Of a DNA stretch of 64,000 nt, positions 1 to 64,000 are shown one piece after another (position 1 is the first letter of the stretch; each line of letters opens with the position of its first letter). The position numbers were made by a program, and so were the translations under genes. The notes below the pieces were generated by a model that was not told where the DNA came from, searched no databases, and saw only the letters and a list, made by a program, of their open reading frames with translations. Source of the DNA: Alphaproteobacteria bacterium (GTDB taxonomy: Bacteria; Pseudomonadota; Alphaproteobacteria; UBA828); NCBI GenBank assembly GCA_963667785.2, contig CAXXMU010000002.1:832001-896000 (forward strand), given 5' to 3'.

Positions 1-216
1 GAAGTCCTCGTGGCCGATGGGGCTGTTCTTGATCGTGTAGTCCGTGTCGGCCTCGAACTTCGCGACCTGCTCGTTGAAGATCTTGAGCCCGAACTCCCCG
101 GTGAAGTAGTGGGTCAGAGTGACGTCGCCGCCCTGCGCGAAGGCGGGCGCGCCGAGCGCGAGCGCCGGCACGACCGCCAGAGCGGCCAGCGCCCCGCGCC
201 TGTTGAGAGTGATCAT
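1..216 (-). CDS. ABC transporter extracellular solute-binding protein, carbohydrate-type (5' part only, runs off window)
   Basis: Manual translation MITLNRRGALAALAVVPALALGAPAFAQGGDVTLTHYFTGEFGLKIFNEQVAKFEADTDYTIKNSPIGHEDF: RR-containing signal peptide with AFA cleavage site; AGGGGG RBS upstream. Confidence 0.7.
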   Translation of the reverse strand, partial: MITLNRRGALAALAVVPALALGAPAFAQGGDVTLTHYFTGEFGLKIFNEQVAKFEADTDYTIKNSPIGHEDF

Positions 217-255
217 CGGAATCCCCCTGTGCGGTTGGTTTGGCGCCGTTATGGA

Positions 256-265
256 TGAGCGCTCA
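256..265. promoter_or_regulatory. LacI-family-like operator core TGAGCGCTCA
   Basis: Perfect 10-bp palindrome just downstream of a minus-strand TTGACT and upstream of the solute-binding protein gene. Confidence 0.35.
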
Positions 266-435
266 GGCAGTCAAGCGTATCGCTCCGTTCGGAGTCAACG
301 GAAACGGGGCGGACGCGCCGGGGTATCGCGCACGGGCATACCGAAAAGCCAAACGACGATGGCGGCACGTGTTGCGCGACCGCTCGGGTTCCGCCTACCT
401 TCGCGGCGTATCGGCGCCGCGGGAGCTGACGAGTG

Positions 436-1530
436 ATGCAGAGCGGTCCCATCGGTATAGGCATCGTGGGCACGGGCCGCATCTCCGACCTGCACGCCAT
501 CGAGTACCTGGCGAGCCCCTTGGCGCGGATCGTCGCGCTCTGCGACGTGGACGCGGCGCGCGCGGCGCAACGGGCGGCGGCCTGGGGCCTCGACGACGTC
601 GCCATCGACGACGACATCGATGCCCTGCTCGCCCGCCCGGAGGTGGATCTCGTCGAGATCCTGCTCCCCCATCACCTGCACCTCGACGCGGCGCTGAAGG
701 CCGTCGCCGCCGGCAAGATCGTCTCGCTGCAGAAGCCGATGTGCATCTCGCTGGAGGAGGCCGACCGCCTGGTCGCCGCCGCGGACGCCTCGGACCGCCC
801 GTTCAAGGTGTTCGAGAACTTTCTGTTCTATCCCCCTGTCATCAGGACGCAAACTCTGATTGCCGAAGGCGCAATCGGCGCGCCGCTCTCCATCCACATC
901 AAGAGCAACCCGGGGCGGAGCGCGACCGCCTGGGACGTGCCGGCGAGCGCCATCGCCTGGCGGCAGCGGCCCGAGCAGTCCGGCGGCGGGCCGCTGGTGT
1001 TCGACGACGGCCACCACAAGTTTGCGCTGGCCTGGCACTTCATGGGCGAGCCGGAGGAGGTCCACGCCTTCATCGGCGAGACCGAGACGGCGGACCACCG
1101 GGAGCGGCTGGACGCGCCTTCCATCGTCTCGTTCCGCTTTCCCGGCAACCGCATCGGCAACCTGGAGATCGTCCACTCGCCGGAGCTGGAGATCGCGACC
1201 CGGCACTACGCCCAGGACGACCGCGTGGAGATCACCGGCAGCCGGGGCGTGATCTGGATGAACGGCGGCCACGGGCGCCTCGGCGACGCGCCGCCGCTCA
1301 CGCTCTACCGGGACGGCGCGCTGACCGAGTTCCGCGACGTGGAGACCGGCTGGGAGCAGAGCTTCGTGCTGTCGACGCGCCACTTCCTCGAGGTCGTCTC
1401 GCAGGGCGGGCGCCCGGTGCTGACCGCGCGCGAGGGCCGACAGGTGCTGCGCTTCGCGCTCGCCGCGCTCGAGTCCGCCCGCACGGGCAGGCCGGTGCCG
1501 GTCGTCGCCGACGGCGGATCGGGCGCATGA
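436..1530 (+). CDS. Gfo/Idh/MocA family oxidoreductase
   Basis: GIVGTGRIS Rossmann motif, LLPHHLH, QKP motif, DDGHH. Confidence 0.9.
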   Translation: MQSGPIGIGIVGTGRISDLHAIEYLASPLARIVALCDVDAARAAQRAAAWGLDDVAIDDDIDALLARPEVDLVEILLPHHLHLDAALKAVAAGKIVSLQKPMCISLEEADRLVAAADASDRPFKVFENFLFYPPVIRTQTLIAEGAIGAPLSIHIKSNPGRSATAWDVPASAIAWRQRPEQSGGGPLVFDDGHHKFALAWHFMGEPEEVHAFIGETETADHRERLDAPSIVSFRFPGNRIGNLEIVHSPELEIATRHYAQDDRVEITGSRGVIWMNGGHGRLGDAPPLTLYRDGALTEFRDVETGWEQSFVLSTRHFLEVVSQGGRPVLTAREGRQVLRFALAALESARTGRPVPVVADGGSGA

Positions 1531-1549
1531 CGGCGAAGAGCCGGCGTCG

Positions 1550-2365
1550 TTGAGCCCGGCGGACGCCGCCGCGGTCGAGACCGCGAAGCGCTACCCGTTC
1601 CCGCGGCCGGGGTATTCCTTCCTCTACGTGGATGGCGAGGCGCTGCCCCTCCTTTCGCTTGCCGAATCGCTGGAGGACGCCGAGATCGAGGCGGACGGCA
1701 GGGCCCGCCCGGCGGGCGACCTGCTGCGCCGGCGCGGGATCGCCGCTGCCTCCCCGCTCGGCCGGCGCACGCCGGTGCTGGCCTATGGCGCCAATGCCGC
1801 GCCCGAGCGGCTGCGGCGGAAGTTCGGGCCGCTCGCCATGGCGGTCTTCCCCGTGCTGCGGGCCAGGCTCCACGACTTCGACATCGTCCACGCCGCCCAC
1901 ATATCGAGCTACGGCGCGGTGCCGGCGACCATCCAGCCTTCGCCCGGCACGGTCTGCGACATCGCCGTCACGTATCTCGACGAGGCCCAGCTCGCGCGCA
2001 TGCACGAGACCGAGCTGCGCCGCCGCACCTACCTCTTCGGCCGGCTGAACAATATCCGGCTCGAGCCCGACCTGCTGCCGGCGACGGATCGCGTGTGCAG
2101 CTATGTCGGCGACTGCGGTTGCATCGCGCGCGACGGGAGCCCGCTTGCGCTCGCCGCCATCGAGGCCGAGAGGCGGCGCTTCCACGCGCTCACGCAGGCC
2201 GAGGTGCAGCGGACGGTCCACGCCATGCTCGCCGCGCCGGGGCCGCTCGATGCCTTCATCCGCGAGGCGGTGGACGACGAGAGCGTGCGGCGCGCGCGCA
2301 CCGCATCGCTCAGGGAACGGGCGCTGCCCTTCTCCTGCGCCGGCTTCACGCCGACGGCGCCGTGA
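1550..2365 (+). CDS. hypothetical protein, possible gamma-glutamylcyclotransferase-like fold
   Basis: Codon usage matches genome; TPVLAYGANAAP resembles the GGCT-like YGSN motif; TTG start uncertain. Confidence 0.6.
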   Translation: MSPADAAAVETAKRYPFPRPGYSFLYVDGEALPLLSLAESLEDAEIEADGRARPAGDLLRRRGIAAASPLGRRTPVLAYGANAAPERLRRKFGPLAMAVFPVLRARLHDFDIVHAAHISSYGAVPATIQPSPGTVCDIAVTYLDEAQLARMHETELRRRTYLFGRLNNIRLEPDLLPATDRVCSYVGDCGCIARDGSPLALAAIEAERRRFHALTQAEVQRTVHAMLAAPGPLDAFIREAVDDESVRRARTASLRERALPFSCAGFTPTAP

Positions 2366-2368
2366 TAC

Positions 2369-2604
2369 CTAGAGCACGTTTCGTTCAGACACGATCGCAG
2401 CGAGTTGCTGCGGGTGCCCAATCTTCGTGCGGTGTTGCCCGAGCTTCCCCCACCTCACCCCGGCCCTCTCCGCCCCCAGGGGCGGAGAGGGGGTAACGGG
2501 CGGCGCCGTCTAGGTTCCCCCTCCGCCTTCGGGGGAGGGGGACAGGGGGAGGTGGGAATCGCGTTCGGGCTGTCGCGACCCGGTACGGTCGGATGGTGCT
2601 CTAG
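2369..2604. mobile_element. MITE-like repeat (type A) with CTAGAGCAC terminal inverted repeats and internal REP-like hairpin pair
   Basis: CTAGAGCAC at 2369 and GTGCTCTAG ending 2604; inverted near-copy at ~50548-50773. Confidence 0.75.
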
Positions 2605-3530
2605 CCGAGTCCCTTCGCGGCCACGATCCCGGCGAAGATCACGAGACCGACCAGGCTGTTGTTCTTGAACTTGGCGAGGCAGTCGGCGGGGCTGTCCGTC
2701 CGCACCCTGAACGCCTGCCAGCCGAGCAGCAGCGCCGCCAGCGCCACGCCCACGAAGTAGGGCCACGCGGCCGACGCGGCGACGCCTGCGCCGGCGAAAC
2801 CCGCCACGGCGGCGGCATAGAAGACGATCAGCCACGGCCGCGTCCGCTCGCCGAGCGCAAGCGCGCTGGACTTCACCCCGATGAGCAGGTCGTCCTCCTT
2901 GTCCTGGTGGGCGTAGATCGTGTCGTAGCCCAGCGTCCAGGCGATGCCGGCGACGTAGAGCAGCCCCGCCGGCCAGCCGATGCCGCCCGCGACCGCAGCC
3001 CAGCCCAGCAGAGCGCCGTAGTTGAAGGTGAGGCCGAGAAAGGCCTGCGGCCAGTAGGTGATGCGCTTCATCAGCGGGTAGGCGACCACCAGCAGCAGCG
3101 AGCCTGCGCCCAGCAGGATCGCGAACAGGTTGAGTTGCAGCAGGATGGCGAGGCCCACGCCGAGCAGCAGCGCCAGGTAGGCGACCGCGCCCTTCACGCC
3201 GATCGCGCCGGAGGGCAGCGGCCTCTGCCGGGTGCGCTCGACCCGCCCGTCGAAGTCGCGGTCGAAGATGTCGTTGACGGTGCAGCCGGCGGCCCGCATC
3301 ACGAAGGCGCCGGCGGTGAAGAGCGCGAGCAGTCCGATATCGGGCAGACCGTCGGCCGCGAGCCCGAGCGCCCAGAGGCACGGCCACAGCAGCAGCCAGA
3401 CTCCGGTGGGCTGATCCAGCCGGGCCAGCGCCACGAAGGGGCGCAGCCTGGCCGGCATCGTCCGCTCGATAGGACCCGGCCCGGGCGGCCCGGCGGGCGC
3501 CGCGGCCCCGCTCTGCAGGCGCTCGGCCAT
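2601..3530 (-). CDS. ubiA: 4-hydroxybenzoate polyprenyltransferase
   Basis: RLDQPTGVWLLLWP, NDIFDRDFD, YDTIYAHQDKEDD motifs. Confidence 0.95.
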   Translation of the reverse strand: MAERLQSGAAAPAGPPGPGPIERTMPARLRPFVALARLDQPTGVWLLLWPCLWALGLAADGLPDIGLLALFTAGAFVMRAAGCTVNDIFDRDFDGRVERTRQRPLPSGAIGVKGAVAYLALLLGVGLAILLQLNLFAILLGAGSLLLVVAYPLMKRITYWPQAFLGLTFNYGALLGWAAVAGGIGWPAGLLYVAGIAWTLGYDTIYAHQDKEDDLLIGVKSSALALGERTRPWLIVFYAAAVAGFAGAGVAASAAWPYFVGVALAALLLGWQAFRVRTDSPADCLAKFKNNSLVGLVIFAGIVAAKGLG

Positions 3531-3581
3531 GGCCGCTGGTGTATCGTGGCGCTTCGGCCGAGACAAGCGACGAGCCGCGCC

Positions 3582-4355
3582 ATGGGCGGGTCCGACCGGG
3601 ATCGGGGAGACGAGCGGGAGCGCGCGGGAGCGGGCAGCGCGATCCGCCTCTTCGTCGACGCGACGCTCGCCGCCGGCGCCCCGGTCGCGCTGGACGGCCC
3701 CCAGGCCCACTACCTCCGCAACGTGATGCGGCGGGCGGCGGGGGACCGCATCCGCCTCTTCAACGGCCGCGACGGGGAGTGGGAGGGAGCAATCGAGAGC
3801 CTGTCGTCCGGCCGCGCCGTCGTTCGGCCGGACGCGATGCTGAAGGCGCAGATGCCGGCGCCCGACCTCTGGCTCCTGTTCGCGCCGCTCAAGGCCACCC
3901 CCATGCGCTTTCTGGTCGAGAAGGCGACGGAGCTCGGCGTCGGCGCACTCCGCCCGGTGGTCTGCCGGCGCAGCCAGACCCGGCGGGTCAACACCGGCCG
4001 GCTCCGCGCGCACGCGATCGAGGCCGCCGAGCAGTGCGGCCGCCTGGACGTGCCGCGCGTCGATCCCCTCTCCTCCCTCGACGACGCGCTCGCCGCGTGG
4101 CCGCCCGGACGGCGGCTGCTCGTCTGCGACCCGGACGCGCGGCAGGCAGCAGCCGACGCGCTGGCGGGCTCCGACGCCTCGCCCTGGGCCATCCTGATCG
4201 GGCCGGAGGGCGGATTTGCGCCCGAGGAACGGCATCGGCTCGCCACGCACCCGGCGGCCGTTCCCGCCCGCCTCGGCCCGCGACTCCTCCGGGCGGAAAC
4301 GGCGGCGGCGGCGGCGCTGGTCTGCTGGCAGGCGCTCGCCGGCGACTGGCGATGA
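3582..4355 (+). CDS. rsmE: 16S rRNA m3U1498 methyltransferase
   Basis: HYLRNVMR, EKATELGV, EAAEQC, IGPEGGF, LGPRLLRAETA. Confidence 0.95.
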   Translation: MGGSDRDRGDERERAGAGSAIRLFVDATLAAGAPVALDGPQAHYLRNVMRRAAGDRIRLFNGRDGEWEGAIESLSSGRAVVRPDAMLKAQMPAPDLWLLFAPLKATPMRFLVEKATELGVGALRPVVCRRSQTRRVNTGRLRAHAIEAAEQCGRLDVPRVDPLSSLDDALAAWPPGRRLLVCDPDARQAAADALAGSDASPWAILIGPEGGFAPEERHRLATHPAAVPARLGPRLLRAETAAAAALVCWQALAGDWR

Positions 4356-4473
4356 GCGCGCGCGGCGCCGCACGCAGGCCTGCCATGCTCCTTTCGGTTG
4401 CGCGATATGCTGGACAGGGAGGCCGGAATCGACGAAACCCTGCACTCGGCCACCCCGGCCGCCGGGAGGGTGC

Positions 4474-5835
4474 GTGAACGACAGCACCGCCACGCAGGGC
4501 GAGGCGCTCACCCGCCGCGACCTGATCGCCTATCTCGAATCGGGCTGCAAGCCGCGTTCCGCGTGGCGGATCGGCACCGAGCACGAGAAGTTCGGCCATC
4601 GCCTCGCCGACCGTGCGCCGCTCCCCTACGAGGGGCCGGCCGGCATCCGCGCGCTGCTCGAGGGACTGCAGCGCTACGGCTGGGAGCCCTACCTCGAGAA
4701 GGGCAAGCCGATCGCGCTGCTCAAGGACGGCCAGTCGGTCTCGCTCGAGCCCGGCGGCCAGCTCGAGCTGTCCGGCGCCCCGCTGCACAACCTGCACCGC
4801 ACCTGCGACGAGGTGCACGCGCATCTGGACCAGGTGCGCGCCGTCTCGGCCGAGCTCGGCATCGGCTTCTACGGTGTCGGCTTCCGGCCCGACGCGCCGC
4901 GCGAGGCGATCCCGTGGATGCCCAAGGGCCGCTACGCGATCATGCGCCGCTACATGCCGACGCGGGGCTCGCTCGGCCTCGACATGATGACGCGGACCTG
5001 CACCGTCCAGGTCAATCTCGACTTCGAATCGGAAGCCGACATGGTGCGCAAGATGCGCGTCGGCATGGCGCTGCAGCCGGTGGCGACGGCGCTCTTCGCC
5101 ATCTCGCCCTTCGTCGAGGGCAGGCCGAGCGGCTTCCGCAGCTACCGCAGCCACGTCTGGACCGATACCGATCCCGACCGCTGCGGCCTCCTCCCCTTCG
5201 TCTTCGAGCCGGGCATGGGCTTCGAGCGCTATGCCGACTACGTGCTGGACGTGCCCATGTACTTCGTGGCGCGCGACGGCGGCTTCGTCGATGTGGCGGG
5301 CGAATCCTTCCGCGACTTCCTCGCGGGCGCCCTGCCCCAGCTTCCCGGCGAGCGGCCGACGCTCAAGGACTGGGAGGACCATCTCACCACCGTCTTCCCC
5401 GAGGTTCGGCTCAAGCGCTACATCGAGATGCGCGGCGCCGACAGCGGGCCGTGGGGCAAGGTCTGCGCCCTGCCCGCGCTCTGGGTCGGACTCCTCTACG
5501 ATTCGACCGCGCTGAACGAGGCCGAGGCGCTCATCGCCGGGTGGTCGGCCGCCGACGTCGCGGCGCTGCACGGGGCGGTCCCGCGCGACGCGCTCACTGC
5601 TACCGTCGGCGGGCGCACGGTGCGCGACGTGGCGCGCGACGCGGTGGAGATCGCGGCCGGCGGCCTCAAGCGCCGTGCCGTCGCCGGCAATCTCGATTCC
5701 GACGAGCGCTCCTATCTCACCTACCTGCGCCAGATCGCGGAGAGCGGGCGCACCGCCGCCGACGACATGCTGGAGGCCTACGCGGGCCGCTGGGGCGGCA
5801 GCATCGAGCCGCTCTTCGAGGAATACGCCTATTAG
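4474..5835 (+). CDS. gshA: glutamate--cysteine ligase (alphaproteobacterial/plant type)
   Basis: IGTEHEKF, SLEPGGQLELSG, MPKGRY, TCTVQVNLD, EMRGAD; GTG start after GGGAGG. Confidence 0.95.
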   Translation: MNDSTATQGEALTRRDLIAYLESGCKPRSAWRIGTEHEKFGHRLADRAPLPYEGPAGIRALLEGLQRYGWEPYLEKGKPIALLKDGQSVSLEPGGQLELSGAPLHNLHRTCDEVHAHLDQVRAVSAELGIGFYGVGFRPDAPREAIPWMPKGRYAIMRRYMPTRGSLGLDMMTRTCTVQVNLDFESEADMVRKMRVGMALQPVATALFAISPFVEGRPSGFRSYRSHVWTDTDPDRCGLLPFVFEPGMGFERYADYVLDVPMYFVARDGGFVDVAGESFRDFLAGALPQLPGERPTLKDWEDHLTTVFPEVRLKRYIEMRGADSGPWGKVCALPALWVGLLYDSTALNEAEALIAGWSAADVAALHGAVPRDALTATVGGRTVRDVARDAVEIAAGGLKRRAVAGNLDSDERSYLTYLRQIAESGRTAADDMLEAYAGRWGGSIEPLFEEYAY

Positions 5836-7015
5836 CGATCCGGCCTACCGCATCGCCCCGGCGGTCTCGGCCGTCAGCCCGCCGCCGATCGCCGAAATCA
5901 GGGGACTGGCCCAGGGGCTGCGCGTCACGCCCGAGAAACCCCTGCTGGACCTGACCCAGGCGGTGCCCGCCTATACGCCGGCGGACGCGCTGACGGACCA
6001 TCTCGCAGATGCCGTGCGCCAAGCGGAGACGGCGCGCTATACCGCCATCCTCGGCCGGGACGAGCTGCGCTCGGCCTTCGCCGCGGCGCTCTCGGAGACT
6101 TACGGCGGCAGCGTCGCGCCGGACCAGGTGGCGATCACGGCGGGCTGCAACCAGGCCTTCTGCCTCGCGCTCATGGCGCTCGCAGGGCCGGGCGACGAGG
6201 TGATCCTGCCCGCGCCCTGCTACTTCAATCACCGGATGTGGCTGGAGATGCTGGGGGTCTCGCCGGTCTTCCTGCCCTTCCGGCCCGAGCGGGGCGGCGT
6301 GCCGGACCCGGCCGACGCCAGCGCGCGGATCACGCCCCGCACCCGCGCCATCGTGCTGGTGACGCCCAACAACCCCACGGGCGCCATCTATCCGCCCGAG
6401 GCGATCCACGGCTTCCACGGGCTCGCGCGCGAGGCCGGCATCGCTCTCGTGCTCGACGAGACCTACCGCGATTTCCTGCCGGGCGATACCCCGCCGCACG
6501 GGCTCTTCGCGCGTGCGGACTGGGGCGAGACGCTGGTCCACCTCTACAGCTTCTCCAAGGTCTACGGCCTGACCGGCTACCGGGTCGGCGCGCTGGCGGC
6601 GGCGCCGGCGCTGCTCGCCGAGATCGTCAAGGCGGCCGATTGCGTGGCCATCTGCGCGCCGGCGATCGCCCAGGAAGCGGCGCTCTTCGGCCTCCGCCGC
6701 CTCGCCGGCTTCCGCGCCGAGAAGCGGCGCCAGGTGCTGGAGCGGGTAGCCCGTTTCCGCGCGCTCTTCGAGCGCCGCAACCTCGCCTACGAGCTGGTCT
6801 CGGCCGGCGCCTTCTTCGCCTACGTGCGCCACCCCTTCGCAGACATGGCGGCCGGCGACGTCGCCCGCAGGCTCGCCCTGGAGGAGAACGTCCTCTGCCT
6901 GCCCGGCAGCGCCTTCGGCCCGGATCAGGAGCGCTACCTGCGCTTCGCCCTCGCCACCATCGACGACGACGGGATGGCGGCCCTCGGCGCGCGCCTGCAG
7001 GCTTGCCAGGAATAG
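5831..7015 (+). CDS. class I/II PLP-dependent aminotransferase (start uncertain)
   Basis: VTPNNPTG, DETY, SFSKVYGLTGYRVG; no ATG/GTG/TTG at the expected N-terminus, in-frame ATT at 5831. Confidence 0.85.
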   Translation: MSDPAYRIAPAVSAVSPPPIAEIRGLAQGLRVTPEKPLLDLTQAVPAYTPADALTDHLADAVRQAETARYTAILGRDELRSAFAAALSETYGGSVAPDQVAITAGCNQAFCLALMALAGPGDEVILPAPCYFNHRMWLEMLGVSPVFLPFRPERGGVPDPADASARITPRTRAIVLVTPNNPTGAIYPPEAIHGFHGLAREAGIALVLDETYRDFLPGDTPPHGLFARADWGETLVHLYSFSKVYGLTGYRVGALAAAPALLAEIVKAADCVAICAPAIAQEAALFGLRRLAGFRAEKRRQVLERVARFRALFERRNLAYELVSAGAFFAYVRHPFADMAAGDVARRLALEENVLCLPGSAFGPDQERYLRFALATIDDDGMAALGARLQACQE

Positions 7016-7020
7016 CCCCG

Positions 7021-8154
7021 CTACGGCGCGGTCGTTGCCGCCGGCGCCTCGAAGCGGGCGATATCGAAGCCCTCGATCGGCGTGTCGGTGCGACCGTCCA
7101 GGGCGAGCTCGGCGGCCACCGCGCCCGACGCCGGGCCGAGGCAGAAGCCGTGGCCGCTGAAGCCGAAGGCGTGGACCAGGCCGGGCGTGGTGCGGCTCGG
7201 GCAGAGGATCGGGAGGTGGTCGGGGGTGCAGCCCTCGACGCCGCTCCAGAAGCGGATCACGGCGAGGTCCGCGACACGGGGAATGATGGCGGCCGTGCGG
7301 GCGAACGTGGTCAGGCTCTCCTCGGCATCGACCTTGCCGAAGCCGACATCGAGGTCGGCGGTGCCGCTGCGACCGCCGAAGATGACGTTGCCGCGCGGGA
7401 TCTGGCGGGCGTAGACGTCGCCGCCGACGACGGCCAGCACCGGCTCCATGAAGTAGGGCGCGGGCTCGGTAACCGCCATCTGCGGCTCCATCGGCCAGAT
7501 CTCGACCTGCTCGCCGAACTGCGCCGCGAGGCGCGCGCCCCAGGCACCGGAGGCGTTGATCAGCGCGCCCCCGCGCAGGCTGCGGCCGGATTCGGTCTCG
7601 ACGACGAAGTCGCCCCCGTCGCGCGCGACATGCGTCGCCCCGTCGAGCTCGATCAGCGTGGCCCCTGCCGCCCGCGCCGCCCGCGCGAAGGCGGGGCCCA
7701 CCAGGCGCGGATTGGCCTGGCCGTCGCTGGGGCAGTAAGCGGCGCCATAGGCGCCCGACCCGAGCCAGGGGAAGCGGTCGAGCAGCGCGTTCCGGCTCAG
7801 CATCTCGACCTCGACCCCGTAATCCGCCTGCGCCTCGGCGTGGGCGGCGATCTGGACCATGTCCTCCTCGTTGCGCGCGACCTTGATGTTGCCGGTGATC
7901 TGGTACTCGCAATCGCTGCCCACCAGCGCGGGCAGGCGCTTCCACACCGCGAGCGCGCGGGCGGCGATGCCGAGCTCGGCGAGCTTGCGCCCGTTGCGCC
8001 GGACGCCGCCGAAGTTGACGCCGCTCGCCGCCGCCCCGAGCTGGTTCTTCTCGACCACGGCGACGCTCGCGCCGCGCTCGCGCAGGTGCAGCGCGGCGGC
8101 GCAGCCCACCAGGCCGCCGCCGACGATGACGACATCGCTGCGCCCGTCGCTCAT
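7021..8154 (-). CDS. FAD-dependent D-amino-acid oxidase family subunit (HcnC/OoxB-like)
   Basis: VVIVGGGLVG, ASGVNFGGVR, GFSGHGF. Confidence 0.85.
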   Translation of the reverse strand: MSDGRSDVVIVGGGLVGCAAALHLRERGASVAVVEKNQLGAAASGVNFGGVRRNGRKLAELGIAARALAVWKRLPALVGSDCEYQITGNIKVARNEEDMVQIAAHAEAQADYGVEVEMLSRNALLDRFPWLGSGAYGAAYCPSDGQANPRLVGPAFARAARAAGATLIELDGATHVARDGGDFVVETESGRSLRGGALINASGAWGARLAAQFGEQVEIWPMEPQMAVTEPAPYFMEPVLAVVGGDVYARQIPRGNVIFGGRSGTADLDVGFGKVDAEESLTTFARTAAIIPRVADLAVIRFWSGVEGCTPDHLPILCPSRTTPGLVHAFGFSGHGFCLGPASGAVAAELALDGRTDTPIEGFDIARFEAPAATTAP

Positions 8155-9554
8155 ATCGAGGCCGCCCGTGCGCGGTCCTCCACCGCGGCCGCGGCGCCTG
8201 CGCGTATGGAGAGCGGCTTGACCGGCGCCTGGCCGCGCAGGCGGCCGACCTCGGCCACGTCGCAGCCGCGCGCGGCGGCGAGGATCTGCGCCGCGGCGGG
8301 GCCGCACACGCGGCCCTGGCAGCGGCCCATGCCGACGCGGGTGAAGGCCTTCGCCCGGTTCAGCTCCGCCGGCTCCAGCGCCCGCCCCTGGCGGATATCG
8401 CCGGCGGTGATGGCCTCGCAGCGGCAGATGACGGTCTCGTCGGGGAGCGTGCGCGCGAGATGGAACGGCGCGGGGAGCGCCCGCTCCAGCGCATTGCGAA
8501 AGCGCATGATGCGCCGCAGCCTGCCGCGAAGCCGCGCCTGCAGCGCACGGTCGATGGCGACGCCGCGATCGGCCAGCAGGGCGAGGGCCGCGAGCCTGCC
8601 GCGAAGCTCGGCAGCGTCGGCGCCTGCGACCCCGGCACCGTCGCCGGCGAGATAGATCGAGCCCTCCAGCGCGCGCCCGTCCTCGTCGGCCTCGGGCAGC
8701 CATTGCTGCGCCAGCGGGTCGAACGCCGTCTCGCAGCCGGCGAGTTCGGCGAGCTGCACCTCGGACTTGACGCTGTAGCCGATGCCGAGGCCGGTGCAGG
8801 CGATGCGCCGCTCGCGCCCGCGGCGGTCGCGATAGCGCACCGCCTCGAGGGCCCGCTCGCCGTCGGCCGCGACCGGCGTGATCCCGGTACGCACGGGGAT
8901 CCCCGCCGCGCGCAGCCAGGTCATGTACCAGAGGCCCTTGGCGAAGGTGCGGCCGCCCCAGAGGAGGCCGGGCAGCACCGGAATCGCCGCGCTGGCGCGG
9001 GAGGTGTCGAGCACCGCCGCCACGCGGGCGCCGGCGTGGACGTACTGATAGGCCACCAGGTAAAGCAGCGGCCCGGTGCCCATGAAGACCACGGGCTCGC
9101 CGATGGCGCAGCCTTGGGCCTTCAGCGCCACCTGGGCGCCGCCCATGGTGAAGACGCCGGGCAGCGTCCAGCCCGGGAAGGGAATCACCTGATCCATCGC
9201 GCCTGTGGCGAGAACGATGGAGTCGAAGGCGATCCGCCCGACGCCGTCCGGGCCGAGCGTGTGCGCGATGCCCTTCTCGATGTTCCAGACGAGGGTGCCG
9301 GGGCGATAGTCCAGCCGGTCTCCCAGAGACGCGAGCGCCGCGTGCACCGACCGCGCCTTGCGCGCCTCGAACCCGTAGAGCGCCTCCGCCGGACGCGTGA
9401 ACCCCTGCGGCGGCTGGCGGTATATCTGGCCGCCGCTCCGCTCAGCCTCGTCGACCACGATCGGCGCCAGACCGTGGGCGACGAGGGTTTCCGCAGCCCG
9501 GGTTCCCGCCGGGCCGGCGCCGACGATCAGGATCGCGCGGTCCTCGCCGCTCAC
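8151..9554 (-). CDS. NAD(P)/FAD oxidoreductase with BFD-like 2Fe-2S domain (HcnB/OoxA-like)
   Basis: GAGPAG, PFPGWTLPGV, ICRCE, GMGRCQGRVC. Confidence 0.85.
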   Translation of the reverse strand: MSGEDRAILIVGAGPAGTRAAETLVAHGLAPIVVDEAERSGGQIYRQPPQGFTRPAEALYGFEARKARSVHAALASLGDRLDYRPGTLVWNIEKGIAHTLGPDGVGRIAFDSIVLATGAMDQVIPFPGWTLPGVFTMGGAQVALKAQGCAIGEPVVFMGTGPLLYLVAYQYVHAGARVAAVLDTSRASAAIPVLPGLLWGGRTFAKGLWYMTWLRAAGIPVRTGITPVAADGERALEAVRYRDRRGRERRIACTGLGIGYSVKSEVQLAELAGCETAFDPLAQQWLPEADEDGRALEGSIYLAGDGAGVAGADAAELRGRLAALALLADRGVAIDRALQARLRGRLRRIMRFRNALERALPAPFHLARTLPDETVICRCEAITAGDIRQGRALEPAELNRAKAFTRVGMGRCQGRVCGPAAAQILAAARGCDVAEVGRLRGQAPVKPLSIRAGAAAAVEDRARAASI

Positions 9555-9865
9555 GGCGCGTTGTCCGGCGCGCGGACGCGCATGCCGTCCCACACCTCCG
9601 TGGTGCAGGCGCGCAGCCGGCTGCCGTCCTCGAGCACGACCCAGCAGTCCTGGCAGGCACCCATGTTGCAGAAGCCCGCGCGCAGGCCGCCGTCGAACTC
9701 GTTGCGGCGAAGGGTCACGCCGTTGCAGAGCAGCGCCGTCAGCAGGGTATCGCCGGCGAGCGCGGACAGCGGCCGGCCGCCGTGGTGGATCGTGACGCCG
9801 GGCCGCCCGGTCTCGGCCAGGCGCACGAGCCGGCAAGCGGCTTCGGTTGAGGACGGTTCGGACAT
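9551..9865 (-). CDS. 2Fe-2S binding subunit (HcnA-like)
   Basis: GFCNMGACQDC...RAC; 4-bp overlap with the next gene. Confidence 0.85.
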   Translation of the reverse strand: MSEPSSTEAACRLVRLAETGRPGVTIHHGGRPLSALAGDTLLTALLCNGVTLRRNEFDGGLRAGFCNMGACQDCWVVLEDGSRLRACTTEVWDGMRVRAPDNAP

Positions 9866-9933
9866 GGCCGCTCGTGCTGACACGGCGCCCGGCGCGCGTC
9901 AAGCCGGGCGCCCCGCCCCGGCCGGCCGGAGAG

Positions 9934-11109
9934 TCACCCGGCGCCGCCGGGCGCCCGATTCCGCGCGTAGACGCGGCCCTTCCACTCGCTCCGCCGGCCG
10001 CCCCAGTCGCGCAGCGCCGAGTGCCAAGTCATGGCCAGATAGAGCGTCCCGACCAGCGGCATGGCGAGCGCCCAGCCCGGCGCGACGCGGTAGTAGCGGA
10101 GGGTGGGCAGGTAGCAGCCGGCCATGACGGCGAGGCCCGCGCCGGCGGCAGCCTTGGCCGGCAGCGGCCCGGCGAGGCCCGCGAGAGGCGCCCAGAACGC
10201 GAGCGCCATGAGCGCGGTGCAGAGGAGAAGCAGCGTCGGCGAGTAGCGTAGCTGAGTGTAGGCCGTGCGCGCGACCATGTGCCAGACGTCGCCCAGCCCC
10301 GGATAGGCCCGGTGGCTCGCCGCCCCGAGGCTCACACCGATCCAGGTCCGGTAGCCTGCGTCCTTGACCGCCCGCGCCAGCGCGCAGTCGTCGATGAGCG
10401 CGCCGCGGATCGCGGCGAAGCCGCCGATGGCGTCGAGCACCCGGGTCTCCACGAGCACGCAGCCCCCGGCGGCGGCGGCCACGAGACGGCCCGGCCGGTT
10501 CGCGAGATGGAAGGGATAGAGCAGGCGGAAGAAGAAGACGAAGGCGGGCAGCAGGAGCTTCTCCCATCCGCCCGTCATCCTGAGCGCCGCCATGACGGAG
10601 ACCAGCGCCGCGCCCGTCTCCTCCTTCTTGGCGAGCAACGCATGGATCATCCCCGGCTTCAGCGCGATGTCGGCATCCAGCAGCAGGACGAGCGGGGTCT
10701 CGATCCGCCCCCTCCCCTGCTCCAGCGCCCAGAGCTTGCCGCTCCACCCCTCGGCCAGCGCCTCGCCCTGGCAGATCTCGAGTGCGAGTGCGTCCGGCGC
10801 GGCCTGCCCTGCTGCCTCCGCCGTCCCGTCGTCGGAGCGGTCGTCGACCAGGACCACGCGCAGGCGCTGGTCCCGACCCTGGCCCTGGCCGCCGAGCGCG
10901 GCCAGCGTCTCGCCGATGACCGCCGCCTCGTTGCGGGCGGGGATGAGCACCGTGACGCCGTCGAGGCCGCCGGCGACGGCACCCTCCCCGGTCGCCGGCT
11001 CGAGCCGCTCGCGGACGCGCCAGGGCTGCCACGGCAATATCAGGATGCAGAACCAGAGGAAGGCGCCGGCGGCGGCGAAGCCGCTCCAGAGCGTCGCTAT
11101 TGAGTCCAT
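9934..11109 (-). CDS. GT2 glycosyltransferase, hopene-associated HpnB family
   Basis: IPARNEA, DDRSDDGT, WSGKLWA, DAD, LIDDC, MVARTAYTQL. Confidence 0.8.
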   Translation of the reverse strand: MDSIATLWSGFAAAGAFLWFCILILPWQPWRVRERLEPATGEGAVAGGLDGVTVLIPARNEAAVIGETLAALGGQGQGRDQRLRVVLVDDRSDDGTAEAAGQAAPDALALEICQGEALAEGWSGKLWALEQGRGRIETPLVLLLDADIALKPGMIHALLAKKEETGAALVSVMAALRMTGGWEKLLLPAFVFFFRLLYPFHLANRPGRLVAAAAGGCVLVETRVLDAIGGFAAIRGALIDDCALARAVKDAGYRTWIGVSLGAASHRAYPGLGDVWHMVARTAYTQLRYSPTLLLLCTALMALAFWAPLAGLAGPLPAKAAAGAGLAVMAGCYLPTLRYYRVAPGWALAMPLVGTLYLAMTWHSALRDWGGRRSEWKGRVYARNRAPGGAG

Positions 11110-11222
11110 CGGCGGGGACCGTGCGCCGCCCCCGATGCCGGCTCAGACCGATGGCGCCGGCTGGGCGGCCACGACAGGCAAATCAGTAGACAACGAGGTG
11201 GTCAAACAGGACGGCGCGGGCA

Positions 11223-11645
11223 TCACTTCTCCCGGCGCTTGATGAGGGTCACCACGTTCTTGCCGTCCTCACGCCGGTAGCTGGCTTCGTCCATGAGCTT
11301 CTGCACGAGATAGACGCCGAGCCCGCCGATCGGGCGCTCAGGGATCGGCGAATCGAGATCGGGCTCCGGCGCCTCGGAGAACGGGTCGTATGGCTTGCCG
11401 TCGTCGACGATCTCCATGGTGAGCGTATTGGTCTCCGAGGTCAGCGTGACCTGAAAGTGATGCTGTCCCCCTTCGTCGTAACCGTACTTGACGATGTTGG
11501 TGCCGATTTCCTCCAGCACGAGCTTGATCTGGAACAGAAGATCCTCGGGCCAAACTTCTGCCTGTGCAAGAATATCGACGGCGGCGTGAATACGCTCGAT
11601 CTCGTCGAGCTCCGCTCGCATGTTGAGTGTAAGGTTCGCGCTCAC
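11223..11645 (-). CDS. RsbW-type anti-sigma factor / Ser-Thr kinase (HATPase_c_2)
   Basis: LEEIGTNIVKYG, DDGKPYDP, IGGLGVYLV. Confidence 0.85.
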   Translation of the reverse strand: MSANLTLNMRAELDEIERIHAAVDILAQAEVWPEDLLFQIKLVLEEIGTNIVKYGYDEGGQHHFQVTLTSETNTLTMEIVDDGKPYDPFSEAPEPDLDSPIPERPIGGLGVYLVQKLMDEASYRREDGKNVVTLIKRREK

Positions 11646-11820
11646 TATTCGGTCCTCGCTCGGTGGGAGGGTCGCGCGGGCGATGGCGTCACGCTGGCTC
11701 GGTAATACTCCGCTCGAGTATCTGCTGCATCGGACTGCGAAATGCTCTCTCTGCAGGCGCGGAGATCGGACGCGCCAATAGTTCCACGACACGCTGCTAT
11801 ACCTGCACCCGCTTGGCAAG

Positions 11821-11880
11821 CACCAATGGGGGTTGAAAATTGCTCACGTTGAGGCATGAGGAATTGCGCGCGTTGAGGAC
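11821..11880. mobile_element. possible IS21-like terminal repeat relic
   Basis: Imperfect direct repeats AATTGCTCACGTTGAGG (11838) and AATTGCGCGCGTTGAGG (11862), 24-bp spacing; no transposase nearby. Confidence 0.35.
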
Positions 11881-11957
11881 GCGCCCGATCGCGCCGAGTC
11901 GGCATGCGCCCGGGCGGATTGCCGCCGGGGCCTTTGCACGCGTCAGGGAAGAAAGGA

Positions 11958-12035
11958 TGGGGCGAGTGATGGGATTCGAACCCACGACCCCCGGAACCAC
12001 AATCCGGTGCTCTAACCGACTGAGCTACACTCGCC
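11958..12035 (-). tRNA. tRNA-His (GTG)
   Basis: Cloverleaf: GGCGAGTG acceptor, CCGGA-TTGTGGT-TCCGG anticodon arm, GGTTCGAATCC T-loop, encoded CCA; G-1 and C73. Confidence 0.97.
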
Positions 12036-12121
12036 GCAGCCGGCTTCACTTAGTGAAGGCCGGGTGCGGCGTCAAGCGGACGAGGGGCGTGCGGGCCGAT
12101 TCGCTCAGGCCGCGGTGGGGG

Positions 12122-13831
12122 ATGCGCCTGGCGCTCGCCGCGTTGCTGCTTCTCGCGCTGGCAGGCGCGGGAGTGCTCCCGGCACCGCTCGCGGCCGATA
12201 CCCCTGCCCGCGCCGAGCGCGCGATGATCGCGGCGGCGCACCCGGCGGCGGCCGAGGCCGGCGCCCGGATCCTCGAAGCCGGCGGCGATGCCATCGACGC
12301 GGCGATCGCGGCCCAGATGGTCCTCGGCCTCGTCGAGCCGCAGTCGTCCGGCGTCGGCGGCGGCGGGTTCCTTCTCTACCACGACGCGGAACGGGGTAGC
12401 GTGGAAAGCTACGACGGGCGGGAGACGGCGCCGGCCGCCGTCGACGAGCGCCTCTTCCTCGCTCCCGACGGCACCGCGCGCTCCTGGCTCGAGGTCGCGG
12501 TCGGCGGTCTCCCCGTCGGCGTGCCGGGCGTCGTGCGGATGCTCGAGCGCGTGCACCGCGCGCACGGGCGAACGCCCTGGGCGCGGCTCTTCGAGCCTGC
12601 CGCGGCGCTGGCAGAGCACGGCTTCCTCATCTCGCCACGGCTCGCGCACATGATCGAGCGCAACCCCGACCTGGCGCGCTGGCCGGGCGCCCGCGCCTAC
12701 TACTTCCACCCGGACGGGAGGCCGCGGCGCGCCGGCGAGACGCTGGTCAACGCGGCCTACGCCGAGACCATGCGCGCGATCGCCCGGGACGGCGCCGACG
12801 CGCTCCACGAGGGGCGGATCGCCGCCGAGATCGTCGCCGCCGTGACGGACGACCCTGTCAATCCGGGCGCGCTCTCGCTCGCCGACCTCGCCGACTACCG
12901 CGCTCACGAACGGCCCCCGGTCTGCCTCGACTATCGGCACCACCGCGTCTGCGGCGCGGGCCCGCCGAGCTCGGGCGGGGTGACGGTGCTGCAGATACTG
13001 GGCCTGCTGGAACACTTCGATCTCGCGTCTCTCGCGCCCGGCTCGGTGGAGGCCGTCCACCTGATCAGCGAGGCGAGCCGTCTCGCCTTCGCCGACCGCA
13101 ACCGCTATCTGGCGGACTCCGACTTCGTGCCGGTGCCGGTGGCGGGTCTGCTCGATGCCGACTACCTCGGCGCGCGGGCCAATCTGATCGACCCCACGCA
13201 GGCCATGGACGAGGCCGCGCCGGGCCTGCCGCCGGGCGCAGACGGCCTCGACCGGGCCGATGCGGCCGCGCCGGAGCACGCCTCCACCAGCCATCTCTCG
13301 GTGATCGATGCGCGCGGCAATGCCGTCTCCTTCACGACGAGCGTGGAACGGGCGTTCGGCTCGCGACTCATGGCGGCCGGGTTCATGCTCAACAGCCAGC
13401 TCACCGACTTCTCCTTCGCGCCGGAGGACGCGCAGGGGCCGGTGGCGAACCGGGTGCAGGCAGGCAAGCGGCCGCGCTCGTCGATGGCGCCGACACTGAT
13501 CCTCGACGGCGACGGCAGGCTCGTGGCGGCCCTCGGCTCGCCGGGGGGCTCCCGCATCATCGGCTTCGTCGCCCAGTCCGTCATCGCCCTCCTCGACTGG
13601 GGCCTCGATGCCCAGGCCGCACTCAGCCTGCCGCGCCACGTCAACCGGAACGGCGCGACCGAGCTGGAGGCCGGCACCTCGCTGGAGCGGCTGGCGCCCG
13701 CCCTGGAGGCGCTTGGGCACGAGGTTCGCATCGGGCCGATGGTGAGCGGCCTGCACGCGGTGCGCCGTGTCGGAGGCGGCCTGGAAGGCGGCGCCGACCC
13801 GCGCCGCGAAGGCATCGCGCTGGGTTACTGA
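12122..13831 (+). CDS. ggt: gamma-glutamyltransferase
   Basis: Signal peptide, EPQSSGVGGGGF, DGRETAP, nucleophile TSHLSV, KRPRSSMAP, GSPGG, DPRREG. Confidence 0.95.
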   Translation: MRLALAALLLLALAGAGVLPAPLAADTPARAERAMIAAAHPAAAEAGARILEAGGDAIDAAIAAQMVLGLVEPQSSGVGGGGFLLYHDAERGSVESYDGRETAPAAVDERLFLAPDGTARSWLEVAVGGLPVGVPGVVRMLERVHRAHGRTPWARLFEPAAALAEHGFLISPRLAHMIERNPDLARWPGARAYYFHPDGRPRRAGETLVNAAYAETMRAIARDGADALHEGRIAAEIVAAVTDDPVNPGALSLADLADYRAHERPPVCLDYRHHRVCGAGPPSSGGVTVLQILGLLEHFDLASLAPGSVEAVHLISEASRLAFADRNRYLADSDFVPVPVAGLLDADYLGARANLIDPTQAMDEAAPGLPPGADGLDRADAAAPEHASTSHLSVIDARGNAVSFTTSVERAFGSRLMAAGFMLNSQLTDFSFAPEDAQGPVANRVQAGKRPRSSMAPTLILDGDGRLVAALGSPGGSRIIGFVAQSVIALLDWGLDAQAALSLPRHVNRNGATELEAGTSLERLAPALEALGHEVRIGPMVSGLHAVRRVGGGLEGGADPRREGIALGY

Positions 13832-13867
13832 GCGCGCCGCAGCAGCGCAAGGCCCGCGCCGCCCGGC

Positions 13868-15298
13868 TCAGGCGGTGCCGCGCTCGGGCGAGGCCGGCAG
13901 GCGCAGCCGGAAGACCGTGCCGGCGGGCCCCGAGCTTTCGAGGCCGATATCGCCGTCGTGGTTGCGCATGAGATCGCGCGCGATGGCGAGGCCGAGGCCG
14001 GTGCCGTCGCCGCGGCCGCCGCTGGCGAAGACCTCGAACAAATGGTCGCGCACCTCGGCGGGAAGGCCGGGGCCCGTGTCGGCGATCTCGACGATGGTGT
14101 CGGTTCCGTCCGGCCAGGCGCCGATTCGCACGGTGCCGCCCCCGCCGCAGCGCGCCAGCGCCTCGACGGCATTCTGTGTCAGGTTGATGACGACCCGGTA
14201 GAGCTGATCGCGGTCGGCGCTGACCGCGAGCCCCGGCGGCACCTCGTTGCACCAGACGCACCCGTCGCCGTCGCCGAGCGGAAGCGCCGCCCCCACCTCG
14301 TCGACCAGCGGCGCCAGCGCGAACGACGTGCGGCGCGGCGCGGGCAGCAGGCCGGTCGCGAAGCTCAGCGTCTGGGTACAAAGCGCGATGGCCCTGTCGA
14401 TCGCGGCAACGAGGGGCAGCGCCAGCTTCTGCACGTCCGGATCGCGGGCCGCCGCCAGGCGATCCGTCAACACCGCCGCGGTCGCCAGCATGTTGCGCAG
14501 ATCGTGGTTGATCTTGGCGACGCCGGCGCCGAGGGTCGCGAGCCTCGCCTTCTGGCGGAGCGCGGCGCGCACGCGCCGCTGCATGACCTGGAGCTCCCGC
14601 TGCGCGAGCCCGATCTCGTCGCGCCGGCCGCTGACCCTCACGGTCGAGGCGGCGTCCTCCGGCGCGCGCCGGAACGAGACCAGACTGTCGGTCATGCGGC
14701 CGAGCGGCAGCACCATCAGCCAGTGCAGCGAGAGATAGACGAGGCCGGCCACGATGAAGGCGAGGACGATGGAGAGGATGAGAATCCGCTCCGAGTAGTC
14801 GAGCATCGACGCGAACATGGGGGCTTCCGGCAGCATGATGTCGACGACCGTGTCGGCGGGATCGCCGGGCGCGGTCCCCATCACCCGAATCGTCCGATCG
14901 CCGCCGTGGCGGAGCGTGTCCGCCGCGTGCCCGATCAGGCCGAGCGGGGTCGCCTCGCGCAGGTCGAAGCTCGCGTCGATCTCGGCCGGCATGTCGTCGC
15001 CGAGCACCAGTATCCGCGTGCCCGGCCGCTTGAGGGACACCGCGCTGACGCCGGCGCGGTCCAGGAGGGCGGCGCGCAGCTCCTCCGTCACCATGCCGTC
15101 CGGCGACGCCTCGACCGCCAGCGCCGCGATCCGCGCGGCGTCGATCCGCTCCTCGAGAAAGACCAGGCGATGGCGCGCGATCGAGGGGACGTAGATCAGC
15201 ACTTCGCCCAGGAGGACGAACAGTATCGTGAGGACCAGCAGCCGCGCCGAGAGTCCGCGGGCCGCGCGCGACAGGACGGTAAGGGTAAACCCAGCCAA
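13868..15298 (-). CDS. HAMP-domain sensor histidine kinase
   Basis: Two TM segments, INHDLRNML H-box, NLTQNA, DTGPG, GTGLGL; start uncertain. Confidence 0.9.
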   Translation of the reverse strand: MAGFTLTVLSRAARGLSARLLVLTILFVLLGEVLIYVPSIARHRLVFLEERIDAARIAALAVEASPDGMVTEELRAALLDRAGVSAVSLKRPGTRILVLGDDMPAEIDASFDLREATPLGLIGHAADTLRHGGDRTIRVMGTAPGDPADTVVDIMLPEAPMFASMLDYSERILILSIVLAFIVAGLVYLSLHWLMVLPLGRMTDSLVSFRRAPEDAASTVRVSGRRDEIGLAQRELQVMQRRVRAALRQKARLATLGAGVAKINHDLRNMLATAAVLTDRLAAARDPDVQKLALPLVAAIDRAIALCTQTLSFATGLLPAPRRTSFALAPLVDEVGAALPLGDGDGCVWCNEVPPGLAVSADRDQLYRVVINLTQNAVEALARCGGGGTVRIGAWPDGTDTIVEIADTGPGLPAEVRDHLFEVFASGGRGDGTGLGLAIARDLMRNHDGDIGLESSGPAGTVFRLRLPASPERGTA

Positions 15299-15393
15299 GA
15301 CGTCTCGAGGCGATCGCCTGTTGTCTCTCTCGCCCGACTATAGAGCGGGCGCCGCGCGCGCGCCACGCCGGCCGCGCCGGCCAAGCGGGGCGT

Positions 15394-16800
15394 CTATCCC
15401 AGGCGCTGGAGCATGCGCACGATACGGCGCGTCCTGGCGCCAAACAGCACGGGCGTGTGGAAGCTGCCTGCGGCCCTGGCGCTCGCCTCGCTCAGGGTGG
15501 GATAGGGAACGATCGCCTGCGAGAGCTTGCCGACGCCCAGTCGGTGCTTCACGGCGAGCACCCAGGGCAGGATCAGCTCGCCGGCATGGCGGCCCACGAT
15601 GGAGGCGCCCAGCACCCGGCCGCGCCGGGTCGCCACGACTTTCACCAGTCCCTCGGTCGCGCCCTCGGCGATGGCCCGGTCGTTCTCCTCGAAGGGGAAG
15701 CGCAGGATGCGCGGCTCTTCGCCCTGCGCCCGCGCCTCCGCCTCGCTCAAGCCCACATGGGCGAGTTCGGGATCGGTGTAGGTGACCCACGGCACGGCGA
15801 CGTAGCGCGCCTTCGCGGGGATGCGGAAGAGCGCGTTGGTCAGCACGATCCGCGCCTGATAGCTCGCCGTGTGGGTGAAGCGGTAGGGGCCGACGACATC
15901 GCCGATGGCGTAGATGCGCTTGTTGGTCGTGCGCAGGCGACGGTCGACCAGCACCGCACCGTCGCTGAGCGCCACGTCCGCGCTGTCCAGCCCGAGATCG
16001 TCCACGTTCGGTCGCCTTCCTGCCGCCACCAGAAGGTGCGAGCCCTCGATCCGCCGGCTCTCGCCGCCGCCCTCGCCGCCCGCCCTATAGGTGAGCGCGA
16101 TCCCGCCGTCGTCGCCAGCGCCGACCGCGGTCACGGTCGACTCCTCGCAGACCGTCACGCCCTCCTCCACCAGCCGCGCGCGCACGATGGCCGCGAGCTC
16201 CGGGTCGTCGCGCCCGAGCACCCGCCCCTTCTCGACCAGCGTGACCTCTGCGCCGAGGCGGCGGTAGGCCTGCGCCATCTCGACGCCGACGGGGCCGCCG
16301 CCGAGCACCAGCAGGTGGCTCGGCTCCGGCGCCGAATCGAACAGCGTCTCGTTGGTGAAGTAGGGGACCGTGTCGAGACCGGGGATATCGGGCACGCGCG
16401 GGCCGGAGCCGGTGGCGATGACGAAGCGCCGCGCCGTCACGCTGGTATCGCCCACCTCCAGGAAGCGGGGTTTGACGAATCGGGCCTTGCCGAACACCAC
16501 GTAGGCGCCGAGGCGGCGGAAGCGCTCGGCAGAATCGTGGGGCTCGATCGCGGCGATCGCGCCGCGCATGTGGTCGTAGGCGGCGGCGAAGTCGTCGCCC
16601 CGCGCTGCCGCCGCGAGCAGGGCCTTGGACGGAACGCAGCCGGTGTTCAGGCACTCGCCGCCCATCCGGGACTGCTCGATCAGGATGACCGAGGCGCCCA
16701 TCTGGACGGCACCCGCGGCCAGCGAGAGGCCGCCCGATCCGGCCCCGATCACGCAGAGGTCGGCCTTGATCCTGTCGGTTATGGTCCCGGACCGGTTCAC
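15394..16800 (-). CDS. pyridine nucleotide-disulfide oxidoreductase (LpdA/MerA-like family)
   Basis: GAGSGG, GGECLNTGCVPSK, GGGPVG, YPTLSE; no MerA C-terminal CC. Confidence 0.9.
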   Translation of the reverse strand: MNRSGTITDRIKADLCVIGAGSGGLSLAAGAVQMGASVILIEQSRMGGECLNTGCVPSKALLAAAARGDDFAAAYDHMRGAIAAIEPHDSAERFRRLGAYVVFGKARFVKPRFLEVGDTSVTARRFVIATGSGPRVPDIPGLDTVPYFTNETLFDSAPEPSHLLVLGGGPVGVEMAQAYRRLGAEVTLVEKGRVLGRDDPELAAIVRARLVEEGVTVCEESTVTAVGAGDDGGIALTYRAGGEGGGESRRIEGSHLLVAAGRRPNVDDLGLDSADVALSDGAVLVDRRLRTTNKRIYAIGDVVGPYRFTHTASYQARIVLTNALFRIPAKARYVAVPWVTYTDPELAHVGLSEAEARAQGEEPRILRFPFEENDRAIAEGATEGLVKVVATRRGRVLGASIVGRHAGELILPWVLAVKHRLGVGKLSQAIVPYPTLSEASARAAGSFHTPVLFGARTRRIVRMLQRLG

Positions 16801-17246
16801 GCCCTCTGCTCCCACGCGCCGCCCTCGGTCTGTTCCCAGTAGGTGACCGTGTCGCCCCGGTCCTTGTGCGCGCGCCAGCGGGCACGAGCCGCCTCCAGCG
16901 CCTGCGGGTCCGTGCCGTCGAACATGTCGAGGCAGCGCTCGAAGCGGTCGAGATCGGAAGGGGCGATGCCATCCACCATGACCACTATATGGGCACCGTT
17001 GGGCACCGCGTCATCGGCCGACAGCAGGATCGGCTGGCGCTCGGGCCGGCCGCCCCGCACCGTGCCGTGGGGCAGGAACGAGCCCTGCTCGTAGGTCCAG
17101 AGCGCAGCATCGAGGGCGTCCGCGCGCTCCTCCGAGCCGGTCAGCACCATCGCGCGGCGGCCGCTCTCCAGCACCTTCTCCAGCAGCTTGGGGAGCGCCT
17201 TCTCCAGCGGCGTGCGACGAAGCTGGTAGAAGGCGATCTCGGCCAT
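16797..17246 (-). CDS. holC: DNA polymerase III chi subunit
   Basis: FYQL, LDAALW, SFLPHG, ARARW; follows pepA. Confidence 0.93.
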   Translation of the reverse strand: MAEIAFYQLRRTPLEKALPKLLEKVLESGRRAMVLTGSEERADALDAALWTYEQGSFLPHGTVRGGRPERQPILLSADDAVPNGAHIVVMVDGIAPSDLDRFERCLDMFDGTDPQALEAARARWRAHKDRGDTVTYWEQTEGGAWEQRA

Positions 17247-17256
17247 CGCGCCTGTG

Positions 17257-18759
17257 TCAGGCCTCGTAGTGCATGCGCACCAGCCGGTCGAGGAGCCGGA
17301 CGCCGAAGCCGGTCGCGCCCTTGGGCACGGTCGGGTCGTAGTCGCGCTTCATCCACGCCGTGCCGGCGATGTCGAGATGCGCCCACGGCACGCCGTTGAC
17401 GAAGCGCTGGAGGAACTGGGCGGCGGCCACGCTGCCGGCCTCCCGCCCCTTGCCGACGTTCTTCATGTCGGCGATGGCGGAGTCGATGTCCTTGTCGTAG
17501 CGCTCGCCGAGGGGCATGCGCCAGACCTCCTCGCCGGCCTCCTTGCCCGCCGCGAGCAACCGCTCCGCCAGCTTGTCGTCGTTGCTGAACATCCCCGCCT
17601 GGAAGGTGCCGAGGCTGACGATGATCGCGCCGGTGAGCGTCGCGAGGTTGACCATGAAGCGGGGCTTGTAGGTCGCCTGGGTGTACCAGAGCGCGTCGGC
17701 GAGCACGAGGCGGCCCTCGGCGTCGGTGTTGATGACCTCGATGGTCTGACCCGACATCGAGGTCACGACGTCGCCCGGGCGCTGCGCCTTGCCGTCCGGC
17801 ATGTTCTCGACCAGCCCGACGACGCCGACGGCATTGACCCGCGCCTTGCGGCCGGCCAGGCACTTCATCAGGCCGTACACCGCCGCCGCGCCGGCCATGT
17901 CGTACTTCATCTCCTCCATGCCCTGGCTCGGCTTGATGGAGATGCCGCCGGTATCGAAGGTCACGCCCTTGCCGATGAAGGCGACGGGCTGCTGATCCGC
18001 CCCTTCGGGCGCGCCGTTCCAGCGCATGACCGCGAGATAGGGCTCGTTCTCGCTGCCCTGGGCGACTCCGAGCAGCGAGCCCATGCCGAGAGACGCCATC
18101 CTCTCGCGATCGAGGAGCTCGACCTCGACCCCGTCCGCGGCGAGCGCCTCGATGTCCTGGGTGATGGCCTTCGGATACTTGACGTTGCCGGGTTCCGAGA
18201 TCATGTCGCGCGCGGCGAAGACGCCGTCGGCGAGCTTCTCGTTCGGCCCGAACGCCCGCCGCGCCGCCGCCGGCTCCCCCAGCATCACGGTGAGCTGGCC
18301 GAGGGACTTCTTGTCCTCGTCCTTCTTCTTGGTGTGGTACTTGTCGAAGCTGTAGCTGCCGAGGCGCGCGCCGACGGCGATCTCCGCGGCCATTGCGGGC
18401 GGCGCCATGGCAGCGCCGTCCACCGCGTCCACGACGATGGCGCCGGACTTCGCGCCGGCGGCGTTCATGCGGCCGACGACCGCGCCGCCGAGCGCCCGCA
18501 TCCGGCGGCCGTCGATCTTGGCCGGCCGGCCGAGGCCCACGAGAAGGACGGCATCGAGCGCGAGACCGTGCGGGGCGACGACGGTCGTCGAGCTTCCCGG
18601 CTTGCCCTTGAAGCGGCCCGCGGAAAGCGCGCGTGTGAGCGCGCCGCCGGTCTCCTCGTCGAGCGCGCGGGCGGTCGGGCCCAGCGCACGGTCCTCCGTC
18701 ACGGGGACGGCGATGACGCCCCTGGACGGCGTCTTGATCTGGGAAAACGAAATCTTCAT
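17257..18759 (-). CDS. pepA: leucyl aminopeptidase
   Basis: GKGVTFDTGG, MKYDMAG, NTDAEGRLVLAD, ATLTGA. Confidence 0.96.
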   Translation of the reverse strand: MKISFSQIKTPSRGVIAVPVTEDRALGPTARALDEETGGALTRALSAGRFKGKPGSSTTVVAPHGLALDAVLLVGLGRPAKIDGRRMRALGGAVVGRMNAAGAKSGAIVVDAVDGAAMAPPAMAAEIAVGARLGSYSFDKYHTKKKDEDKKSLGQLTVMLGEPAAARRAFGPNEKLADGVFAARDMISEPGNVKYPKAITQDIEALAADGVEVELLDRERMASLGMGSLLGVAQGSENEPYLAVMRWNGAPEGADQQPVAFIGKGVTFDTGGISIKPSQGMEEMKYDMAGAAAVYGLMKCLAGRKARVNAVGVVGLVENMPDGKAQRPGDVVTSMSGQTIEVINTDAEGRLVLADALWYTQATYKPRFMVNLATLTGAIIVSLGTFQAGMFSNDDKLAERLLAAGKEAGEEVWRMPLGERYDKDIDSAIADMKNVGKGREAGSVAAAQFLQRFVNGVPWAHLDIAGTAWMKRDYDPTVPKGATGFGVRLLDRLVRMHYEA

Positions 18760-18879
18760 GGAACGGTCCATCCTGACGATGCCTGCGCCGGCCGCGCGGT
18801 CTGCACACGCACCCCGCAGCTATCCTATAGCCAAGGTGGTGCGCTGGGTGAAGGGAGGCAAGCCCGCGAGCCGGGCGAT

Positions 18880-20487
<1,608 letters not shown>

Positions 20488-20751
20488 CGGCTGCTCATGG
20501 CTTGGGGGGAGGTACACACGCGGCCAAAACCGCACGACCCGGGCGCAGCGCCGGTGCCGGGTGAGGATCGAGCGTTCCCCGAGTCGTTCATGAGTGTCGA
20601 TCGTGGCGTCGAAAGCAATCGTGCCGACCTGCGGCGTGCATAACAGGATTCGCGGGCGAATGCCAACGACGCCGCAGCCGTGGGTACGGAAGCGCCTCCG
20701 GCACGCAATCCTGTGCGCCGTTCCCGGCAAAATGAGCTAGGTTCCGGCGCC

Positions 20752-22134
20752 ATGACCAAGGGACTAGCCGTCGCGCCCGAGCGACCCGCCAGTGCGGCCA
20801 TGCCGTTCCAGCGGCACCTGATACGGACCGCGCGATTCGCCGGCCCGGTGATCCTGGCGCGCGCCGGTCTCCTGGTCATGGTCGCGGTGGATTCGGCGAT
20901 GCTGGGCCACTACGGCACCCTCTCGCTCGCCTACTACGCGGCGGCGAACGCGGCCCAGGTGGTGATGATCCTGATCGGGGTGGGGCTGCTGCAGGGGACG
21001 ACGATCCTCGTAGCCCAGGCGCACGGCGCCCGCGACGGCCCCGCCTGCGGCGCCTACTGGCGCGTGAGCTTCGTCCACGGCGTCGTCCTCGGCGTGCTCA
21101 TGGGGCTGATCTGCCTGCTCGGCCGCTGGACCCTGGAAGCGACGGGGCAGGAGCCCGAGGTCGCCGCCGGCGGCGGGCGCGTGCTCGACATGATCGCGTG
21201 GGGCTCGCCGGCGCTCTTCATGTGGGTTGTGTGCACCCACTTCCTGGAGGGCATCAGCCGCCCGATTCCCGGCATGCTGGTCATGCTGGCTGCGGTGGTC
21301 GTCAACGTGCTGCTCAACTGGATCCTCATCTTCGGCAATCTCGGCGGGCCGGAGCTCGGCGCGGAAGGCGCCGCCATCGCCACCTCGCTGGTGCGGTGGT
21401 TCATGTTCGCGGCCCTCTTCGTCTTCGTGCTGCGCCTGCCCGACGCGCGCGCGCTCGGCATCCGCAAGCCGGTCACCGATTTCTGGGCGATCTCGAAGCG
21501 GCTGCGGCGCATCGGCTACCCGCTCGGCGCCGCACGCGGGCTCGAGACCGCGGCATTCGCCGCGCTGGTCATGCTGGCCGGCCATCTCGGCACGGTCCCG
21601 CTCGCCGCCTATCAGATCGGCTACAACCTGATCGGGCTGGTCTTCATGGTCGCCATCGGCACCGCGGCCGCGAGCATGATCCGGGTGGGCAACGCGGTCG
21701 GGCGGCGCAACGCCACCGACATCGCCCGTGCCGGCTGGGCCGGCGTGCTGCTCATCGCCTGCCTCATGGCCGCCTTCGCGGGGCCCTTCCTCGGCCTCGG
21801 CATGCCGCTCGCGAGCCTCTATACCGACGACCCGGCGGTGCTGCCGCTGGCCGCGTCCCTCATCGGAATCTGCGGCATAATCCTGGTGTTCGACGGAATG
21901 CAGGCGGTGCTCATGGGCGCACTGCGCGGGATCGCGGACGTATGGGTGCCGCCAGGGCTTCAGCTCATCTCGTGGTGGTGCGTCTCGGTGCCGATCGGCT
22001 ACGTACTGGCGTTCGAGGTGGGGATCGGCGTGGACGGCCTGATGTGGGGTATCCTGGCGGGCGCTCTCAGCGCCAGTATCCTGCTGTCGGGCCGCTTTCT
22101 CGCGGTGTTGCGGCGCCCGATCGCGCGCTACTGA
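20752..22134 (+). CDS. MATE family efflux transporter
   Basis: About 12 TM segments, VDSAMLG, PELGAEGAAIAT, RVGNAVG. Confidence 0.9.
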   Translation: MTKGLAVAPERPASAAMPFQRHLIRTARFAGPVILARAGLLVMVAVDSAMLGHYGTLSLAYYAAANAAQVVMILIGVGLLQGTTILVAQAHGARDGPACGAYWRVSFVHGVVLGVLMGLICLLGRWTLEATGQEPEVAAGGGRVLDMIAWGSPALFMWVVCTHFLEGISRPIPGMLVMLAAVVVNVLLNWILIFGNLGGPELGAEGAAIATSLVRWFMFAALFVFVLRLPDARALGIRKPVTDFWAISKRLRRIGYPLGAARGLETAAFAALVMLAGHLGTVPLAAYQIGYNLIGLVFMVAIGTAAASMIRVGNAVGRRNATDIARAGWAGVLLIACLMAAFAGPFLGLGMPLASLYTDDPAVLPLAASLIGICGIILVFDGMQAVLMGALRGIADVWVPPGLQLISWWCVSVPIGYVLAFEVGIGVDGLMWGILAGALSASILLSGRFLAVLRRPIARY

Positions 22135-22215
22135 GACGGCTCTCAGGCAGAGGCGCCCCAGAATCGCCATAGTGAGTGCATAGACGGGACAGCCGCCCGG
22201 GGGAGGAACGACACG

Positions 22216-22908
22216 GTGCCTTCGACCATCGCGCTCGTCGACGACGACCAGCATCTGCTCACGTCGGTCACCATGGCGCTGGAGGCGGAGGGCTTCGTCG
22301 TGCGGCCCCACAGCGACCCGGCGAAGGCGCTGCAGGACCTGCTGAGCCGGCCGGTCGACCTCGCGGTGCTCGACATCAAGATGCCGCAGATGGACGGCCT
22401 GGAGCTGCTGGCGCGGCTCCGGCAGCATTCCGCCATTCCGGTGGTGTTCCTGACCTCGAAGGACGCCGAGGACGACCAGCTTTACGGCCTGAGCCAGGGC
22501 GCCGACGACTACATCACGAAGCCCTTCTCGATCCGCCTCCTGGTCGAGCGGATCCGGGCGGTCCTGCGGCGCGCCGACCCTGTGAGGAGCGGAGACGCGC
22601 CCGGCGCCCTCATGGTGCGCGGCGCGCTGGTGCTCGACGAGGACCGCCATCTCTGCACCTGGCGCGGCGAGGCCCTCTCGCTCACCGTCACGGAGTTCCT
22701 GCTGTTGAAGGCGCTGGCCCAGCGCCCCGGACACGTCAAGAGCCGGAACCAGCTCATGGATGCGGCCTACGGCGATCAGATCTACGTCGAGGACCGCACC
22801 ATCGACAGCCACGTCAAGCGCATCCGCAAGAAGTTCAGGGCCATCGATCCGGCCTTCTCGCAGATCGAGACGCTCTACGGTGTCGGTTATCGATACACAG
22901 CGCCGTGA
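22216..22908 (+). CDS. chvI: OmpR-family response regulator ChvI
   Basis: [43 protein letters not shown]. Confidence 0.93.
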
Positions 22909-24595
22909 CTCCAGCGCAGACGGCCGGCAGGCGGCGGCATCCGCCCCGCAGGTAGCGGCCCGGCGCGGCCTGCGCCGGCTCGTCGCCTTCCCGCTCACCG
23001 CCCGCATCCTCGCCATCAACGTGATGGCGCTCGGGGTCCTGGTCTCGGGTTTCTTCTATCTCGACCACTATCAGCGCGACCTGATGGACGCCAAGCTGGA
23101 GTCGCTCGCGCGGGAGGCCGCGCTGATGGCCGCATCGCTCGGCGAGAGCGCGGTCGTCGCCGGCGGCACGGAAGACGCCGGGCTGGACGGAGCTGCCGCA
23201 GGAACCCTCGTCCAGCGCCTCAACCTGCCGGGCGACACGCGCGCGCTGCTCTTCGATGCCGGCGGCGCGCTGGTCGTCGATTCGCGGCAACTGCCGATGG
23301 CGGAGGTCGAGACGACGGAACTGCCGCCGCCCGAGACGGAGCGCGGCGCGCTGGGCCGGGCGGCGGACATCGCCTACGACTGGATCACCGCGCGGCTGCC
23401 GCCCCGCACCACGGTGCCGCTCTACACCGAGCGCGGCAACCCGCGTGCGGACACCTTCCCCAAGGTGCTCGGCGCGCTGGAGGGCACAGCCGGCAGGGCG
23501 ATGCACCGGACCGAGGAGGCCCGGCTGGTCGCGCTCGTGGCGGCGCCGATACAGCCCTTCCGCCGCGTTCAGGGCGCCCTGCTGCTGGTTGCGGACGCAG
23601 GCGACGTGTCGGAAAGCGTGCGCAACGCCCGCTTCACCATCCTGCAGGCATTCAGCATCGCGCTCGGCATCACGGTCCTTCTCAGCCTCTACTTCGCGGG
23701 CACGATCACCCGCCCGGTGCGCCGCCTGGCGCGGGCGGCCGAGCGGGTGCGCGCCGGCGGCGGACGCAAGGTGGCGATCCCCGACTTCACGGCGCGGCAC
23801 GACGAGATCGGGCGCCTCTCAGAAGCGCTGCGGGACATGACCGAGGCGCTCTGGGTGCGCATGGATGCGATCGAGCGCTTCGCCGCCGATGTCGCCCACG
23901 AGGTGAAGAACCCGCTCAGCTCGGTGCTCAGCGCCGTCGATACCGCGCGCCGGGTCGACGACGAGGAGAAGCGCGGGAAGCTGCTCGCCCTCGTCGGCGA
24001 GGACGTGAAGAGGCTGGACCGGCTGCTGAGTCAGATCGCCGATGCCTCCAAGATCGATGCCGAGCTTGCCCGGGCCGAGATGCGGCCGCTGGACCTCGGC
24101 GCCATGGTGACGACGTTTGCCGAGATGCACGGCGCCTCCGCCTCCGCTTCGACGAGCGACGACTCCGTCGCGATGCGGCTGGAGATCGAGGGCGACGGGC
24201 CCTTCGCGGCTCTCGGCGTGGAGGACCGGCTCGCGCAGGTGATCCAGAACCTCGTCGGCAACGCCCGCTCGTTCAGCCCGCCCGGCGGAACCATCGCGCT
24301 CGGGCTGCGGCGCGAGGGCGCCGCGCTCGTCGTCACCGTGGACGACGACGGCCCCGGCGTGCCGCCCGGCATGGAGGACGCGATCTTCGGACGCTTCTAC
24401 ACGCTGCGGCCCGACAGCGAGACCTTCGGCGCCCATTCCGGCCTCGGGCTCAGCATCTCGCGCCAGATCGCCGATGCCCACGGCGGCCGGCTCACCTGCG
24501 TCAACCGGCGCGATGCGGACGGCACGATATGCGGCGCGCGCTTCCGCCTCGAGCTTCCCGGCACAGCCTCGATCGGGCCGCCCGGCACGGACTGA
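22880..24595 (+). CDS. chvG: sensor histidine kinase ChvG/ExoS (start uncertain)
   Basis: [40 protein letters not shown]; follows chvI. Confidence 0.9.
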
Positions 24596-24628
24596 CCGGC
24601 TTCCCTCGCCCGGCGCGCCCGACTCCGG

Positions 24629-24844
24629 TCAGTGGACGCTGAGCGGGATGAGCTGGTGCTGGCGCGCGGCGGCGAACGCGATGTCGCGGTCGGGCGCGAC
24701 GCCGAGGAGGCGGCCGTCGGTCGCGTGGATGCCGTAGACGACGGCGCCGTCCACGACGACTTCCCTGATGTAGGCTTCGTTGCCGCTGAGGAAGGGGGCG
24801 TATTCCCTCTGCCCTTCGGCGTCGACCCTTTCGCCATCTGTCAT
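24629..24844 (-). CDS. DUF1150 family protein
   Basis: AYIR...YGIHATDG...AAARQHQLIPLSVH; downstream of hsp20, typical in alphaproteobacteria. Confidence 0.8.
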   Translation of the reverse strand: MTDGERVDAEGQREYAPFLSGNEAYIREVVVDGAVVYGIHATDGRLLGVAPDRDIAFAAARQHQLIPLSVH

Positions 24845-24870
24845 GACCATCCTCCTCCTGCCAAGGCGTT

Positions 24871-25299
24871 CTAGCCCTCCTCTGCCCCGTCGCCGCTCTC
24901 GATCGCGATGGTCTTCACGGTCTCCGGCGCGGTGGGGCGGGTGAGCTCGATATGGAGCAGTCCGTTGTCGAGGCGGGCGCCGGCCACGTCGATCCCTTCG
25001 GCGAGCAGAAAGGTGCGATGGAACTGACGCGCGGCGATCCCGCGGTGCAGGTAGACCGCGCCGTCATCCTCGGCCTGGCGCCCCCTGATGTGCAGCTCGT
25101 TGCGCTCGACGGTGACGTCGAGATCGTCTTCCGCGAAGCCGGCCACGGCGAGGCTGATGCGCAGCCTGTCGTCCGCCACGTGCACGACGTTGTAGGGCGG
25201 GTAGCCCTCGGTCGAGGAGCGGGCGAGCCGGTCGACCACCTCCTCCAGGCGGTCGAAGCCCAGCAGCAGGGGACTGTTGAACGGTGACATCCGTGCCAT
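24871..25299 (-). CDS. Hsp20 small heat shock protein (IbpA-like)
   Basis: LLGFD, YPPYN, LAVAGF, LHRGIAARQF, NGLLHI. Confidence 0.93.
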   Translation of the reverse strand: MARMSPFNSPLLLGFDRLEEVVDRLARSSTEGYPPYNVVHVADDRLRISLAVAGFAEDDLDVTVERNELHIRGRQAEDDGAVYLHRGIAARQFHRTFLLAEGIDVAGARLDNGLLHIELTRPTAPETVKTIAIESGDGAEEG

Positions 25300-25305
25300 C
25301 GCCTG

Positions 25306-25328
25306 CACCTCCTCCTTAGAGCGAGTGT
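25306..25328 (-). promoter_or_regulatory. ROSE-like RNA thermometer hairpin
   Basis: mRNA CACUCGCUCUAAGGAGGAGGUG: U(U/C)GCU motif can pair with the SD with a bulged G, in an hsp20 5' UTR. Confidence 0.5.
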
Positions 25329-25410
25329 CGGCGGGTGCACCCGATGGCGGCGAACACCCTCCGGCCGGCGAGCGCGGCCGCCTCCCTCAGGCCGGCCGCC
25401 TCACCCTCCT

Positions 25411-25440
25411 GATGTGGGCCTCGCCGGGCCGGGGATCAAC
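25411..25440 (-). promoter_or_regulatory. putative RpoH (sigma32) promoter
   Basis: GTTG-N18-CCCACAT upstream of hsp20. Confidence 0.45.
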
Positions 25441-25460
25441 CTGTTTTGGCATGCAGATTA

Positions 25461-25475
25461 CTCTGTATCACAGAG
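25461..25475. promoter_or_regulatory. inverted-repeat operator CTCTGT-N3-ACAGAG
   Basis: Perfect 6-bp arms about 50 bp upstream of an operon containing a wHTH regulator. Confidence 0.5.
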
Positions 25476-25527
25476 CGAACTGTGATAGCCTGGGGCTTGT
25501 CGCACACCCGGAAGAGCGGAGGGTGCC

Positions 25528-26094
25528 ATGACCGTCACCAGGGACGATGCGCGTGCGGCTCTGCGCGACGCCGAGGCGGCAGGCGAGCGGAGCCAGACCC
25601 TTTTCCGCTACGAGCTGTCGAGTCCCTACCTCCTGCTGTGGGGCGCGCTGTGGATCGTCGCCGGCGTCGTCGCTGCCCTGTCGCCGGCCAACACCGGCTT
25701 CGGCTGGGCCGCGGTCGATTTCGTCGGCCTCGGCGGCACCGCCTATCTGATCGTGCGCCACGCCCGGCGCTGCGGCACGGGGGACGAGCGCGTCCGACTG
25801 GTCCGCAACATCGGGTCGGTGGCCGCGCTGGCGGCGTTCGTCGGATTGACGCTGATGCTCTTCGGGCCGGTGGCCGGCGGCGACGTCACGATGCTCATCG
25901 CTCTCGTCATGGCGGCGGGCTACGCCGTTGCCGGCTGCTGGATCGGCGTTCGCTACGCGGCGGTGGGCGTGGCGCTGGCCGGCCTCTGCGCAGGCGTGTT
26001 TCACCTCGCGCCGGCGCAGGTCCCGGTGATCGTGCCGATCGCCGGCGGCGGCGCCCTCATCCTCGGCGGCATCTGGTTCAGGCGTAGCCGATGA
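25528..26094 (+). CDS. hypothetical membrane protein (~6 TM)
   Basis: Hydrophobic helices, LLLWGALW; ATGA overlap with the regulator. Confidence 0.8.
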   Translation: MTVTRDDARAALRDAEAAGERSQTLFRYELSSPYLLLWGALWIVAGVVAALSPANTGFGWAAVDFVGLGGTAYLIVRHARRCGTGDERVRLVRNIGSVAALAAFVGLTLMLFGPVAGGDVTMLIALVMAAGYAVAGCWIGVRYAAVGVALAGLCAGVFHLAPAQVPVIVPIAGGGALILGGIWFRRSR

Positions 26095-26393
26095 GCGGCG
26101 CGGACGAGATCGTTCACCAGCCGACGCGGCTCCGGATCATGTCGGCGCTGAACGCCCTGCCCCGCAGGGAAATGATGGAATTCGTCCGGCTCAGGGCGAT
26201 CACCGGCGCCACCAACGGCAATCTCGGATCGCACCTCGCGACCCTCGAGAAGTCGGGATACGTGACCATCGCCAAGGATTTCGTGGGCAAGAGGCCGCGG
26301 ACCCGCGTCGGCATCACCGGGCCGGGGCGGCGTGCGTTTCAGGGGCACGTCGCCTACCTGCGCGAGATTCTGGAAGACGGCGGCGGCACCTGA
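26091..26393 (+). CDS. winged-helix MarR-like transcriptional regulator (HTH_34 type)
   Basis: IVHQPTRLRIM, TNGNLGSHL, KDFVGKRPRT. Confidence 0.88.
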   Translation: MSGADEIVHQPTRLRIMSALNALPRREMMEFVRLRAITGATNGNLGSHLATLEKSGYVTIAKDFVGKRPRTRVGITGPGRRAFQGHVAYLREILEDGGGT

Positions 26394-26411
26394 GCCGCCA
26401 GGGAGGATGAC

Positions 26412-27125
26412 ATGCACATGACGGCAACACGTTGGAAGCGATGCGCCGGCATTCTCGGCCTCTTCGCGGTGCTGGCGGTGCTTCTCCTGGCCGCTCCCGT
26501 CGCGGCGCAGGACTCCATGCGCTTCGACGAGGAGGTGCGGGAGCTCTTCTTCGCCGGCTTCGCCGGCAACGAGGACGCGCTCGCGCGGGGCATGGCGATC
26601 TGCGAGGAGACGCTGCAGGCCGACCCCGATCATCCGGGCGCCCTGGTCTGGCAGGCGTCGGGCTGGATGTTTCAGTCCGGCATGGCCTACCAGGAGGGCG
26701 ACTGGGCCAAGGGCATGGCCCTGTTCGACGACGCCACCGCGCAGATGGATCGCGCCGTCTCGCTCGCGCCGGACAGCCTTCAGACGCTGATCCCCCGCGC
26801 GTCGGTCTACCTCGGCGTCGCTCCCTACATCTACGACACAGCGACGCGCACCAGGTTCCTGGAGACGGTGGTCGACGACTACACCAAGGTTCTCGCCATC
26901 CGCGAGCCCTATTTCGCCTCGCTCACGGCGCACAGCCGGGGCGAGCTGCTGGGCGCGCTCGCCGAGGCGCTGTGGCGGCTGCAGAGGCGCAACGATGCGC
27001 AGGTCTATCTGGACCGCATCCTCGCCGAGCTGCCGGACTCGGCCTACGCGCTCATGGCGGAGCGCCAGCTCGCGGAGCCGCAGACGATCCAGCAGCTCAC
27101 CTGCCTCGGCTGCCACAAGTACTGA
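26412..27125 (+). CDS. secreted TPR-like helical protein with C-terminal CxxCH haem c motif
   Basis: Sec signal peptide (VAA-Q), helical-repeat-like sequence, ends LTCLGCHKY. Confidence 0.7.
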   Translation: MHMTATRWKRCAGILGLFAVLAVLLLAAPVAAQDSMRFDEEVRELFFAGFAGNEDALARGMAICEETLQADPDHPGALVWQASGWMFQSGMAYQEGDWAKGMALFDDATAQMDRAVSLAPDSLQTLIPRASVYLGVAPYIYDTATRTRFLETVVDDYTKVLAIREPYFASLTAHSRGELLGALAEALWRLQRRNDAQVYLDRILAELPDSAYALMAERQLAEPQTIQQLTCLGCHKY

Positions 27126-27229
27126 GCGGGCGTTCCAGCGCCCTCCTCCGCTCCGGCGCGAGTGCGCGGGCCCGACGGGCGCGCTAAGCTGCCGCCGGAG
27201 CGTTCGTCGGCAGACGGAGGAGGGGCGCC

Positions 27230-27946
27230 ATGAACCGGGGCGACGGCGGCAACGTCAAGGAGGGGTGGAGCGCCTGGTGGAGCTTCGCGCGCATCCCGGA
27301 GTTTCCGGTCGCGGCGGACAAGACCGCGCTCATCGTCATCGACATGACCTACCAGCAGGCCCACCGCGACTACGGGCTCTGCAAGCGCATCATCGAGGCC
27401 GGGCTGGAGGACGACCTCGCCTACTATCTCGAGCGGATCGACAACGTTGTGGTGCCGAATCTCCAGGCGCTCGTCGCGGCATTCCGCAGCGCCGGCGCGC
27501 CGGTGATCTACACCCGCTGCGCCTCGCTGACAGGCGACGGCTCGGACCAGACATGGCGCCACCGGCACTTCGGCGTGGTCACCACCGTCGACTCCAAGGA
27601 CGCGCAGATCCTGGAGCCGCTCGCGCCCGAGGACGGCGACATCATGCTGACCAAGTCGGGCTCGGCGGTCTTCCCCTCGACCAACTGCGAGCACCTGCTG
27701 CGCGTGAAGGGCATCACCACCATCGTGGTGAGCGGCATCTTCACCAACAGTTGCGTCGAGGGCACGATCCGGCTCGCCGGAGACCTCGACTTCCGCTGCC
27801 TGATGCCGGAGGACGCCTGCGCCGCCATGTCGCCCAGCGGCCACGCCAACGCCATCGAGTATCTCGACGGCAACTTCTGCCACGTGAAGCCCACGGCGGA
27901 GATCGTCCGCCTGCTGGGCGCCGACGCGGGCGCCCGCGCCGCCTGA
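27230..27946 (+). CDS. isochorismatase family cysteine hydrolase
   Basis: LIVID, TKSG, IFTNSCVEGT (D-K-C triad). Confidence 0.88.
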   Translation: MNRGDGGNVKEGWSAWWSFARIPEFPVAADKTALIVIDMTYQQAHRDYGLCKRIIEAGLEDDLAYYLERIDNVVVPNLQALVAAFRSAGAPVIYTRCASLTGDGSDQTWRHRHFGVVTTVDSKDAQILEPLAPEDGDIMLTKSGSAVFPSTNCEHLLRVKGITTIVVSGIFTNSCVEGTIRLAGDLDFRCLMPEDACAAMSPSGHANAIEYLDGNFCHVKPTAEIVRLLGADAGARAA

Positions 27947-27948
27947 CC

Positions 27949-29124
27949 TCAGTCGTCCGCCTGGCGGACGATGCCGTCCGCGACGAGCGCCCGGCAGGCG
28001 GCCTCGTCGTAGCCGAGCTCGCGCAGGATCTCCCCGCTGTGCGCGCCGAGGGCAGGCGCGTCCGGGCCGATGGCCCCCGGCTCCTCCCGGAACTTGATGG
28101 GGATGCCGAGGTGGGCGGCGCCCGCCGCGTCGCGCTCGACCATGCCGCGCGCGGCGAGGTGCGGGTCGTCGAAGGCTTCCTTCAGGTCGAGGACCGGCGC
28201 GAAGCAGATGTCGCGGCCCGCGAACCAGGCGACCCACTCGGCCTGGGTGCGGGCGGCGAAGGTCTCTTCGAGGAAGGCGTGGAGCGGCGCCTGCGCAGGC
28301 CCGGCGGGCTCGCGGCCGAGGGGGATCAGGTCGGGCCTCCCCACGCCTTCGAGGAAGTTGACGACGAACTTCATCTCGCCCCCGCCGAGCGTGACGTAGC
28401 GGCCGTCCTTCGTGCGGTAGGGCCGGTAGAAGGCGGCGCCGCCCTGGGTGCGCTCCGACGAGGGCTCGGGCGCGCGGCCTTCGGCGAACACGCGGCCGGC
28501 GACGTGCGGCGTCCATGACACCACCGCGTCGAACATGGCAAGGTCCAGATAGTCGCCGCGACCGGTGGTCTGGCGGCGCAGTAGCGCCATGAGGATGCCG
28601 GCGAGCGCCATCAGCGAGCCCCCCATGTCCGAGGGCGGCAGGCACGCCATGGCCGGCTTGCCGTCGCCGTCGACGCCGAGGCTGGCGACACCGGCGAGCG
28701 CGTTGACGCTCAAATCGTGGGCCGGGCGGTCACGGTAGGGTCCGGACTGGCCGAAGGCGGAGATGGAGGCGTAGACGACCTGCGGCGCCCGCGCGCGCAC
28801 GGCGTCGTAGCCGATGCCGAGGCGGTCCACCACGCCGGGGCGGAAGGTCTCCAGGATCACGTCGGCGGTCTCGGCGAGGCGCATGAAGGCCTCGCGCCCG
28901 GCCTCGCTTTTGAGGTCCACCGCGAGGCTGCGCTTGCCCCGGTTGGCGTTGCGGAAATAGACCGTGTGGCCGTGCTCGGCCGGCCCGATCGCGCGCGCCG
29001 GATCGCCCGTTCGCGGGTCCTCGATCTTGATCACGTCGGCGCCGTGATCGGCCATCATCATGGCGAGATGGGGCCCCGGCAGGAACCGGGAGAGGTCCAG
29101 CACCCTGATCCCTTCGAGCTTCAT
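27949..29124 (-). CDS. family III CoA-transferase (CaiB/BaiF)
   Basis: LEGIRVLDLSRFLPGP, NRGKRS, FRPGV, HD. Confidence 0.93.
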   Translation of the reverse strand: MKLEGIRVLDLSRFLPGPHLAMMMADHGADVIKIEDPRTGDPARAIGPAEHGHTVYFRNANRGKRSLAVDLKSEAGREAFMRLAETADVILETFRPGVVDRLGIGYDAVRARAPQVVYASISAFGQSGPYRDRPAHDLSVNALAGVASLGVDGDGKPAMACLPPSDMGGSLMALAGILMALLRRQTTGRGDYLDLAMFDAVVSWTPHVAGRVFAEGRAPEPSSERTQGGAAFYRPYRTKDGRYVTLGGGEMKFVVNFLEGVGRPDLIPLGREPAGPAQAPLHAFLEETFAARTQAEWVAWFAGRDICFAPVLDLKEAFDDPHLAARGMVERDAAGAAHLGIPIKFREEPGAIGPDAPALGAHSGEILRELGYDEAACRALVADGIVRQADD

Positions 29125-29264
29125 GCCATGCCTCCCTGCTGCCGCTCTCTCTCCGCTCGCGCCGACATACCCCGCCGCCGCTGTGCGCGCCATGGCGGAG
29201 CCGCCGCCGCCTTGATCGGGAGGGTGCGCTGTGGTTGTTTGGCCTCAAGCTTCGCGGAGCCCCC

Positions 29265-30149
29265 ATGCACCTGCACCGCACCTACCTGTTCGCCCCGGGC
29301 AACCACGCGCGCAAGGTCGCCAAGGTCTTCGGCGCCGGCGCCGATGCGGTGGTGCTCGACCTCGAGGACGCCGTCGCCGCGGCGGAGAAGGAGGCCACGC
29401 GGCCGGTCGTCGTCGAGGCGCTGCAGGGACCGCGCGCCTGCCTCGGCTACGTGCGGGTGAACGCGCTGGATACTGACTACTGCCATGGCGATCTTCAGGC
29501 CGTCGTCGCGCCCGGCGTGGACGGCATCCTGCTGCCCAAGGTCGAGGCGCCGGGCGAGCTGGAAACGGTGGACTGGCTGCTCGGCCAGCTCGAGCGCGAG
29601 CGGGGCCTCGAACGGGGCGCGATCGACCTCGTGCCCATCATCGAGACCGGCCGGGGGGTGGCCGCGGCCGAGGCCATCGCGGGCGCAGACACGCGCGTGC
29701 GCCGGCTCTCCTTCGGCGCGGGCGACTACACCCGCGACATGGGGATGGTCTGGACCGGCGCCGAGGCCGAGCTCGCCCACGCCAGGGCGTGCATCGTGCT
29801 CGCCTCCCGCGTGGGCGGGCTGGAGCCGCCGATCGACACGGTCTTCATCGACCTCGCCGACGCGGACAACCTGGTGCGCTCGACCGAGACCGCGCTCAGC
29901 TTCGGCTTCCAGGGCAAGCTCTGCATACACCCCAAGCAGGTGGGGCCCGTGAACGGCGTCTTCACGCCGAGCAGCGCCGCCGTGACCCAGGCGGAGAAGC
30001 ACGTCGCCGCCTTCCGGGAGGCGGAGGCCGCGGGCTCGGCCTCGATCCAGGTGGACGGCTACTTCATCGATTACCCGATCTACGAGAAGGCCGAGCGGGT
30101 GCTGCGGATCGCGGAGGCGATCCGACAGAAGGGCGCGCAGGCCGGCTGA
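29265..30149 (+). CDS. CitE/HpcH-like CoA ester lyase
   Basis: LFAPGN, LDLEDAV, IIET, FGAGD, GKLCIHPKQ. Confidence 0.9.
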   Translation: MHLHRTYLFAPGNHARKVAKVFGAGADAVVLDLEDAVAAAEKEATRPVVVEALQGPRACLGYVRVNALDTDYCHGDLQAVVAPGVDGILLPKVEAPGELETVDWLLGQLERERGLERGAIDLVPIIETGRGVAAAEAIAGADTRVRRLSFGAGDYTRDMGMVWTGAEAELAHARACIVLASRVGGLEPPIDTVFIDLADADNLVRSTETALSFGFQGKLCIHPKQVGPVNGVFTPSSAAVTQAEKHVAAFREAEAAGSASIQVDGYFIDYPIYEKAERVLRIAEAIRQKGAQAG

Positions 30150-30163
30150 ACGGGAGCAGCGGC

Positions 30164-31709
30164 ATGTTGATGACCGGCGACGACTACCGCGAATCCCTGA
30201 GGCGGCTTTCGCCGCGCGTCTATGTGGAGGGCGACGAGGTGGCGTCGGTCGCCGACGAGCCGCGCTTCGCGCCGGGCGTCGCGTCGCTCGCACTCACCTA
30301 CGACTTCGCGCTGGACGAGCGCCACCGGCACACCATGGCTGCGGTCGAGGAGAGCACCGGCGCAGACGTCAACCGCTTCCTCCACATCAACCGTTCGACC
30401 ACCGACCAGCTCCACAAGCTGGAGGCGGTGCGCCTCGTCTGCCAATACACCGGCTGCGCCCAGCGCTATCTGACCCAGGACGGTCTCAACGCCATCCACC
30501 AGGCGACCTGGCGCATAGATCAGGAGACGGGCGGCACCCTGCACGAGCGCTTCCTCGCCTATCTCCACCGGGTGCAGGCGGAAGACCTCACCCTCGGCGT
30601 CGCCATGACCGACGGAAAGGGCGACCGCTCGCGCCGCCCCCACGCCCAGGCGGTGCGCGATTCGTACGTCCATATCGCCAGGCGCCGGCCCGATGGCATC
30701 GTCATCCGGGGCGCCAAGGCCATCGTCACCGCCGCGCCCTACGTCCACGAGTACCTGGTCATGCCGTGCCGCAACATGACGGAGGACGACAAGGACTTCG
30801 CCGTCTGCTGCGCGGTGCCGGTGGATGCCGCAGGCGTCACCGTCGTTGCCCGCCCGGCGGGCCGGCCGGGGGAGAAGGCGGCCACCTTCAGCGCCCGCTA
30901 CGGCCAGTCCACCGGCGTGGTGATCTTCGACGACGTGTTCGTGCCGTGGGAGCGCGTGTTCCTCGCCGGCGAATGGGAGCATTCGCAGTTCCTGACCCAG
31001 GCCTATGCGACCCATCACCGCCATTCCTGCATCGGCGCGCGCGCGGGCTTCGGCGACCTGCTGATCGGCGCCGGGGTGCTGATGGCCGAGGCCAACGGGC
31101 TCGAGGTGGAAGGCACCTCCCACCTGCGCGACCGCATGGTGGAGCTGATCAAGATCGTCGAGGGCTTCTATGCCTGCGGCGTCGCGAGCTCGGTCTACGC
31201 GCGTGCCGACGGCTCCGGCTGCGTCGAGCCCGACCGCGTCTTCGCCAACATCGGCAAGCTGCTGCTGTCCACGCAGATCTACGACATGCACCGCATCGCC
31301 CACGAGGTCTCGGGCGGGCTCGTGGTCGCCCCTGCCGGGGCCGGACGAGGACCACAATCCGGCGACCGCCGGCTCGCTATCCGAGATGCTGAAGGGGCGC
31401 GACGACCTGCCCTACGGCGAGCGCATGGAGGTCGCGCGCCTGATCGAGGATCTCACCGCGTCCGGCACCGCCGGCTGGTACTCGGTCATCAGCCTGCACG
31501 GCGGCGGCTCGCCGCAGGCGACGGGTCTCGAGATCTTCCGCAGCTATCCGATTGAGGACAAGGTGGCGCTGGTCGAGAAGCTGCTCGAGCGGGGCGTGCT
31601 CGCCGACGAAAGCGGCGAGAGTCGCGACCGCCAACCGGGCCGATGCTGCCCCATCGGCTGCAAGGAGCCGGAGGAAGCCCCGGCGCCGCCGCGGCGCGCC
31701 CGCAACTGA
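30164..31709 (+). pseudogene. 4-hydroxybutyryl-CoA dehydratase / HpaB family protein, frameshifted near 31330
   Basis: MLMTGDDYRESL, AMTDGKGDRS, GAKAIVT, IFDDVFVPWERVF; removing one C from CCCC 31329-31332 joins the downstream frame containing LHGGGSPQA; may be an assembly error. Confidence 0.8.
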
Positions 31710-31751
31710 ACGACCGATACGTAATTCACACCGTCACAGGGGAAAGAGACC

Positions 31752-32241
31752 ATGTCAGTGGAGCAACGTCTTCAGCGTCTGGAAGATATCGAGGCCATCA
31801 AGCAGCTCATCGCCCGCTACATGACGGCGGCGGATCACAATGGCGATCCGGCGATGATGGCGCCCTGCTTCACCGAGGACGCGGTCTGGAACTGCGAGGG
31901 GATCGGGCGCTTTGAGACCCGGGACGCCATCGTGGACGGCCTGCGCAAGACCTCCACCAAGACGCTCTCCTGGGCGCTGCACTACGCGACCCAGCCGATC
32001 ATCGAGGTGGCGGACGACCGGCCAGAGCGCTACCGGCGAGTACTATCTGTGGGAGCTGGCCAAGGCGGTGCAGGAAGACGGCAGCCCGGACCAGGACACC
32101 TGGATCGGCGGCTGGTACGAATCCAAGTTCCGCAAGGAAGGCGGCGACTGGAAGTTCAGTCACATCGAGCTGATCCTCAAGCTGCTCAGCCCCGCCAACG
32201 CGTCCTCGTGGGAGACCCCGATCCCGCCCTGGAAGGGCTGA
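31752..32241 (+). pseudogene. SnoaL/NTF2-like protein, frameshifted near 32018
   Basis: RLEDIEAIKQLIARY; extra C (GACCGGCCAG vs paralog GACGGCCAG) splits it; C-terminal half lies in ORF 31912-32241. Confidence 0.8.
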
Positions 32242-32260
32242 GGTCACGCGGGAGGCGCCC

Positions 32261-32752
32261 GTGGACATCGCGCAGCGGCTGCGGCGCCTCGAGGACATCG
32301 AGGCGATCAACCAGCTCATCGCGCGCTATGCCAAGGCGGTCGATCACAACGGCGATCCGGCGCTCGTCGCACCGCTCTTCACCGAGGACGCGGTGTGGCA
32401 CTGCGAGGGCATCGGCCACTGGGAGACTCGGGAAGGGATAGTCCGCGACATTCGCCCCAACTGCACCACCTTCATGCCCTGGGCCATCCACTACATGACC
32501 CAGCCGGCGGTGGAGGTGGCGGCCGACGGCCAGAGCGCCACCGCCAACCACTATCTCTGGGAGCTCGGCAAGGTGACGCCGGAGGGCGGCGGGCCGACCG
32601 AGGACACCTGGATCGGCGGCTGGTACGATTCGCGCTGCCGCAAGGAGGACGGCGCCTGGAAGTTCGCCCGCATCGACCTCACGCTGAAGCTCTTCAGCCC
32701 GGCCTCGAGCCCTTCCTGGAAGACGCGGATCGCCCCCTGGTCGCCGGCATAG
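32261..32752 (+). CDS. SnoaL/NTF2-like protein (BaiE/LinA-like)
   Basis: RLEDIEAINQLIARY, FTEDAVW, WAIHY, GGWY, DGAWKF. Confidence 0.88.
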   Translation: MDIAQRLRRLEDIEAINQLIARYAKAVDHNGDPALVAPLFTEDAVWHCEGIGHWETREGIVRDIRPNCTTFMPWAIHYMTQPAVEVAADGQSATANHYLWELGKVTPEGGGPTEDTWIGGWYDSRCRKEDGAWKFARIDLTLKLFSPASSPSWKTRIAPWSPA

Positions 32753-32779
32753 CCGGCAGACGACTTACCTCGGCCGCCC

Positions 32780-33376
32780 TCAGTCGAGGATGTCGACGAA
32801 TCCGGGGAGCGCCCGCATCCGGCCGAGCCACGCTTCGACGGCGCCGTATCCCTTCAGACTTATGTCGCCGTCGCCGCACTGCGCGATCGCGGGGAACGCG
32901 GCCACGTCGGCGACCGTCGGATGATCCAGCGCGATCCAGTCGCGATCCGACAGGCGGTCGTCGTAGAGCGTGAGAGCGATGTCGCTGCGCTCGTTCACCG
33001 TCCCGGCATTGACGCAGAGCCAGGGAAAGAGCTTCGCGAGCCGCGCGTCGTAGGGCCCGAGGCGGATCTCGTAGGCAGCGGCCGACAGCCAGCCGTTGAC
33101 GGTCGCCTCCTGATCGGGATCGCGCGGCATCCACGAGTCGTCGCCGTACTTGCGCGCGATCCATACCAGGATGGCCTGCGAATCGCGGAGCACCAGCGAG
33201 CCCTCCGTCATCACCGGTAGCTGACCGAACGGATTCAGCGCGAGAAACTCCGGAGTCTTGTGCTCGTTCTCGAGCAGGTCGATGGGCTCGCGTCGATAGT
33301 CGACCCCGAGCAGCGACAGCAGCAGCCGCACCTTGTAGCAATTGAGAGCGAGCGGCATGTCGTAGAGCGTGATCAT
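32780..33376 (-). CDS. glutathione S-transferase
   Basis: NCYKVRLLL, LNPFGQLP, RDSQAIL, TVADVA. Confidence 0.9.
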   Translation of the reverse strand: MITLYDMPLALNCYKVRLLLSLLGVDYRREPIDLLENEHKTPEFLALNPFGQLPVMTEGSLVLRDSQAILVWIARKYGDDSWMPRDPDQEATVNGWLSAAAYEIRLGPYDARLAKLFPWLCVNAGTVNERSDIALTLYDDRLSDRDWIALDHPTVADVAAFPAIAQCGDGDISLKGYGAVEAWLGRMRALPGFVDILD

Positions 33377-33438
33377 TGCGGGCCTCGATCGTTCAGCACC
33401 CAGGTCACATCCTGCGCCGCCTCGTCCTGCGGCGCACG

Positions 33439-34203
33439 CTACTTCGGCGCCATCCGCAACGCGCCGTCGAAGCGGATCACCGAGCCGTTCATGAAGGTGT
33501 TCTCGGCGATGTGCACGGCGAGCGCGCCATATTCCTCGGCGGAGCCGAGGCGCCTGGGATAGACCGTCGTCTCGAGCAGCGACTCCTTCACCGGCTCCGA
33601 AAGCCCCGCCATCATGGGCGTGTCCATCAGCCCCGGCGCGATGCAGTTCACGCGAATCCCGTCGCGGGCGAGCTCGCGCGCGAGCGGGATCGTCATCGCC
33701 GCGACGCCGCCCTTCGACGCCGCGTAGTCGAGCTGCCCGATCTGGCCTTCGAAGGCGGCGACCGAGGCGGTGGTGACGATGCAGCCGCGCTCGCCGTCCG
33801 CCAGCGGCTCCATGGCGGCCATGTCGGCGGCGGCCAGCCGGCACGAGTTGATCGTGCCGATCAGGTTGACGCGGATCGCGCGGGTGAGCTTCTCCAGCGG
33901 GCTCGCGTTGCCGTCGCGGCCCACCAGCTTGGCGCCGGGCGCGATGCCGGCGCAGGCGACCATGATGCGCGCGGGCCCCAGCGCCTCGCGTACCTGGGCG
34001 CAGGCAGCCTCGTGGCTCGCCGCATCGACCACGTCGCAGGCCGCCGCCGCGCCGCCGATCTCGGCCGCAACCGACCGCGCCAGCTCCTCGTTCATGTCGA
34101 GGATGCCGACCCTGGCGCCGGCGGCCGCGAGCGCGCGTGCCGTCGCCTCGCCGAGCCCCGACGCGCCGCCGGTGACGATCGCCGTCTGCCCGCTGATGTC
34201 CAT
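33439..34203 (-). CDS. SDR oxidoreductase, 3-hydroxyacyl-CoA dehydrogenase type 2-like
   Basis: TGGASGLG, TASVAAFEGQIGQ, YAASKGG. Confidence 0.9.
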   Translation of the reverse strand: MDISGQTAIVTGGASGLGEATARALAAAGARVGILDMNEELARSVAAEIGGAAAACDVVDAASHEAACAQVREALGPARIMVACAGIAPGAKLVGRDGNASPLEKLTRAIRVNLIGTINSCRLAAADMAAMEPLADGERGCIVTTASVAAFEGQIGQLDYAASKGGVAAMTIPLARELARDGIRVNCIAPGLMDTPMMAGLSEPVKESLLETTVYPRRLGSAEEYGALAVHIAENTFMNGSVIRFDGALRMAPK

Positions 34204-34280
34204 GTCCCGCTCCTTGCGTGATGCGGGCGCCTACATAGCAAACCGCCGGCCCCTGCAAAAGGCGAAGGCCCGTTGCCGCC

Positions 34281-35198
34281 TCATGCGCCGGCTCTGCCGG
34301 GGCGGCGGCGGGCGAGGTAGGCCTCGCGGCGGGCGATGTAGACGGCGCTGGCGACGATGAAGACCGCGCCGACCCAGGTCCAGATGCCGGGAAACTCGCC
34401 GAACGCGAACCAGCCGATCATCACCGCGAAGGGGAGGCGCGTGAAGTCGAGCGGGACCACCGCCGTCGCCTCCATGATCGAGAGCGCGCGCGCCATCGAG
34501 AAGTGCGCGAGCGTCAGCACGCAGCCGATGCCGAGCAGCCAGCCGAGCTGCTCCAGGGTCGGCGTCTCCCACCACCAGAGCGCCGGGCCGAGCGAGAGCG
34601 GCGTCATGATCAGGTTCATGTAGAAGACGATGGCGAGCGGCGATTCGGTGCGTACCAGCATGCGCACCAGCGCCATCGAGACGGCGAAGAGCAGCGCCGC
34701 GAAGATCGCCAGCAGGCCGCCGACCGAAAGGGTTTCCGCCCCCGGCTGCAGCACGATCAGAACGCCGGCGAAGCCCACGACGGTGGCGATCCAGCGGCGC
34801 GCCCCCACCCGCTCACCCAGCATCAGTATGGCGACCGGAATCATCCAGAGCGAGACCGTGAAGTTGAGGGTGATGGCCTCCGCGAGCGGCGTCATCTGCA
34901 GCGCCGAGTACCAGGCCCACATGGCGAAGACGCCGATGCCCGCGCGGACCGCGAAGAGGCGGAAGCGTCGCAGGTCGAAGCTGCCGAAGCCGCTCCGGGC
35001 CATGAAGGGCACCAGGATCAGGGTGCCGATGGCGTTGCGGATGAAGGCGATCTCGAACACCGGAATCTCCGCCGAGACGTGGCGGATCGCCGCCGACATG
35101 CCGGCGAAGCAGGCGCAGGTGAAGACCATCAGGAGGACGCCTTCCCAGGTACGTCCCGCGATGCGGCTGCCCGCTCGTTCCAGGAATCCGGTGCTCAT
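34281..35198 (-). CDS. DMT/EamA family transporter
   Basis: About 10 TM segments, LGERVGARRW, GWFAFGE. Confidence 0.9.
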   Translation of the reverse strand: MSTGFLERAGSRIAGRTWEGVLLMVFTCACFAGMSAAIRHVSAEIPVFEIAFIRNAIGTLILVPFMARSGFGSFDLRRFRLFAVRAGIGVFAMWAWYSALQMTPLAEAITLNFTVSLWMIPVAILMLGERVGARRWIATVVGFAGVLIVLQPGAETLSVGGLLAIFAALLFAVSMALVRMLVRTESPLAIVFYMNLIMTPLSLGPALWWWETPTLEQLGWLLGIGCVLTLAHFSMARALSIMEATAVVPLDFTRLPFAVMIGWFAFGEFPGIWTWVGAVFIVASAVYIARREAYLARRRPGRAGA

Positions 35199-35412
35199 GG
35201 CGGGCGGCCTGCTCCCCGTCGCCGCCCGCCCGGCGCCGCGTGGACGGACTCAGGCGGCGGATGCGCTTGCGCGCTCCACCATGCCATAGTGCCGGGGCGC
35301 TGGCATGCCCGGCTCCGCGGGCACGCGCGCCGCGCCCGTCTCCTCGCCCTCTCCGGCCCGCGTCGGAGTCCCGGCCCGTCAACCGTGTCTCAACCCACGC
35401 GAATAGCCGTCG

Positions 35413-36645
35413 ATGATCCTCCCGCGCCGCCTGACCGAGCTCCTCGGCGATCCCCGCTACCTGCGCCTCTGGCTCATCGGCGTCTTCAGCATGGGCGCGC
35501 GCTGGCTGGAGATGCTGGTGGTCGGCGTCTTCGCCGTCGAGACGACGGGATCGCCGGTGCTGGTGGCGCTGCTGGTCATCCTGCGCATGCTGCCGCTCGC
35601 CGTGTTCGGCTCCATCGTCGGCACCGTCGCCGATCACATGGCCCCGCGGCGGCTCCTCCATCTCGGGCTGCTGCTGGCGATGCTGGTCTCGCTCACGGTC
35701 CTCGGCCTCGCGCTTTCCGGCATCGCCACCTACTGGCAGATCGCGCTTGCGACCTTCCTCTCCGGCTTGGTCTGGACCACGGACATGCCGGTGCGGCGGC
35801 GGCTGGTCGGCGATGTCGCCGGGCCGGGCCGGATCGCCGCCGGCATGAGCCTCGACAGCGCCACCAGCAACGCGATGCGCCTGATCGGTCCGCTCTTCGG
35901 CGGCCTGCTCTACCACTGGCTCGGCCTCGCCGGCGCGTTCGGGCTGGCGGCGGCTCTCTACACGCTCTGCCTGGCGCTCACGCCGGGCCTGCCGGCGGCA
36001 TTCCTCGCCCAGGATGCCGTGCGCCGCCCCGCCCGGCTGCTCGGCGATCTCGGCGAGGGCTTCCGCTACCTGATGCGGGAGCCCGAGGTCCGCCGCATCC
36101 TGTGGGTCACGGTGATCTTCAACATCTGGGGCTTCCCCTTCGTCGCCATGATCCCGGTGATCGGCACGGAGAGCCTTGGCCTGGATGCCGCCGCCATCGG
36201 CGGGCTCGCCGCGATGGAAGGCGGCGGCGCCTTCGCCGGCGCGCTGCTGATCGCGACGCTGGGCGCTCGGCCCGGCTCCTATCGTCGCCTCTACTTCTTC
36301 GGCACCGCGAGCTACTGCGCCCTCGCCTTCGTCGCCGGCTGGATGACCGGGACGGTCCCAATGGCACTGGTGATCTTCTGCGCAGGGCTCGGCGCGGCCG
36401 GGTTCTCGACCATGCAGACCACGCTGATCTACGGAATCGCGCCGCCGGAGATGCGCGGCCGCCTGCTGGGCATCCTCTCGCTCACCATCGGCGCCGGCGT
36501 CATCGGATTCACCAACATCGGCCTCATGGGGGAGCTCTTCGGCGGCGCCAATGCCGTGCGCATCGTGGCGGCCGAGGGACTGGTCGCCCTGGTCGTTCTC
36601 GGCCTGCGCTGGCCCCGGCTCTGGCGTGACGAGGGTCGCGTGTGA
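35413..36645 (+). CDS. MFS transporter
   Basis: About 12 TM segments, GTVADHMAPRR motif-A-like loop, PEMRGR. Confidence 0.88.
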   Translation: MILPRRLTELLGDPRYLRLWLIGVFSMGARWLEMLVVGVFAVETTGSPVLVALLVILRMLPLAVFGSIVGTVADHMAPRRLLHLGLLLAMLVSLTVLGLALSGIATYWQIALATFLSGLVWTTDMPVRRRLVGDVAGPGRIAAGMSLDSATSNAMRLIGPLFGGLLYHWLGLAGAFGLAAALYTLCLALTPGLPAAFLAQDAVRRPARLLGDLGEGFRYLMREPEVRRILWVTVIFNIWGFPFVAMIPVIGTESLGLDAAAIGGLAAMEGGGAFAGALLIATLGARPGSYRRLYFFGTASYCALAFVAGWMTGTVPMALVIFCAGLGAAGFSTMQTTLIYGIAPPEMRGRLLGILSLTIGAGVIGFTNIGLMGELFGGANAVRIVAAEGLVALVVLGLRWPRLWRDEGRV

Positions 36646-36733
36646 CCGTTGCAGAGAACGATGCGATGGTCGTATGGTTCGGGCACCCGCCGCGTCCGCG
36701 CCGGGCAGGAAGTGCACGTGGAGCGAGACCGCG

Positions 36734-37069
36734 ATGAACATCGAGGAACGGACCGGCGACTCGGCAGTCATCGTGTCCCTGGACGGCCGGCTGGACGGAA
36801 CCACCGCGCCGGACGTCGAGAAGCAGGTTTCCGCCATCGTGGACCGCGGCGACGTCCGCATCGTGCTGGACTGCGACAGGATGAGCTACGTCAGCAGCGC
36901 CGGCCTGCGCGTGCTGCTCCTCTGTGCCCGGAAATGCCAGCAGGGCGGCGGCAAGCTGGCCATCGCGGGCCTGCAGCCGGAATGCCTGTCGGTATTGGAG
37001 ATGAGCGGATTTCACAAGATCATCGAGTGCCACGAGACGAGCGAGACCGCGCTCGCCGCCGTCTCGTGA
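36734..37069 (+). CDS. STAS-domain anti-sigma factor antagonist
   Basis: GRLD, YVSSAGLRVLL, EMSGF. Confidence 0.9.
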   Translation: MNIEERTGDSAVIVSLDGRLDGTTAPDVEKQVSAIVDRGDVRIVLDCDRMSYVSSAGLRVLLLCARKCQQGGGKLAIAGLQPECLSVLEMSGFHKIIECHETSETALAAVS

Positions 37070-37118
37070 GGCCCGGCCGCCGCCGCCGGCCCTCTTCTCG
37101 TCGTCCGGAGTCGATTCC

Positions 37119-37787
37119 ATGCTGACGTTCCACGAAGAGATCATGGTGCTCCTTCTCCATGACGAGAACGGCACCTTCCTGCCGGTGAGCGAGCACACGC
37201 TCAACCGCGCTCTGACGGGCGCGGTGCTCATGGACCTGGCGTTCGCCAACAGGATCGATACCGATCCAGAGCGGCTGGTCGTCATCGATACCACGCCGAC
37301 CGGCGATCCCCTGCTCGATCGCATACTGGCCCGCATCGCCGCCGAGACGGGCAGCGCCGACAGCAGGACGTGGATCGAGACCCTGTCCGCCGAGGAGGCG
37401 TCCTCGGAGCAGGCGGGAACGATCCGGATGGCCGCGCTCGACCGGCTCGTGGAGCGCGGCGTTCTGGAACGCCGGGAAGAGAAGTTCCTGTGGGTCTTCC
37501 GCGCCCGGCGCTATCCGACGATCGACGGGAAGGTCGAGCAGGAGGCGAAGAAGCGCATCGCGGACGTGCTCTTCTCCGAAGAGATCCCGGACCCGAGGGA
37601 CGTCGCTCTCATCTGTCTCGTCGACAGCTGCAACATCCTGCAGACCATCTTCTCGAAGCGGGAGATCGACCGGGTCGAGCCGCGCATCGAGCAGATCCGC
37701 AAGATGGACCTGATCGGGCGCGAGATGGCCGGCGCCATCGCCGACATCGAGCGGGCCATCGCCATCGCGGCGGCGCACACCTTCTGA
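37119..37787 (+). CDS. GPP34/GOLPH3 family protein
   Basis: LTFHEEIMVLLL, GAVLMDLA, TGDPLLD, LVERGVL, FLWVF..RRYP. Confidence 0.8.
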   Translation: MLTFHEEIMVLLLHDENGTFLPVSEHTLNRALTGAVLMDLAFANRIDTDPERLVVIDTTPTGDPLLDRILARIAAETGSADSRTWIETLSAEEASSEQAGTIRMAALDRLVERGVLERREEKFLWVFRARRYPTIDGKVEQEAKKRIADVLFSEEIPDPRDVALICLVDSCNILQTIFSKREIDRVEPRIEQIRKMDLIGREMAGAIADIERAIAIAAAHTF

Positions 37788-37815
37788 CGCTTTCTGACAG
37801 TCCCGGACGGCAGCA

Positions 37816-37947
37816 AGAGCGTATCCGTCTTTGACGGATACGCGACAGGCCGCGACCGCGGCCCGCCGCTTATGCGGCGCCCTCGCGGAGGCGCCGGCAG
37901 GCGCGCGGAATCGCGCGACGGCCGGCTGCCGTGAGCAATAAAGAGGC
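37816..37947. repeat. palindromic interspersed repeat (type B), partial copy
   Basis: AGAGCGTATCCGTCTTTGACGGATACGCG...AAAGAGGC, near-identical to 41242-41356. Confidence 0.85.
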
Positions 37948-37951
37948 GTCG

Positions 37952-38542
37952 TCAGTCGTCAGACGGCGCGGGGCGGCGGCCGAGCCCGCCCTGCCAGCGC
38001 GCGGCCGATTCCTGCCGCAGACCGAACTGGTCGAGCACGCGCGCGACGGTGTAGTCGACCATCGCGTCGATGGACCGGGGCTCGTTGTAGAAGGCCGGCA
38101 CCGGCGGCAGGATGCTCACCCCGAGCCGCGCCAGCTTGAGCATGTTCTCGAGGTGGATGGCGCTCAGCGGCGTCTCACGCACCATGAGGACGAGCGGCCG
38201 GCGCTCCTTGATCATCACGTCGGCCGCGCGGTGGATCAGGTTCTCGCTGAGCCCGGAGGCGATGGCGGCCAGGCTCCGCGCCGAGCAGGGCGCGACCGCC
38301 ATGCCGTCGATCGCAGCCGAGCCCGACGACATGAGCGCCGCCATGTCGCCCGGCCCGTAGTGACGATCGGCGAGCGCGTGAACCTCGTCGAGGCCCATGC
38401 CGGTCTCGTGCTCGAGGGTGTGCCGTCCCCACTTGCTGACGATCAGATGGGTCTCGACCGGCGTCACCGCCAGCGCCTCCAGCAGGCGGACGCCGTAGAC
38501 TGCGCCGCTCGCGCCGGTGATGCCGACGACGAGGCTCTTCAC
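37952..38542 (-). CDS. ubiX: flavin prenyltransferase
   Basis: VVGITGASGAVYG, SSGS, APCS, RAADV..KERR, RETPL, PPVPAFY. Confidence 0.93.
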   Translation of the reverse strand: MKSLVVGITGASGAVYGVRLLEALAVTPVETHLIVSKWGRHTLEHETGMGLDEVHALADRHYGPGDMAALMSSGSAAIDGMAVAPCSARSLAAIASGLSENLIHRAADVMIKERRPLVLMVRETPLSAIHLENMLKLARLGVSILPPVPAFYNEPRSIDAMVDYTVARVLDQFGLRQESAARWQGGLGRRPAPSDD

Positions 38543-38546
38543 CGCC

Positions 38547-39269
38547 CTAGCGCTCCGCGCTCGCGAGCCAGAGCGCGAGGAAGCGCCCGAGCCACGCGTG
38601 CACCGCCCGGTGATACCGCGCGTGGTTCGCGCGCTGCTCCGCCACGGTCTGCGCGCCCCGGCGCCCCAGGTCCTCGGCCGGCGGGTCGCGGTCGAGCCAG
38701 CGCGAGAGCACCGCGTCGTCGACCTCGGGGTGGAACTGCAGCCCCCAGGTCGTCTCCCCGTAGCGGAACGCCTGGTTCTCGAACACGTCGCGCCGCACGA
38801 GGTGACGCGCGCCCGCCGGCAGGGTGAACGCCTCGCCGTGACGATGTGCCACGGTGAGCGGCGCGTCGAGGGCGAGATCGTCGGCCGCGCCGTCCAGCGG
38901 CTCCACCGGGTAGTAGCCGAACTCGTAGAGCCCGTCGGGATCGGGCCCCACAGTGGCGCCGAGGGTCCGCGCCACCATCTGGCTGCCGAGGCAGATGCCG
39001 AGCATCGGCACACCCGCCGCCATGACGCGGGGAATCCAGTCCAGCTCCGCCCGCACGTAGTCGACATGGTCGTCGTTGGCGCTCTGCGGCCCGCCGAAGC
39101 TGACGACGCCCGCCAGCGAGTCCACGCCGTCCGGGAACGGCTCTCCCTTGTTGGCCCGGACGATCCGGGATCGCCGCCCGAGCGCGGCGAGCAGAGACGG
39201 CACGGCACCGGCGTCGATGGCGGTGACGTGGGTCACGAGCACCACGGGTGCCTCTGGGTCTGCGCTCAT
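38547..39269 (-). CDS. class I glutamine amidotransferase-like protein
   Basis: GGPQSAND, GICLGSQ, LQFHPE. Confidence 0.9.
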   Translation of the reverse strand: MSADPEAPVVLVTHVTAIDAGAVPSLLAALGRRSRIVRANKGEPFPDGVDSLAGVVSFGGPQSANDDHVDYVRAELDWIPRVMAAGVPMLGICLGSQMVARTLGATVGPDPDGLYEFGYYPVEPLDGAADDLALDAPLTVAHRHGEAFTLPAGARHLVRRDVFENQAFRYGETTWGLQFHPEVDDAVLSRWLDRDPPAEDLGRRGAQTVAEQRANHARYHRAVHAWLGRFLALWLASAER

Positions 39270-39288
39270 CCGCTCGTGCCTGCGGCGA

Positions 39289-39990
39289 TCACGTGGCGAC
39301 GAGAACGCCGTTCTCGAGCGCGAAGCGCCGGTCCATGCGCTCGGCGAGCGCCGTGTTGTGGGTCGCGACGAGCGCGGCGAGGCCGCTCACGCGCACGATA
39401 TCGAGGAGGGCGGCGAACACCGAGTCCGCGGTCTCGTGGTCGAGGTTGCCGGTCGGCTCGTCGGCCAGCAGCACCGCGGGCTCGTTGGCGATGGCGCGCG
39501 CGATGGCGACGCGCTGCTGCTCGCCGCCCGAGAGGCGGGAGGGCCGATGGCTCGCGCGCGCTTCGAGACCGAGGCGCGCGAGGAGCGCCTGTGCCCGCTC
39601 GCGCGCCGCGCGCCGGGAGCGGCCCGCGATCATCTGCGGCAGGATCACGTTCTCCAGCGCCGAGAACTCGGCCAGCAGGTGGTGAAACTGATAGACGAAG
39701 CCGAGCCGCTCACGCCGCACCCGGGTCCTGCGGCGATCGGGCAGCCCATCGCAGCGCTCGCCCGCGATGGCGATCTCGCCGGCATGAGGGCGCTCCAGCA
39801 GCCCGGCGATCTGGAGCAGGGTCGACTTGCCCGCGCCGGACGGCCCCACCAGGGCCACCATCTCGCCCGGCCCGACCGAGAGCGAGGCGCCCTTCAGCAC
39901 CTCGATGGCGCTGCCCGCCTGATGGAAGGTGTGCGCCACCCCGCGCAGCTCGAGCGCGGGCGCGCCGCCGGGTGCGGCCGGGTCACTCAT
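39289..39990 (-). CDS. lolD: lipoprotein-releasing ABC transporter ATPase
   Basis: [35 protein letters not shown]. Confidence 0.93.
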
Positions 39991-41227
39991 AGCGGAGCGC
40001 CTCCACCGGATCGAGCCGCGCCGCCCGCCAGGAGGGGTAGATCGTCGCCAGGAACGAGAGGCCGATCGCCATCACCGCCACCATCGCCACCTCGCCCGCA
40101 TCGATCCGGGACGGGAGCTGCGAGAGGAAGCGGATCTCGGCCGGGAACAGCGCCGTATCCGTCAGGTTCTCCAGCCACAGCCTGATGGCGTCGATATTGG
40201 CGGCGAAGGCGATGCCGCCGGCGACGCCGAGCGCCGTTCCCGCCAGCCCGATCGCCGCCCCGTTCATGAAGAAGATGCGCAGGATCTGCCCGCGCGTCGC
40301 CCCCATGGTGCGCAGGATGGCGATGTCGCGGCCCTTGTCCTTCACCACCATGATCAGCCCGGCGATGATGTTGAAGGCAGCGACCAGCACGATCAGGGTC
40401 AGGATCACGAACATGACGTTGCGCTCGACCTGGAGCGCGTTGACGAACTGCGCGTTGGCCCGGCGCCAGTCGACGACCCAGCCCTGCTGCCCAACGGCGG
40501 CGCGCACGCCGGCCTCGACCGCGCGCAGGCGCTCGGGATCGGCGGCGGTCAGCCCGATGGCGGTGACCGCGCCGGGCAACCTGAAATAGATCTGGGCGAG
40601 GTCAAGCGGCATCAGGACGTAGGTGCTGTCGTACTCGAACATGCCGACGTCGAAGGTCGCCACCACGGGATAGGCGCGCGAGCGGGGCATGGTCCCCATC
40701 AGCGTCGCCCGGCCCTCGGGCGAGAGCAGCGTGATCGACTCGCCAACCCTGACGCCGAGCTTGCGCGCCATGCGCTCGCCGATCACGACCCCCTCGCCGT
40801 CGGTGAAGCCCTCGAGCCGGCCGCTGACGATGTTCTCCGTGAGCAGCGGGCGCGCCGCCAGATAGTCGTCGCGCACGCCGCGCACCTGGCCGAAGGTGGC
40901 GTTGCCCCCGGCCGCCGCGATCACCTGGCCCTCGACGGCCGGCGAGACGGAGACGACGCCGTCGACCGCTTTGATGCGGTCTGCCAGCGTATCGAAGTCC
41001 ACCAGCCTCTCGTCGAAGGAATAGACCGTCATGTGCCCGTTGAGCCCGAGGATGCGGGCCACCAGCTCCTCGCGGAATCCGTTCATCACCGACATGACGA
41101 TGATGAGCGTGGCGACGCCGAGGAAGATGCCGATCAGGGAGAACGCCGCGATGACGGAGACCAGGCCCTCCTGCCGCCGGGCGCGCAGGTAGCGAAACGC
41201 GACGAGGCGCTCGAAGGCCGAGAACAT
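39983..41227 (-). CDS. lolE: lipoprotein-releasing ABC transporter permease LolC/E
   Basis: [40 protein letters not shown]. Confidence 0.92.
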
Positions 41228-41239
41228 GAGCGCCGGCCG

Positions 41240-41390
41240 CTAGAGCGTATCCGTCTTCGACGGATACGCGACAGGCCGCGACTGCGGCCCGCCGCTCATG
41301 CGGCGCCCTCGCGGAGGCGCCGGCTGCAAGCCGGCAGCCGCGAGCGACAAAGAGGCTAGAGCGTTTCCGTGCAAAGCGGACACGCTCTAG
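41240..41390. mobile_element. MITE-like repeat (type B) with CTAGAGCG terminal inverted repeats
   Basis: CTAGAGCGTATCCG...CGGACACGCTCTAG with a second internal CTAGAGCG at 41356; copy at 37816. Confidence 0.75.
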
Positions 41391-42703
41391 CCGCCGATCA
41401 GGCGCGCCAGCACCGACTCGAACGAGAGCGCCTCGGCCTCGCCGCCGCTCCGCGCCTTCAGCTCGGCCGTGCCGGACTTGACGCCGCGCGGCCCCACCGC
41501 GACCTGCCAGGGCAGGCCGATCAGCTCCATCTCCGCGAACTTGACGCCCGCGCGCTCGTCCCGGTCGTCGTAGAGCACCTCGACGCCTGCGTCCGCGAGG
41601 CGGGCGTAGAGCGTATCGCACGCCTCGTCGCAGGCCGGATCGCCGGCACGGAGATTGACGAGCCCGACCGCGAAGGGTGCCGCGACCTCGGGCCAGACGA
41701 TGCCCGCCTCGTCGTGGCTCGCCTCGATGATGGCGCCCGCGAGGCGGGAGACGCCGATTCCGTAGGAGCCCATCTCGACCGCGACCTCGGCGCCCTCTGC
41801 ATCGGTCACGGTCGCGCCCATCGCCTTCGAGTACTTGGTGCCGAAGTAGAAGATGTGGCCCACCTCGATGCCGCGGCCCTGGTAGAGGGACTCGGCCGGA
41901 GCCGGGCACCGCTCGGGGTCGTGCTTGTCGTCGGTGGCGGCGTAGAGCCGGGTCCACTCGTCCACGATCGGCTGCAGGTCCGCCTCGTAGTCGATCGCCA
42001 TCGCCAGCGGGTCGGTATCGAGCCAGGCGCGGTCGCAGTAGACGGCGCTCTCGCCCGTGTCGGCCAACACGATGAACTCGTGGCTGTAGTCGCCGCCGAT
42101 GGCGCCGCTCTCCGCCTGCATCGGGATCGAGGTGAGCCCGAGCCGGGCGAAGGTGCGCAAGTACGCCACGAACATCCTGTTGTAGGAGCGCACCGCGCCG
42201 GCATGGTCGATGTCGAAGGAGTAGTTGTCCTTCATGTAGAACTCACGGCCGCGCATGATGCCGAAGCGCGGGCGCAGCTCGTCCCGGAACTTCCACTGGA
42301 TCTGGTAAAGGTTCTGCGGCAGGTCGCGATAGCTCCGCACCGACTGGCGGAAGATGTCGGTCACCACCTCCTCGTGGGTGGGGCCGAAGAGCATCGGGCG
42401 CTCGTGCCGGTCGGTGAAGCGCAGCATCTCCCTGCCGTAATCCTGGTAGCGGCCGCTCTCCTCCCAGAGCTCCGCCGGCTGCACCGCCGGCATGAGGATC
42501 TCCTGGCAGCCGGCGGCGTCCATCTCCTCGCGCACCACCTGCTCGATCTTGCGCAGCACGCGATGGCCGAGCGGCAGCCAGCTATAGATGCCAGCGCTGG
42601 ACTGCCGGATCATGCCGGCGCGCAGCATCAGCCGGTGAGACACGATCTGCGCCTCGGCCGGGTTCTCCCTCAGGGTCGGCAGAAAGTAACGTGAGCGCCG
42701 CAT
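41387..42703 (-). CDS. proS: proline--tRNA ligase (short alphaproteobacterial type)
   Basis: [43 protein letters not shown]. Confidence 0.97.
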
Positions 42704-42840
42704 GGGCCTCCGCCTCGCAGGCATCGAACGCGCCGCGTTTATGCCCAAGGCCGGGCCAAAGCGCAATGCGGCGGCGCGGCAGCGGCGCGTGCGCCACCGG
42801 CGACGGTGATAGAGTCCCTCGACGCCGCCAGGAGGTCCCC

Positions 42841-43227
42841 ATGCTGAAGATCTACAATCCCGGCGATATCGCCGGCCCGTTCGGTCACTACGACCACGGC
42901 GTGGAGGCGGTGAACGTCTCGCGCCTGCTGCACGTATCGGGGCAGGTCGGCACCGATCCCGACGGCAGCGTGCCGGACGAGGTGGAGGCGCAGATCGAGC
43001 GCGTCTGGCTCAACATCGAGGCCGTGCTCGCCGCCGCCGACATGACCACCACCAACATCGTGCGCACCATCACCTACATGCTGGACCGGAGCGCCGTGCC
43101 GCTGCTCGGCGCCGCCCGGCTCAGGCATCTCGGCGCCGACCACAAGGCCGCCTCGTCGACCATCGTCGTCGCCGGCCTGGTGCGGCCCGAGTGGAAGGTC
43201 GAGATCGACGCCGTGGCCGTGGCCTGA
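42841..43227 (+). CDS. RidA/YjgF family protein
   Basis: [22 protein letters not shown]; canonical Arg appears replaced (AASST). Confidence 0.88.
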
Positions 43228-43293
43228 GCCGGGAGAGCCGCGCTGACCCCCACCGCGCTCACGCAGGAGCGCTGGCGCGCCCAGCGCGCCTAC

Positions 43294-44508
43294 GTGATGG
43301 AACGCTCGCCATTCCTCGCACGGCTCTGGGGCGACGGACCCGTGCCGGAGCGGCTGGAGGACCTGCCCGCGCTCCCCCTCTGCGACAAGGCGATGCTGCG
43401 CGAGGCGCAGGCGGCGCACCCGCCCTTCGGCGACTATCTCGCGGCCCGGCCCGAGCGTGTCGTCCGCCTGCACCGCACCTCGGGCACCACCGGTCAGGCC
43501 ATGAACATCGCCCAGACCGGGAAGGACGCGGCGCAAACGGCCGAGGTGGGCGGGCGCTGCTTCCAGGCCGCAGGGCTCGCGCCGGGCACGCTCACGGTCC
43601 ATTGCCTCAACTACCGGATGTGGATGGGCGGGGTGAGCGACCACCTCGCGCTGGAGGCGGCGGGCGCGACCGTCATCCCCTTCGGCACAGGGGACAGCGC
43701 GCTTCTGGTGCGCACCATCCTCGACCTCGGGATCGCCGCGATCCATTGCACGCCCTCCTACCCCGCCGCCCTGGAGCGGACCATCGCGGAGCATTTCCCG
43801 GGCCTCGCGCCGCGCGATCTCGGGCTCCGGCTCGGCCTCTTCGGCGGCGAGGCGGGGCTCGACAACCCGAGCTTCCGGGCGCGGCTGGAGTCGGTCTGGG
43901 GCTTCGCCGCGCGCAACGCCAACTACGGCGTCTCCGACGCGTTCAGCATCTTCGCGAGCCAGTGCGAGGCGAACGACGACCTGCACTTCCTGGCCGAGGA
44001 CGTGCTGCATGCGGAGCTGATCGAGCCGGAGAGCGCAGAGCCCGTGCCGTGGCGCGACGGCGAGAGCGGCGAGCTGGTGCTGACCCACCTCGCGCGCGAG
44101 GCGCAGCCGCTGGTGCGCTTCCGCACCGGCGACGTGATCGCGGTGACCGGAACCGGCGCCTGCGCCTGCGGACGGGTCGTGCCCCGCTTCCGCGTGCTCG
44201 GCCGCAGCGACGACATGGTGGTGGTGCGGGGCGTGAACGTCTTCCCCGCCGCGGTCGGCGGCGTGATCGCAGGCTTCGACGCGCTCTCGGGCGAGTTCCG
44301 CATCCGGCTCAAGGGCCACGGCCCCTACGACCGGCTGCCGGTGGAGGCGGAGCTCGCGGCGGGCCACGAGGCAACGGACGTGCTCGCCACTCGCATCGAG
44401 GACGCGCTGAGGGCGGCGCTCCGCGCGTCTGCCCGCGTGACCCTGCTGCCGCCTGCCGCGCTGCCGCGCACCGGCGGCAAGACGCGGCGCCTGATCAGGG
44501 AGGACTGA
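43294..44508 (+). CDS. phenylacetate--CoA ligase family protein (start uncertain)
   Basis: RTSGTTG, NYGVSD, RFRTGD, GRSDDMVVVRGVNVFP. Confidence 0.9.
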   Translation: MMERSPFLARLWGDGPVPERLEDLPALPLCDKAMLREAQAAHPPFGDYLAARPERVVRLHRTSGTTGQAMNIAQTGKDAAQTAEVGGRCFQAAGLAPGTLTVHCLNYRMWMGGVSDHLALEAAGATVIPFGTGDSALLVRTILDLGIAAIHCTPSYPAALERTIAEHFPGLAPRDLGLRLGLFGGEAGLDNPSFRARLESVWGFAARNANYGVSDAFSIFASQCEANDDLHFLAEDVLHAELIEPESAEPVPWRDGESGELVLTHLAREAQPLVRFRTGDVIAVTGTGACACGRVVPRFRVLGRSDDMVVVRGVNVFPAAVGGVIAGFDALSGEFRIRLKGHGPYDRLPVEAELAAGHEATDVLATRIEDALRAALRASARVTLLPPAALPRTGGKTRRLIRED

Positions 44509-44510
44509 CG

Positions 44511-45278
44511 ATGCCCGGCACCGTGCAGAGCGAGACGGAGGACGGCGTCGCCACGCTGACGCTCAACAGGCCGGAGCGGCTCAACGCGCTCAACGACGCG
44601 CTGCTGGCCGACCTCTGCGCCGCCCTGGACGCCGCGCTCGCCGACGATGCGGTGGGCGCGCTCGTGCTGCGCGGGGCGGGGCGGGCCTTCTGCGCCGGCG
44701 ACGACCTCAAGGAGATCGAGAGCCAGACCGCCGGCGAGGCGGAGACGCGGGCCTTCATCGAGGCGATCCAGGCGGTCAGCCGCCGGCTCGTGCTGGGCGA
44801 CCGGGTGGTGGTCGGCGCGATCCACGGCTGGGCCGTGGGCGGCGGGCTGGAATGGGCGATCAACTGCGACCTCGCCGTCTTCGCCGAGGGCACCCGGTGC
44901 TTCTTCCCCGAGATCGCGTGGGGCATGTTCCCGACCGGCGGCGTGACGGCGATCCTGCCCCGCATCGTCGGCCTCGCGAAGACCCGCGAGCTGCTGCTGC
45001 TGGGCGAGACCTTCGACGCGCACGAGGCTCAGGCGATGGGCCTCGCCTGGCGCGTGGTGCCCGAGGACGAGGTGTTCGCCATGGCGCACGAGACTGCAGC
45101 CCGCATCGCCGCCCTGCCGCAGCCTGCGGTGCGCGACCTCAAGCGGGTGCTCAACCGGGCGGGCTCCCTCGATGTCGAGGGCGCGCTCGCGCTGGAGACG
45201 GAGGCGACCGTGCGCCGCTTCCTCGATCCCGCAACCGCCGAGCGGGTGAAGGTTTTTGGCGAAAGCCGCACCCGCTAG
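44511..45278 (+). CDS. enoyl-CoA hydratase/isomerase
   Basis: LNRPERLNA, AFCAGDDL, AVGGGLE, FPE. Confidence 0.92.
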   Translation: MPGTVQSETEDGVATLTLNRPERLNALNDALLADLCAALDAALADDAVGALVLRGAGRAFCAGDDLKEIESQTAGEAETRAFIEAIQAVSRRLVLGDRVVVGAIHGWAVGGGLEWAINCDLAVFAEGTRCFFPEIAWGMFPTGGVTAILPRIVGLAKTRELLLLGETFDAHEAQAMGLAWRVVPEDEVFAMAHETAARIAALPQPAVRDLKRVLNRAGSLDVEGALALETEATVRRFLDPATAERVKVFGESRTR

Positions 45279-45404
45279 CCGCGCCTCTCCGCCCTCCCCG
45301 CACCTCTCCGCCCCGCCCGGCCGCTGCCGGGGCGGCGTTGCGCATAGGCGGTGCCGGGACGACAATGCGCCGGGGCAACGCCGCAGACGCGGGAGGCAAC
45401 GGCG

Positions 45405-47399
45405 ATGAACGAGAGCGCGACCAGCAATGTCACCGTAGGCGCAGAGACGCTTCGGGATCTCTACCTCACCATGCGCCGCATCCGCGCTTTCGAGGACAAG
45501 ACCGCCGACCTCTTCCAGGAAGGCGTCGTCAAGGGCACGGCCCACAGCTACAAGGGCGAGGAGGCAATCGCCGCCGGCGTCTGCGCGGCGCTGCGCGACG
45601 ACGACATCATCGCCTCCTACCACCGCGGCCACGGCCACTGCATCGCCAAGGGCGCCCGCATCGACCGCATGATGGCGGAGCTGATGGGCCGCCAGACCGG
45701 CTACTGCCAGGGCCTCGGCGGCTCCATGCACATCGCCGACATGGAGCTCAACATCATGGGCGCGAACGGCATCGTCGGCGCTGCCATGCCGCTCGCCACC
45801 GGCGCGGGCCTCGCCGCCAGGCTGGAGGGGTCGGACCGCGTGGCCGTGGCCTTCTTCGGCGACGGCGCGTCGAACCAGGGCGTCTTCCACGAATCGCTCA
45901 ACCTCGCGGCGGTGTGGAAGCTGCCGGTGATCTTCGTCTGCGAGAACAACCAGTACGCGCTGTCCACCTCCTACCGGAACACCACCGCCGTCTCCCAGGT
46001 CGCGAACCGGGCGGCCTCCTACGAGATTCCCGGCATCACCGTGGACGGGAACGACGGCGTCGAGGTCTATCTCGTGCTGCGCGAGGCGGTCGACCGCGCC
46101 CGCACCGGCGACGGGCCGACGCTGATCGAGGCGATGACCTACCGCCACGGCCAGCACTCGCTCCGCGTCAACCTGCGCGACCCGCGGCCCGAGGACGAGC
46201 TCCAGACCTGGCTCGACCGCGACCCCATCGCGCGGATGGAGAAGCGCCTCAGCAGCGAGGGCGGCTTCTCCGAGGACCAGTTCGACGAGACCAACCGCGC
46301 CGTCGAGGACGAGATCGAGACCGCCGTGACTTACGGCCGCGAGAGCCCGGAGCCGCCGGTGCACGTGATGCTCGACGCCGTCTACGCCCCCCACGCGGCG
46401 CACACCGAGCCGGGGCCGGAGACCGAGCGCATGCTCTCCTACCCCGAGGCGCTCAACGAGGCGCTGGACCAGGAGATGCTGCGGGACGACCGGGTCTTCC
46501 TCATGGGCGAGGACGTGGGCGCCACCGGCGGCATCTTCGGCGTCTCCAAGGGGCTGATGGAGCGCTACGGGGCCGAGCGCGTGCGCGACACGCCGATCTC
46601 GGAGGCGACCTTCGTCGGCTGCGGCGTCGGCGCCGCCATCGCCGGCATGCGGCCGGTGGTTGAGATCCAGATCTTCGACTTCGTCGCGCTCACCATGGAC
46701 ATGCTGGTCAACCAGGCGGCCAAGTTCCGCTTCATGCTGGGCGGCAAGCCTTCCGTGCCGCTGGTGGTGCGCGGGCCGCAGGGCGGCGGCATCCGGCTCG
46801 CGGCCCAGCACAGCCAGAGCCTGGAGGCCTGGTTCACCCACGTGCCGGGGCTCGTGGTGGCGGCGCCCTCCACGCCCTACGACGCCAAGGGGCTGCTGGT
46901 GGCCGCGATCCGCGACGAAAACCCGGTGGTCTTCCTGGAGCAGAAGCTGCTCTACCTCGGCGGCACCGGGCCGGTGCCGGAGGAGCTCTACGCCATCCCC
47001 CTCGGCAAGGCCGACATCAAGCGCGAGGGCACGGACGTCACCGTGGTCGCCACGTCCGCCATGGTGCCGCGCGCGCTCAGCGCCGCCACGGTGCTGGAGC
47101 GCGACGGCGTCAGCGTCGAGGTGATCGACCCGAGGACCCTGCAGCCCTTGGACGAGGAGACCATCCTCGCCAGCGTGCGCAAGACCAACCGGCTGCTGAT
47201 CGTGCACGAGGCCTGGGTGCGCGGCGGCTTCGGCGCCGAGGTGGCGGCCATGGTGGTGGACAAGGCCTTCGACTACCTCGATGCCCCCGTCGCCCGCCTC
47301 GGCGCCCCGCACACGCCGATGCCCTACAACGACCGCCTCGAGCTCGAGGTCATCCCCTCGCAGGAGCGCATCGTGGAGGCGATCCGCGCGCTGCTGTAA
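45405..47399 (+). CDS. fused TPP-dependent dehydrogenase E1 alpha+beta (acetoin/2-oxoacid type)
   Basis: HRGHGH, GGSMH, GDGA...ENN TPP motif, then GEDVG, DTPISE, HSQS in one frame. Confidence 0.93.
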
Positions 47400-47439
47400 C
47401 CCTGCCGGCGGCAGGCGGGCCGAGATGTGCGCGCCGTGC

Positions 47440-47590
47440 GGGACAGGGGGCCGGGGCGGCACCGGGATCCTGTGGGATCCTGTGGGATTCGGCGGGATTC
47501 GGCTGGAGAAGGCGGGATTGCACGGGACGGGAGCGGGGGTCCTGGGGGGCATGCGGGATTTCGTGGGATAGCGAGGGATTCCGGGCGGGA
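47440..47590 (+). repeat. phased GGGAT-N5 decamer array
   Basis: GGGA at 47464, 47474, 47484, 47494, (TGGA 47504), 47514, 47524, then 47555, 47565, 47575; outliers at 47440 and 47587. Confidence 0.85.
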
Positions 47591-47771
47591 CAGGTGGCCT
47601 CCATATCCCACTTGAGCACCGGCTCCCCTGCCGTGCCCCGCTCCTTCCCGCTCGTCGCCGCTCTCCCACATCATGCCGCGACCTTCGCACGCCTCCCGCA
47701 CGAGCGGCACCGCACCATGGTCCGGGCAATGGGGTGAGGCGGCGGAAGCACGCCACCGCCAGCCGACCCCT

Positions 47772-47949
47772 CCTCACCCCGGCCCTCTCCTCCCCGGCGG
47801 GGAGGAGAGGGAGGATAGGCGGCACCGCCACCGTCCTTCACCGCCCTCCGGGGACGTGCTTCACTGCCCTCTGGGTTTGAGAGCAAGGTCAGTGCAACCC
47901 ACGTCCCCTCTCCGCCCTTCAAGGGGGGAGAGGGACAGGGAGAGGTGGG
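47772..47949. repeat. inverted pair of REP-like hairpins
   Basis: CCTCACCCCGGCCCTCTCC...GGAGAGGG and CCCTCTCC...GGAGAGGGACAGGGAGAGGTGGG, same units as in 2449-2557. Confidence 0.8.
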
Positions 47950-48055
47950 TTTACTGGCTCGGCGACTCGCTCCGGCCCGCCGCGCCCTGCCCTTCCGTCA
48001 CCTCGTGATCGTCCTGGGCAGCCTCGCCCGGCGGCTTCGGCGTGACCGGACGCTG

Positions 48056-48250
48056 GGCCCGCGTGCTATGGTCGCCACCACCTCTGCTGGAGTGGGAGGT
48101 GCGCTGAGGGAGTGGATGACGCAATGACCTCCAACCGAATGCCCGGCCTAGATTTTGGGCTCGGCGAGACGGCCGACATGATCCGCTCGTCCGCCGAGAG
48201 CTTCGCGCAGGCCGAGATCGCCCCACGTGCCGAAGAGATCGAGGCGAGCA
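48056..48250 (+). pseudogene. duplicated ivd promoter/leader plus first 42 codons
   Basis: 48124-48250 aligns to 49323-49449 with 10 mismatches; upstream 48056-48123 resembles 49261-49322. Confidence 0.92.
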
Positions 48251-48328
48251 GCCTGTTGCCTCTTCTACCCTTGCCAGCACACGAGACAATGGGCATTACG
48301 TTCACAATCATAGAAAAGCGATAGCTCA

Positions 48329-49066
48329 ATGAATGACGCGTCACTTTTTAGGAAATTGAGTCCAAATACCAATATCTATAGGATATTCTCAAACAAATAC
48401 TTTTTTGAACTGTTCGAGAATAGACAAAACGCGCTAGTATTGCCAAGAAAGTGGGACGATCCATTCGAAAATGTTTTGTTGCGCTGCAAGGCCCGATCAG
48501 TCTCAGACGATGAGGAAGTTACCTTCGGATTTAGAGACCGTGTCTATGGCCAATGCTGGACACTGGAATCCGTCTCTGACGCTATGTGGCAAATATATTC
48601 ACGCAAAAGAAACGGAATCCGCGTAAGAACGACAGTTGGAAAGCTCATCGAAAGCATCCGCGCAGTGCACGGCGAAGGAGCGAATTTGAGCTGCTTTATT
48701 GGACGCGTCAGTTATGTGACCGACGAGAAGCTTCGTGAGCTTGGCAAAACACTCTTTAAAGAATGTGTCCATAGCCGCAAGGTTGCGCAGTCACTGCTCA
48801 TTAAGCGTAAAGCCTACAGATACGAAAATGAGGTGCGACTAATCTATTTCGATCATGCTCATCATCAATCCATTAGAGAGGTTTACAGATATAGCTTTGA
48901 TCCACTCTATATGATCGACCAGGTTATGGTTGATGGACGGATTCCTGTAGAAAAATCTCTTGCTTTGAAACAGGAGATTTTCGAGCGCACTGGTCTTTCA
49001 AAACGTCGCATTAGACGCTCATTGCTTTACAGTGAGCCGAAAAATTTTGTTGTATACGTTCCATAA
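48329..49066 (+). CDS. DUF2971-like protein, AT-rich and probably foreign
   Basis: IYR, WDDPFE, CWT...SDAMWQIYS, GIRV, KRKAYRYENEVRL; strongly atypical codon usage. Confidence 0.75.
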   Translation: MNDASLFRKLSPNTNIYRIFSNKYFFELFENRQNALVLPRKWDDPFENVLLRCKARSVSDDEEVTFGFRDRVYGQCWTLESVSDAMWQIYSRKRNGIRVRTTVGKLIESIRAVHGEGANLSCFIGRVSYVTDEKLRELGKTLFKECVHSRKVAQSLLIKRKAYRYENEVRLIYFDHAHHQSIREVYRYSFDPLYMIDQVMVDGRIPVEKSLALKQEIFERTGLSKRRIRRSLLYSEPKNFVVYVP

Positions 49067-49322
49067 TCTATCACAATAATGCATCTCCCCTGTAGTGTTG
49101 TCCAGAAACACTTGAGAAGTGTTATTCACATTCTCAGGGCAGCTAAGCGCGCGATTCAAGCATAAGCGAGCCCCTGCTCACTACAACACCGAATAATTCA
49201 GCTATTGCTTGCGGCTATCTGATGTACCCTAGCGTGCGCGAGAGCACCGCCAAGCTTTCCGGCCCTGTGCTATTGTCACCACACCGTTGGAGTGTGAGGC
49301 AGCGAAAGGAGCCGGCATCGCA

Positions 49323-50495
49323 ATGACCTCCAACCGAATGCCCGGCCTGGATTTCGGGCTCGGCGAGACGGCCGACATGATCCGGTCCTCGGTCGAGAGC
49401 TTCGCGCAGGCCGAGATCGCCCCGCGCGCGGAAGAGATCGACGCGAGCAACGCCTTCCCGCGCGACCTCTGGCCCCGGCTCGGCGAACTCGGGCTGCTCG
49501 GCATCACCGTGGAGGAGGAGCAAGGCGGCAGCGGCCTCGGCTACCTCGAGCACTGCGTCGCCATGGAGGAGGTGAGCCGCGCGTCCGCCTCCGTCGGCCT
49601 CAGCTACGGCGCGCACTCCAACCTCTGCGTCAACCAGATCAGGCTGAACGGCACGCCCGCCCAGCGCGACCGCCACCTGCCGAAGCTCATCTCCGGCGAG
49701 CATGTCGGCGCGCTCGCCATGAGCGAGCCGGGCGCGGGCTCGGACGTGGTGGGCATGCGCACGCGGGCGGAGCGCAAGGGCGATCGCTACGTGCTGAACG
49801 GGTCCAAGATGTGGATCACCAACGGGCCGGAGGCCGAGGTGCTGGTGGTCTACGCCAAGACCGACGCAGAGGCCGGCAGCCGCGGCATCACCGCCTTCCT
49901 GATCGAGAAGGGCATGCCCGGCTTCTCCACCGCCCAGAAGCTCGACAAGCTCGGCATGCGCGGCTCCGACACCTGCGAGCTCGTGTTCGAGGACTGCGAG
50001 GTGCCGGCGGAGAACGTGATCGGCGAGGAGGGCGGCGGCGTGGGCGTGCTGATGAGCGGGCTCGACTACGAGCGCGCGGTGCTGGCCGCGGGCCCGCTCG
50101 GCATCATGCGCGCCTGCATGGACATCGTGCTGCCCTACGTCCACCAGCGGCAGCAGTTCGGCCGGCCCATCGGCACCTTCCAGCTCATGCAGGGCAAGCT
50201 CGCGGACATGTACACGGCGATGAACGCCTCCCGCGCCTACGTCTACGCCGTGGCGCAGGCCTGCGATCGCGGCGAGACCAGCCGCAAGGACGCCGCCGGT
50301 GCCATCCTCTTCGCCGCCGAGAAGGCCACCTGGATGGCGCTGGAGGCGATCCAGGCGCTGGGCGGCAACGGCTACGTCAACGAGTTCGCCACCGGCCGGC
50401 TGCTGCGCGACGCCAAGCTCTACGAGATCGGCGCCGGCACCAGCGAGATCCGCCGCATGCTCATCGGCCGCGAGCTCTTCGAGGAGACCGAGTGA
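49323..50495 (+). CDS. ivd: isovaleryl-CoA dehydrogenase
   Basis: [42 protein letters not shown]. Confidence 0.95.
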
Positions 50496-50547
50496 CGGCG
50501 CAGCCGCCCGCACACCGCGCGGCGACGCCCCCCCTGCCCGCTTGCGC

Positions 50548-50773
50548 GTCGTCCGACCTGACGGGTTCACGGCGATCCGACGACTCCCACCTCCCCCTGT
50601 CCCCCTCCCCCAAAGGCGGAGGGGGAACTTGGGCGGCACCGCCCGTTCTCCCTCTCCGCCCCTGGGGGCGGAGAGGGCCGGGGTGAGGTGGGGGTAAGCC
50701 CAGGTGGCACCGCACGAGGAGTGGGCACCCGCGGCAACTCGCTGCGATCGTGCCTGAACGAAGAGTGCTCTAG
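50548..50773. repeat. inverted copy of type A MITE-like repeat (left end degenerate)
   Basis: 50585-50773 is the reverse complement of 2369-2557 with scattered substitutions; ends GTGCTCTAG. Confidence 0.85.
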
Positions 50774-50789
50774 TGGCAGGAACGGGACT

Positions 50790-52874
50790 CTACAACGTCC
50801 TGCAGAGCCTGAAGGCGTCGAGCACGGCGGCGTAGATGTTGCGGCTGGAGACCGCGTCGCCGATGCGGTAGAGGCGGAAGCCGCCGTCCCCTTCCCCGTC
50901 GTCGCCCCCTTCCCCGTCCGCGCCGTCTTCCTCCGGCTGTGGCCGGCCCGCCAGCAGCGCCGCCTGGTCGAGCACGCCGCGGTTGACGGCCACCCCCGCG
51001 AGGCCGCGAAAGAGCGCGTCGGCCGGGCGGGTGCCGTGCTCGACCACGATGCGGCCGGTCTCGTGCACCTCCGCCTCGTCGGTGAGCTCGTTGCGGAAGC
51101 TGACGCGGAGCCGGTTGCCCGCGCGCTCCACCCGCTCCAGCCGCCGGTCGAGCTGGGGCTCGATGCCGAGCTCGTAGGTGCGCTTGCGCCAGATCACCTG
51201 CTCGGAATAGGCCATCTCCATGGCGAGGTGGCCGTCGAGGCCGAAGAACGCCACCGCGCCGCCGGCGCTTACGATCGCCTCGGCCGCCGTCAGCGCGGCG
51301 TGGCGGCCGGTCCCGTCATAGACGATCGAGTCCTCGGCCGGCGGCACCGCGCCCGTGAGCACGTCGCGGACGCTGGTGCAGTGCTCGGCGCCGTCGATCC
51401 AGGCGAGGTCGGGCACGCCGCCGGTGGCGACGATGACGATGTCGGCGCCCTCGAGGGCAGCGTCGCCGGTCTCGACGGCCGTGCCGAGGCGGACCTCGAC
51501 GCCGAGCCGCTCGAGCTCGCGCGCCCGCCAGTCGACGATCCCCGCCAGCTCGCCGCGCCAGCTCGCCTGCGCCGCCAGCAGCACCTGCCCGCCGAGGTCG
51601 CCGGTCGCCTCGCAGAGCAACACCCGATGGCCCCGCTCGGCTGAGACCCGCGCGGCCTCGAGCCCCGCCGGCCCGCCACCCGCGACCAGCACCCGAAGCC
51701 TCGTCTCCGCCCGCTCGACCGCGTGCGGCAGCTCCCGCTCGTGGCCGGTCGAGGGATTGTGCAGGCAGGTCGGGCGCTGCGCGCTCATGCAGTGGGTGGC
51801 GCCGACGCAGGGGCGCACGCGATGCCCCTCGCCCCGCGCGAGCCTGGCGACCAGCGCGGGGTCGGCGATGTGGGCGCGGGTCATCGCCACCATGTCCAGC
51901 AGGCCGCCCTGGATCGCGCGCCGCGCCGTCTCGAGCGAGGTGATGCGCGTCGCGTGGAAGACCGGCAGCCCCACCCGCTCCCTGAAGGCGCCGGCGCGGG
52001 CGAGGAACGGCGCCTCGGGCGCGGCCATGCCGGGCATGCAGTCCTCGGCGAGCTTCCGCTCCGTGTCCATGCGGCCGTAGATCGCGTTGAAGAAGTCGAT
52101 GGTGCCGGACGCCTCGAAGAGGGCGGCGATCTCGATACTGTCCTCGAAGCTGAGGTGGTCGGGGCCCGCCTCGTCGATGATGAAGCGCATGCCGACGATG
52201 AAGTCCTCGCCCACACGCGCGCGGATCGCCTCGTGCACCATCAGCCCGAAGCGGCAGCGGTTCGCGAGCGAGCCGCCGTAGCGGTCGGTGCGGCGGTTGG
52301 TCGCGGGCGAGAGGAACTGGCCGATGAGGTGGGCGCCGGTGAAGGTCTCGATGCCGTCGAGCCCGCCGTCGCGGCAGCGCTCCGCGGCTTGCGCGAAGTC
52401 CGCCACCACCCGGCGGATGTCGCGCTCGTCCATCTCGCGGGCGAAGGCCCGGTGCAGGGTCTCGCGCACCGGCGAGGGGCCGATCGGCGGGAGCGCCGCG
52501 CCGGCATAGGGCTCGGCCCGCCCGCCGACATGGCTCACCTGGCACATGAGCGCAGCGCCATGGGCGTGGATGCGGCGCGAGAACGCCCGGAAGTGCTCGA
52601 CCACGCGCTCGTCGTGCAGCTCGATCTGCGGCAGTTGCCACGCGGACTCCGGCGAGACGTTGGACGAGCCGCCGAACATGGTGAGCGCGAGCCCGCCCTC
52701 CGCCTTGGCCTCGTGGTAGCGCTGGTAGCGCTCCCCCGGCATGCCGCCCTCGGCCAGCCCGCAGGCGTGGCTCGTGCTCATGATGCGGTTCTTCAGGGTG
52801 AGGTGCTTCAGGCGGAACGGCTGGAGCAGCGGGTCGGTCGCGGCGTCGCGCGATGACGGCACGCTCTGGGGCAT
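50790..52874 (-). CDS. NADH:flavin oxidoreductase (OYE + Fe-S + FAD), StcD/HpbA/DgcA-like N-demethylase family
   Basis: DPLLQPFRLKHLTLKNRIMSTSH, QFLSP, RPCVGATHC...CLHN, GGGPAGLEAA. Confidence 0.85.
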   Translation of the reverse strand: MPQSVPSSRDAATDPLLQPFRLKHLTLKNRIMSTSHACGLAEGGMPGERYQRYHEAKAEGGLALTMFGGSSNVSPESAWQLPQIELHDERVVEHFRAFSRRIHAHGAALMCQVSHVGGRAEPYAGAALPPIGPSPVRETLHRAFAREMDERDIRRVVADFAQAAERCRDGGLDGIETFTGAHLIGQFLSPATNRRTDRYGGSLANRCRFGLMVHEAIRARVGEDFIVGMRFIIDEAGPDHLSFEDSIEIAALFEASGTIDFFNAIYGRMDTERKLAEDCMPGMAAPEAPFLARAGAFRERVGLPVFHATRITSLETARRAIQGGLLDMVAMTRAHIADPALVARLARGEGHRVRPCVGATHCMSAQRPTCLHNPSTGHERELPHAVERAETRLRVLVAGGGPAGLEAARVSAERGHRVLLCEATGDLGGQVLLAAQASWRGELAGIVDWRARELERLGVEVRLGTAVETGDAALEGADIVIVATGGVPDLAWIDGAEHCTSVRDVLTGAVPPAEDSIVYDGTGRHAALTAAEAIVSAGGAVAFFGLDGHLAMEMAYSEQVIWRKRTYELGIEPQLDRRLERVERAGNRLRVSFRNELTDEAEVHETGRIVVEHGTRPADALFRGLAGVAVNRGVLDQAALLAGRPQPEEDGADGEGGDDGEGDGGFRLYRIGDAVSSRNIYAAVLDAFRLCRTL

Positions 52875-53190
52875 GAGTCCGGTCTCCGGCGGCTGAGGCA
52901 CGCGGCGCAGGCCGGTGCGAGCCCATCGCCGCTCAGGATAGTGGCGTCGAAGCGTACGCGCAGCCCTTCAGCGCCGGCTTAGCCCGCGTGCCCGATTGTT
53001 CCGGCGTCCGCGCGGGTCTACACTGATACAGGCAGCCGGGGCCCGTCCGGGGCTCCGGCTCGACCGGCAGAGGGGTGCGGCCCCGCGCGCTCGACCCGCA
53101 TGGCGGCGAGAGCGGTACGCCGGCAAGAGCAACAACAGGGGCAGCGTGGCCGCCGCGCGCCGACCGCCGGTCGGGCGAGAGGGGGCGACC

Positions 53191-54492
53191 ATGACGCAGA
53201 CTCTGTTCACCAACATCATGATCTTCGACGGCTCCGGCAAGAAGACCTACCGGGGCGAGGTGCTGGTCCAGGGCAACCGCATCAAGAAGGTCTCGAAGGG
53301 CAAGAAGAAGCTCGCGCGGAACGGCGCCCAGGTGGTCGACGGCGGCGGCGCGACGCTGATGCCGGGCCTCATCAACGGTCACTCCCACATCGGCTATTCC
53401 GAGGAGGGGACGTCCCTCTACTCCCTCGGCGATACGCCGCCCGAGGAGAACACGCTCATCACGATGAAGCACGCGCAGATCCTCCACGATCACGGGTTTA
53501 CCGCCCTGGTCTGCGCCGCGACGGGCAAGACCCGAATGGACATCGTGATCCGGAACGCCGTCGACGCCGGCGAGATGGCGGGCCCGCGCATCCTCGCCGC
53601 CTCGCCGGAGCTGACGGTCACCGGCGGCCTCGGCGACGCGCGCCAGCTCCACATGCACCACGGCGCCTTCTCGATCATCTGCGACGGGGAGGAGGAGTTC
53701 CGCCGCACGGCGCGGATGCTGTGCCGCGAAGGCGTCGACATCCTCAAGATCATGCCGTCGGGCGACGAGTTCATCTATCCCTACGGCCGGGGCGACACGA
53801 CCGTGATGACGGAGGAGGAGGTGGCGGCGGTCTGCCAGGTCGCCCGGCAGCGCAACCGGCGCGTCTGCGCCCACGCGCGGACCTCGGAATCGGTCAGGCT
53901 CTGCCTCAAGTACGGCGTCAACATCATCCACCACGCGACCTACGCCGACGACGAGACCATCGACATGCTGGTGGCGGCCAAGGACGAGGTCTTCGTCGTG
54001 CCGGCCATCGGCATCACCCACAACACGGCCTACGAGTCCGCCGAGTTCGGCATGCCGCCGGAGAGCGAGATCGCGCTCCGGCACCACCACGAGCTCGCCA
54101 TCGTCAGCGAGACCATGAAGAAGCTGCATGCGCGCGGCGTGCGCGTGCTCCCCTTCGGCGACTACGCCTTCGCCTGGGTGCCGCACGGAACGGATGCGCG
54201 GGACTTCGAGCACTTCGTCAACTACTTCGGGTTCACCCCGGCCGAGGTGCTGCATGCCGCGACGAAGCTCGGCGGCGAGCTCTACGCCTTCGCCAACGCG
54301 CAAGGAACCGGGATTCCCGAGATGGGCGAGGTCAGGGAAGGCTATCTCGCCGACCTCATCATGATCGACGGCGATCCGCTGGCGGATCTCACGCTCTTCC
54401 AGGACAAGGAAAACATCCTCATGGTGATGAAGGACGGCGCCTACCACAGGCCGCCCCAGCCGCGCCGGCGGGTGGCGGCTGCGGCGGAGTGA
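53191..54492 (+). CDS. metal-dependent amidohydrolase (prolidase-like subgroup)
   Basis: LMPGLINGHSH, ILKIMPSGD, AHAR, IHHAT, GYLADL. Confidence 0.88.
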   Translation: MTQTLFTNIMIFDGSGKKTYRGEVLVQGNRIKKVSKGKKKLARNGAQVVDGGGATLMPGLINGHSHIGYSEEGTSLYSLGDTPPEENTLITMKHAQILHDHGFTALVCAATGKTRMDIVIRNAVDAGEMAGPRILAASPELTVTGGLGDARQLHMHHGAFSIICDGEEEFRRTARMLCREGVDILKIMPSGDEFIYPYGRGDTTVMTEEEVAAVCQVARQRNRRVCAHARTSESVRLCLKYGVNIIHHATYADDETIDMLVAAKDEVFVVPAIGITHNTAYESAEFGMPPESEIALRHHHELAIVSETMKKLHARGVRVLPFGDYAFAWVPHGTDARDFEHFVNYFGFTPAEVLHAATKLGGELYAFANAQGTGIPEMGEVREGYLADLIMIDGDPLADLTLFQDKENILMVMKDGAYHRPPQPRRRVAAAAE

Positions 54493-54609
54493 ACCCGGCG
54501 ATACCCCTTCGCACCGGCTGACGGCCCGCCCTCGGGCCGCGGTCTCTTTCCCTCCGCCGGCTCGCCTGGGGCGTGTAGGATGCGCGCGCCCCCGGAGGGA
54601 GCGAGCGGC

Positions 54610-55950
54610 ATGGAGAGATACCTCCCGAGCCTCGGAGCGGACGCGCTCAAGGGCGTGCCCGCGTTCGGCGACTACGACGTCGTGGTGATCGGCGGCGGAC
54701 CCGCCGGCATCGCCGCCTCCACCACCGCCGCCGAGCTGGGGCACCGGACGCTGCTGATCGAGCGGCTGGGCTATTGCGGCGGGGCGGCGGTCTCCGGCAT
54801 GTCGGGCACCATCTGCGGCCTCTATCTCACCGTGGAGGAGCCGCGCATCACCCAGCCGCAGCAGGTCGTCTTCGGCTTCGCCGAGCGCTTCCGCGCCGCG
54901 CTGGAGGCGGAGGGCGGCGTCACCCGCCCGCAGATCTACGGCAAGAGCTGGGTGGTGACCCACGACTGCGCGACCTACAAGCGCGTCGCCACCGACCTGG
55001 TGCGCAGCGCCGGCGTCGATGCGCTCTACCACACGCAGATGATCGACGTGATCGTGGACGACGACGCCCTCGCCGGCCTCGTCCTGCTCACCAAGTCGGG
55101 CTTCACCAGGGTGGGCGCCACGCGGGTGATCGACGCCAGCGGCGATGCCGACGCCGTCTTCAAGATGGGGCTGCACACCACCAAGGGGAACGACGGCGTC
55201 ATCCAGAACCCGACGATGATGTTCAAGATCGGCAATGTCGACGTGCCGCGCTATCTCGCCTACTGGGGCGAGGACACGATCTCGCCGCCCAAGGTGATCT
55301 CCATGCTGGAAGCGCGCGACGAGCTGGTGCGGAAGAAGGTCTGGCTCTTCCCGACCGTGAACCCCGGCGAGATGCTGGTGAACGCTACCAAGATCATCGG
55401 CTTCGACGGCCGGGCTCTGGACGTGACGGACCCGGTCGACCATACCGAAGCGGAGCAGTTCGGCATCTACCAGGCGCGCGCCTTTTTCTCCTTCCTCAAG
55501 GAGACCATTCCCGGCTGCGAAAACGCCTATTTCATCGACTATGGCGCCGAGGTCGGCGTGCGGCAAACCCGCTCGATCGACGGCGTTGCGCGCCTGATGA
55601 ACGCCGACGTGGTGGAGACGCGCAAGTGCCCGGACGCCATCGCCCGCTCGAGCTGGCCCATCGAGCTTCACCAGGGCGCCAAGCCCAAGACGGAGTGGCT
55701 GGTGGACGACTATTACGAGGTCCCCTTCGGCACTCTCGTACCGAAGGAGGGCCGCAACGTCATCGTCGCCGGCCGCTGCCTCAGCGCCGAGCACGAGGCT
55801 CTCGCGAGCTGCCGCGTCACCGCCCAGTGCTTCGAGTACGGCCGCGCCGCCGCGATTGCCACGGACCTCTCGATCCGCGACGACATCGCCTTCCGGGAGA
55901 TCGACGGCGTCGCCGTCGCCCAACGCATGGGGGCGGACCGCGCGGTCTAG
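54610..55950 (+). CDS. FAD-dependent oxidoreductase (FAD_oxidored type)
   Basis: IGGGPAG, IDASGDAD, GVRQTR, AGRCLS, RVTAQC. Confidence 0.88.
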   Translation: MERYLPSLGADALKGVPAFGDYDVVVIGGGPAGIAASTTAAELGHRTLLIERLGYCGGAAVSGMSGTICGLYLTVEEPRITQPQQVVFGFAERFRAALEAEGGVTRPQIYGKSWVVTHDCATYKRVATDLVRSAGVDALYHTQMIDVIVDDDALAGLVLLTKSGFTRVGATRVIDASGDADAVFKMGLHTTKGNDGVIQNPTMMFKIGNVDVPRYLAYWGEDTISPPKVISMLEARDELVRKKVWLFPTVNPGEMLVNATKIIGFDGRALDVTDPVDHTEAEQFGIYQARAFFSFLKETIPGCENAYFIDYGAEVGVRQTRSIDGVARLMNADVVETRKCPDAIARSSWPIELHQGAKPKTEWLVDDYYEVPFGTLVPKEGRNVIVAGRCLSAEHEALASCRVTAQCFEYGRAAAIATDLSIRDDIAFREIDGVAVAQRMGADRAV

Positions 55951-56031
55951 ACGCAGCAGGTAGAGAGAATGAATAATCGCTTATTATCTGCTAGCTATAC
56001 TATTTAGTTAATCTCGCACGAGAAGCACCGG

Positions 56032-57162
56032 ATGCTCCCTGTCACCGTCGAGCGGATCGAGCTGCTGGCGATCGGACCCGATGGCGAGAAGACCTCCTGG
56101 TCCTCCCACCTCGGTCCCATGCACGAGGCGCTGATCCTCGCGCGGCTCGGTCTCGCCAACGGTGTGGACGCGGTCGCGGGCACCACCACCTATACCGAGC
56201 ACGAGTTCGACAGGACAGTGTTCTCCGCCGCGTCGCTGATGGCGCCGTTCGTGCTGGGACGCGACGTGTTCGAGAGCGCCGCGCTCTACGCCGACATGCG
56301 CAGGCGCTCCGTGCCGCTCGGCCATATGGCGACCTCTCTTTTCGACATCGCTTTGCATGACGGCCAGGCAAAATCACTGGAGAAGCCGGCGCCGCTTTAC
56401 CGCATGCTCGGCGGCGTACGGCACGAGATCGAGGCCTATGCGTCGAGTCCGCTGTTTCCGGTCGATAGCGCCTATGTCGACTATTGCAGAACCATGATCG
56501 GCCGCGGTTATCGGGCGATCAAGATTCATCCCTATTGCGTGCTGGACGACGACCTGCGCCTGGTGCACGCGCTGGTCGAGGAATTCGCGGACCAGGAGAT
56601 CGGCTGGAGCCTGGATTCGGACGGGATGTACACGCGCGACCAGGCGCTCCGCATGGGACGGGTCCTCGATGCGGCCGGGTGGGAGTTCTTCGAGGCGCCG
56701 CTGCCCGATGCCGACCTCGACGGCTACCGGGCGCTGGCGTGCGCGCTCGACCTCGACGTGATCTGCGGCGGGAACAGCCTCCCCGACCTCCGCCTGATCG
56801 GCCTTGCGCTGGAGATGGGCGCCTGGGACCGGGTCCGCTTCGACGCGACCGGGATCGGCGGCGTCACCGGCGGCCGCGAGGCCATGGCGCTCGCGGACGC
56901 ACACGGCAGGAAGGGCGAGATCCAGAGCTGGGGCTACACGCTGACGCAGGCGGCCAACCTCCACCTCATGCTCGCCCATGCCAATTGCGACCGCTTCGAG
57001 CAGGCGACGCCGGCGGAGAAGTACGAGTTCGGCGCGCGCCAGGTCGTCCGCCCGGACGCCGACGGCCTCGTCCGCCCGAGCGGCCTGCCCGGCCTCGGCG
57101 TCGAGATGGACCGCGACGCGATCGAGCCCTTCGTCTACGCCCGCCGCGCGTTCCGGCGATGA
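56032..57162 (+). CDS. mandelate racemase/muconate lactonizing enzyme family protein
   Basis: DIALHD, AYASS, KIH, FFEAP, PGLGVE. Confidence 0.88.
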   Translation: MLPVTVERIELLAIGPDGEKTSWSSHLGPMHEALILARLGLANGVDAVAGTTTYTEHEFDRTVFSAASLMAPFVLGRDVFESAALYADMRRRSVPLGHMATSLFDIALHDGQAKSLEKPAPLYRMLGGVRHEIEAYASSPLFPVDSAYVDYCRTMIGRGYRAIKIHPYCVLDDDLRLVHALVEEFADQEIGWSLDSDGMYTRDQALRMGRVLDAAGWEFFEAPLPDADLDGYRALACALDLDVICGGNSLPDLRLIGLALEMGAWDRVRFDATGIGGVTGGREAMALADAHGRKGEIQSWGYTLTQAANLHLMLAHANCDRFEQATPAEKYEFGARQVVRPDADGLVRPSGLPGLGVEMDRDAIEPFVYARRAFRR

Positions 57163-58304
57163 GCGTCAGCATCGAGCGGGTGGAGGTGATCTGCCTCCAG
57201 GACCCGGCAGCCCGCTACTACCGCTTCGAGGGCAGCTACCGGAACGTGCTCGTGCTCGTCCACGGCGACAACGGGCTCACGGGCATCGGCGAGAGCGACG
57301 CCCCGCCAGAGATCGTCCGGGCGGTCATCGCGATGGCGCCCTACAACGAGCGCGCCGAGGGGCTCGCCGCCATCGTGACCGGCGAGGCCGTGGACGACCC
57401 GCGCCGCCTGTGGGACGCGATGCGCGCGCGCTCGGCGTGGCACGGCCGGCGCGGCGCGGCGATGCACGCGATCAGCGCGCTCGACATCGCCATCTGGGAC
57501 CTCTTCGCCCGCTCGAACGGGATCCCGCTCTGCGCGGCGCTGGGCGGCGCGCGCCACGAGCGCCTGCCGGCCTACGCGACGCTCTATCCCCTGGAGGACG
57601 AGCCCGCGCACATCGACGCCCAGGTCGCGCCCCTGCTGGAGCAGGGCTTCCGCCACCTGAAGATCTGCGTCGAGCCGTGGTGGGCGGAGCCGGAGCGGGT
57701 GCGGCGGAACCTCACGCACCTGCGGGCGCTGGTGGGGCCGGCGCGCGGCCTGATGCTCGATGTCGCGCAGGAGTTCACGCGGCTGGACCAGCTCGCGCCC
57801 TTCCTCGACCTGCTGGCCGCGCTGGACTTCGCCTGGATCGAGTCGCCCTTCCCGCAGGAGGATGTCGCCGAGCACGCGCGGCTCGGCGCCGCGACGCGCA
57901 TCCCCATCGGCGTCGGCGACCTGGGCCTCACCACCTGCGGGGAGTTCGAGCCCTTCCTCGAGGCCGGCGCCTTCGACATCGCCCAGCCGGACCTGACCAT
58001 GTTCGGCGGCTTCACCGAGGCGCTGCGGCTCGCGCGGATGCTGGCGGGCACCGGCAGGCGGATCGTGCCGCACGGCTACAACACCGACATCACCATCGCG
58101 GCCAACCTTCACTTCATGGCGACGCTGGAGAGGGCTGACCTCGTCGAGGTCTCGACCAGCCCCTCGCGCCTTCGCCGCGAGCTGGTCCGGGGCCTCCCGC
58201 CGCTCGGAGACGACGGGACGATCACCGTTCCCGACGGGCCGGGCCTCGGCATCGAGGTGAACGCCGAGGTGGTGGACGCGCTGCGCGTCCAAGTCACTTC
58301 CTGA
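57159..58304 (+). CDS. mandelate racemase/muconate lactonizing enzyme family protein
   Basis: GIGE, AISALDIAIWD, LMLD, WIESP, QPD, GPGLGIE; ATGA overlap with upstream gene. Confidence 0.88.
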   Translation: MSVSIERVEVICLQDPAARYYRFEGSYRNVLVLVHGDNGLTGIGESDAPPEIVRAVIAMAPYNERAEGLAAIVTGEAVDDPRRLWDAMRARSAWHGRRGAAMHAISALDIAIWDLFARSNGIPLCAALGGARHERLPAYATLYPLEDEPAHIDAQVAPLLEQGFRHLKICVEPWWAEPERVRRNLTHLRALVGPARGLMLDVAQEFTRLDQLAPFLDLLAALDFAWIESPFPQEDVAEHARLGAATRIPIGVGDLGLTTCGEFEPFLEAGAFDIAQPDLTMFGGFTEALRLARMLAGTGRRIVPHGYNTDITIAANLHFMATLERADLVEVSTSPSRLRRELVRGLPPLGDDGTITVPDGPGLGIEVNAEVVDALRVQVTS

Positions 58305-58566
58305 AGAGGTCGGCGTGAGAGCCGGTGCGGGCCAGCTGCAATTCGTCCCCCTTCACGCGGTAGATGAGGAGCCAGTCCGGCTCGAGATGAATTTCGCGGT
58401 ACTCGTGCCATTTTCCCCGCAGCGGATGATCGCGATACCGTGCGGGCAGGAGGTCCCGCCGCATGAGTGCCTCCAGCGGCGGCCGGAGCTTGGCGAGGTC
58501 CTTGCCCCGCCTCTTCGCCCGCTTTACGTCCCGCCTGAATTGCGTTGAGGTGACGGGGGTCAGCAC
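58294..58566 (-). CDS. yafQ: type II TA toxin, YafQ family
   Basis: FRRDVK, DHPLRG, HLEPDWLLIY, RTGSHADLF. Confidence 0.92.
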   Translation of the reverse strand: MLTPVTSTQFRRDVKRAKRRGKDLAKLRPPLEALMRRDLLPARYRDHPLRGKWHEYREIHLEPDWLLIYRVKGDELQLARTGSHADLFRK

Positions 58567-58567
58567 G

Positions 58568-58825
58568 TCAGGCGCCGATGTCCTCGAACAGGTCCGCGGC
58601 GCCGGTGTGGCGCTTGCCCTTGCCGTCGTCCAGCTCCTTCATCGCTTCCACGGTGGTGGCGTTCGGCACGTGAACGGCGAACGGCAGGCGCTTCTCGTCG
58701 GCCACCCGCAGCAGCAGCAGGCGGATCGCGTCGGATACCGTCAAGCCCATGGCGTGAAGGGCCTCGGTGGCGCGCGCCTTGGTATCGCTGTCGATGCGTG
58801 CCCGCACCACGGAATCGGCCGGCAT
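58568..58825 (-). CDS. dinJ: type II TA antitoxin, DinJ/RelB family
   Basis: VRARID, GLTVSDAIR, LPF, PNATT. Confidence 0.9.
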   Translation of the reverse strand: MPADSVVRARIDSDTKARATEALHAMGLTVSDAIRLLLLRVADEKRLPFAVHVPNATTVEAMKELDDGKGKRHTGAADLFEDIGA

Positions 58826-58842
58826 GTGTACCCCTCCAGGTT

Positions 58843-58863
58843 TGTGGCTATAGTGTAGCTACA
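58843..58863. promoter_or_regulatory. putative TA autoregulatory operator
   Basis: TGTGGCTATA followed by perfect palindrome TGTAGCTACA, just upstream of the antitoxin. Confidence 0.55.
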
Positions 58864-59062
58864 TGAGGAAGCCGGTACAACCGCAGCCCGAGTGCGGCGC
58901 CGGGGCGTCCCGCTGATGGCCGGCCCTCCGCCGGAACGGTGCCGGAGGGCGTCGCGATCCGGCCAATTTGGTGCGGATTCGCAGTAGCCCCGGCGATCCG
59001 CCCCGCGATAGCCTGTGTGAAGAACCGGCCGGCCCGGCCCCCGGCACACGGAGAACGCAGCC

Positions 59063-60262
59063 ATGGCTGAGCACTGGTGGGAAAGCAGCGCGCAGGCGGC
59101 CGAAGCGCTTGCGCACGTCGTCCGCCCGATCGAGCAGGCGGGCGGCCTGCCCAACGAGGCCTACGTCTCGCACGCGTTCGCAGACTGGGAGCAGGACGTG
59201 CTGCTCGCCCGGAGCTGGGCCTGCATCGGCACCGGCAGGCGCGTGCCGGAGCCGGGCGATGCGCGACCGATCGAGTTCGCCGGCCTGCCGCTCCTCATGG
59301 TGCGCGGGAACGACGGCGCGGTGCGCGTCTTCCACAACGTCTGCAGCCACCGCGGCATGATCCTGGTGGACGAGCCCCAGCGGACGCGCGGCACCATCCG
59401 CTGCCCCTACCACTCGTGGACCTACGACCTGGACGGCTCGCTTCGCGCCACGCCGATGATCGGCGGCACCGACAGCCACACCTGCCCGAGCTTCGAGCGG
59501 GCACAGAACGGCCTCAAGCCGGTGCGGACGGCCACGTGGTTCGACGCCGTGTTCGTCAACCTGCGCGGGGACGCGGCGCCCTTCGAGACCTTCATCGCGC
59601 CGGTGGCCGAACGCTGGAAGGATTTCGACGCTGCCACGCTGCATCACGAGGCGCGCGATTCCTCCTACATCCTCGACGTCGCCTGCAACTGGAAGCTCGC
59701 GGTGGAGAACTTCTGCGAGGCCTACCACCTGCCCTGGATCCACCCCAACCTCAACAGCTACTCCCGGCTCGAGGACCACTACCAGATCACCGAGGAGGAG
59801 GACGGCTACGCCGGCCAGGGCAGCACCGCCTACCGGCCGCAGCTCGTGGAGAACGGCGACGCCTTCCCCGCCATGCCGGACCTGCCGGAACGCTGGCACG
59901 GCACGGCGGAATACGTGGCGCTGTTCCCGACCGCGCTGTTCGGCATCCACGCGGATCACTTCTACACGGTGACGCTGGAGCCGAAGGGCCCGGGCCGGAC
60001 CATCGAGCACATGGACATCTACTACTTCGCCGACGAGGCGCTGGACGAGGCCCACACCGAGCAGCGCCGGGCCAACGCCCGGCTCTGGCAGGGCATCTTC
60101 GAGGAGGACCGCTTCGTCGTCGAAGGCATGCAGCGCGGCCGCGCCTCGCCCGCCTATCGCGGCGGCGTGCTCTCGCCGGCGCTCGAGCGCACGACCCACT
60201 GCTTCTACCGCTGGGTGGCGACCCGGCTGCTGCAGGCGAGCCAGGCCAACCGCGCGGCCTGA
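59063..60262 (+). CDS. Rieske non-haem iron oxygenase alpha subunit (choline monooxygenase/demethylase-like)
   Basis: CSHRG...CPYHSW Rieske motif; NWK..ENF.E.YH...IH; ED. Confidence 0.92.
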   Translation: MAEHWWESSAQAAEALAHVVRPIEQAGGLPNEAYVSHAFADWEQDVLLARSWACIGTGRRVPEPGDARPIEFAGLPLLMVRGNDGAVRVFHNVCSHRGMILVDEPQRTRGTIRCPYHSWTYDLDGSLRATPMIGGTDSHTCPSFERAQNGLKPVRTATWFDAVFVNLRGDAAPFETFIAPVAERWKDFDAATLHHEARDSSYILDVACNWKLAVENFCEAYHLPWIHPNLNSYSRLEDHYQITEEEDGYAGQGSTAYRPQLVENGDAFPAMPDLPERWHGTAEYVALFPTALFGIHADHFYTVTLEPKGPGRTIEHMDIYYFADEALDEAHTEQRRANARLWQGIFEEDRFVVEGMQRGRASPAYRGGVLSPALERTTHCFYRWVATRLLQASQANRAA

Positions 60263-60283
60263 GCGAGCGGCGGCGCGGCCGGA

Positions 60284-60598
60284 TCAGATCTCGCAGGCGT
60301 CGCCGTTGCAGCCCTGCTTGTCTCGCCCGAACAGAAGGCGAAGCGGGGGCAGGTAGAGGGCGAGGCCCAAGGGGACGTAGAGCGGCACCTGCAGGCAGAG
60401 CTTGCGCGTGGCAAAGACGCCGGTGAACGCCCTGCCGCTCCCCTTCTCGATCACCACGATCTCGCCGACGGGCACCGGGCCGAGCGGCGAGGCGTCCGTC
60501 CGCATCTCGATGTGGCCGAGCCAGTCCAGGCGCGCGGTCAGCTTCGCCTGTCGCACGCAGTCCGGGCAGCGCGGGTTGTAGTAGAGCGATACGCTCAT
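60284..60598 (-). CDS. DCC1-like thiol-disulfide oxidoreductase family protein
   Basis: YYNPRCPDC N-terminal CxxC; C-terminal CNGDACEI. Confidence 0.65.
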   Translation of the reverse strand: MSVSLYYNPRCPDCVRQAKLTARLDWLGHIEMRTDASPLGPVPVGEIVVIEKGSGRAFTGVFATRKLCLQVPLYVPLGLALYLPPLRLLFGRDKQGCNGDACEI

Positions 60599-60607
60599 CC
60601 CGTGCGC

Positions 60608-61465
60608 CTACGCTTCGGCACTCACCGGTGCGGTCCGCCCGTAGAAGCCGAGCCTCTCCGTCTCGCTGAAGACCACGTCGGGCGCCTCGTAGTAGGAGAA
60701 GACGGCGACGATGCGGGCGCGCGCGCCCTCGACCGGCGTGGTCCTATGCGCGGTGTTCTTCCCCTTGAAGACGTTGAGCGTGCCCGGGCTGAGCGGCATG
60801 GTCCGCACGTCGTCATCGTCGCCTGCGAGCAGCCGGGCGACGCCGCCATAGTTCGGGTCGATCTCGCTCCTCAGCCCGCTGCGGTACTGGAACGCGCCGC
60901 CCGCCGCGGGTGCCTGCAGGAGAATGGTGATGGTGAACTCGGCCCGGTCGAAGTGCCAGTTGAGGCGCTCGCCCGACCGGTAGGCCATGACGTTGAGGCG
61001 ACCGAGCGGGTCGGCCATGGGGTAGAGCCGGGGCTTCTCCAGCGTCGCCGCCAGGAAGTCGATGAGCGGCCGCCACTCGTAGATCCGCGCGATCGTGCTG
61101 GCCGGAATCTGGTCGCCGCAGATCGTGTGGTTGACGGTGGTGAAGCGGCCGAGCGCCGGGTGGCCGGGCGCGAGCCCCGCGATCTCGTCGTCGAAGTAGA
61201 TGTTGTGATCGCGGGCATGGGTGAAGGCGGCGGCCGCGAGAACCGGCTCGACCTCGGCGACGCAGGCCGCGAGCGCCTCGGGCCGGATGAGCCCGTCGAG
61301 GCTGAACATGCCGGCCTCGCGCAGCGCCTTCCGGCAGCGGGCGACGAGCGCCCGCGCCTGCGCGCCGCCCGGCGCGTCCACCGGCCAGCGGTCGAGATCG
61401 AGAACCCGCTCCATCGCCTGCGGCTGGCGCCGCGCGCCGGCGGGAGTCCCCTGCCCTACAGCCAC
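60608..61465 (-). CDS. 2OG-Fe(II) oxygenase (BesD/HalD-related, hydroxylase-type triad)
   Basis: HNIYF, LNWHFD, LLQAP, GG.F, H.TTPV.G..R; start uncertain. Confidence 0.8.
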   Translation of the reverse strand: MAVGQGTPAGARRQPQAMERVLDLDRWPVDAPGGAQARALVARCRKALREAGMFSLDGLIRPEALAACVAEVEPVLAAAAFTHARDHNIYFDDEIAGLAPGHPALGRFTTVNHTICGDQIPASTIARIYEWRPLIDFLAATLEKPRLYPMADPLGRLNVMAYRSGERLNWHFDRAEFTITILLQAPAAGGAFQYRSGLRSEIDPNYGGVARLLAGDDDDVRTMPLSPGTLNVFKGKNTAHRTTPVEGARARIVAVFSYYEAPDVVFSETERLGFYGRTAPVSAEA

Positions 61466-62697
61466 TCCTCCTCCAGCGGATAGGAGGAGAGCTGCTCGTG
61501 GCCGTCAGCGGTGATCAGCACCTGCTCCTCAAGCTTGACCGATTCGCGGCCGCCGGCGGGCGAGGTCAGCGCCTCCACGCAGAGCACCATCCCCTCGCGC
61601 AGCACGGCGTCGTCGCCGGAGTCCTCGTCCTGCGGGTAGTGGATGACCGGATACTCGTCGCAGAGCCCCACCCCGTGCATCGCCGCCACGTAGCGCTGCT
61701 CGACGAACTCGTCGCCGAGGGGGCGCAGCCGCTCCGTCAGCTCGCGGAAGCCCACGCCCGGCTTCAGCAGCGCCTTGTTCTCCTGGATGTGCGCGTAGGC
61801 GTCGGCGTAGAGGCGCCGCTGCTCGTCGTCGGGCCGCGCGTCGCACACCCAGGTGCGCGAGATGTCGCAGCAATAGCCGTAGGGGCCCACGAGATCGGTG
61901 TCGAAGGCGACGATGTCGCCGCGCTCGATCGGCCGCAGCGAGGATTCGCGGAACCACGGGTTGGTGCGCGGCCCGGAGGCGAGCAGCCGGGTCTCGATCC
62001 ACTCGCCGCCGCCGGCGATGTTGCCGCGGTGGAGCTCGGCCCAGAGCGCGTTCTCGGTGATGCCGGGCACGAGCGCCGCCCGCATCTGCGCGATGGCCTG
62101 CTCGCACACGTGGATGGAATGACGCATCAGGGCGATCTCGCCGGCCGACTTGATGTTGCGGGCGTTCTCCATCACCTCGAAGCCGTCGAATATCTCGTAG
62201 CCCAGCCGCTGCATCTCGATGACGCCCTGCGGCGCGACCCGGTCGATGGCGATACGCCGGTTGCCGCCTGCGTCCGCCCGGATCACCGAGTCCAGATCGG
62301 CGGCCCAGGTCCTCGCCATCTCCGCGAGCTCCGTGCCGGCGATGAAGTAGAGGAAGGCGATGGCCGGGCGCACCTCGCCGATGGTGGGCAGGCCCTCGTT
62401 GATCAGCGTGCTGCCGCCGCCGAACTCGAAGAGGCGGACCGGCCCTTCCGTCGGCACGTAGAGGTAGCGCGACTCGTTGTGGGCGCACCAGATCTGCATG
62501 TTCGTCGCATCGCTGGCGTAGCGGATGTTCACCGGGTCGTAGAGGAGGATGCCGGCGAGGTCGCGCTCCGCCAGCGCCGCGCGCACGCGCGCGAGCCGGT
62601 AGCGCCGCACCGCGTCGAGATCGCACGGCGGGATGCTGTGCTCCATCGCGCCGTGCTGGCGCGGCGTGTTGGCCGTGTTGCCGCCTTCGCTATTCAT
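61456..62697 (-). CDS. M24 metallopeptidase-fold protein, DddP (DMSP lyase)-like
   Basis: DPVNIRYASDATNMQIW, WIETRLLASGPRTNPWF, FDTD, DISR, HGVGLCDEYP, VKLEEQ. Confidence 0.8.
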   Translation of the reverse strand: MNSEGGNTANTPRQHGAMEHSIPPCDLDAVRRYRLARVRAALAERDLAGILLYDPVNIRYASDATNMQIWCAHNESRYLYVPTEGPVRLFEFGGGSTLINEGLPTIGEVRPAIAFLYFIAGTELAEMARTWAADLDSVIRADAGGNRRIAIDRVAPQGVIEMQRLGYEIFDGFEVMENARNIKSAGEIALMRHSIHVCEQAIAQMRAALVPGITENALWAELHRGNIAGGGEWIETRLLASGPRTNPWFRESSLRPIERGDIVAFDTDLVGPYGYCCDISRTWVCDARPDDEQRRLYADAYAHIQENKALLKPGVGFRELTERLRPLGDEFVEQRYVAAMHGVGLCDEYPVIHYPQDEDSGDDAVLREGMVLCVEALTSPAGGRESVKLEEQVLITADGHEQLSSYPLEEEWL

Positions 62698-62758
62698 CAA
62701 GTCCCTCCGCGACGAAATAGCAGATCGCGCCGTCGATTCTGGTCACGCCCCACGGGCC

Positions 62759-63967
62759 TCAGACCTCCCTGCCGAGCAGCCGCTCGTCGAAGGGAAACGT
62801 GCTCATGGTCTCGATACCCGTCTCGGTCACCAGCACCTGCTCCTCGAGCTTCACCCCCTCGCCGCCGTCCTCGTGGCCGATGAAGCTCTCGATGCAGAGC
62901 GTCATGTCGGGCTCGACGATGCCGTCATAGTCCCGCCCGGAGTCGTAGTCGGCCTCGTAGACGATATAGGGATACTCGCCCGTGGCGCCGATGCCGTGGA
63001 TCATCAGGTAGTAGCGGCGCGCGTAGTAGGGGGCGGGGATCGTCCACGCCGCCTCCGTGATCTCCCGGAACGTCCGCCCCGGCCGGATCAGGTCCATGTT
63101 GTGGTGGATCTGCTCGTGGGCGAGGCGGTAGAGCGTCGTCTGTGCGGCGCTCGGCCGGCCGTCGCCGCAGAGGAAGGTCCGCGAGAAGTCCGCGTAGTAG
63201 CCGTGCGGGCCGACGACGTCGGTATCGTGGGCGACCAGCTCGCCGGCGCGGATCACGCGCTCGCCGCTTTCCTGGAACCAGGGGTTGGTCCGCTCGCCCG
63301 AGCTGAGCAGCCGCGTCTCCACATAGTCAGCGCCGTCCGCGATCAGATGGCGATGGAACTCCGCCCAGAGCGCGTTCTCGCTGATGCCGGGCCTGACGGC
63401 GTCCTGCAACGCCCGCTCCGCCGCCATGACGCAGGCCATCGAGCGCTTCGAGCAGGCGATCTCCTCGGGCGTCTTGATCGCCCGCGCCCTCTCGGCCGGC
63501 GCCTGGGCGTCGAGGACGGCGAAGCCCCGGTCCGCCAGATGGTTGGCGGCGCGCACGTCGATACGCTCCAGGCCGATCCGGGTCTCGCCCGGACAGTGGC
63601 GGCGCATGAGCGCGGCGATCTCGTCGGCCCAGGCCCGCGCCGTCTCGTCCAGGAGCGGCCCGCGCGCCACGTAGGAGACCGTGGTCGAGACGCGGATCTC
63701 GTCGATCGCCGGGTTGTCCCGCTCCATGTGCTCGCAGCCTGCGAACTCGAACAGCACGACCGGGCCCTCGACGGGCACGAACACGTAGCGCGCCGGATTG
63801 CGCAGGAGGAAGGGCAGCATGTTCCGCGCGCCGGTGGCGTAGCGCACGTTGTGCGGGTCGGTCAGCACCAGGGCCGCCACGTCGAAGCGCGCCATCTCCG
63901 CCCGCAGCCGCGCCAGCCGGCCGAGGCGCAGGGCGGTCTCGTCGGGCGCCGGCGGCACCGGGCTCAT
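62759..63967 (-). CDS. M24 metallopeptidase-fold protein, DddP-related paralog
   Basis: DPHNVRYATG..NM, ETRLLSSGERTNPWFQE, HDTD, DFSR, HGIG, GVKLEEQ. Confidence 0.8.
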   Translation of the reverse strand: MSPVPPAPDETALRLGRLARLRAEMARFDVAALVLTDPHNVRYATGARNMLPFLLRNPARYVFVPVEGPVVLFEFAGCEHMERDNPAIDEIRVSTTVSYVARGPLLDETARAWADEIAALMRRHCPGETRIGLERIDVRAANHLADRGFAVLDAQAPAERARAIKTPEEIACSKRSMACVMAAERALQDAVRPGISENALWAEFHRHLIADGADYVETRLLSSGERTNPWFQESGERVIRAGELVAHDTDVVGPHGYYADFSRTFLCGDGRPSAAQTTLYRLAHEQIHHNMDLIRPGRTFREITEAAWTIPAPYYARRYYLMIHGIGATGEYPYIVYEADYDSGRDYDGIVEPDMTLCIESFIGHEDGGEGVKLEEQVLVTETGIETMSTFPFDERLLGREV

Positions 63968-64000
63968 GGACTCACTCGGCGGCGTGGATTTCCCGGTCGG

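Follow-up and report, generated by a model that had tools for sequence, protein, structure and literature searches.

A one-gene, low-GC islet between two starts of ivd in an alphaproteobacterial genome: a possible remnant of an integrative element

How can about 1 kb of foreign DNA come to lie in the 5' part of a metabolic gene and leave behind both a complete gene and a second, truncated start? This question is raised by ivd, the gene for isovaleryl-CoA dehydrogenase, in the 64-kb stretch of alphaproteobacterial DNA analysed here (the window). The features of the locus are collected in Table 1.

Table 1. Features of the ivd locus, in window coordinates.
Feature	Position	Strand	Remarks
Resident ivd 5'UTR/promoter-proximal region (repeat copy A, non-coding)	48056..48123	+	contiguous with high-GC DNA upstream
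Stub ORF, 66 aa	48124..48324	+	ivd codons 1-42 (to 48249), then 24 insert-derived codons
Foreign low-GC insert, 1,010 bp	48251..49260	.	GC about 0.39-0.53
Cargo gene, 245 aa, DUF2971 / PADLOC candidate defence PDC-S31	48329..49066	+	GC3 0.45
Non-coding spacer, cargo stop to surrogate ivd 5'UTR	49067..49260	+	GC climbs toward right end
Surrogate ivd 5'UTR (repeat copy B, non-coding)	49261..49322	+	contiguous with insert
Full-length ivd (isovaleryl-CoA dehydrogenase, 390 aa)	49323..50495	+	first 127 nt (to 49449) = copy B

The first-pass annotation had described an imperfect direct repeat of about 195 bp (48056-48250 and 49261-49449) enclosing a low-GC insert of about 1 kb with one gene, and a truncated ivd copy that runs into foreign DNA. 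This anatomy was reproduced with the same coordinates: the gene of the insert is intact, and the stub closes with a TAG at 48322-48324, 4 nt in front of the cargo ATG. The repeat has a gapless core of 131 nt (48120-48250 versus 49319-49449, 92% identity, spacing 1199) and is the sole such pair for ivd within the window, while nhmmer widens the match of copy A to 48060-48266. Its upstream, non-coding part (48056-48123 versus 49261-49322) is far more diverged than the coding part, with indels and only 50 of 71 alignment columns identical. Both ATGs are preceded at 11 nt by a GGAG-type ribosome-binding site, GAGGGAG in front of 48124 and AAAGGAG in front of 49323. Within the window there are exactly two occurrences of GTGCTATNGTC, one at 48063, where copy A reads GTGCTATGGTC, and one at 49267, where copy B reads GTGCTATTGTC; two matches were found in 0 of 100 shuffles. 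The downstream gene was claimed to be restored, and it does encode a product of 390 aa with three acyl-CoA dehydrogenase domains that is 94-97% identical to 119 relatives among the matches listed. The Acyl-CoA_dh_N match of the stub (4.8e-4) lies under the cut-off, and a search for further ivd stubs across the 64-kb window found none. The GC content is 0.385-0.51 over 48300-49099 against 0.67-0.74 in the flanks, and 48001-49000 is the lowest of the 64 one-kb bins of the window. Beyond the end of the repeat, 12 of 27 nt match ivd; the possibility that the stub tail is diverged ivd was rejected, as shuffled sequences attained the score in 945-1103 of 5000 trials with protein and in 719 of 2000 with DNA.

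The coding parts of the two copies differ at 10 of 127 nt (92.1% identity). Nine of these differences fall in third codon positions. Eight are synonymous, the remaining two being A24V and E40D, as the first-pass annotation had noted in arguing for divergence under coding selection. By chance, eight or more synonymous differences would be expected with a probability of 2.5e-4 to 8.6e-4, and nine or more at third positions with a probability of 3.6e-4. Because the differences are distributed in this way, the two copies are functional ivd starts of two lineages and not a fresh duplication. The 5'UTRs point in the same direction: copy A resembles that of relatives P0159 and P0192 and copy B that of P0148 and P0245, all of the same clade, and P0148 also provides the best full-length ivd match. 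The claim that the second start came from another lineage is thus borne out both by the codon-structured divergence and by the 5'UTR variants. All four third-position variants ending in A or T, together with both amino-acid changes, lie on the stub copy, and its A24 or E40 is found in none of the 119 relatives among the matches listed, as expected for a displaced, unconstrained copy. The longest identical run in the coding repeat, read off the alignment by eye, is about 30 nt. Two further signs were set aside: low GC3 of the stub as a mark of foreign origin, since 3 of 26 other ORFs are equally low in their first 42 codons, and mosaicism at the N-terminus of IVD among relatives, which is uninformative, conservation simply being highest in this part of the protein.

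Genes and signals for mobility were sought in the insert and its surroundings. A Pfam scan of 60 frames, comprising 46 called ORFs, 11 open frames in gaps of the crude gene call, and the stub, cargo and ivd, gave no integrase, transposase or recombinase family; within the window, the absence of integrase and transposase claimed earlier therefore holds. There are no terminal inverted repeats at the ends of the insert, no significant Pfam family in the five open stretches of its non-coding flanks, no terminator or Rfam family within it, no terminator or promoter-like site 5' of the cargo, and no hairpin or attC-like inverted repeat 3' of the cargo. The folding of the spacer 49067-49260 is unremarkable (z = -1.8). 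A TGCTAT motif had been proposed as a -10 box, and this was not confirmed, as a sigma-70 consensus scan of 47400-50700 found no promoter on the + strand. A transposon or insertion sequence was rejected on account of the lack of a transposase and of inverted repeats, and of flanking repeats that are 190-195 bp long and 8% diverged. An integron cassette was also rejected, with no hairpin or inverted repeat 3' of the cargo and no integrase (intI) in the window. The islet does resemble such a cassette in comprising one gene in about 1 kb that lacks a promoter of its own, would be expressed from the resident promoter upstream and could form a small circle; it differs in being flanked by two copies of a gene start instead of attI and attC.

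The cargo belongs to a family associated with defence. Its product matches Pfam DUF2971 (PF11185) with 28.4 bits (cut-off 22) and the PADLOC profile PDLC04993 (PDC-S31) with 7.4e-78, residues 8-242 of 245 aligning to profile positions 9-242. All family-invariant residues are present, including Y73-G-Q-C-W and E166-x-E168, and Y73 (YGQCW) and E166-N-E168 are near-invariant across 63 homologues. For DUF2971, a DarT-like ADP-ribosyltransferase core has been predicted in which a Tyr (motif II) and an ExE (motif III) are conserved (PMC12522546), and we infer that Y73 and E166-N-E168 correspond to these motifs. One DUF2971 member, Aristaios, forms an anti-phage system from a single gene and has a phenotype of abortive infection; it is a protein of 316 aa from a Lactococcus plasmid (PMC11381338). 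The cargo is likewise a single DUF2971 gene with the conserved Tyr and ExE of the family, although its subfamily is about 245 aa long and mostly metagenomic. It may be regarded as an Aristaios-like, putatively DarT-like ADP-ribosyltransferase and a candidate for abortive-infection defence. A profile search of solved structures with the cargo gave nothing significant, and the main texts searched contain no mention of PDC-S31. Plasmid homologues are at most 39% identical, and the two contexts inspected (L081 and L082) have no flanking gene-end repeats.

Truncated ivd starts are also found in relatives. The stub matches 25 short proteins other than itself; 12 of these are truncated ivd starts from the same clade, and three more came from the representative library (14 of 150 listed were inspected), giving 15 in a search range of 36-116 aa; all are known from proteins alone, in which closure by a stop codon and by a contig end look the same. 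Ten of the 15 stub ORFs end at codon 49. The other five are shorter: one is frameshifted, one changes after codon 28 to an Asn-rich tail of unrelated sequence, and three have decayed. None of the 15 extends beyond codon 49 into foreign sequence; the stub in the window ends at codon 42. The stubs share 27-45 identities with the clade consensus, ranging from near-intact to heavily decayed, and this spread suggests repeated or old events. Several of the codon-49 stubs have the common derived endings HF or NF, and these ten may go back to a single old event or to a few. In two other assemblies a stub and a full ivd are listed on contigs of equal size, P0127 and P0211 each on one of 111,827 nt and P0144 and P0215 each on one of 3,042,943 nt. 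Short fragments of the ivd N-terminus abound in protein sets from metagenomes at large (790 matches at E <= 1e-3). Because 15 other truncated starts occur among the short proteins of relatives, the 5' end of ivd appears to have been used repeatedly as an insertion site in this clade.

The reading that we favour, with a confidence somewhat short of even, is that the islet is the remnant of an integrative element that targeted the 5' end of ivd and carried a surrogate gene start. On entering the 5' part of ivd, the foreign segment would have brought along about 68 nt of 5'UTR and at least 42 codons from another lineage of the same clade. This surrogate would now head the working ivd, and the resident start would have been pushed upstream and left as a 42-codon stub. 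The parent family would be site-specific, targeting ivd near codon 49/50 in a Rhodospirillales-like clade. The recombinase and all else in the element, along with the last seven codons of the stub, would then have been lost in an internal deletion that spared only the att-proximal defence gene. With its recombinase lost in this way, the unit is probably no longer mobile on its own. The resident ivd promoter would drive the cargo by way of the stub ORF, whose stop lies so close to the cargo ATG, and ivd itself would be expressed by read-through, from the surrogate 5' region, or both; the sequence is only consistent with such transcription of the cargo.

This reading is favoured because the repeat has the same signature as that of e14, an integrase-borne element of E. 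coli K-12. Phage 21 is also found at E. coli icd. In e14, the icd/icdC repeat is 165 nt long with 12 differences (92.7% identity), of which 11 are at third positions, 10 are synonymous and two are not; its longest identical run is 29, and intE and xisE lie inside the element. Excision of e14 recombines icd with icdC (PMC13626634). As at ivd, the insert lies inside a metabolic gene, a surrogate gene end keeps the gene whole and a stub remains of the resident end. The two repeats are nearly equal in size and divergence (165 nt and 92.7% versus 127 coding nt and 92.1%), and in both the copies differ mainly at synonymous sites (10 of 12 in e14, 8 of 10 in the islet). Defence genes lie near the ends of e14 too: just three small features lie between lit and icd, and no further CDS separates mcrA from icdC, so that one deletion could leave only such a gene. 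The two differ in that e14 measures 15.2 kb, carries intE and xisE and sits at the 3' end of its target, while the islet has 1.0 kb, one gene and no recombinase and sits at a 5' end. An insert at a 5' end must have its surrogate bring the 5'UTR and ribosome-binding site as well. By this analogy, the ivd islet can be seen as a 5'-end mirror image of e14 at the 3' end of icd.

The reading is favoured also because codon 49 is the upper bound of the stubs, as an att site would give. Shorter stubs may be deletion or decay derivatives, and the codon-42 end in the window fits this. Several points stand against the element. There is no integrase, excisionase or recombinase in the insert or in the 60 frames of the window; the insert is compact and free of gene remnants, while decaying elements often leave fragments; and the window's stub stops at codon 42, similarity beyond it not being significant. 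The codon-49 stubs, moreover, may be of single or few origins, ivd N-terminal fragments are common in general, and no att core or integrase-binding repeats could be made out. A related class is formed by CIMEs, which keep functional attL and attR and whose parent is an ICE or IME with an integrase able to act on them in trans; accretion at an att site that takes in the gene end would produce arrays of stubs (definition in PMC5704250). The islet is similar in its direct repeats derived from the target gene around the insert and in its lack of integration and transfer genes; it is far smaller than the CIMEs described, and its attL has perhaps been partly deleted (codon 42 versus 49).

The model of the first-pass annotation, an integrase-free cassette that moves by homology, is a serious alternative to which we give less credence. 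It would consist of a unit of about 1.2 kb, made up of the cargo, a portable ivd 5'UTR and the first 42 or so codons, which is excised by RecA between the two ivd starts and travels by transformation, gene transfer agent or transduction. A single homologous crossover into the ivd of a relative would then give the order stub, cargo and full ivd by construction. The window is in keeping with such a unit in having no recombinase and a compact insert that shows neither inverted repeats nor a hairpin nor remnants of genes. RecA could use three identical blocks, read off the alignment by eye as about 29-30 nt each, both 5'UTR types are ordinary in the clade (A in P0159 and P0192, B in P0148 and P0245), and a fixed end of the homologous handle would also explain why many stubs end at one codon. 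On the other hand, a known integrase-borne element yields the same signature, and 131-195 bp at no more than 92% identity is a poor substrate for recombination. That these variants all lie on the stub side is in keeping with the absence of a crossover between codons 9 and 40, whereas a homologous crossover could fall anywhere. Only one cargo, and neither a second cassette nor a circle or empty site, has been observed. Of the earlier gene-capture interpretation, the start from a foreign lineage, the restoration of ivd and the repeated use of the site are upheld, while its integrase-free mechanism is opposed by the e14 signature and by the codon-49 ends.

An extension of this mechanism to the whole clade, in which a defence gene with a portable ivd promoter and handle docks at the first 50 or so codons of ivd by host recombination only, seems rather unlikely to us. 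Equally unlikely is its corollary that arrivals restore ivd, come under the resident promoter through a leader ORF, displace the earlier start upstream and build up arrays of decaying stubs. A comparable case of defence genes at a fixed place is the core defence hotspot (cDHS) of Pseudomonas aeruginosa, for which transfer by flanking homology has been proposed (PMC10250203). Both involve a low-GC defence gene in a fixed place among core genes, with no obvious mobile-element genes. The cDHS differs in spanning 1-224 kb between two intact core genes without a duplicated gene end, while the islet lies within a gene and has a surrogate start.

A single event of homology-facilitated illegitimate recombination is less probable still. 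Here, a linear fragment from a relative in which the cargo already lay upstream of ivd would have joined by homology on the right, in or beyond ivd, and illegitimately on the left, at codon 42/43. The resident ivd would have been replaced from codon 43 on and its start left as a stub. This topology needs neither a circle nor a recombinase, the left junction (48250/48251) lies inside coding sequence at no recognisable site, and one and the same relative, P0148, is similar both in the 5'UTR type of the surrogate and in the gene body. The same process has been proposed for displaced T6SS effector modules that leave orphan remnants (PMC5361080). Random joints would be expected anywhere in ivd, yet 10 of 15 stubs end at codon 49 and no same-clade stub in the 36-116 aa range passes that codon into foreign sequence. 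Illegitimate recombination is also described as orders of magnitude rarer than homologous recombination (PMC5361080), and it gives no account of how the donor acquired a cargo upstream of its ivd. The T6SS effector-immunity, Rhs and CDI arrays resemble the islet in that a module anchored by homology displaces the resident copy, with the orphan beside it and no recombinase involved (PMC5361080). These arrays differ in growing at the variable 3' end of a toxin gene and keeping immunity genes, whereas ivd is a metabolic gene displaced at its 5' end, with stub ends that cluster at one codon.

An assembly artefact, by which two strains were joined in a metagenome-assembled genome, is very improbable. 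The source is apparently an assembly of metagenome type, its relatives being MAGs, and the ivd starts differ as those of two strains or species would; but the junction 48250/48251 lies outside repeated sequence and so is no repeat-induced misjoin, a single contig of 973,932 nt is listed for stub, cargo and ivd alike, and a stub with a full ivd recurs on equal-size contigs in two other assemblies. It is hardly credible that the ivd start was first duplicated locally in tandem, with the cargo inserted later between the two copies and decay setting in; this would yield direct repeats around an insert, but a non-functional duplicate would diverge evenly across codon positions, not with 9 of 10 differences at third positions and 8 of 10 synonymous (P about 3e-4 to 9e-4), and the non-coding part is much more diverged and has indels, as between orthologues.

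Among 80 ivd loci from the matches listed, all at no more than 83% identity, the cargo, the window neighbours (E1 and OYE) and a second ivd start were found in none. A GC dip of at least 0.15 upstream of ivd was present in 3 of 71 loci; the one inspected (L046) was rejected as an islet, being the 5' region of a chemotaxis-receptor-like gene. Plasmid and phage collections searched with the window region contained only ordinary ivd genes at 69-78% identity, and the ivd N-terminus matched only three weak full acyl-CoA dehydrogenases in phages. No report of isovaleryl-CoA dehydrogenase with an integrase and attB was found in the main texts of the literature searched.

The ivd islet provides a minimal, clean case of a single candidate anti-phage gene lodged in a housekeeping gene of catabolism that suffers no loss by it, and it places what appears to be a repeated insertion site at the 5' end of ivd in an alphaproteobacterial clade that is abundant and uncultivated. 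A search of short predicted proteins for truncated gene starts proved an inexpensive means of detecting such sites. If such units do move without a recombinase, they would represent a new and very simple route of gene capture, integron-like but integrase-less. Otherwise, the islet would be a 5'-end counterpart of the classic e14/icd case and a marker for its parent elements and their defence cargo. By analogy with these systems, it would seem to be a small, integrase-less version of a known way in which mobile DNA enters genes.

REP-like inverted repeats were also observed on either side of the locus, at 47767-47949 and 50585-50694. They were rejected as a component of the insert, as the element is dispersed and is present also at 2447-2557.

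The start of ivd, the isovaleryl-CoA dehydrogenase gene, is present twice in the window, once as a truncated frame (stub) joined to resident high-GC upstream DNA (copy A) and once, adjoining a low-GC insert, as the start of the full-length gene (copy B). The repeat finder reports a gapless direct repeat of 131 nt (48120-48250 and 49319-49449, 92% identity, spacing 1199) at the place given in the first-pass annotation; this is the sole ivd-related repeat within the 64-kb window, and profile alignment extends the match of copy A to 48060-48266. From the ATGs at 48124 and 49323, the coding parts differ at 10 of 127 nt. Nine differences fall on third codon positions (P = 3.6e-4 for at least nine of ten), and eight are synonymous (P = 2.5e-4 to 8.6e-4 for at least eight of ten random changes), leaving A24V and E40D. 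Both the count and the two substitutions agree with the annotation, as does its view that the copies diverged under coding selection and not as a decaying fresh duplicate. Divergence with such a codon pattern rules out both a recent target-site duplication and the decay of a local duplicate; judged from the sequences, both copies evolved as functional starts, in different lineages. The stub copy has all four of the variants that end in A/T as well as both amino-acid substitutions, and its residues A24 and E40 are found in none of the 119 listed ivd relatives. The GC3 of the stub (0.83) is not abnormal, as 3 of 26 other genes are equally low over their first 42 codons.

The 5' non-coding parts (48056-48123 and 49261-49322) are far more diverged than the coding part, with 50 of 71 columns identical and several indels. 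They share the block GTGCTATNGTC, of which the window has exactly two occurrences, and each ATG is preceded at 11 nt by a GGAG-type ribosome-binding site. Comparison with in-frame upstream translations of relatives that have an N-terminal extension indicates that the two 5'UTRs are ordinary variants within the clade: '..AEGVDDA-M' of copy A resembles P0159 and P0192 ('..GANDA-M'), and '..AAKGAGIA-M' of copy B resembles P0148 ('..AKGVGAD-M') and P0245 ('..SGATIA-M').

Features of the ivd locus and of the remainder of the window
Feature	Position	Strand	Properties
REP/MITE-like element	2447-2557, 47767-47949, 50585-50694		dispersed, GC-rich, internal hairpins (CCCTCTCC...GGAGAGGG); first and third copies 94% identical, opposite orientation
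Low-GC bin	11001-12034		GC 0.63, second-lowest bin outside ivd locus
HATPase_c_2 gene	11223-11819		lower GC3; anti-sigma-factor-like kinase domain
tRNA-His	11958-12034	-	window's only tRNA
SnoaL-like tandem paralogues	31763-32196, 32272-32704		75-78% DNA identity
91-nt direct repeat	37808-37898, 41234-41324		95% identity; three or four strong hairpins
Block within 91-nt repeat	between the two copies		3.4 kb; class-I glutamine amidotransferase, ABC ATPase/FtsX permease pair (38547-41227)
Fused E1 alpha-beta 2-oxoacid dehydrogenase	45351-47399	+	664-682 aa; E1_dh + Transket_pyr + Transketolase_C
Stub	48124-48324	+	66 aa; 24 codons beyond ivd-like part; stop 48322-48324
Insert	48251-49260		GC 0.39-0.51 (background 0.67-0.74)
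Cargo gene	48329-49066	+	245 aa; GC3 0.45; sole gene of insert
ivd	49323-50495	+	390 aa; GC3 0.93-0.98; three acyl-CoA dehydrogenase domains
RelB antitoxin/YafQ toxin	58294-58825	-	type II pair; Pfam 9.6e-22 and 3.5e-31
M24 peptidase/creatinase-like tandem paralogues	61945-62084, 63269-63408		74% identity

The insert is the deepest GC trough in the window. Its cargo gene matches Pfam DUF2971 above the gathering cut-off and, over its full length, the PADLOC model PDLC04993 (7.4e-78), a candidate single-gene defence system, PDC-S31. It also matches two PHROG families, both without assigned function; no NCBIfam family was found, and a profile search of solved structures gave nothing significant. 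In the protein collection, 362 of 1048 candidates are homologues, nearly all of about 245 aa and metagenomic, the closest being 80% and the second 66% identical. All invariant or near-invariant residues of a 63-sequence alignment are kept, including Y73-G-Q-C-W and E166-x-E168. PMC12522546 describes DUF2971 as a predicted DarT-like ADP-ribosyltransferase in which a Tyr and an ExE motif are conserved; to these, we infer, Y73 and E166/E168 would correspond. According to PMC11381338, Aristaios, a DUF2971 gene of a Lactococcus plasmid with a predicted ADP-ribosyltransferase-like fold, was discovered experimentally as a single-gene anti-phage system and shows an abortive-infection phenotype. Two cargo homologues (P0006 and P0037) have predicted N-terminal extensions of 30-87 aa with a composition like that of translated high-GC DNA, which suggests that hosts of high GC elsewhere also carry this low-GC family and that an open frame there continues into the gene.

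The 24-codon tail of the stub was rejected as diverged ivd; its stop lies 4 nt before the cargo ATG, as annotated. Since this gap is so short and no terminator-like or promoter-like site separates the resident 5' region of ivd from the cargo, the resident promoter probably drives transcription of the cargo, whose translation may be coupled to that of the stub. Given such transcription, expression of ivd would come from read-through, the surrogate 5' region or both. An E. coli-type consensus scan recognises a promoter at neither ivd 5' region; the TGCTAT proposed earlier as a -10-like box is thus not recovered by it, and remains a guess. The name ivd is well supported by homology: besides the domains, the protein is 94-97% identical to the 119 listed relatives, two of which, from Rhodospirillaceae or Rhodospirillales MAGs, are labelled isovaleryl-CoA dehydrogenase by NCBI, and plasmid-borne homologues (69-78% DNA identity) bear the same label. 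No NCBIfam equivalog scores above cut-off. Upstream, the fused E1 gene is preceded by a PaaK-like CoA ligase and an enoyl-CoA hydratase, indicating a catabolic neighbourhood and not a canonical liu operon.

Truncated ivd starts recur in relatives. When the 66-aa stub was searched against short proteins, 12 of the 25 non-self matches were truncated ivd starts carrying the N-terminus of the clade, most of which lie on contigs of 4-157 kb or more; the remaining 13 either read as normal ivd until a frameshift or their end, or come from other clades. The representative library adds three decayed stubs among 14 entries inspected of 150 listed, selected by short length or high identity. Ten of these 15 stubs end at codon 49, as read from protein sequences, in which a stop and a contig end look alike. 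The remaining five are shorter (a frameshift ends one, another has an Asn-rich unrelated tail after codon 28, and three are decayed), and none of the 15 runs past codon 49 into foreign sequence. Their condition spans near-intact to heavily decayed, and several, which have the derived endings HF or NF in common, may go back to a single event. Short ivd fragments are generally common in metagenome protein sets (790 matches at E <= 1e-3). Stub P0127 and full-length ivd P0211 are on contigs of equal length (111,827 nt), and so are stub P0144 and ivd P0215 (3,042,943 nt), so that stub and full-length ivd very probably occur together in other genomes too. Among the matches listed in the genome-contig scan there are only distant ivd genes (best 83%), and none of these 80 loci shows the cargo, a second ivd start or the genes that neighbour ivd in the window.

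The cryptic prophage e14 of E. coli K-12 is located in icd; e14 supplies the final 165 nt of that gene, and the resident end that it displaced is the pseudogene icdC. PMC13626634, which has Hill et al. 1989 among its references, describes both e14 excision and the chimeric icd. Over these 165 nt, icd and icdC show 12 differences (92.7% identity), 11 on third positions, 10 synonymous and 2 non-synonymous, with a longest identical run of 29 nt. The ivd repeat, over 127 coding nt, is 92.1% identical, with a longest run of about 30 nt (read by eye). At the level of sequence the two signatures thus hardly differ, the ivd locus being a 5'-end mirror image of the integrase-made e14 structure. The 15-kb e14 has intE and xisE, and the defence genes lit and mcrA near its two ends, whereas the ivd insert has 1 kb and one gene. 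Because the insertion is at a 5' end, it brings with it a surrogate 5'UTR and ribosome-binding site. The structure type is already known from surrogate-end integration, CIMEs, displacement arrays and core defence hotspots (PMC10250203); particular to this locus is the combination of 5'-end insertion, single-gene insert and stubs recurring in an uncultivated clade. In the literature searched, no mention was found of PDC-S31 nor, by a three-term search, of ivd as an attachment site.

The same topology is obtainable by three routes. Integrase-made islands are generally frequent, and this, with the identity of signature with e14, leads us to favour, tentatively, site-specific integration at ivd of an element whose attP arm carried the surrogate 5'UTR and start. 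The element would afterwards have been reduced by deletion, or moved in trans in the fashion of CIMEs (defined in PMC5704250). A single deletion that took away the stub's final seven codons together with the part bearing the recombinase would leave an att-proximal defence gene and explain why the stub here ends at codon 42.

Less likely in our estimate, but a serious rival, is the model of the first-pass annotation, in which a small circle with the cargo and an ivd handle was inserted Campbell-type by host homologous recombination; if true, the bolder reading would make the ivd start a recombinase-free gene-capture site. It is favoured by the compactness of the insert, which has no Pfam-detectable gene remnants in five open stretches of its flanks, and by the lack of a recombinase. 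Nor does the insert have terminal inverted repeats, terminator-like sites, + strand promoter-like sites or an Rfam match, and folding is unremarkable in the stub region and the 3' spacer. On recombinases, in agreement with the annotation, Pfam finds no integrase, transposase, excisionase or other recombinase in 46 called ORFs and 11 open frames in gaps of the crude gene call. The remaining 7 of 53 ORFs comprise the stub, cargo and ivd, for which a separate scan was made, and four short frames whose GC pattern is non-coding. The clustering of stub ends at codon 49 fits site-specific integration, or a circle whose handle is fixed. Homologous insertion predicts a crossover at a random place; the confinement of the variants to the stub mildly favours one at the far end of the homology, as in site-specific integration. 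Such a far-end crossover is also expected if DNA of a relative entered once by homology-facilitated illegitimate recombination, of which T6SS effector displacement (PMC5361080) is an analogue. The clustering, with no stub beyond codon 49, counts against this third route as a general process, and we rate it as unlikely. An assembly artefact is very hard to credit, since the junction of stub and insert lies outside the repeated sequence and stub, cargo and ivd are all listed on a single contig of 973,932 nt; a local duplication of the ivd start, given the codon structure of the divergence, has next to no probability.

Several other features occur in the window. REP-like inverted repeats on either side of the ivd locus were rejected as part of the insert, as they belong to a dispersed element with a further copy far upstream; partial copies lie upstream of the stub. 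The 91-nt direct repeat folds strongly (z = -4.1 and -4.8; none of 200 shuffles folds as well) and matches no Rfam family. The RelB/YafQ pair is located about 9 kb from the insert. The small HATPase_c_2 gene adjoins tRNA-His, at which it may have been acquired. The SnoaL-like and M24 pairs are ordinary diverged duplications.
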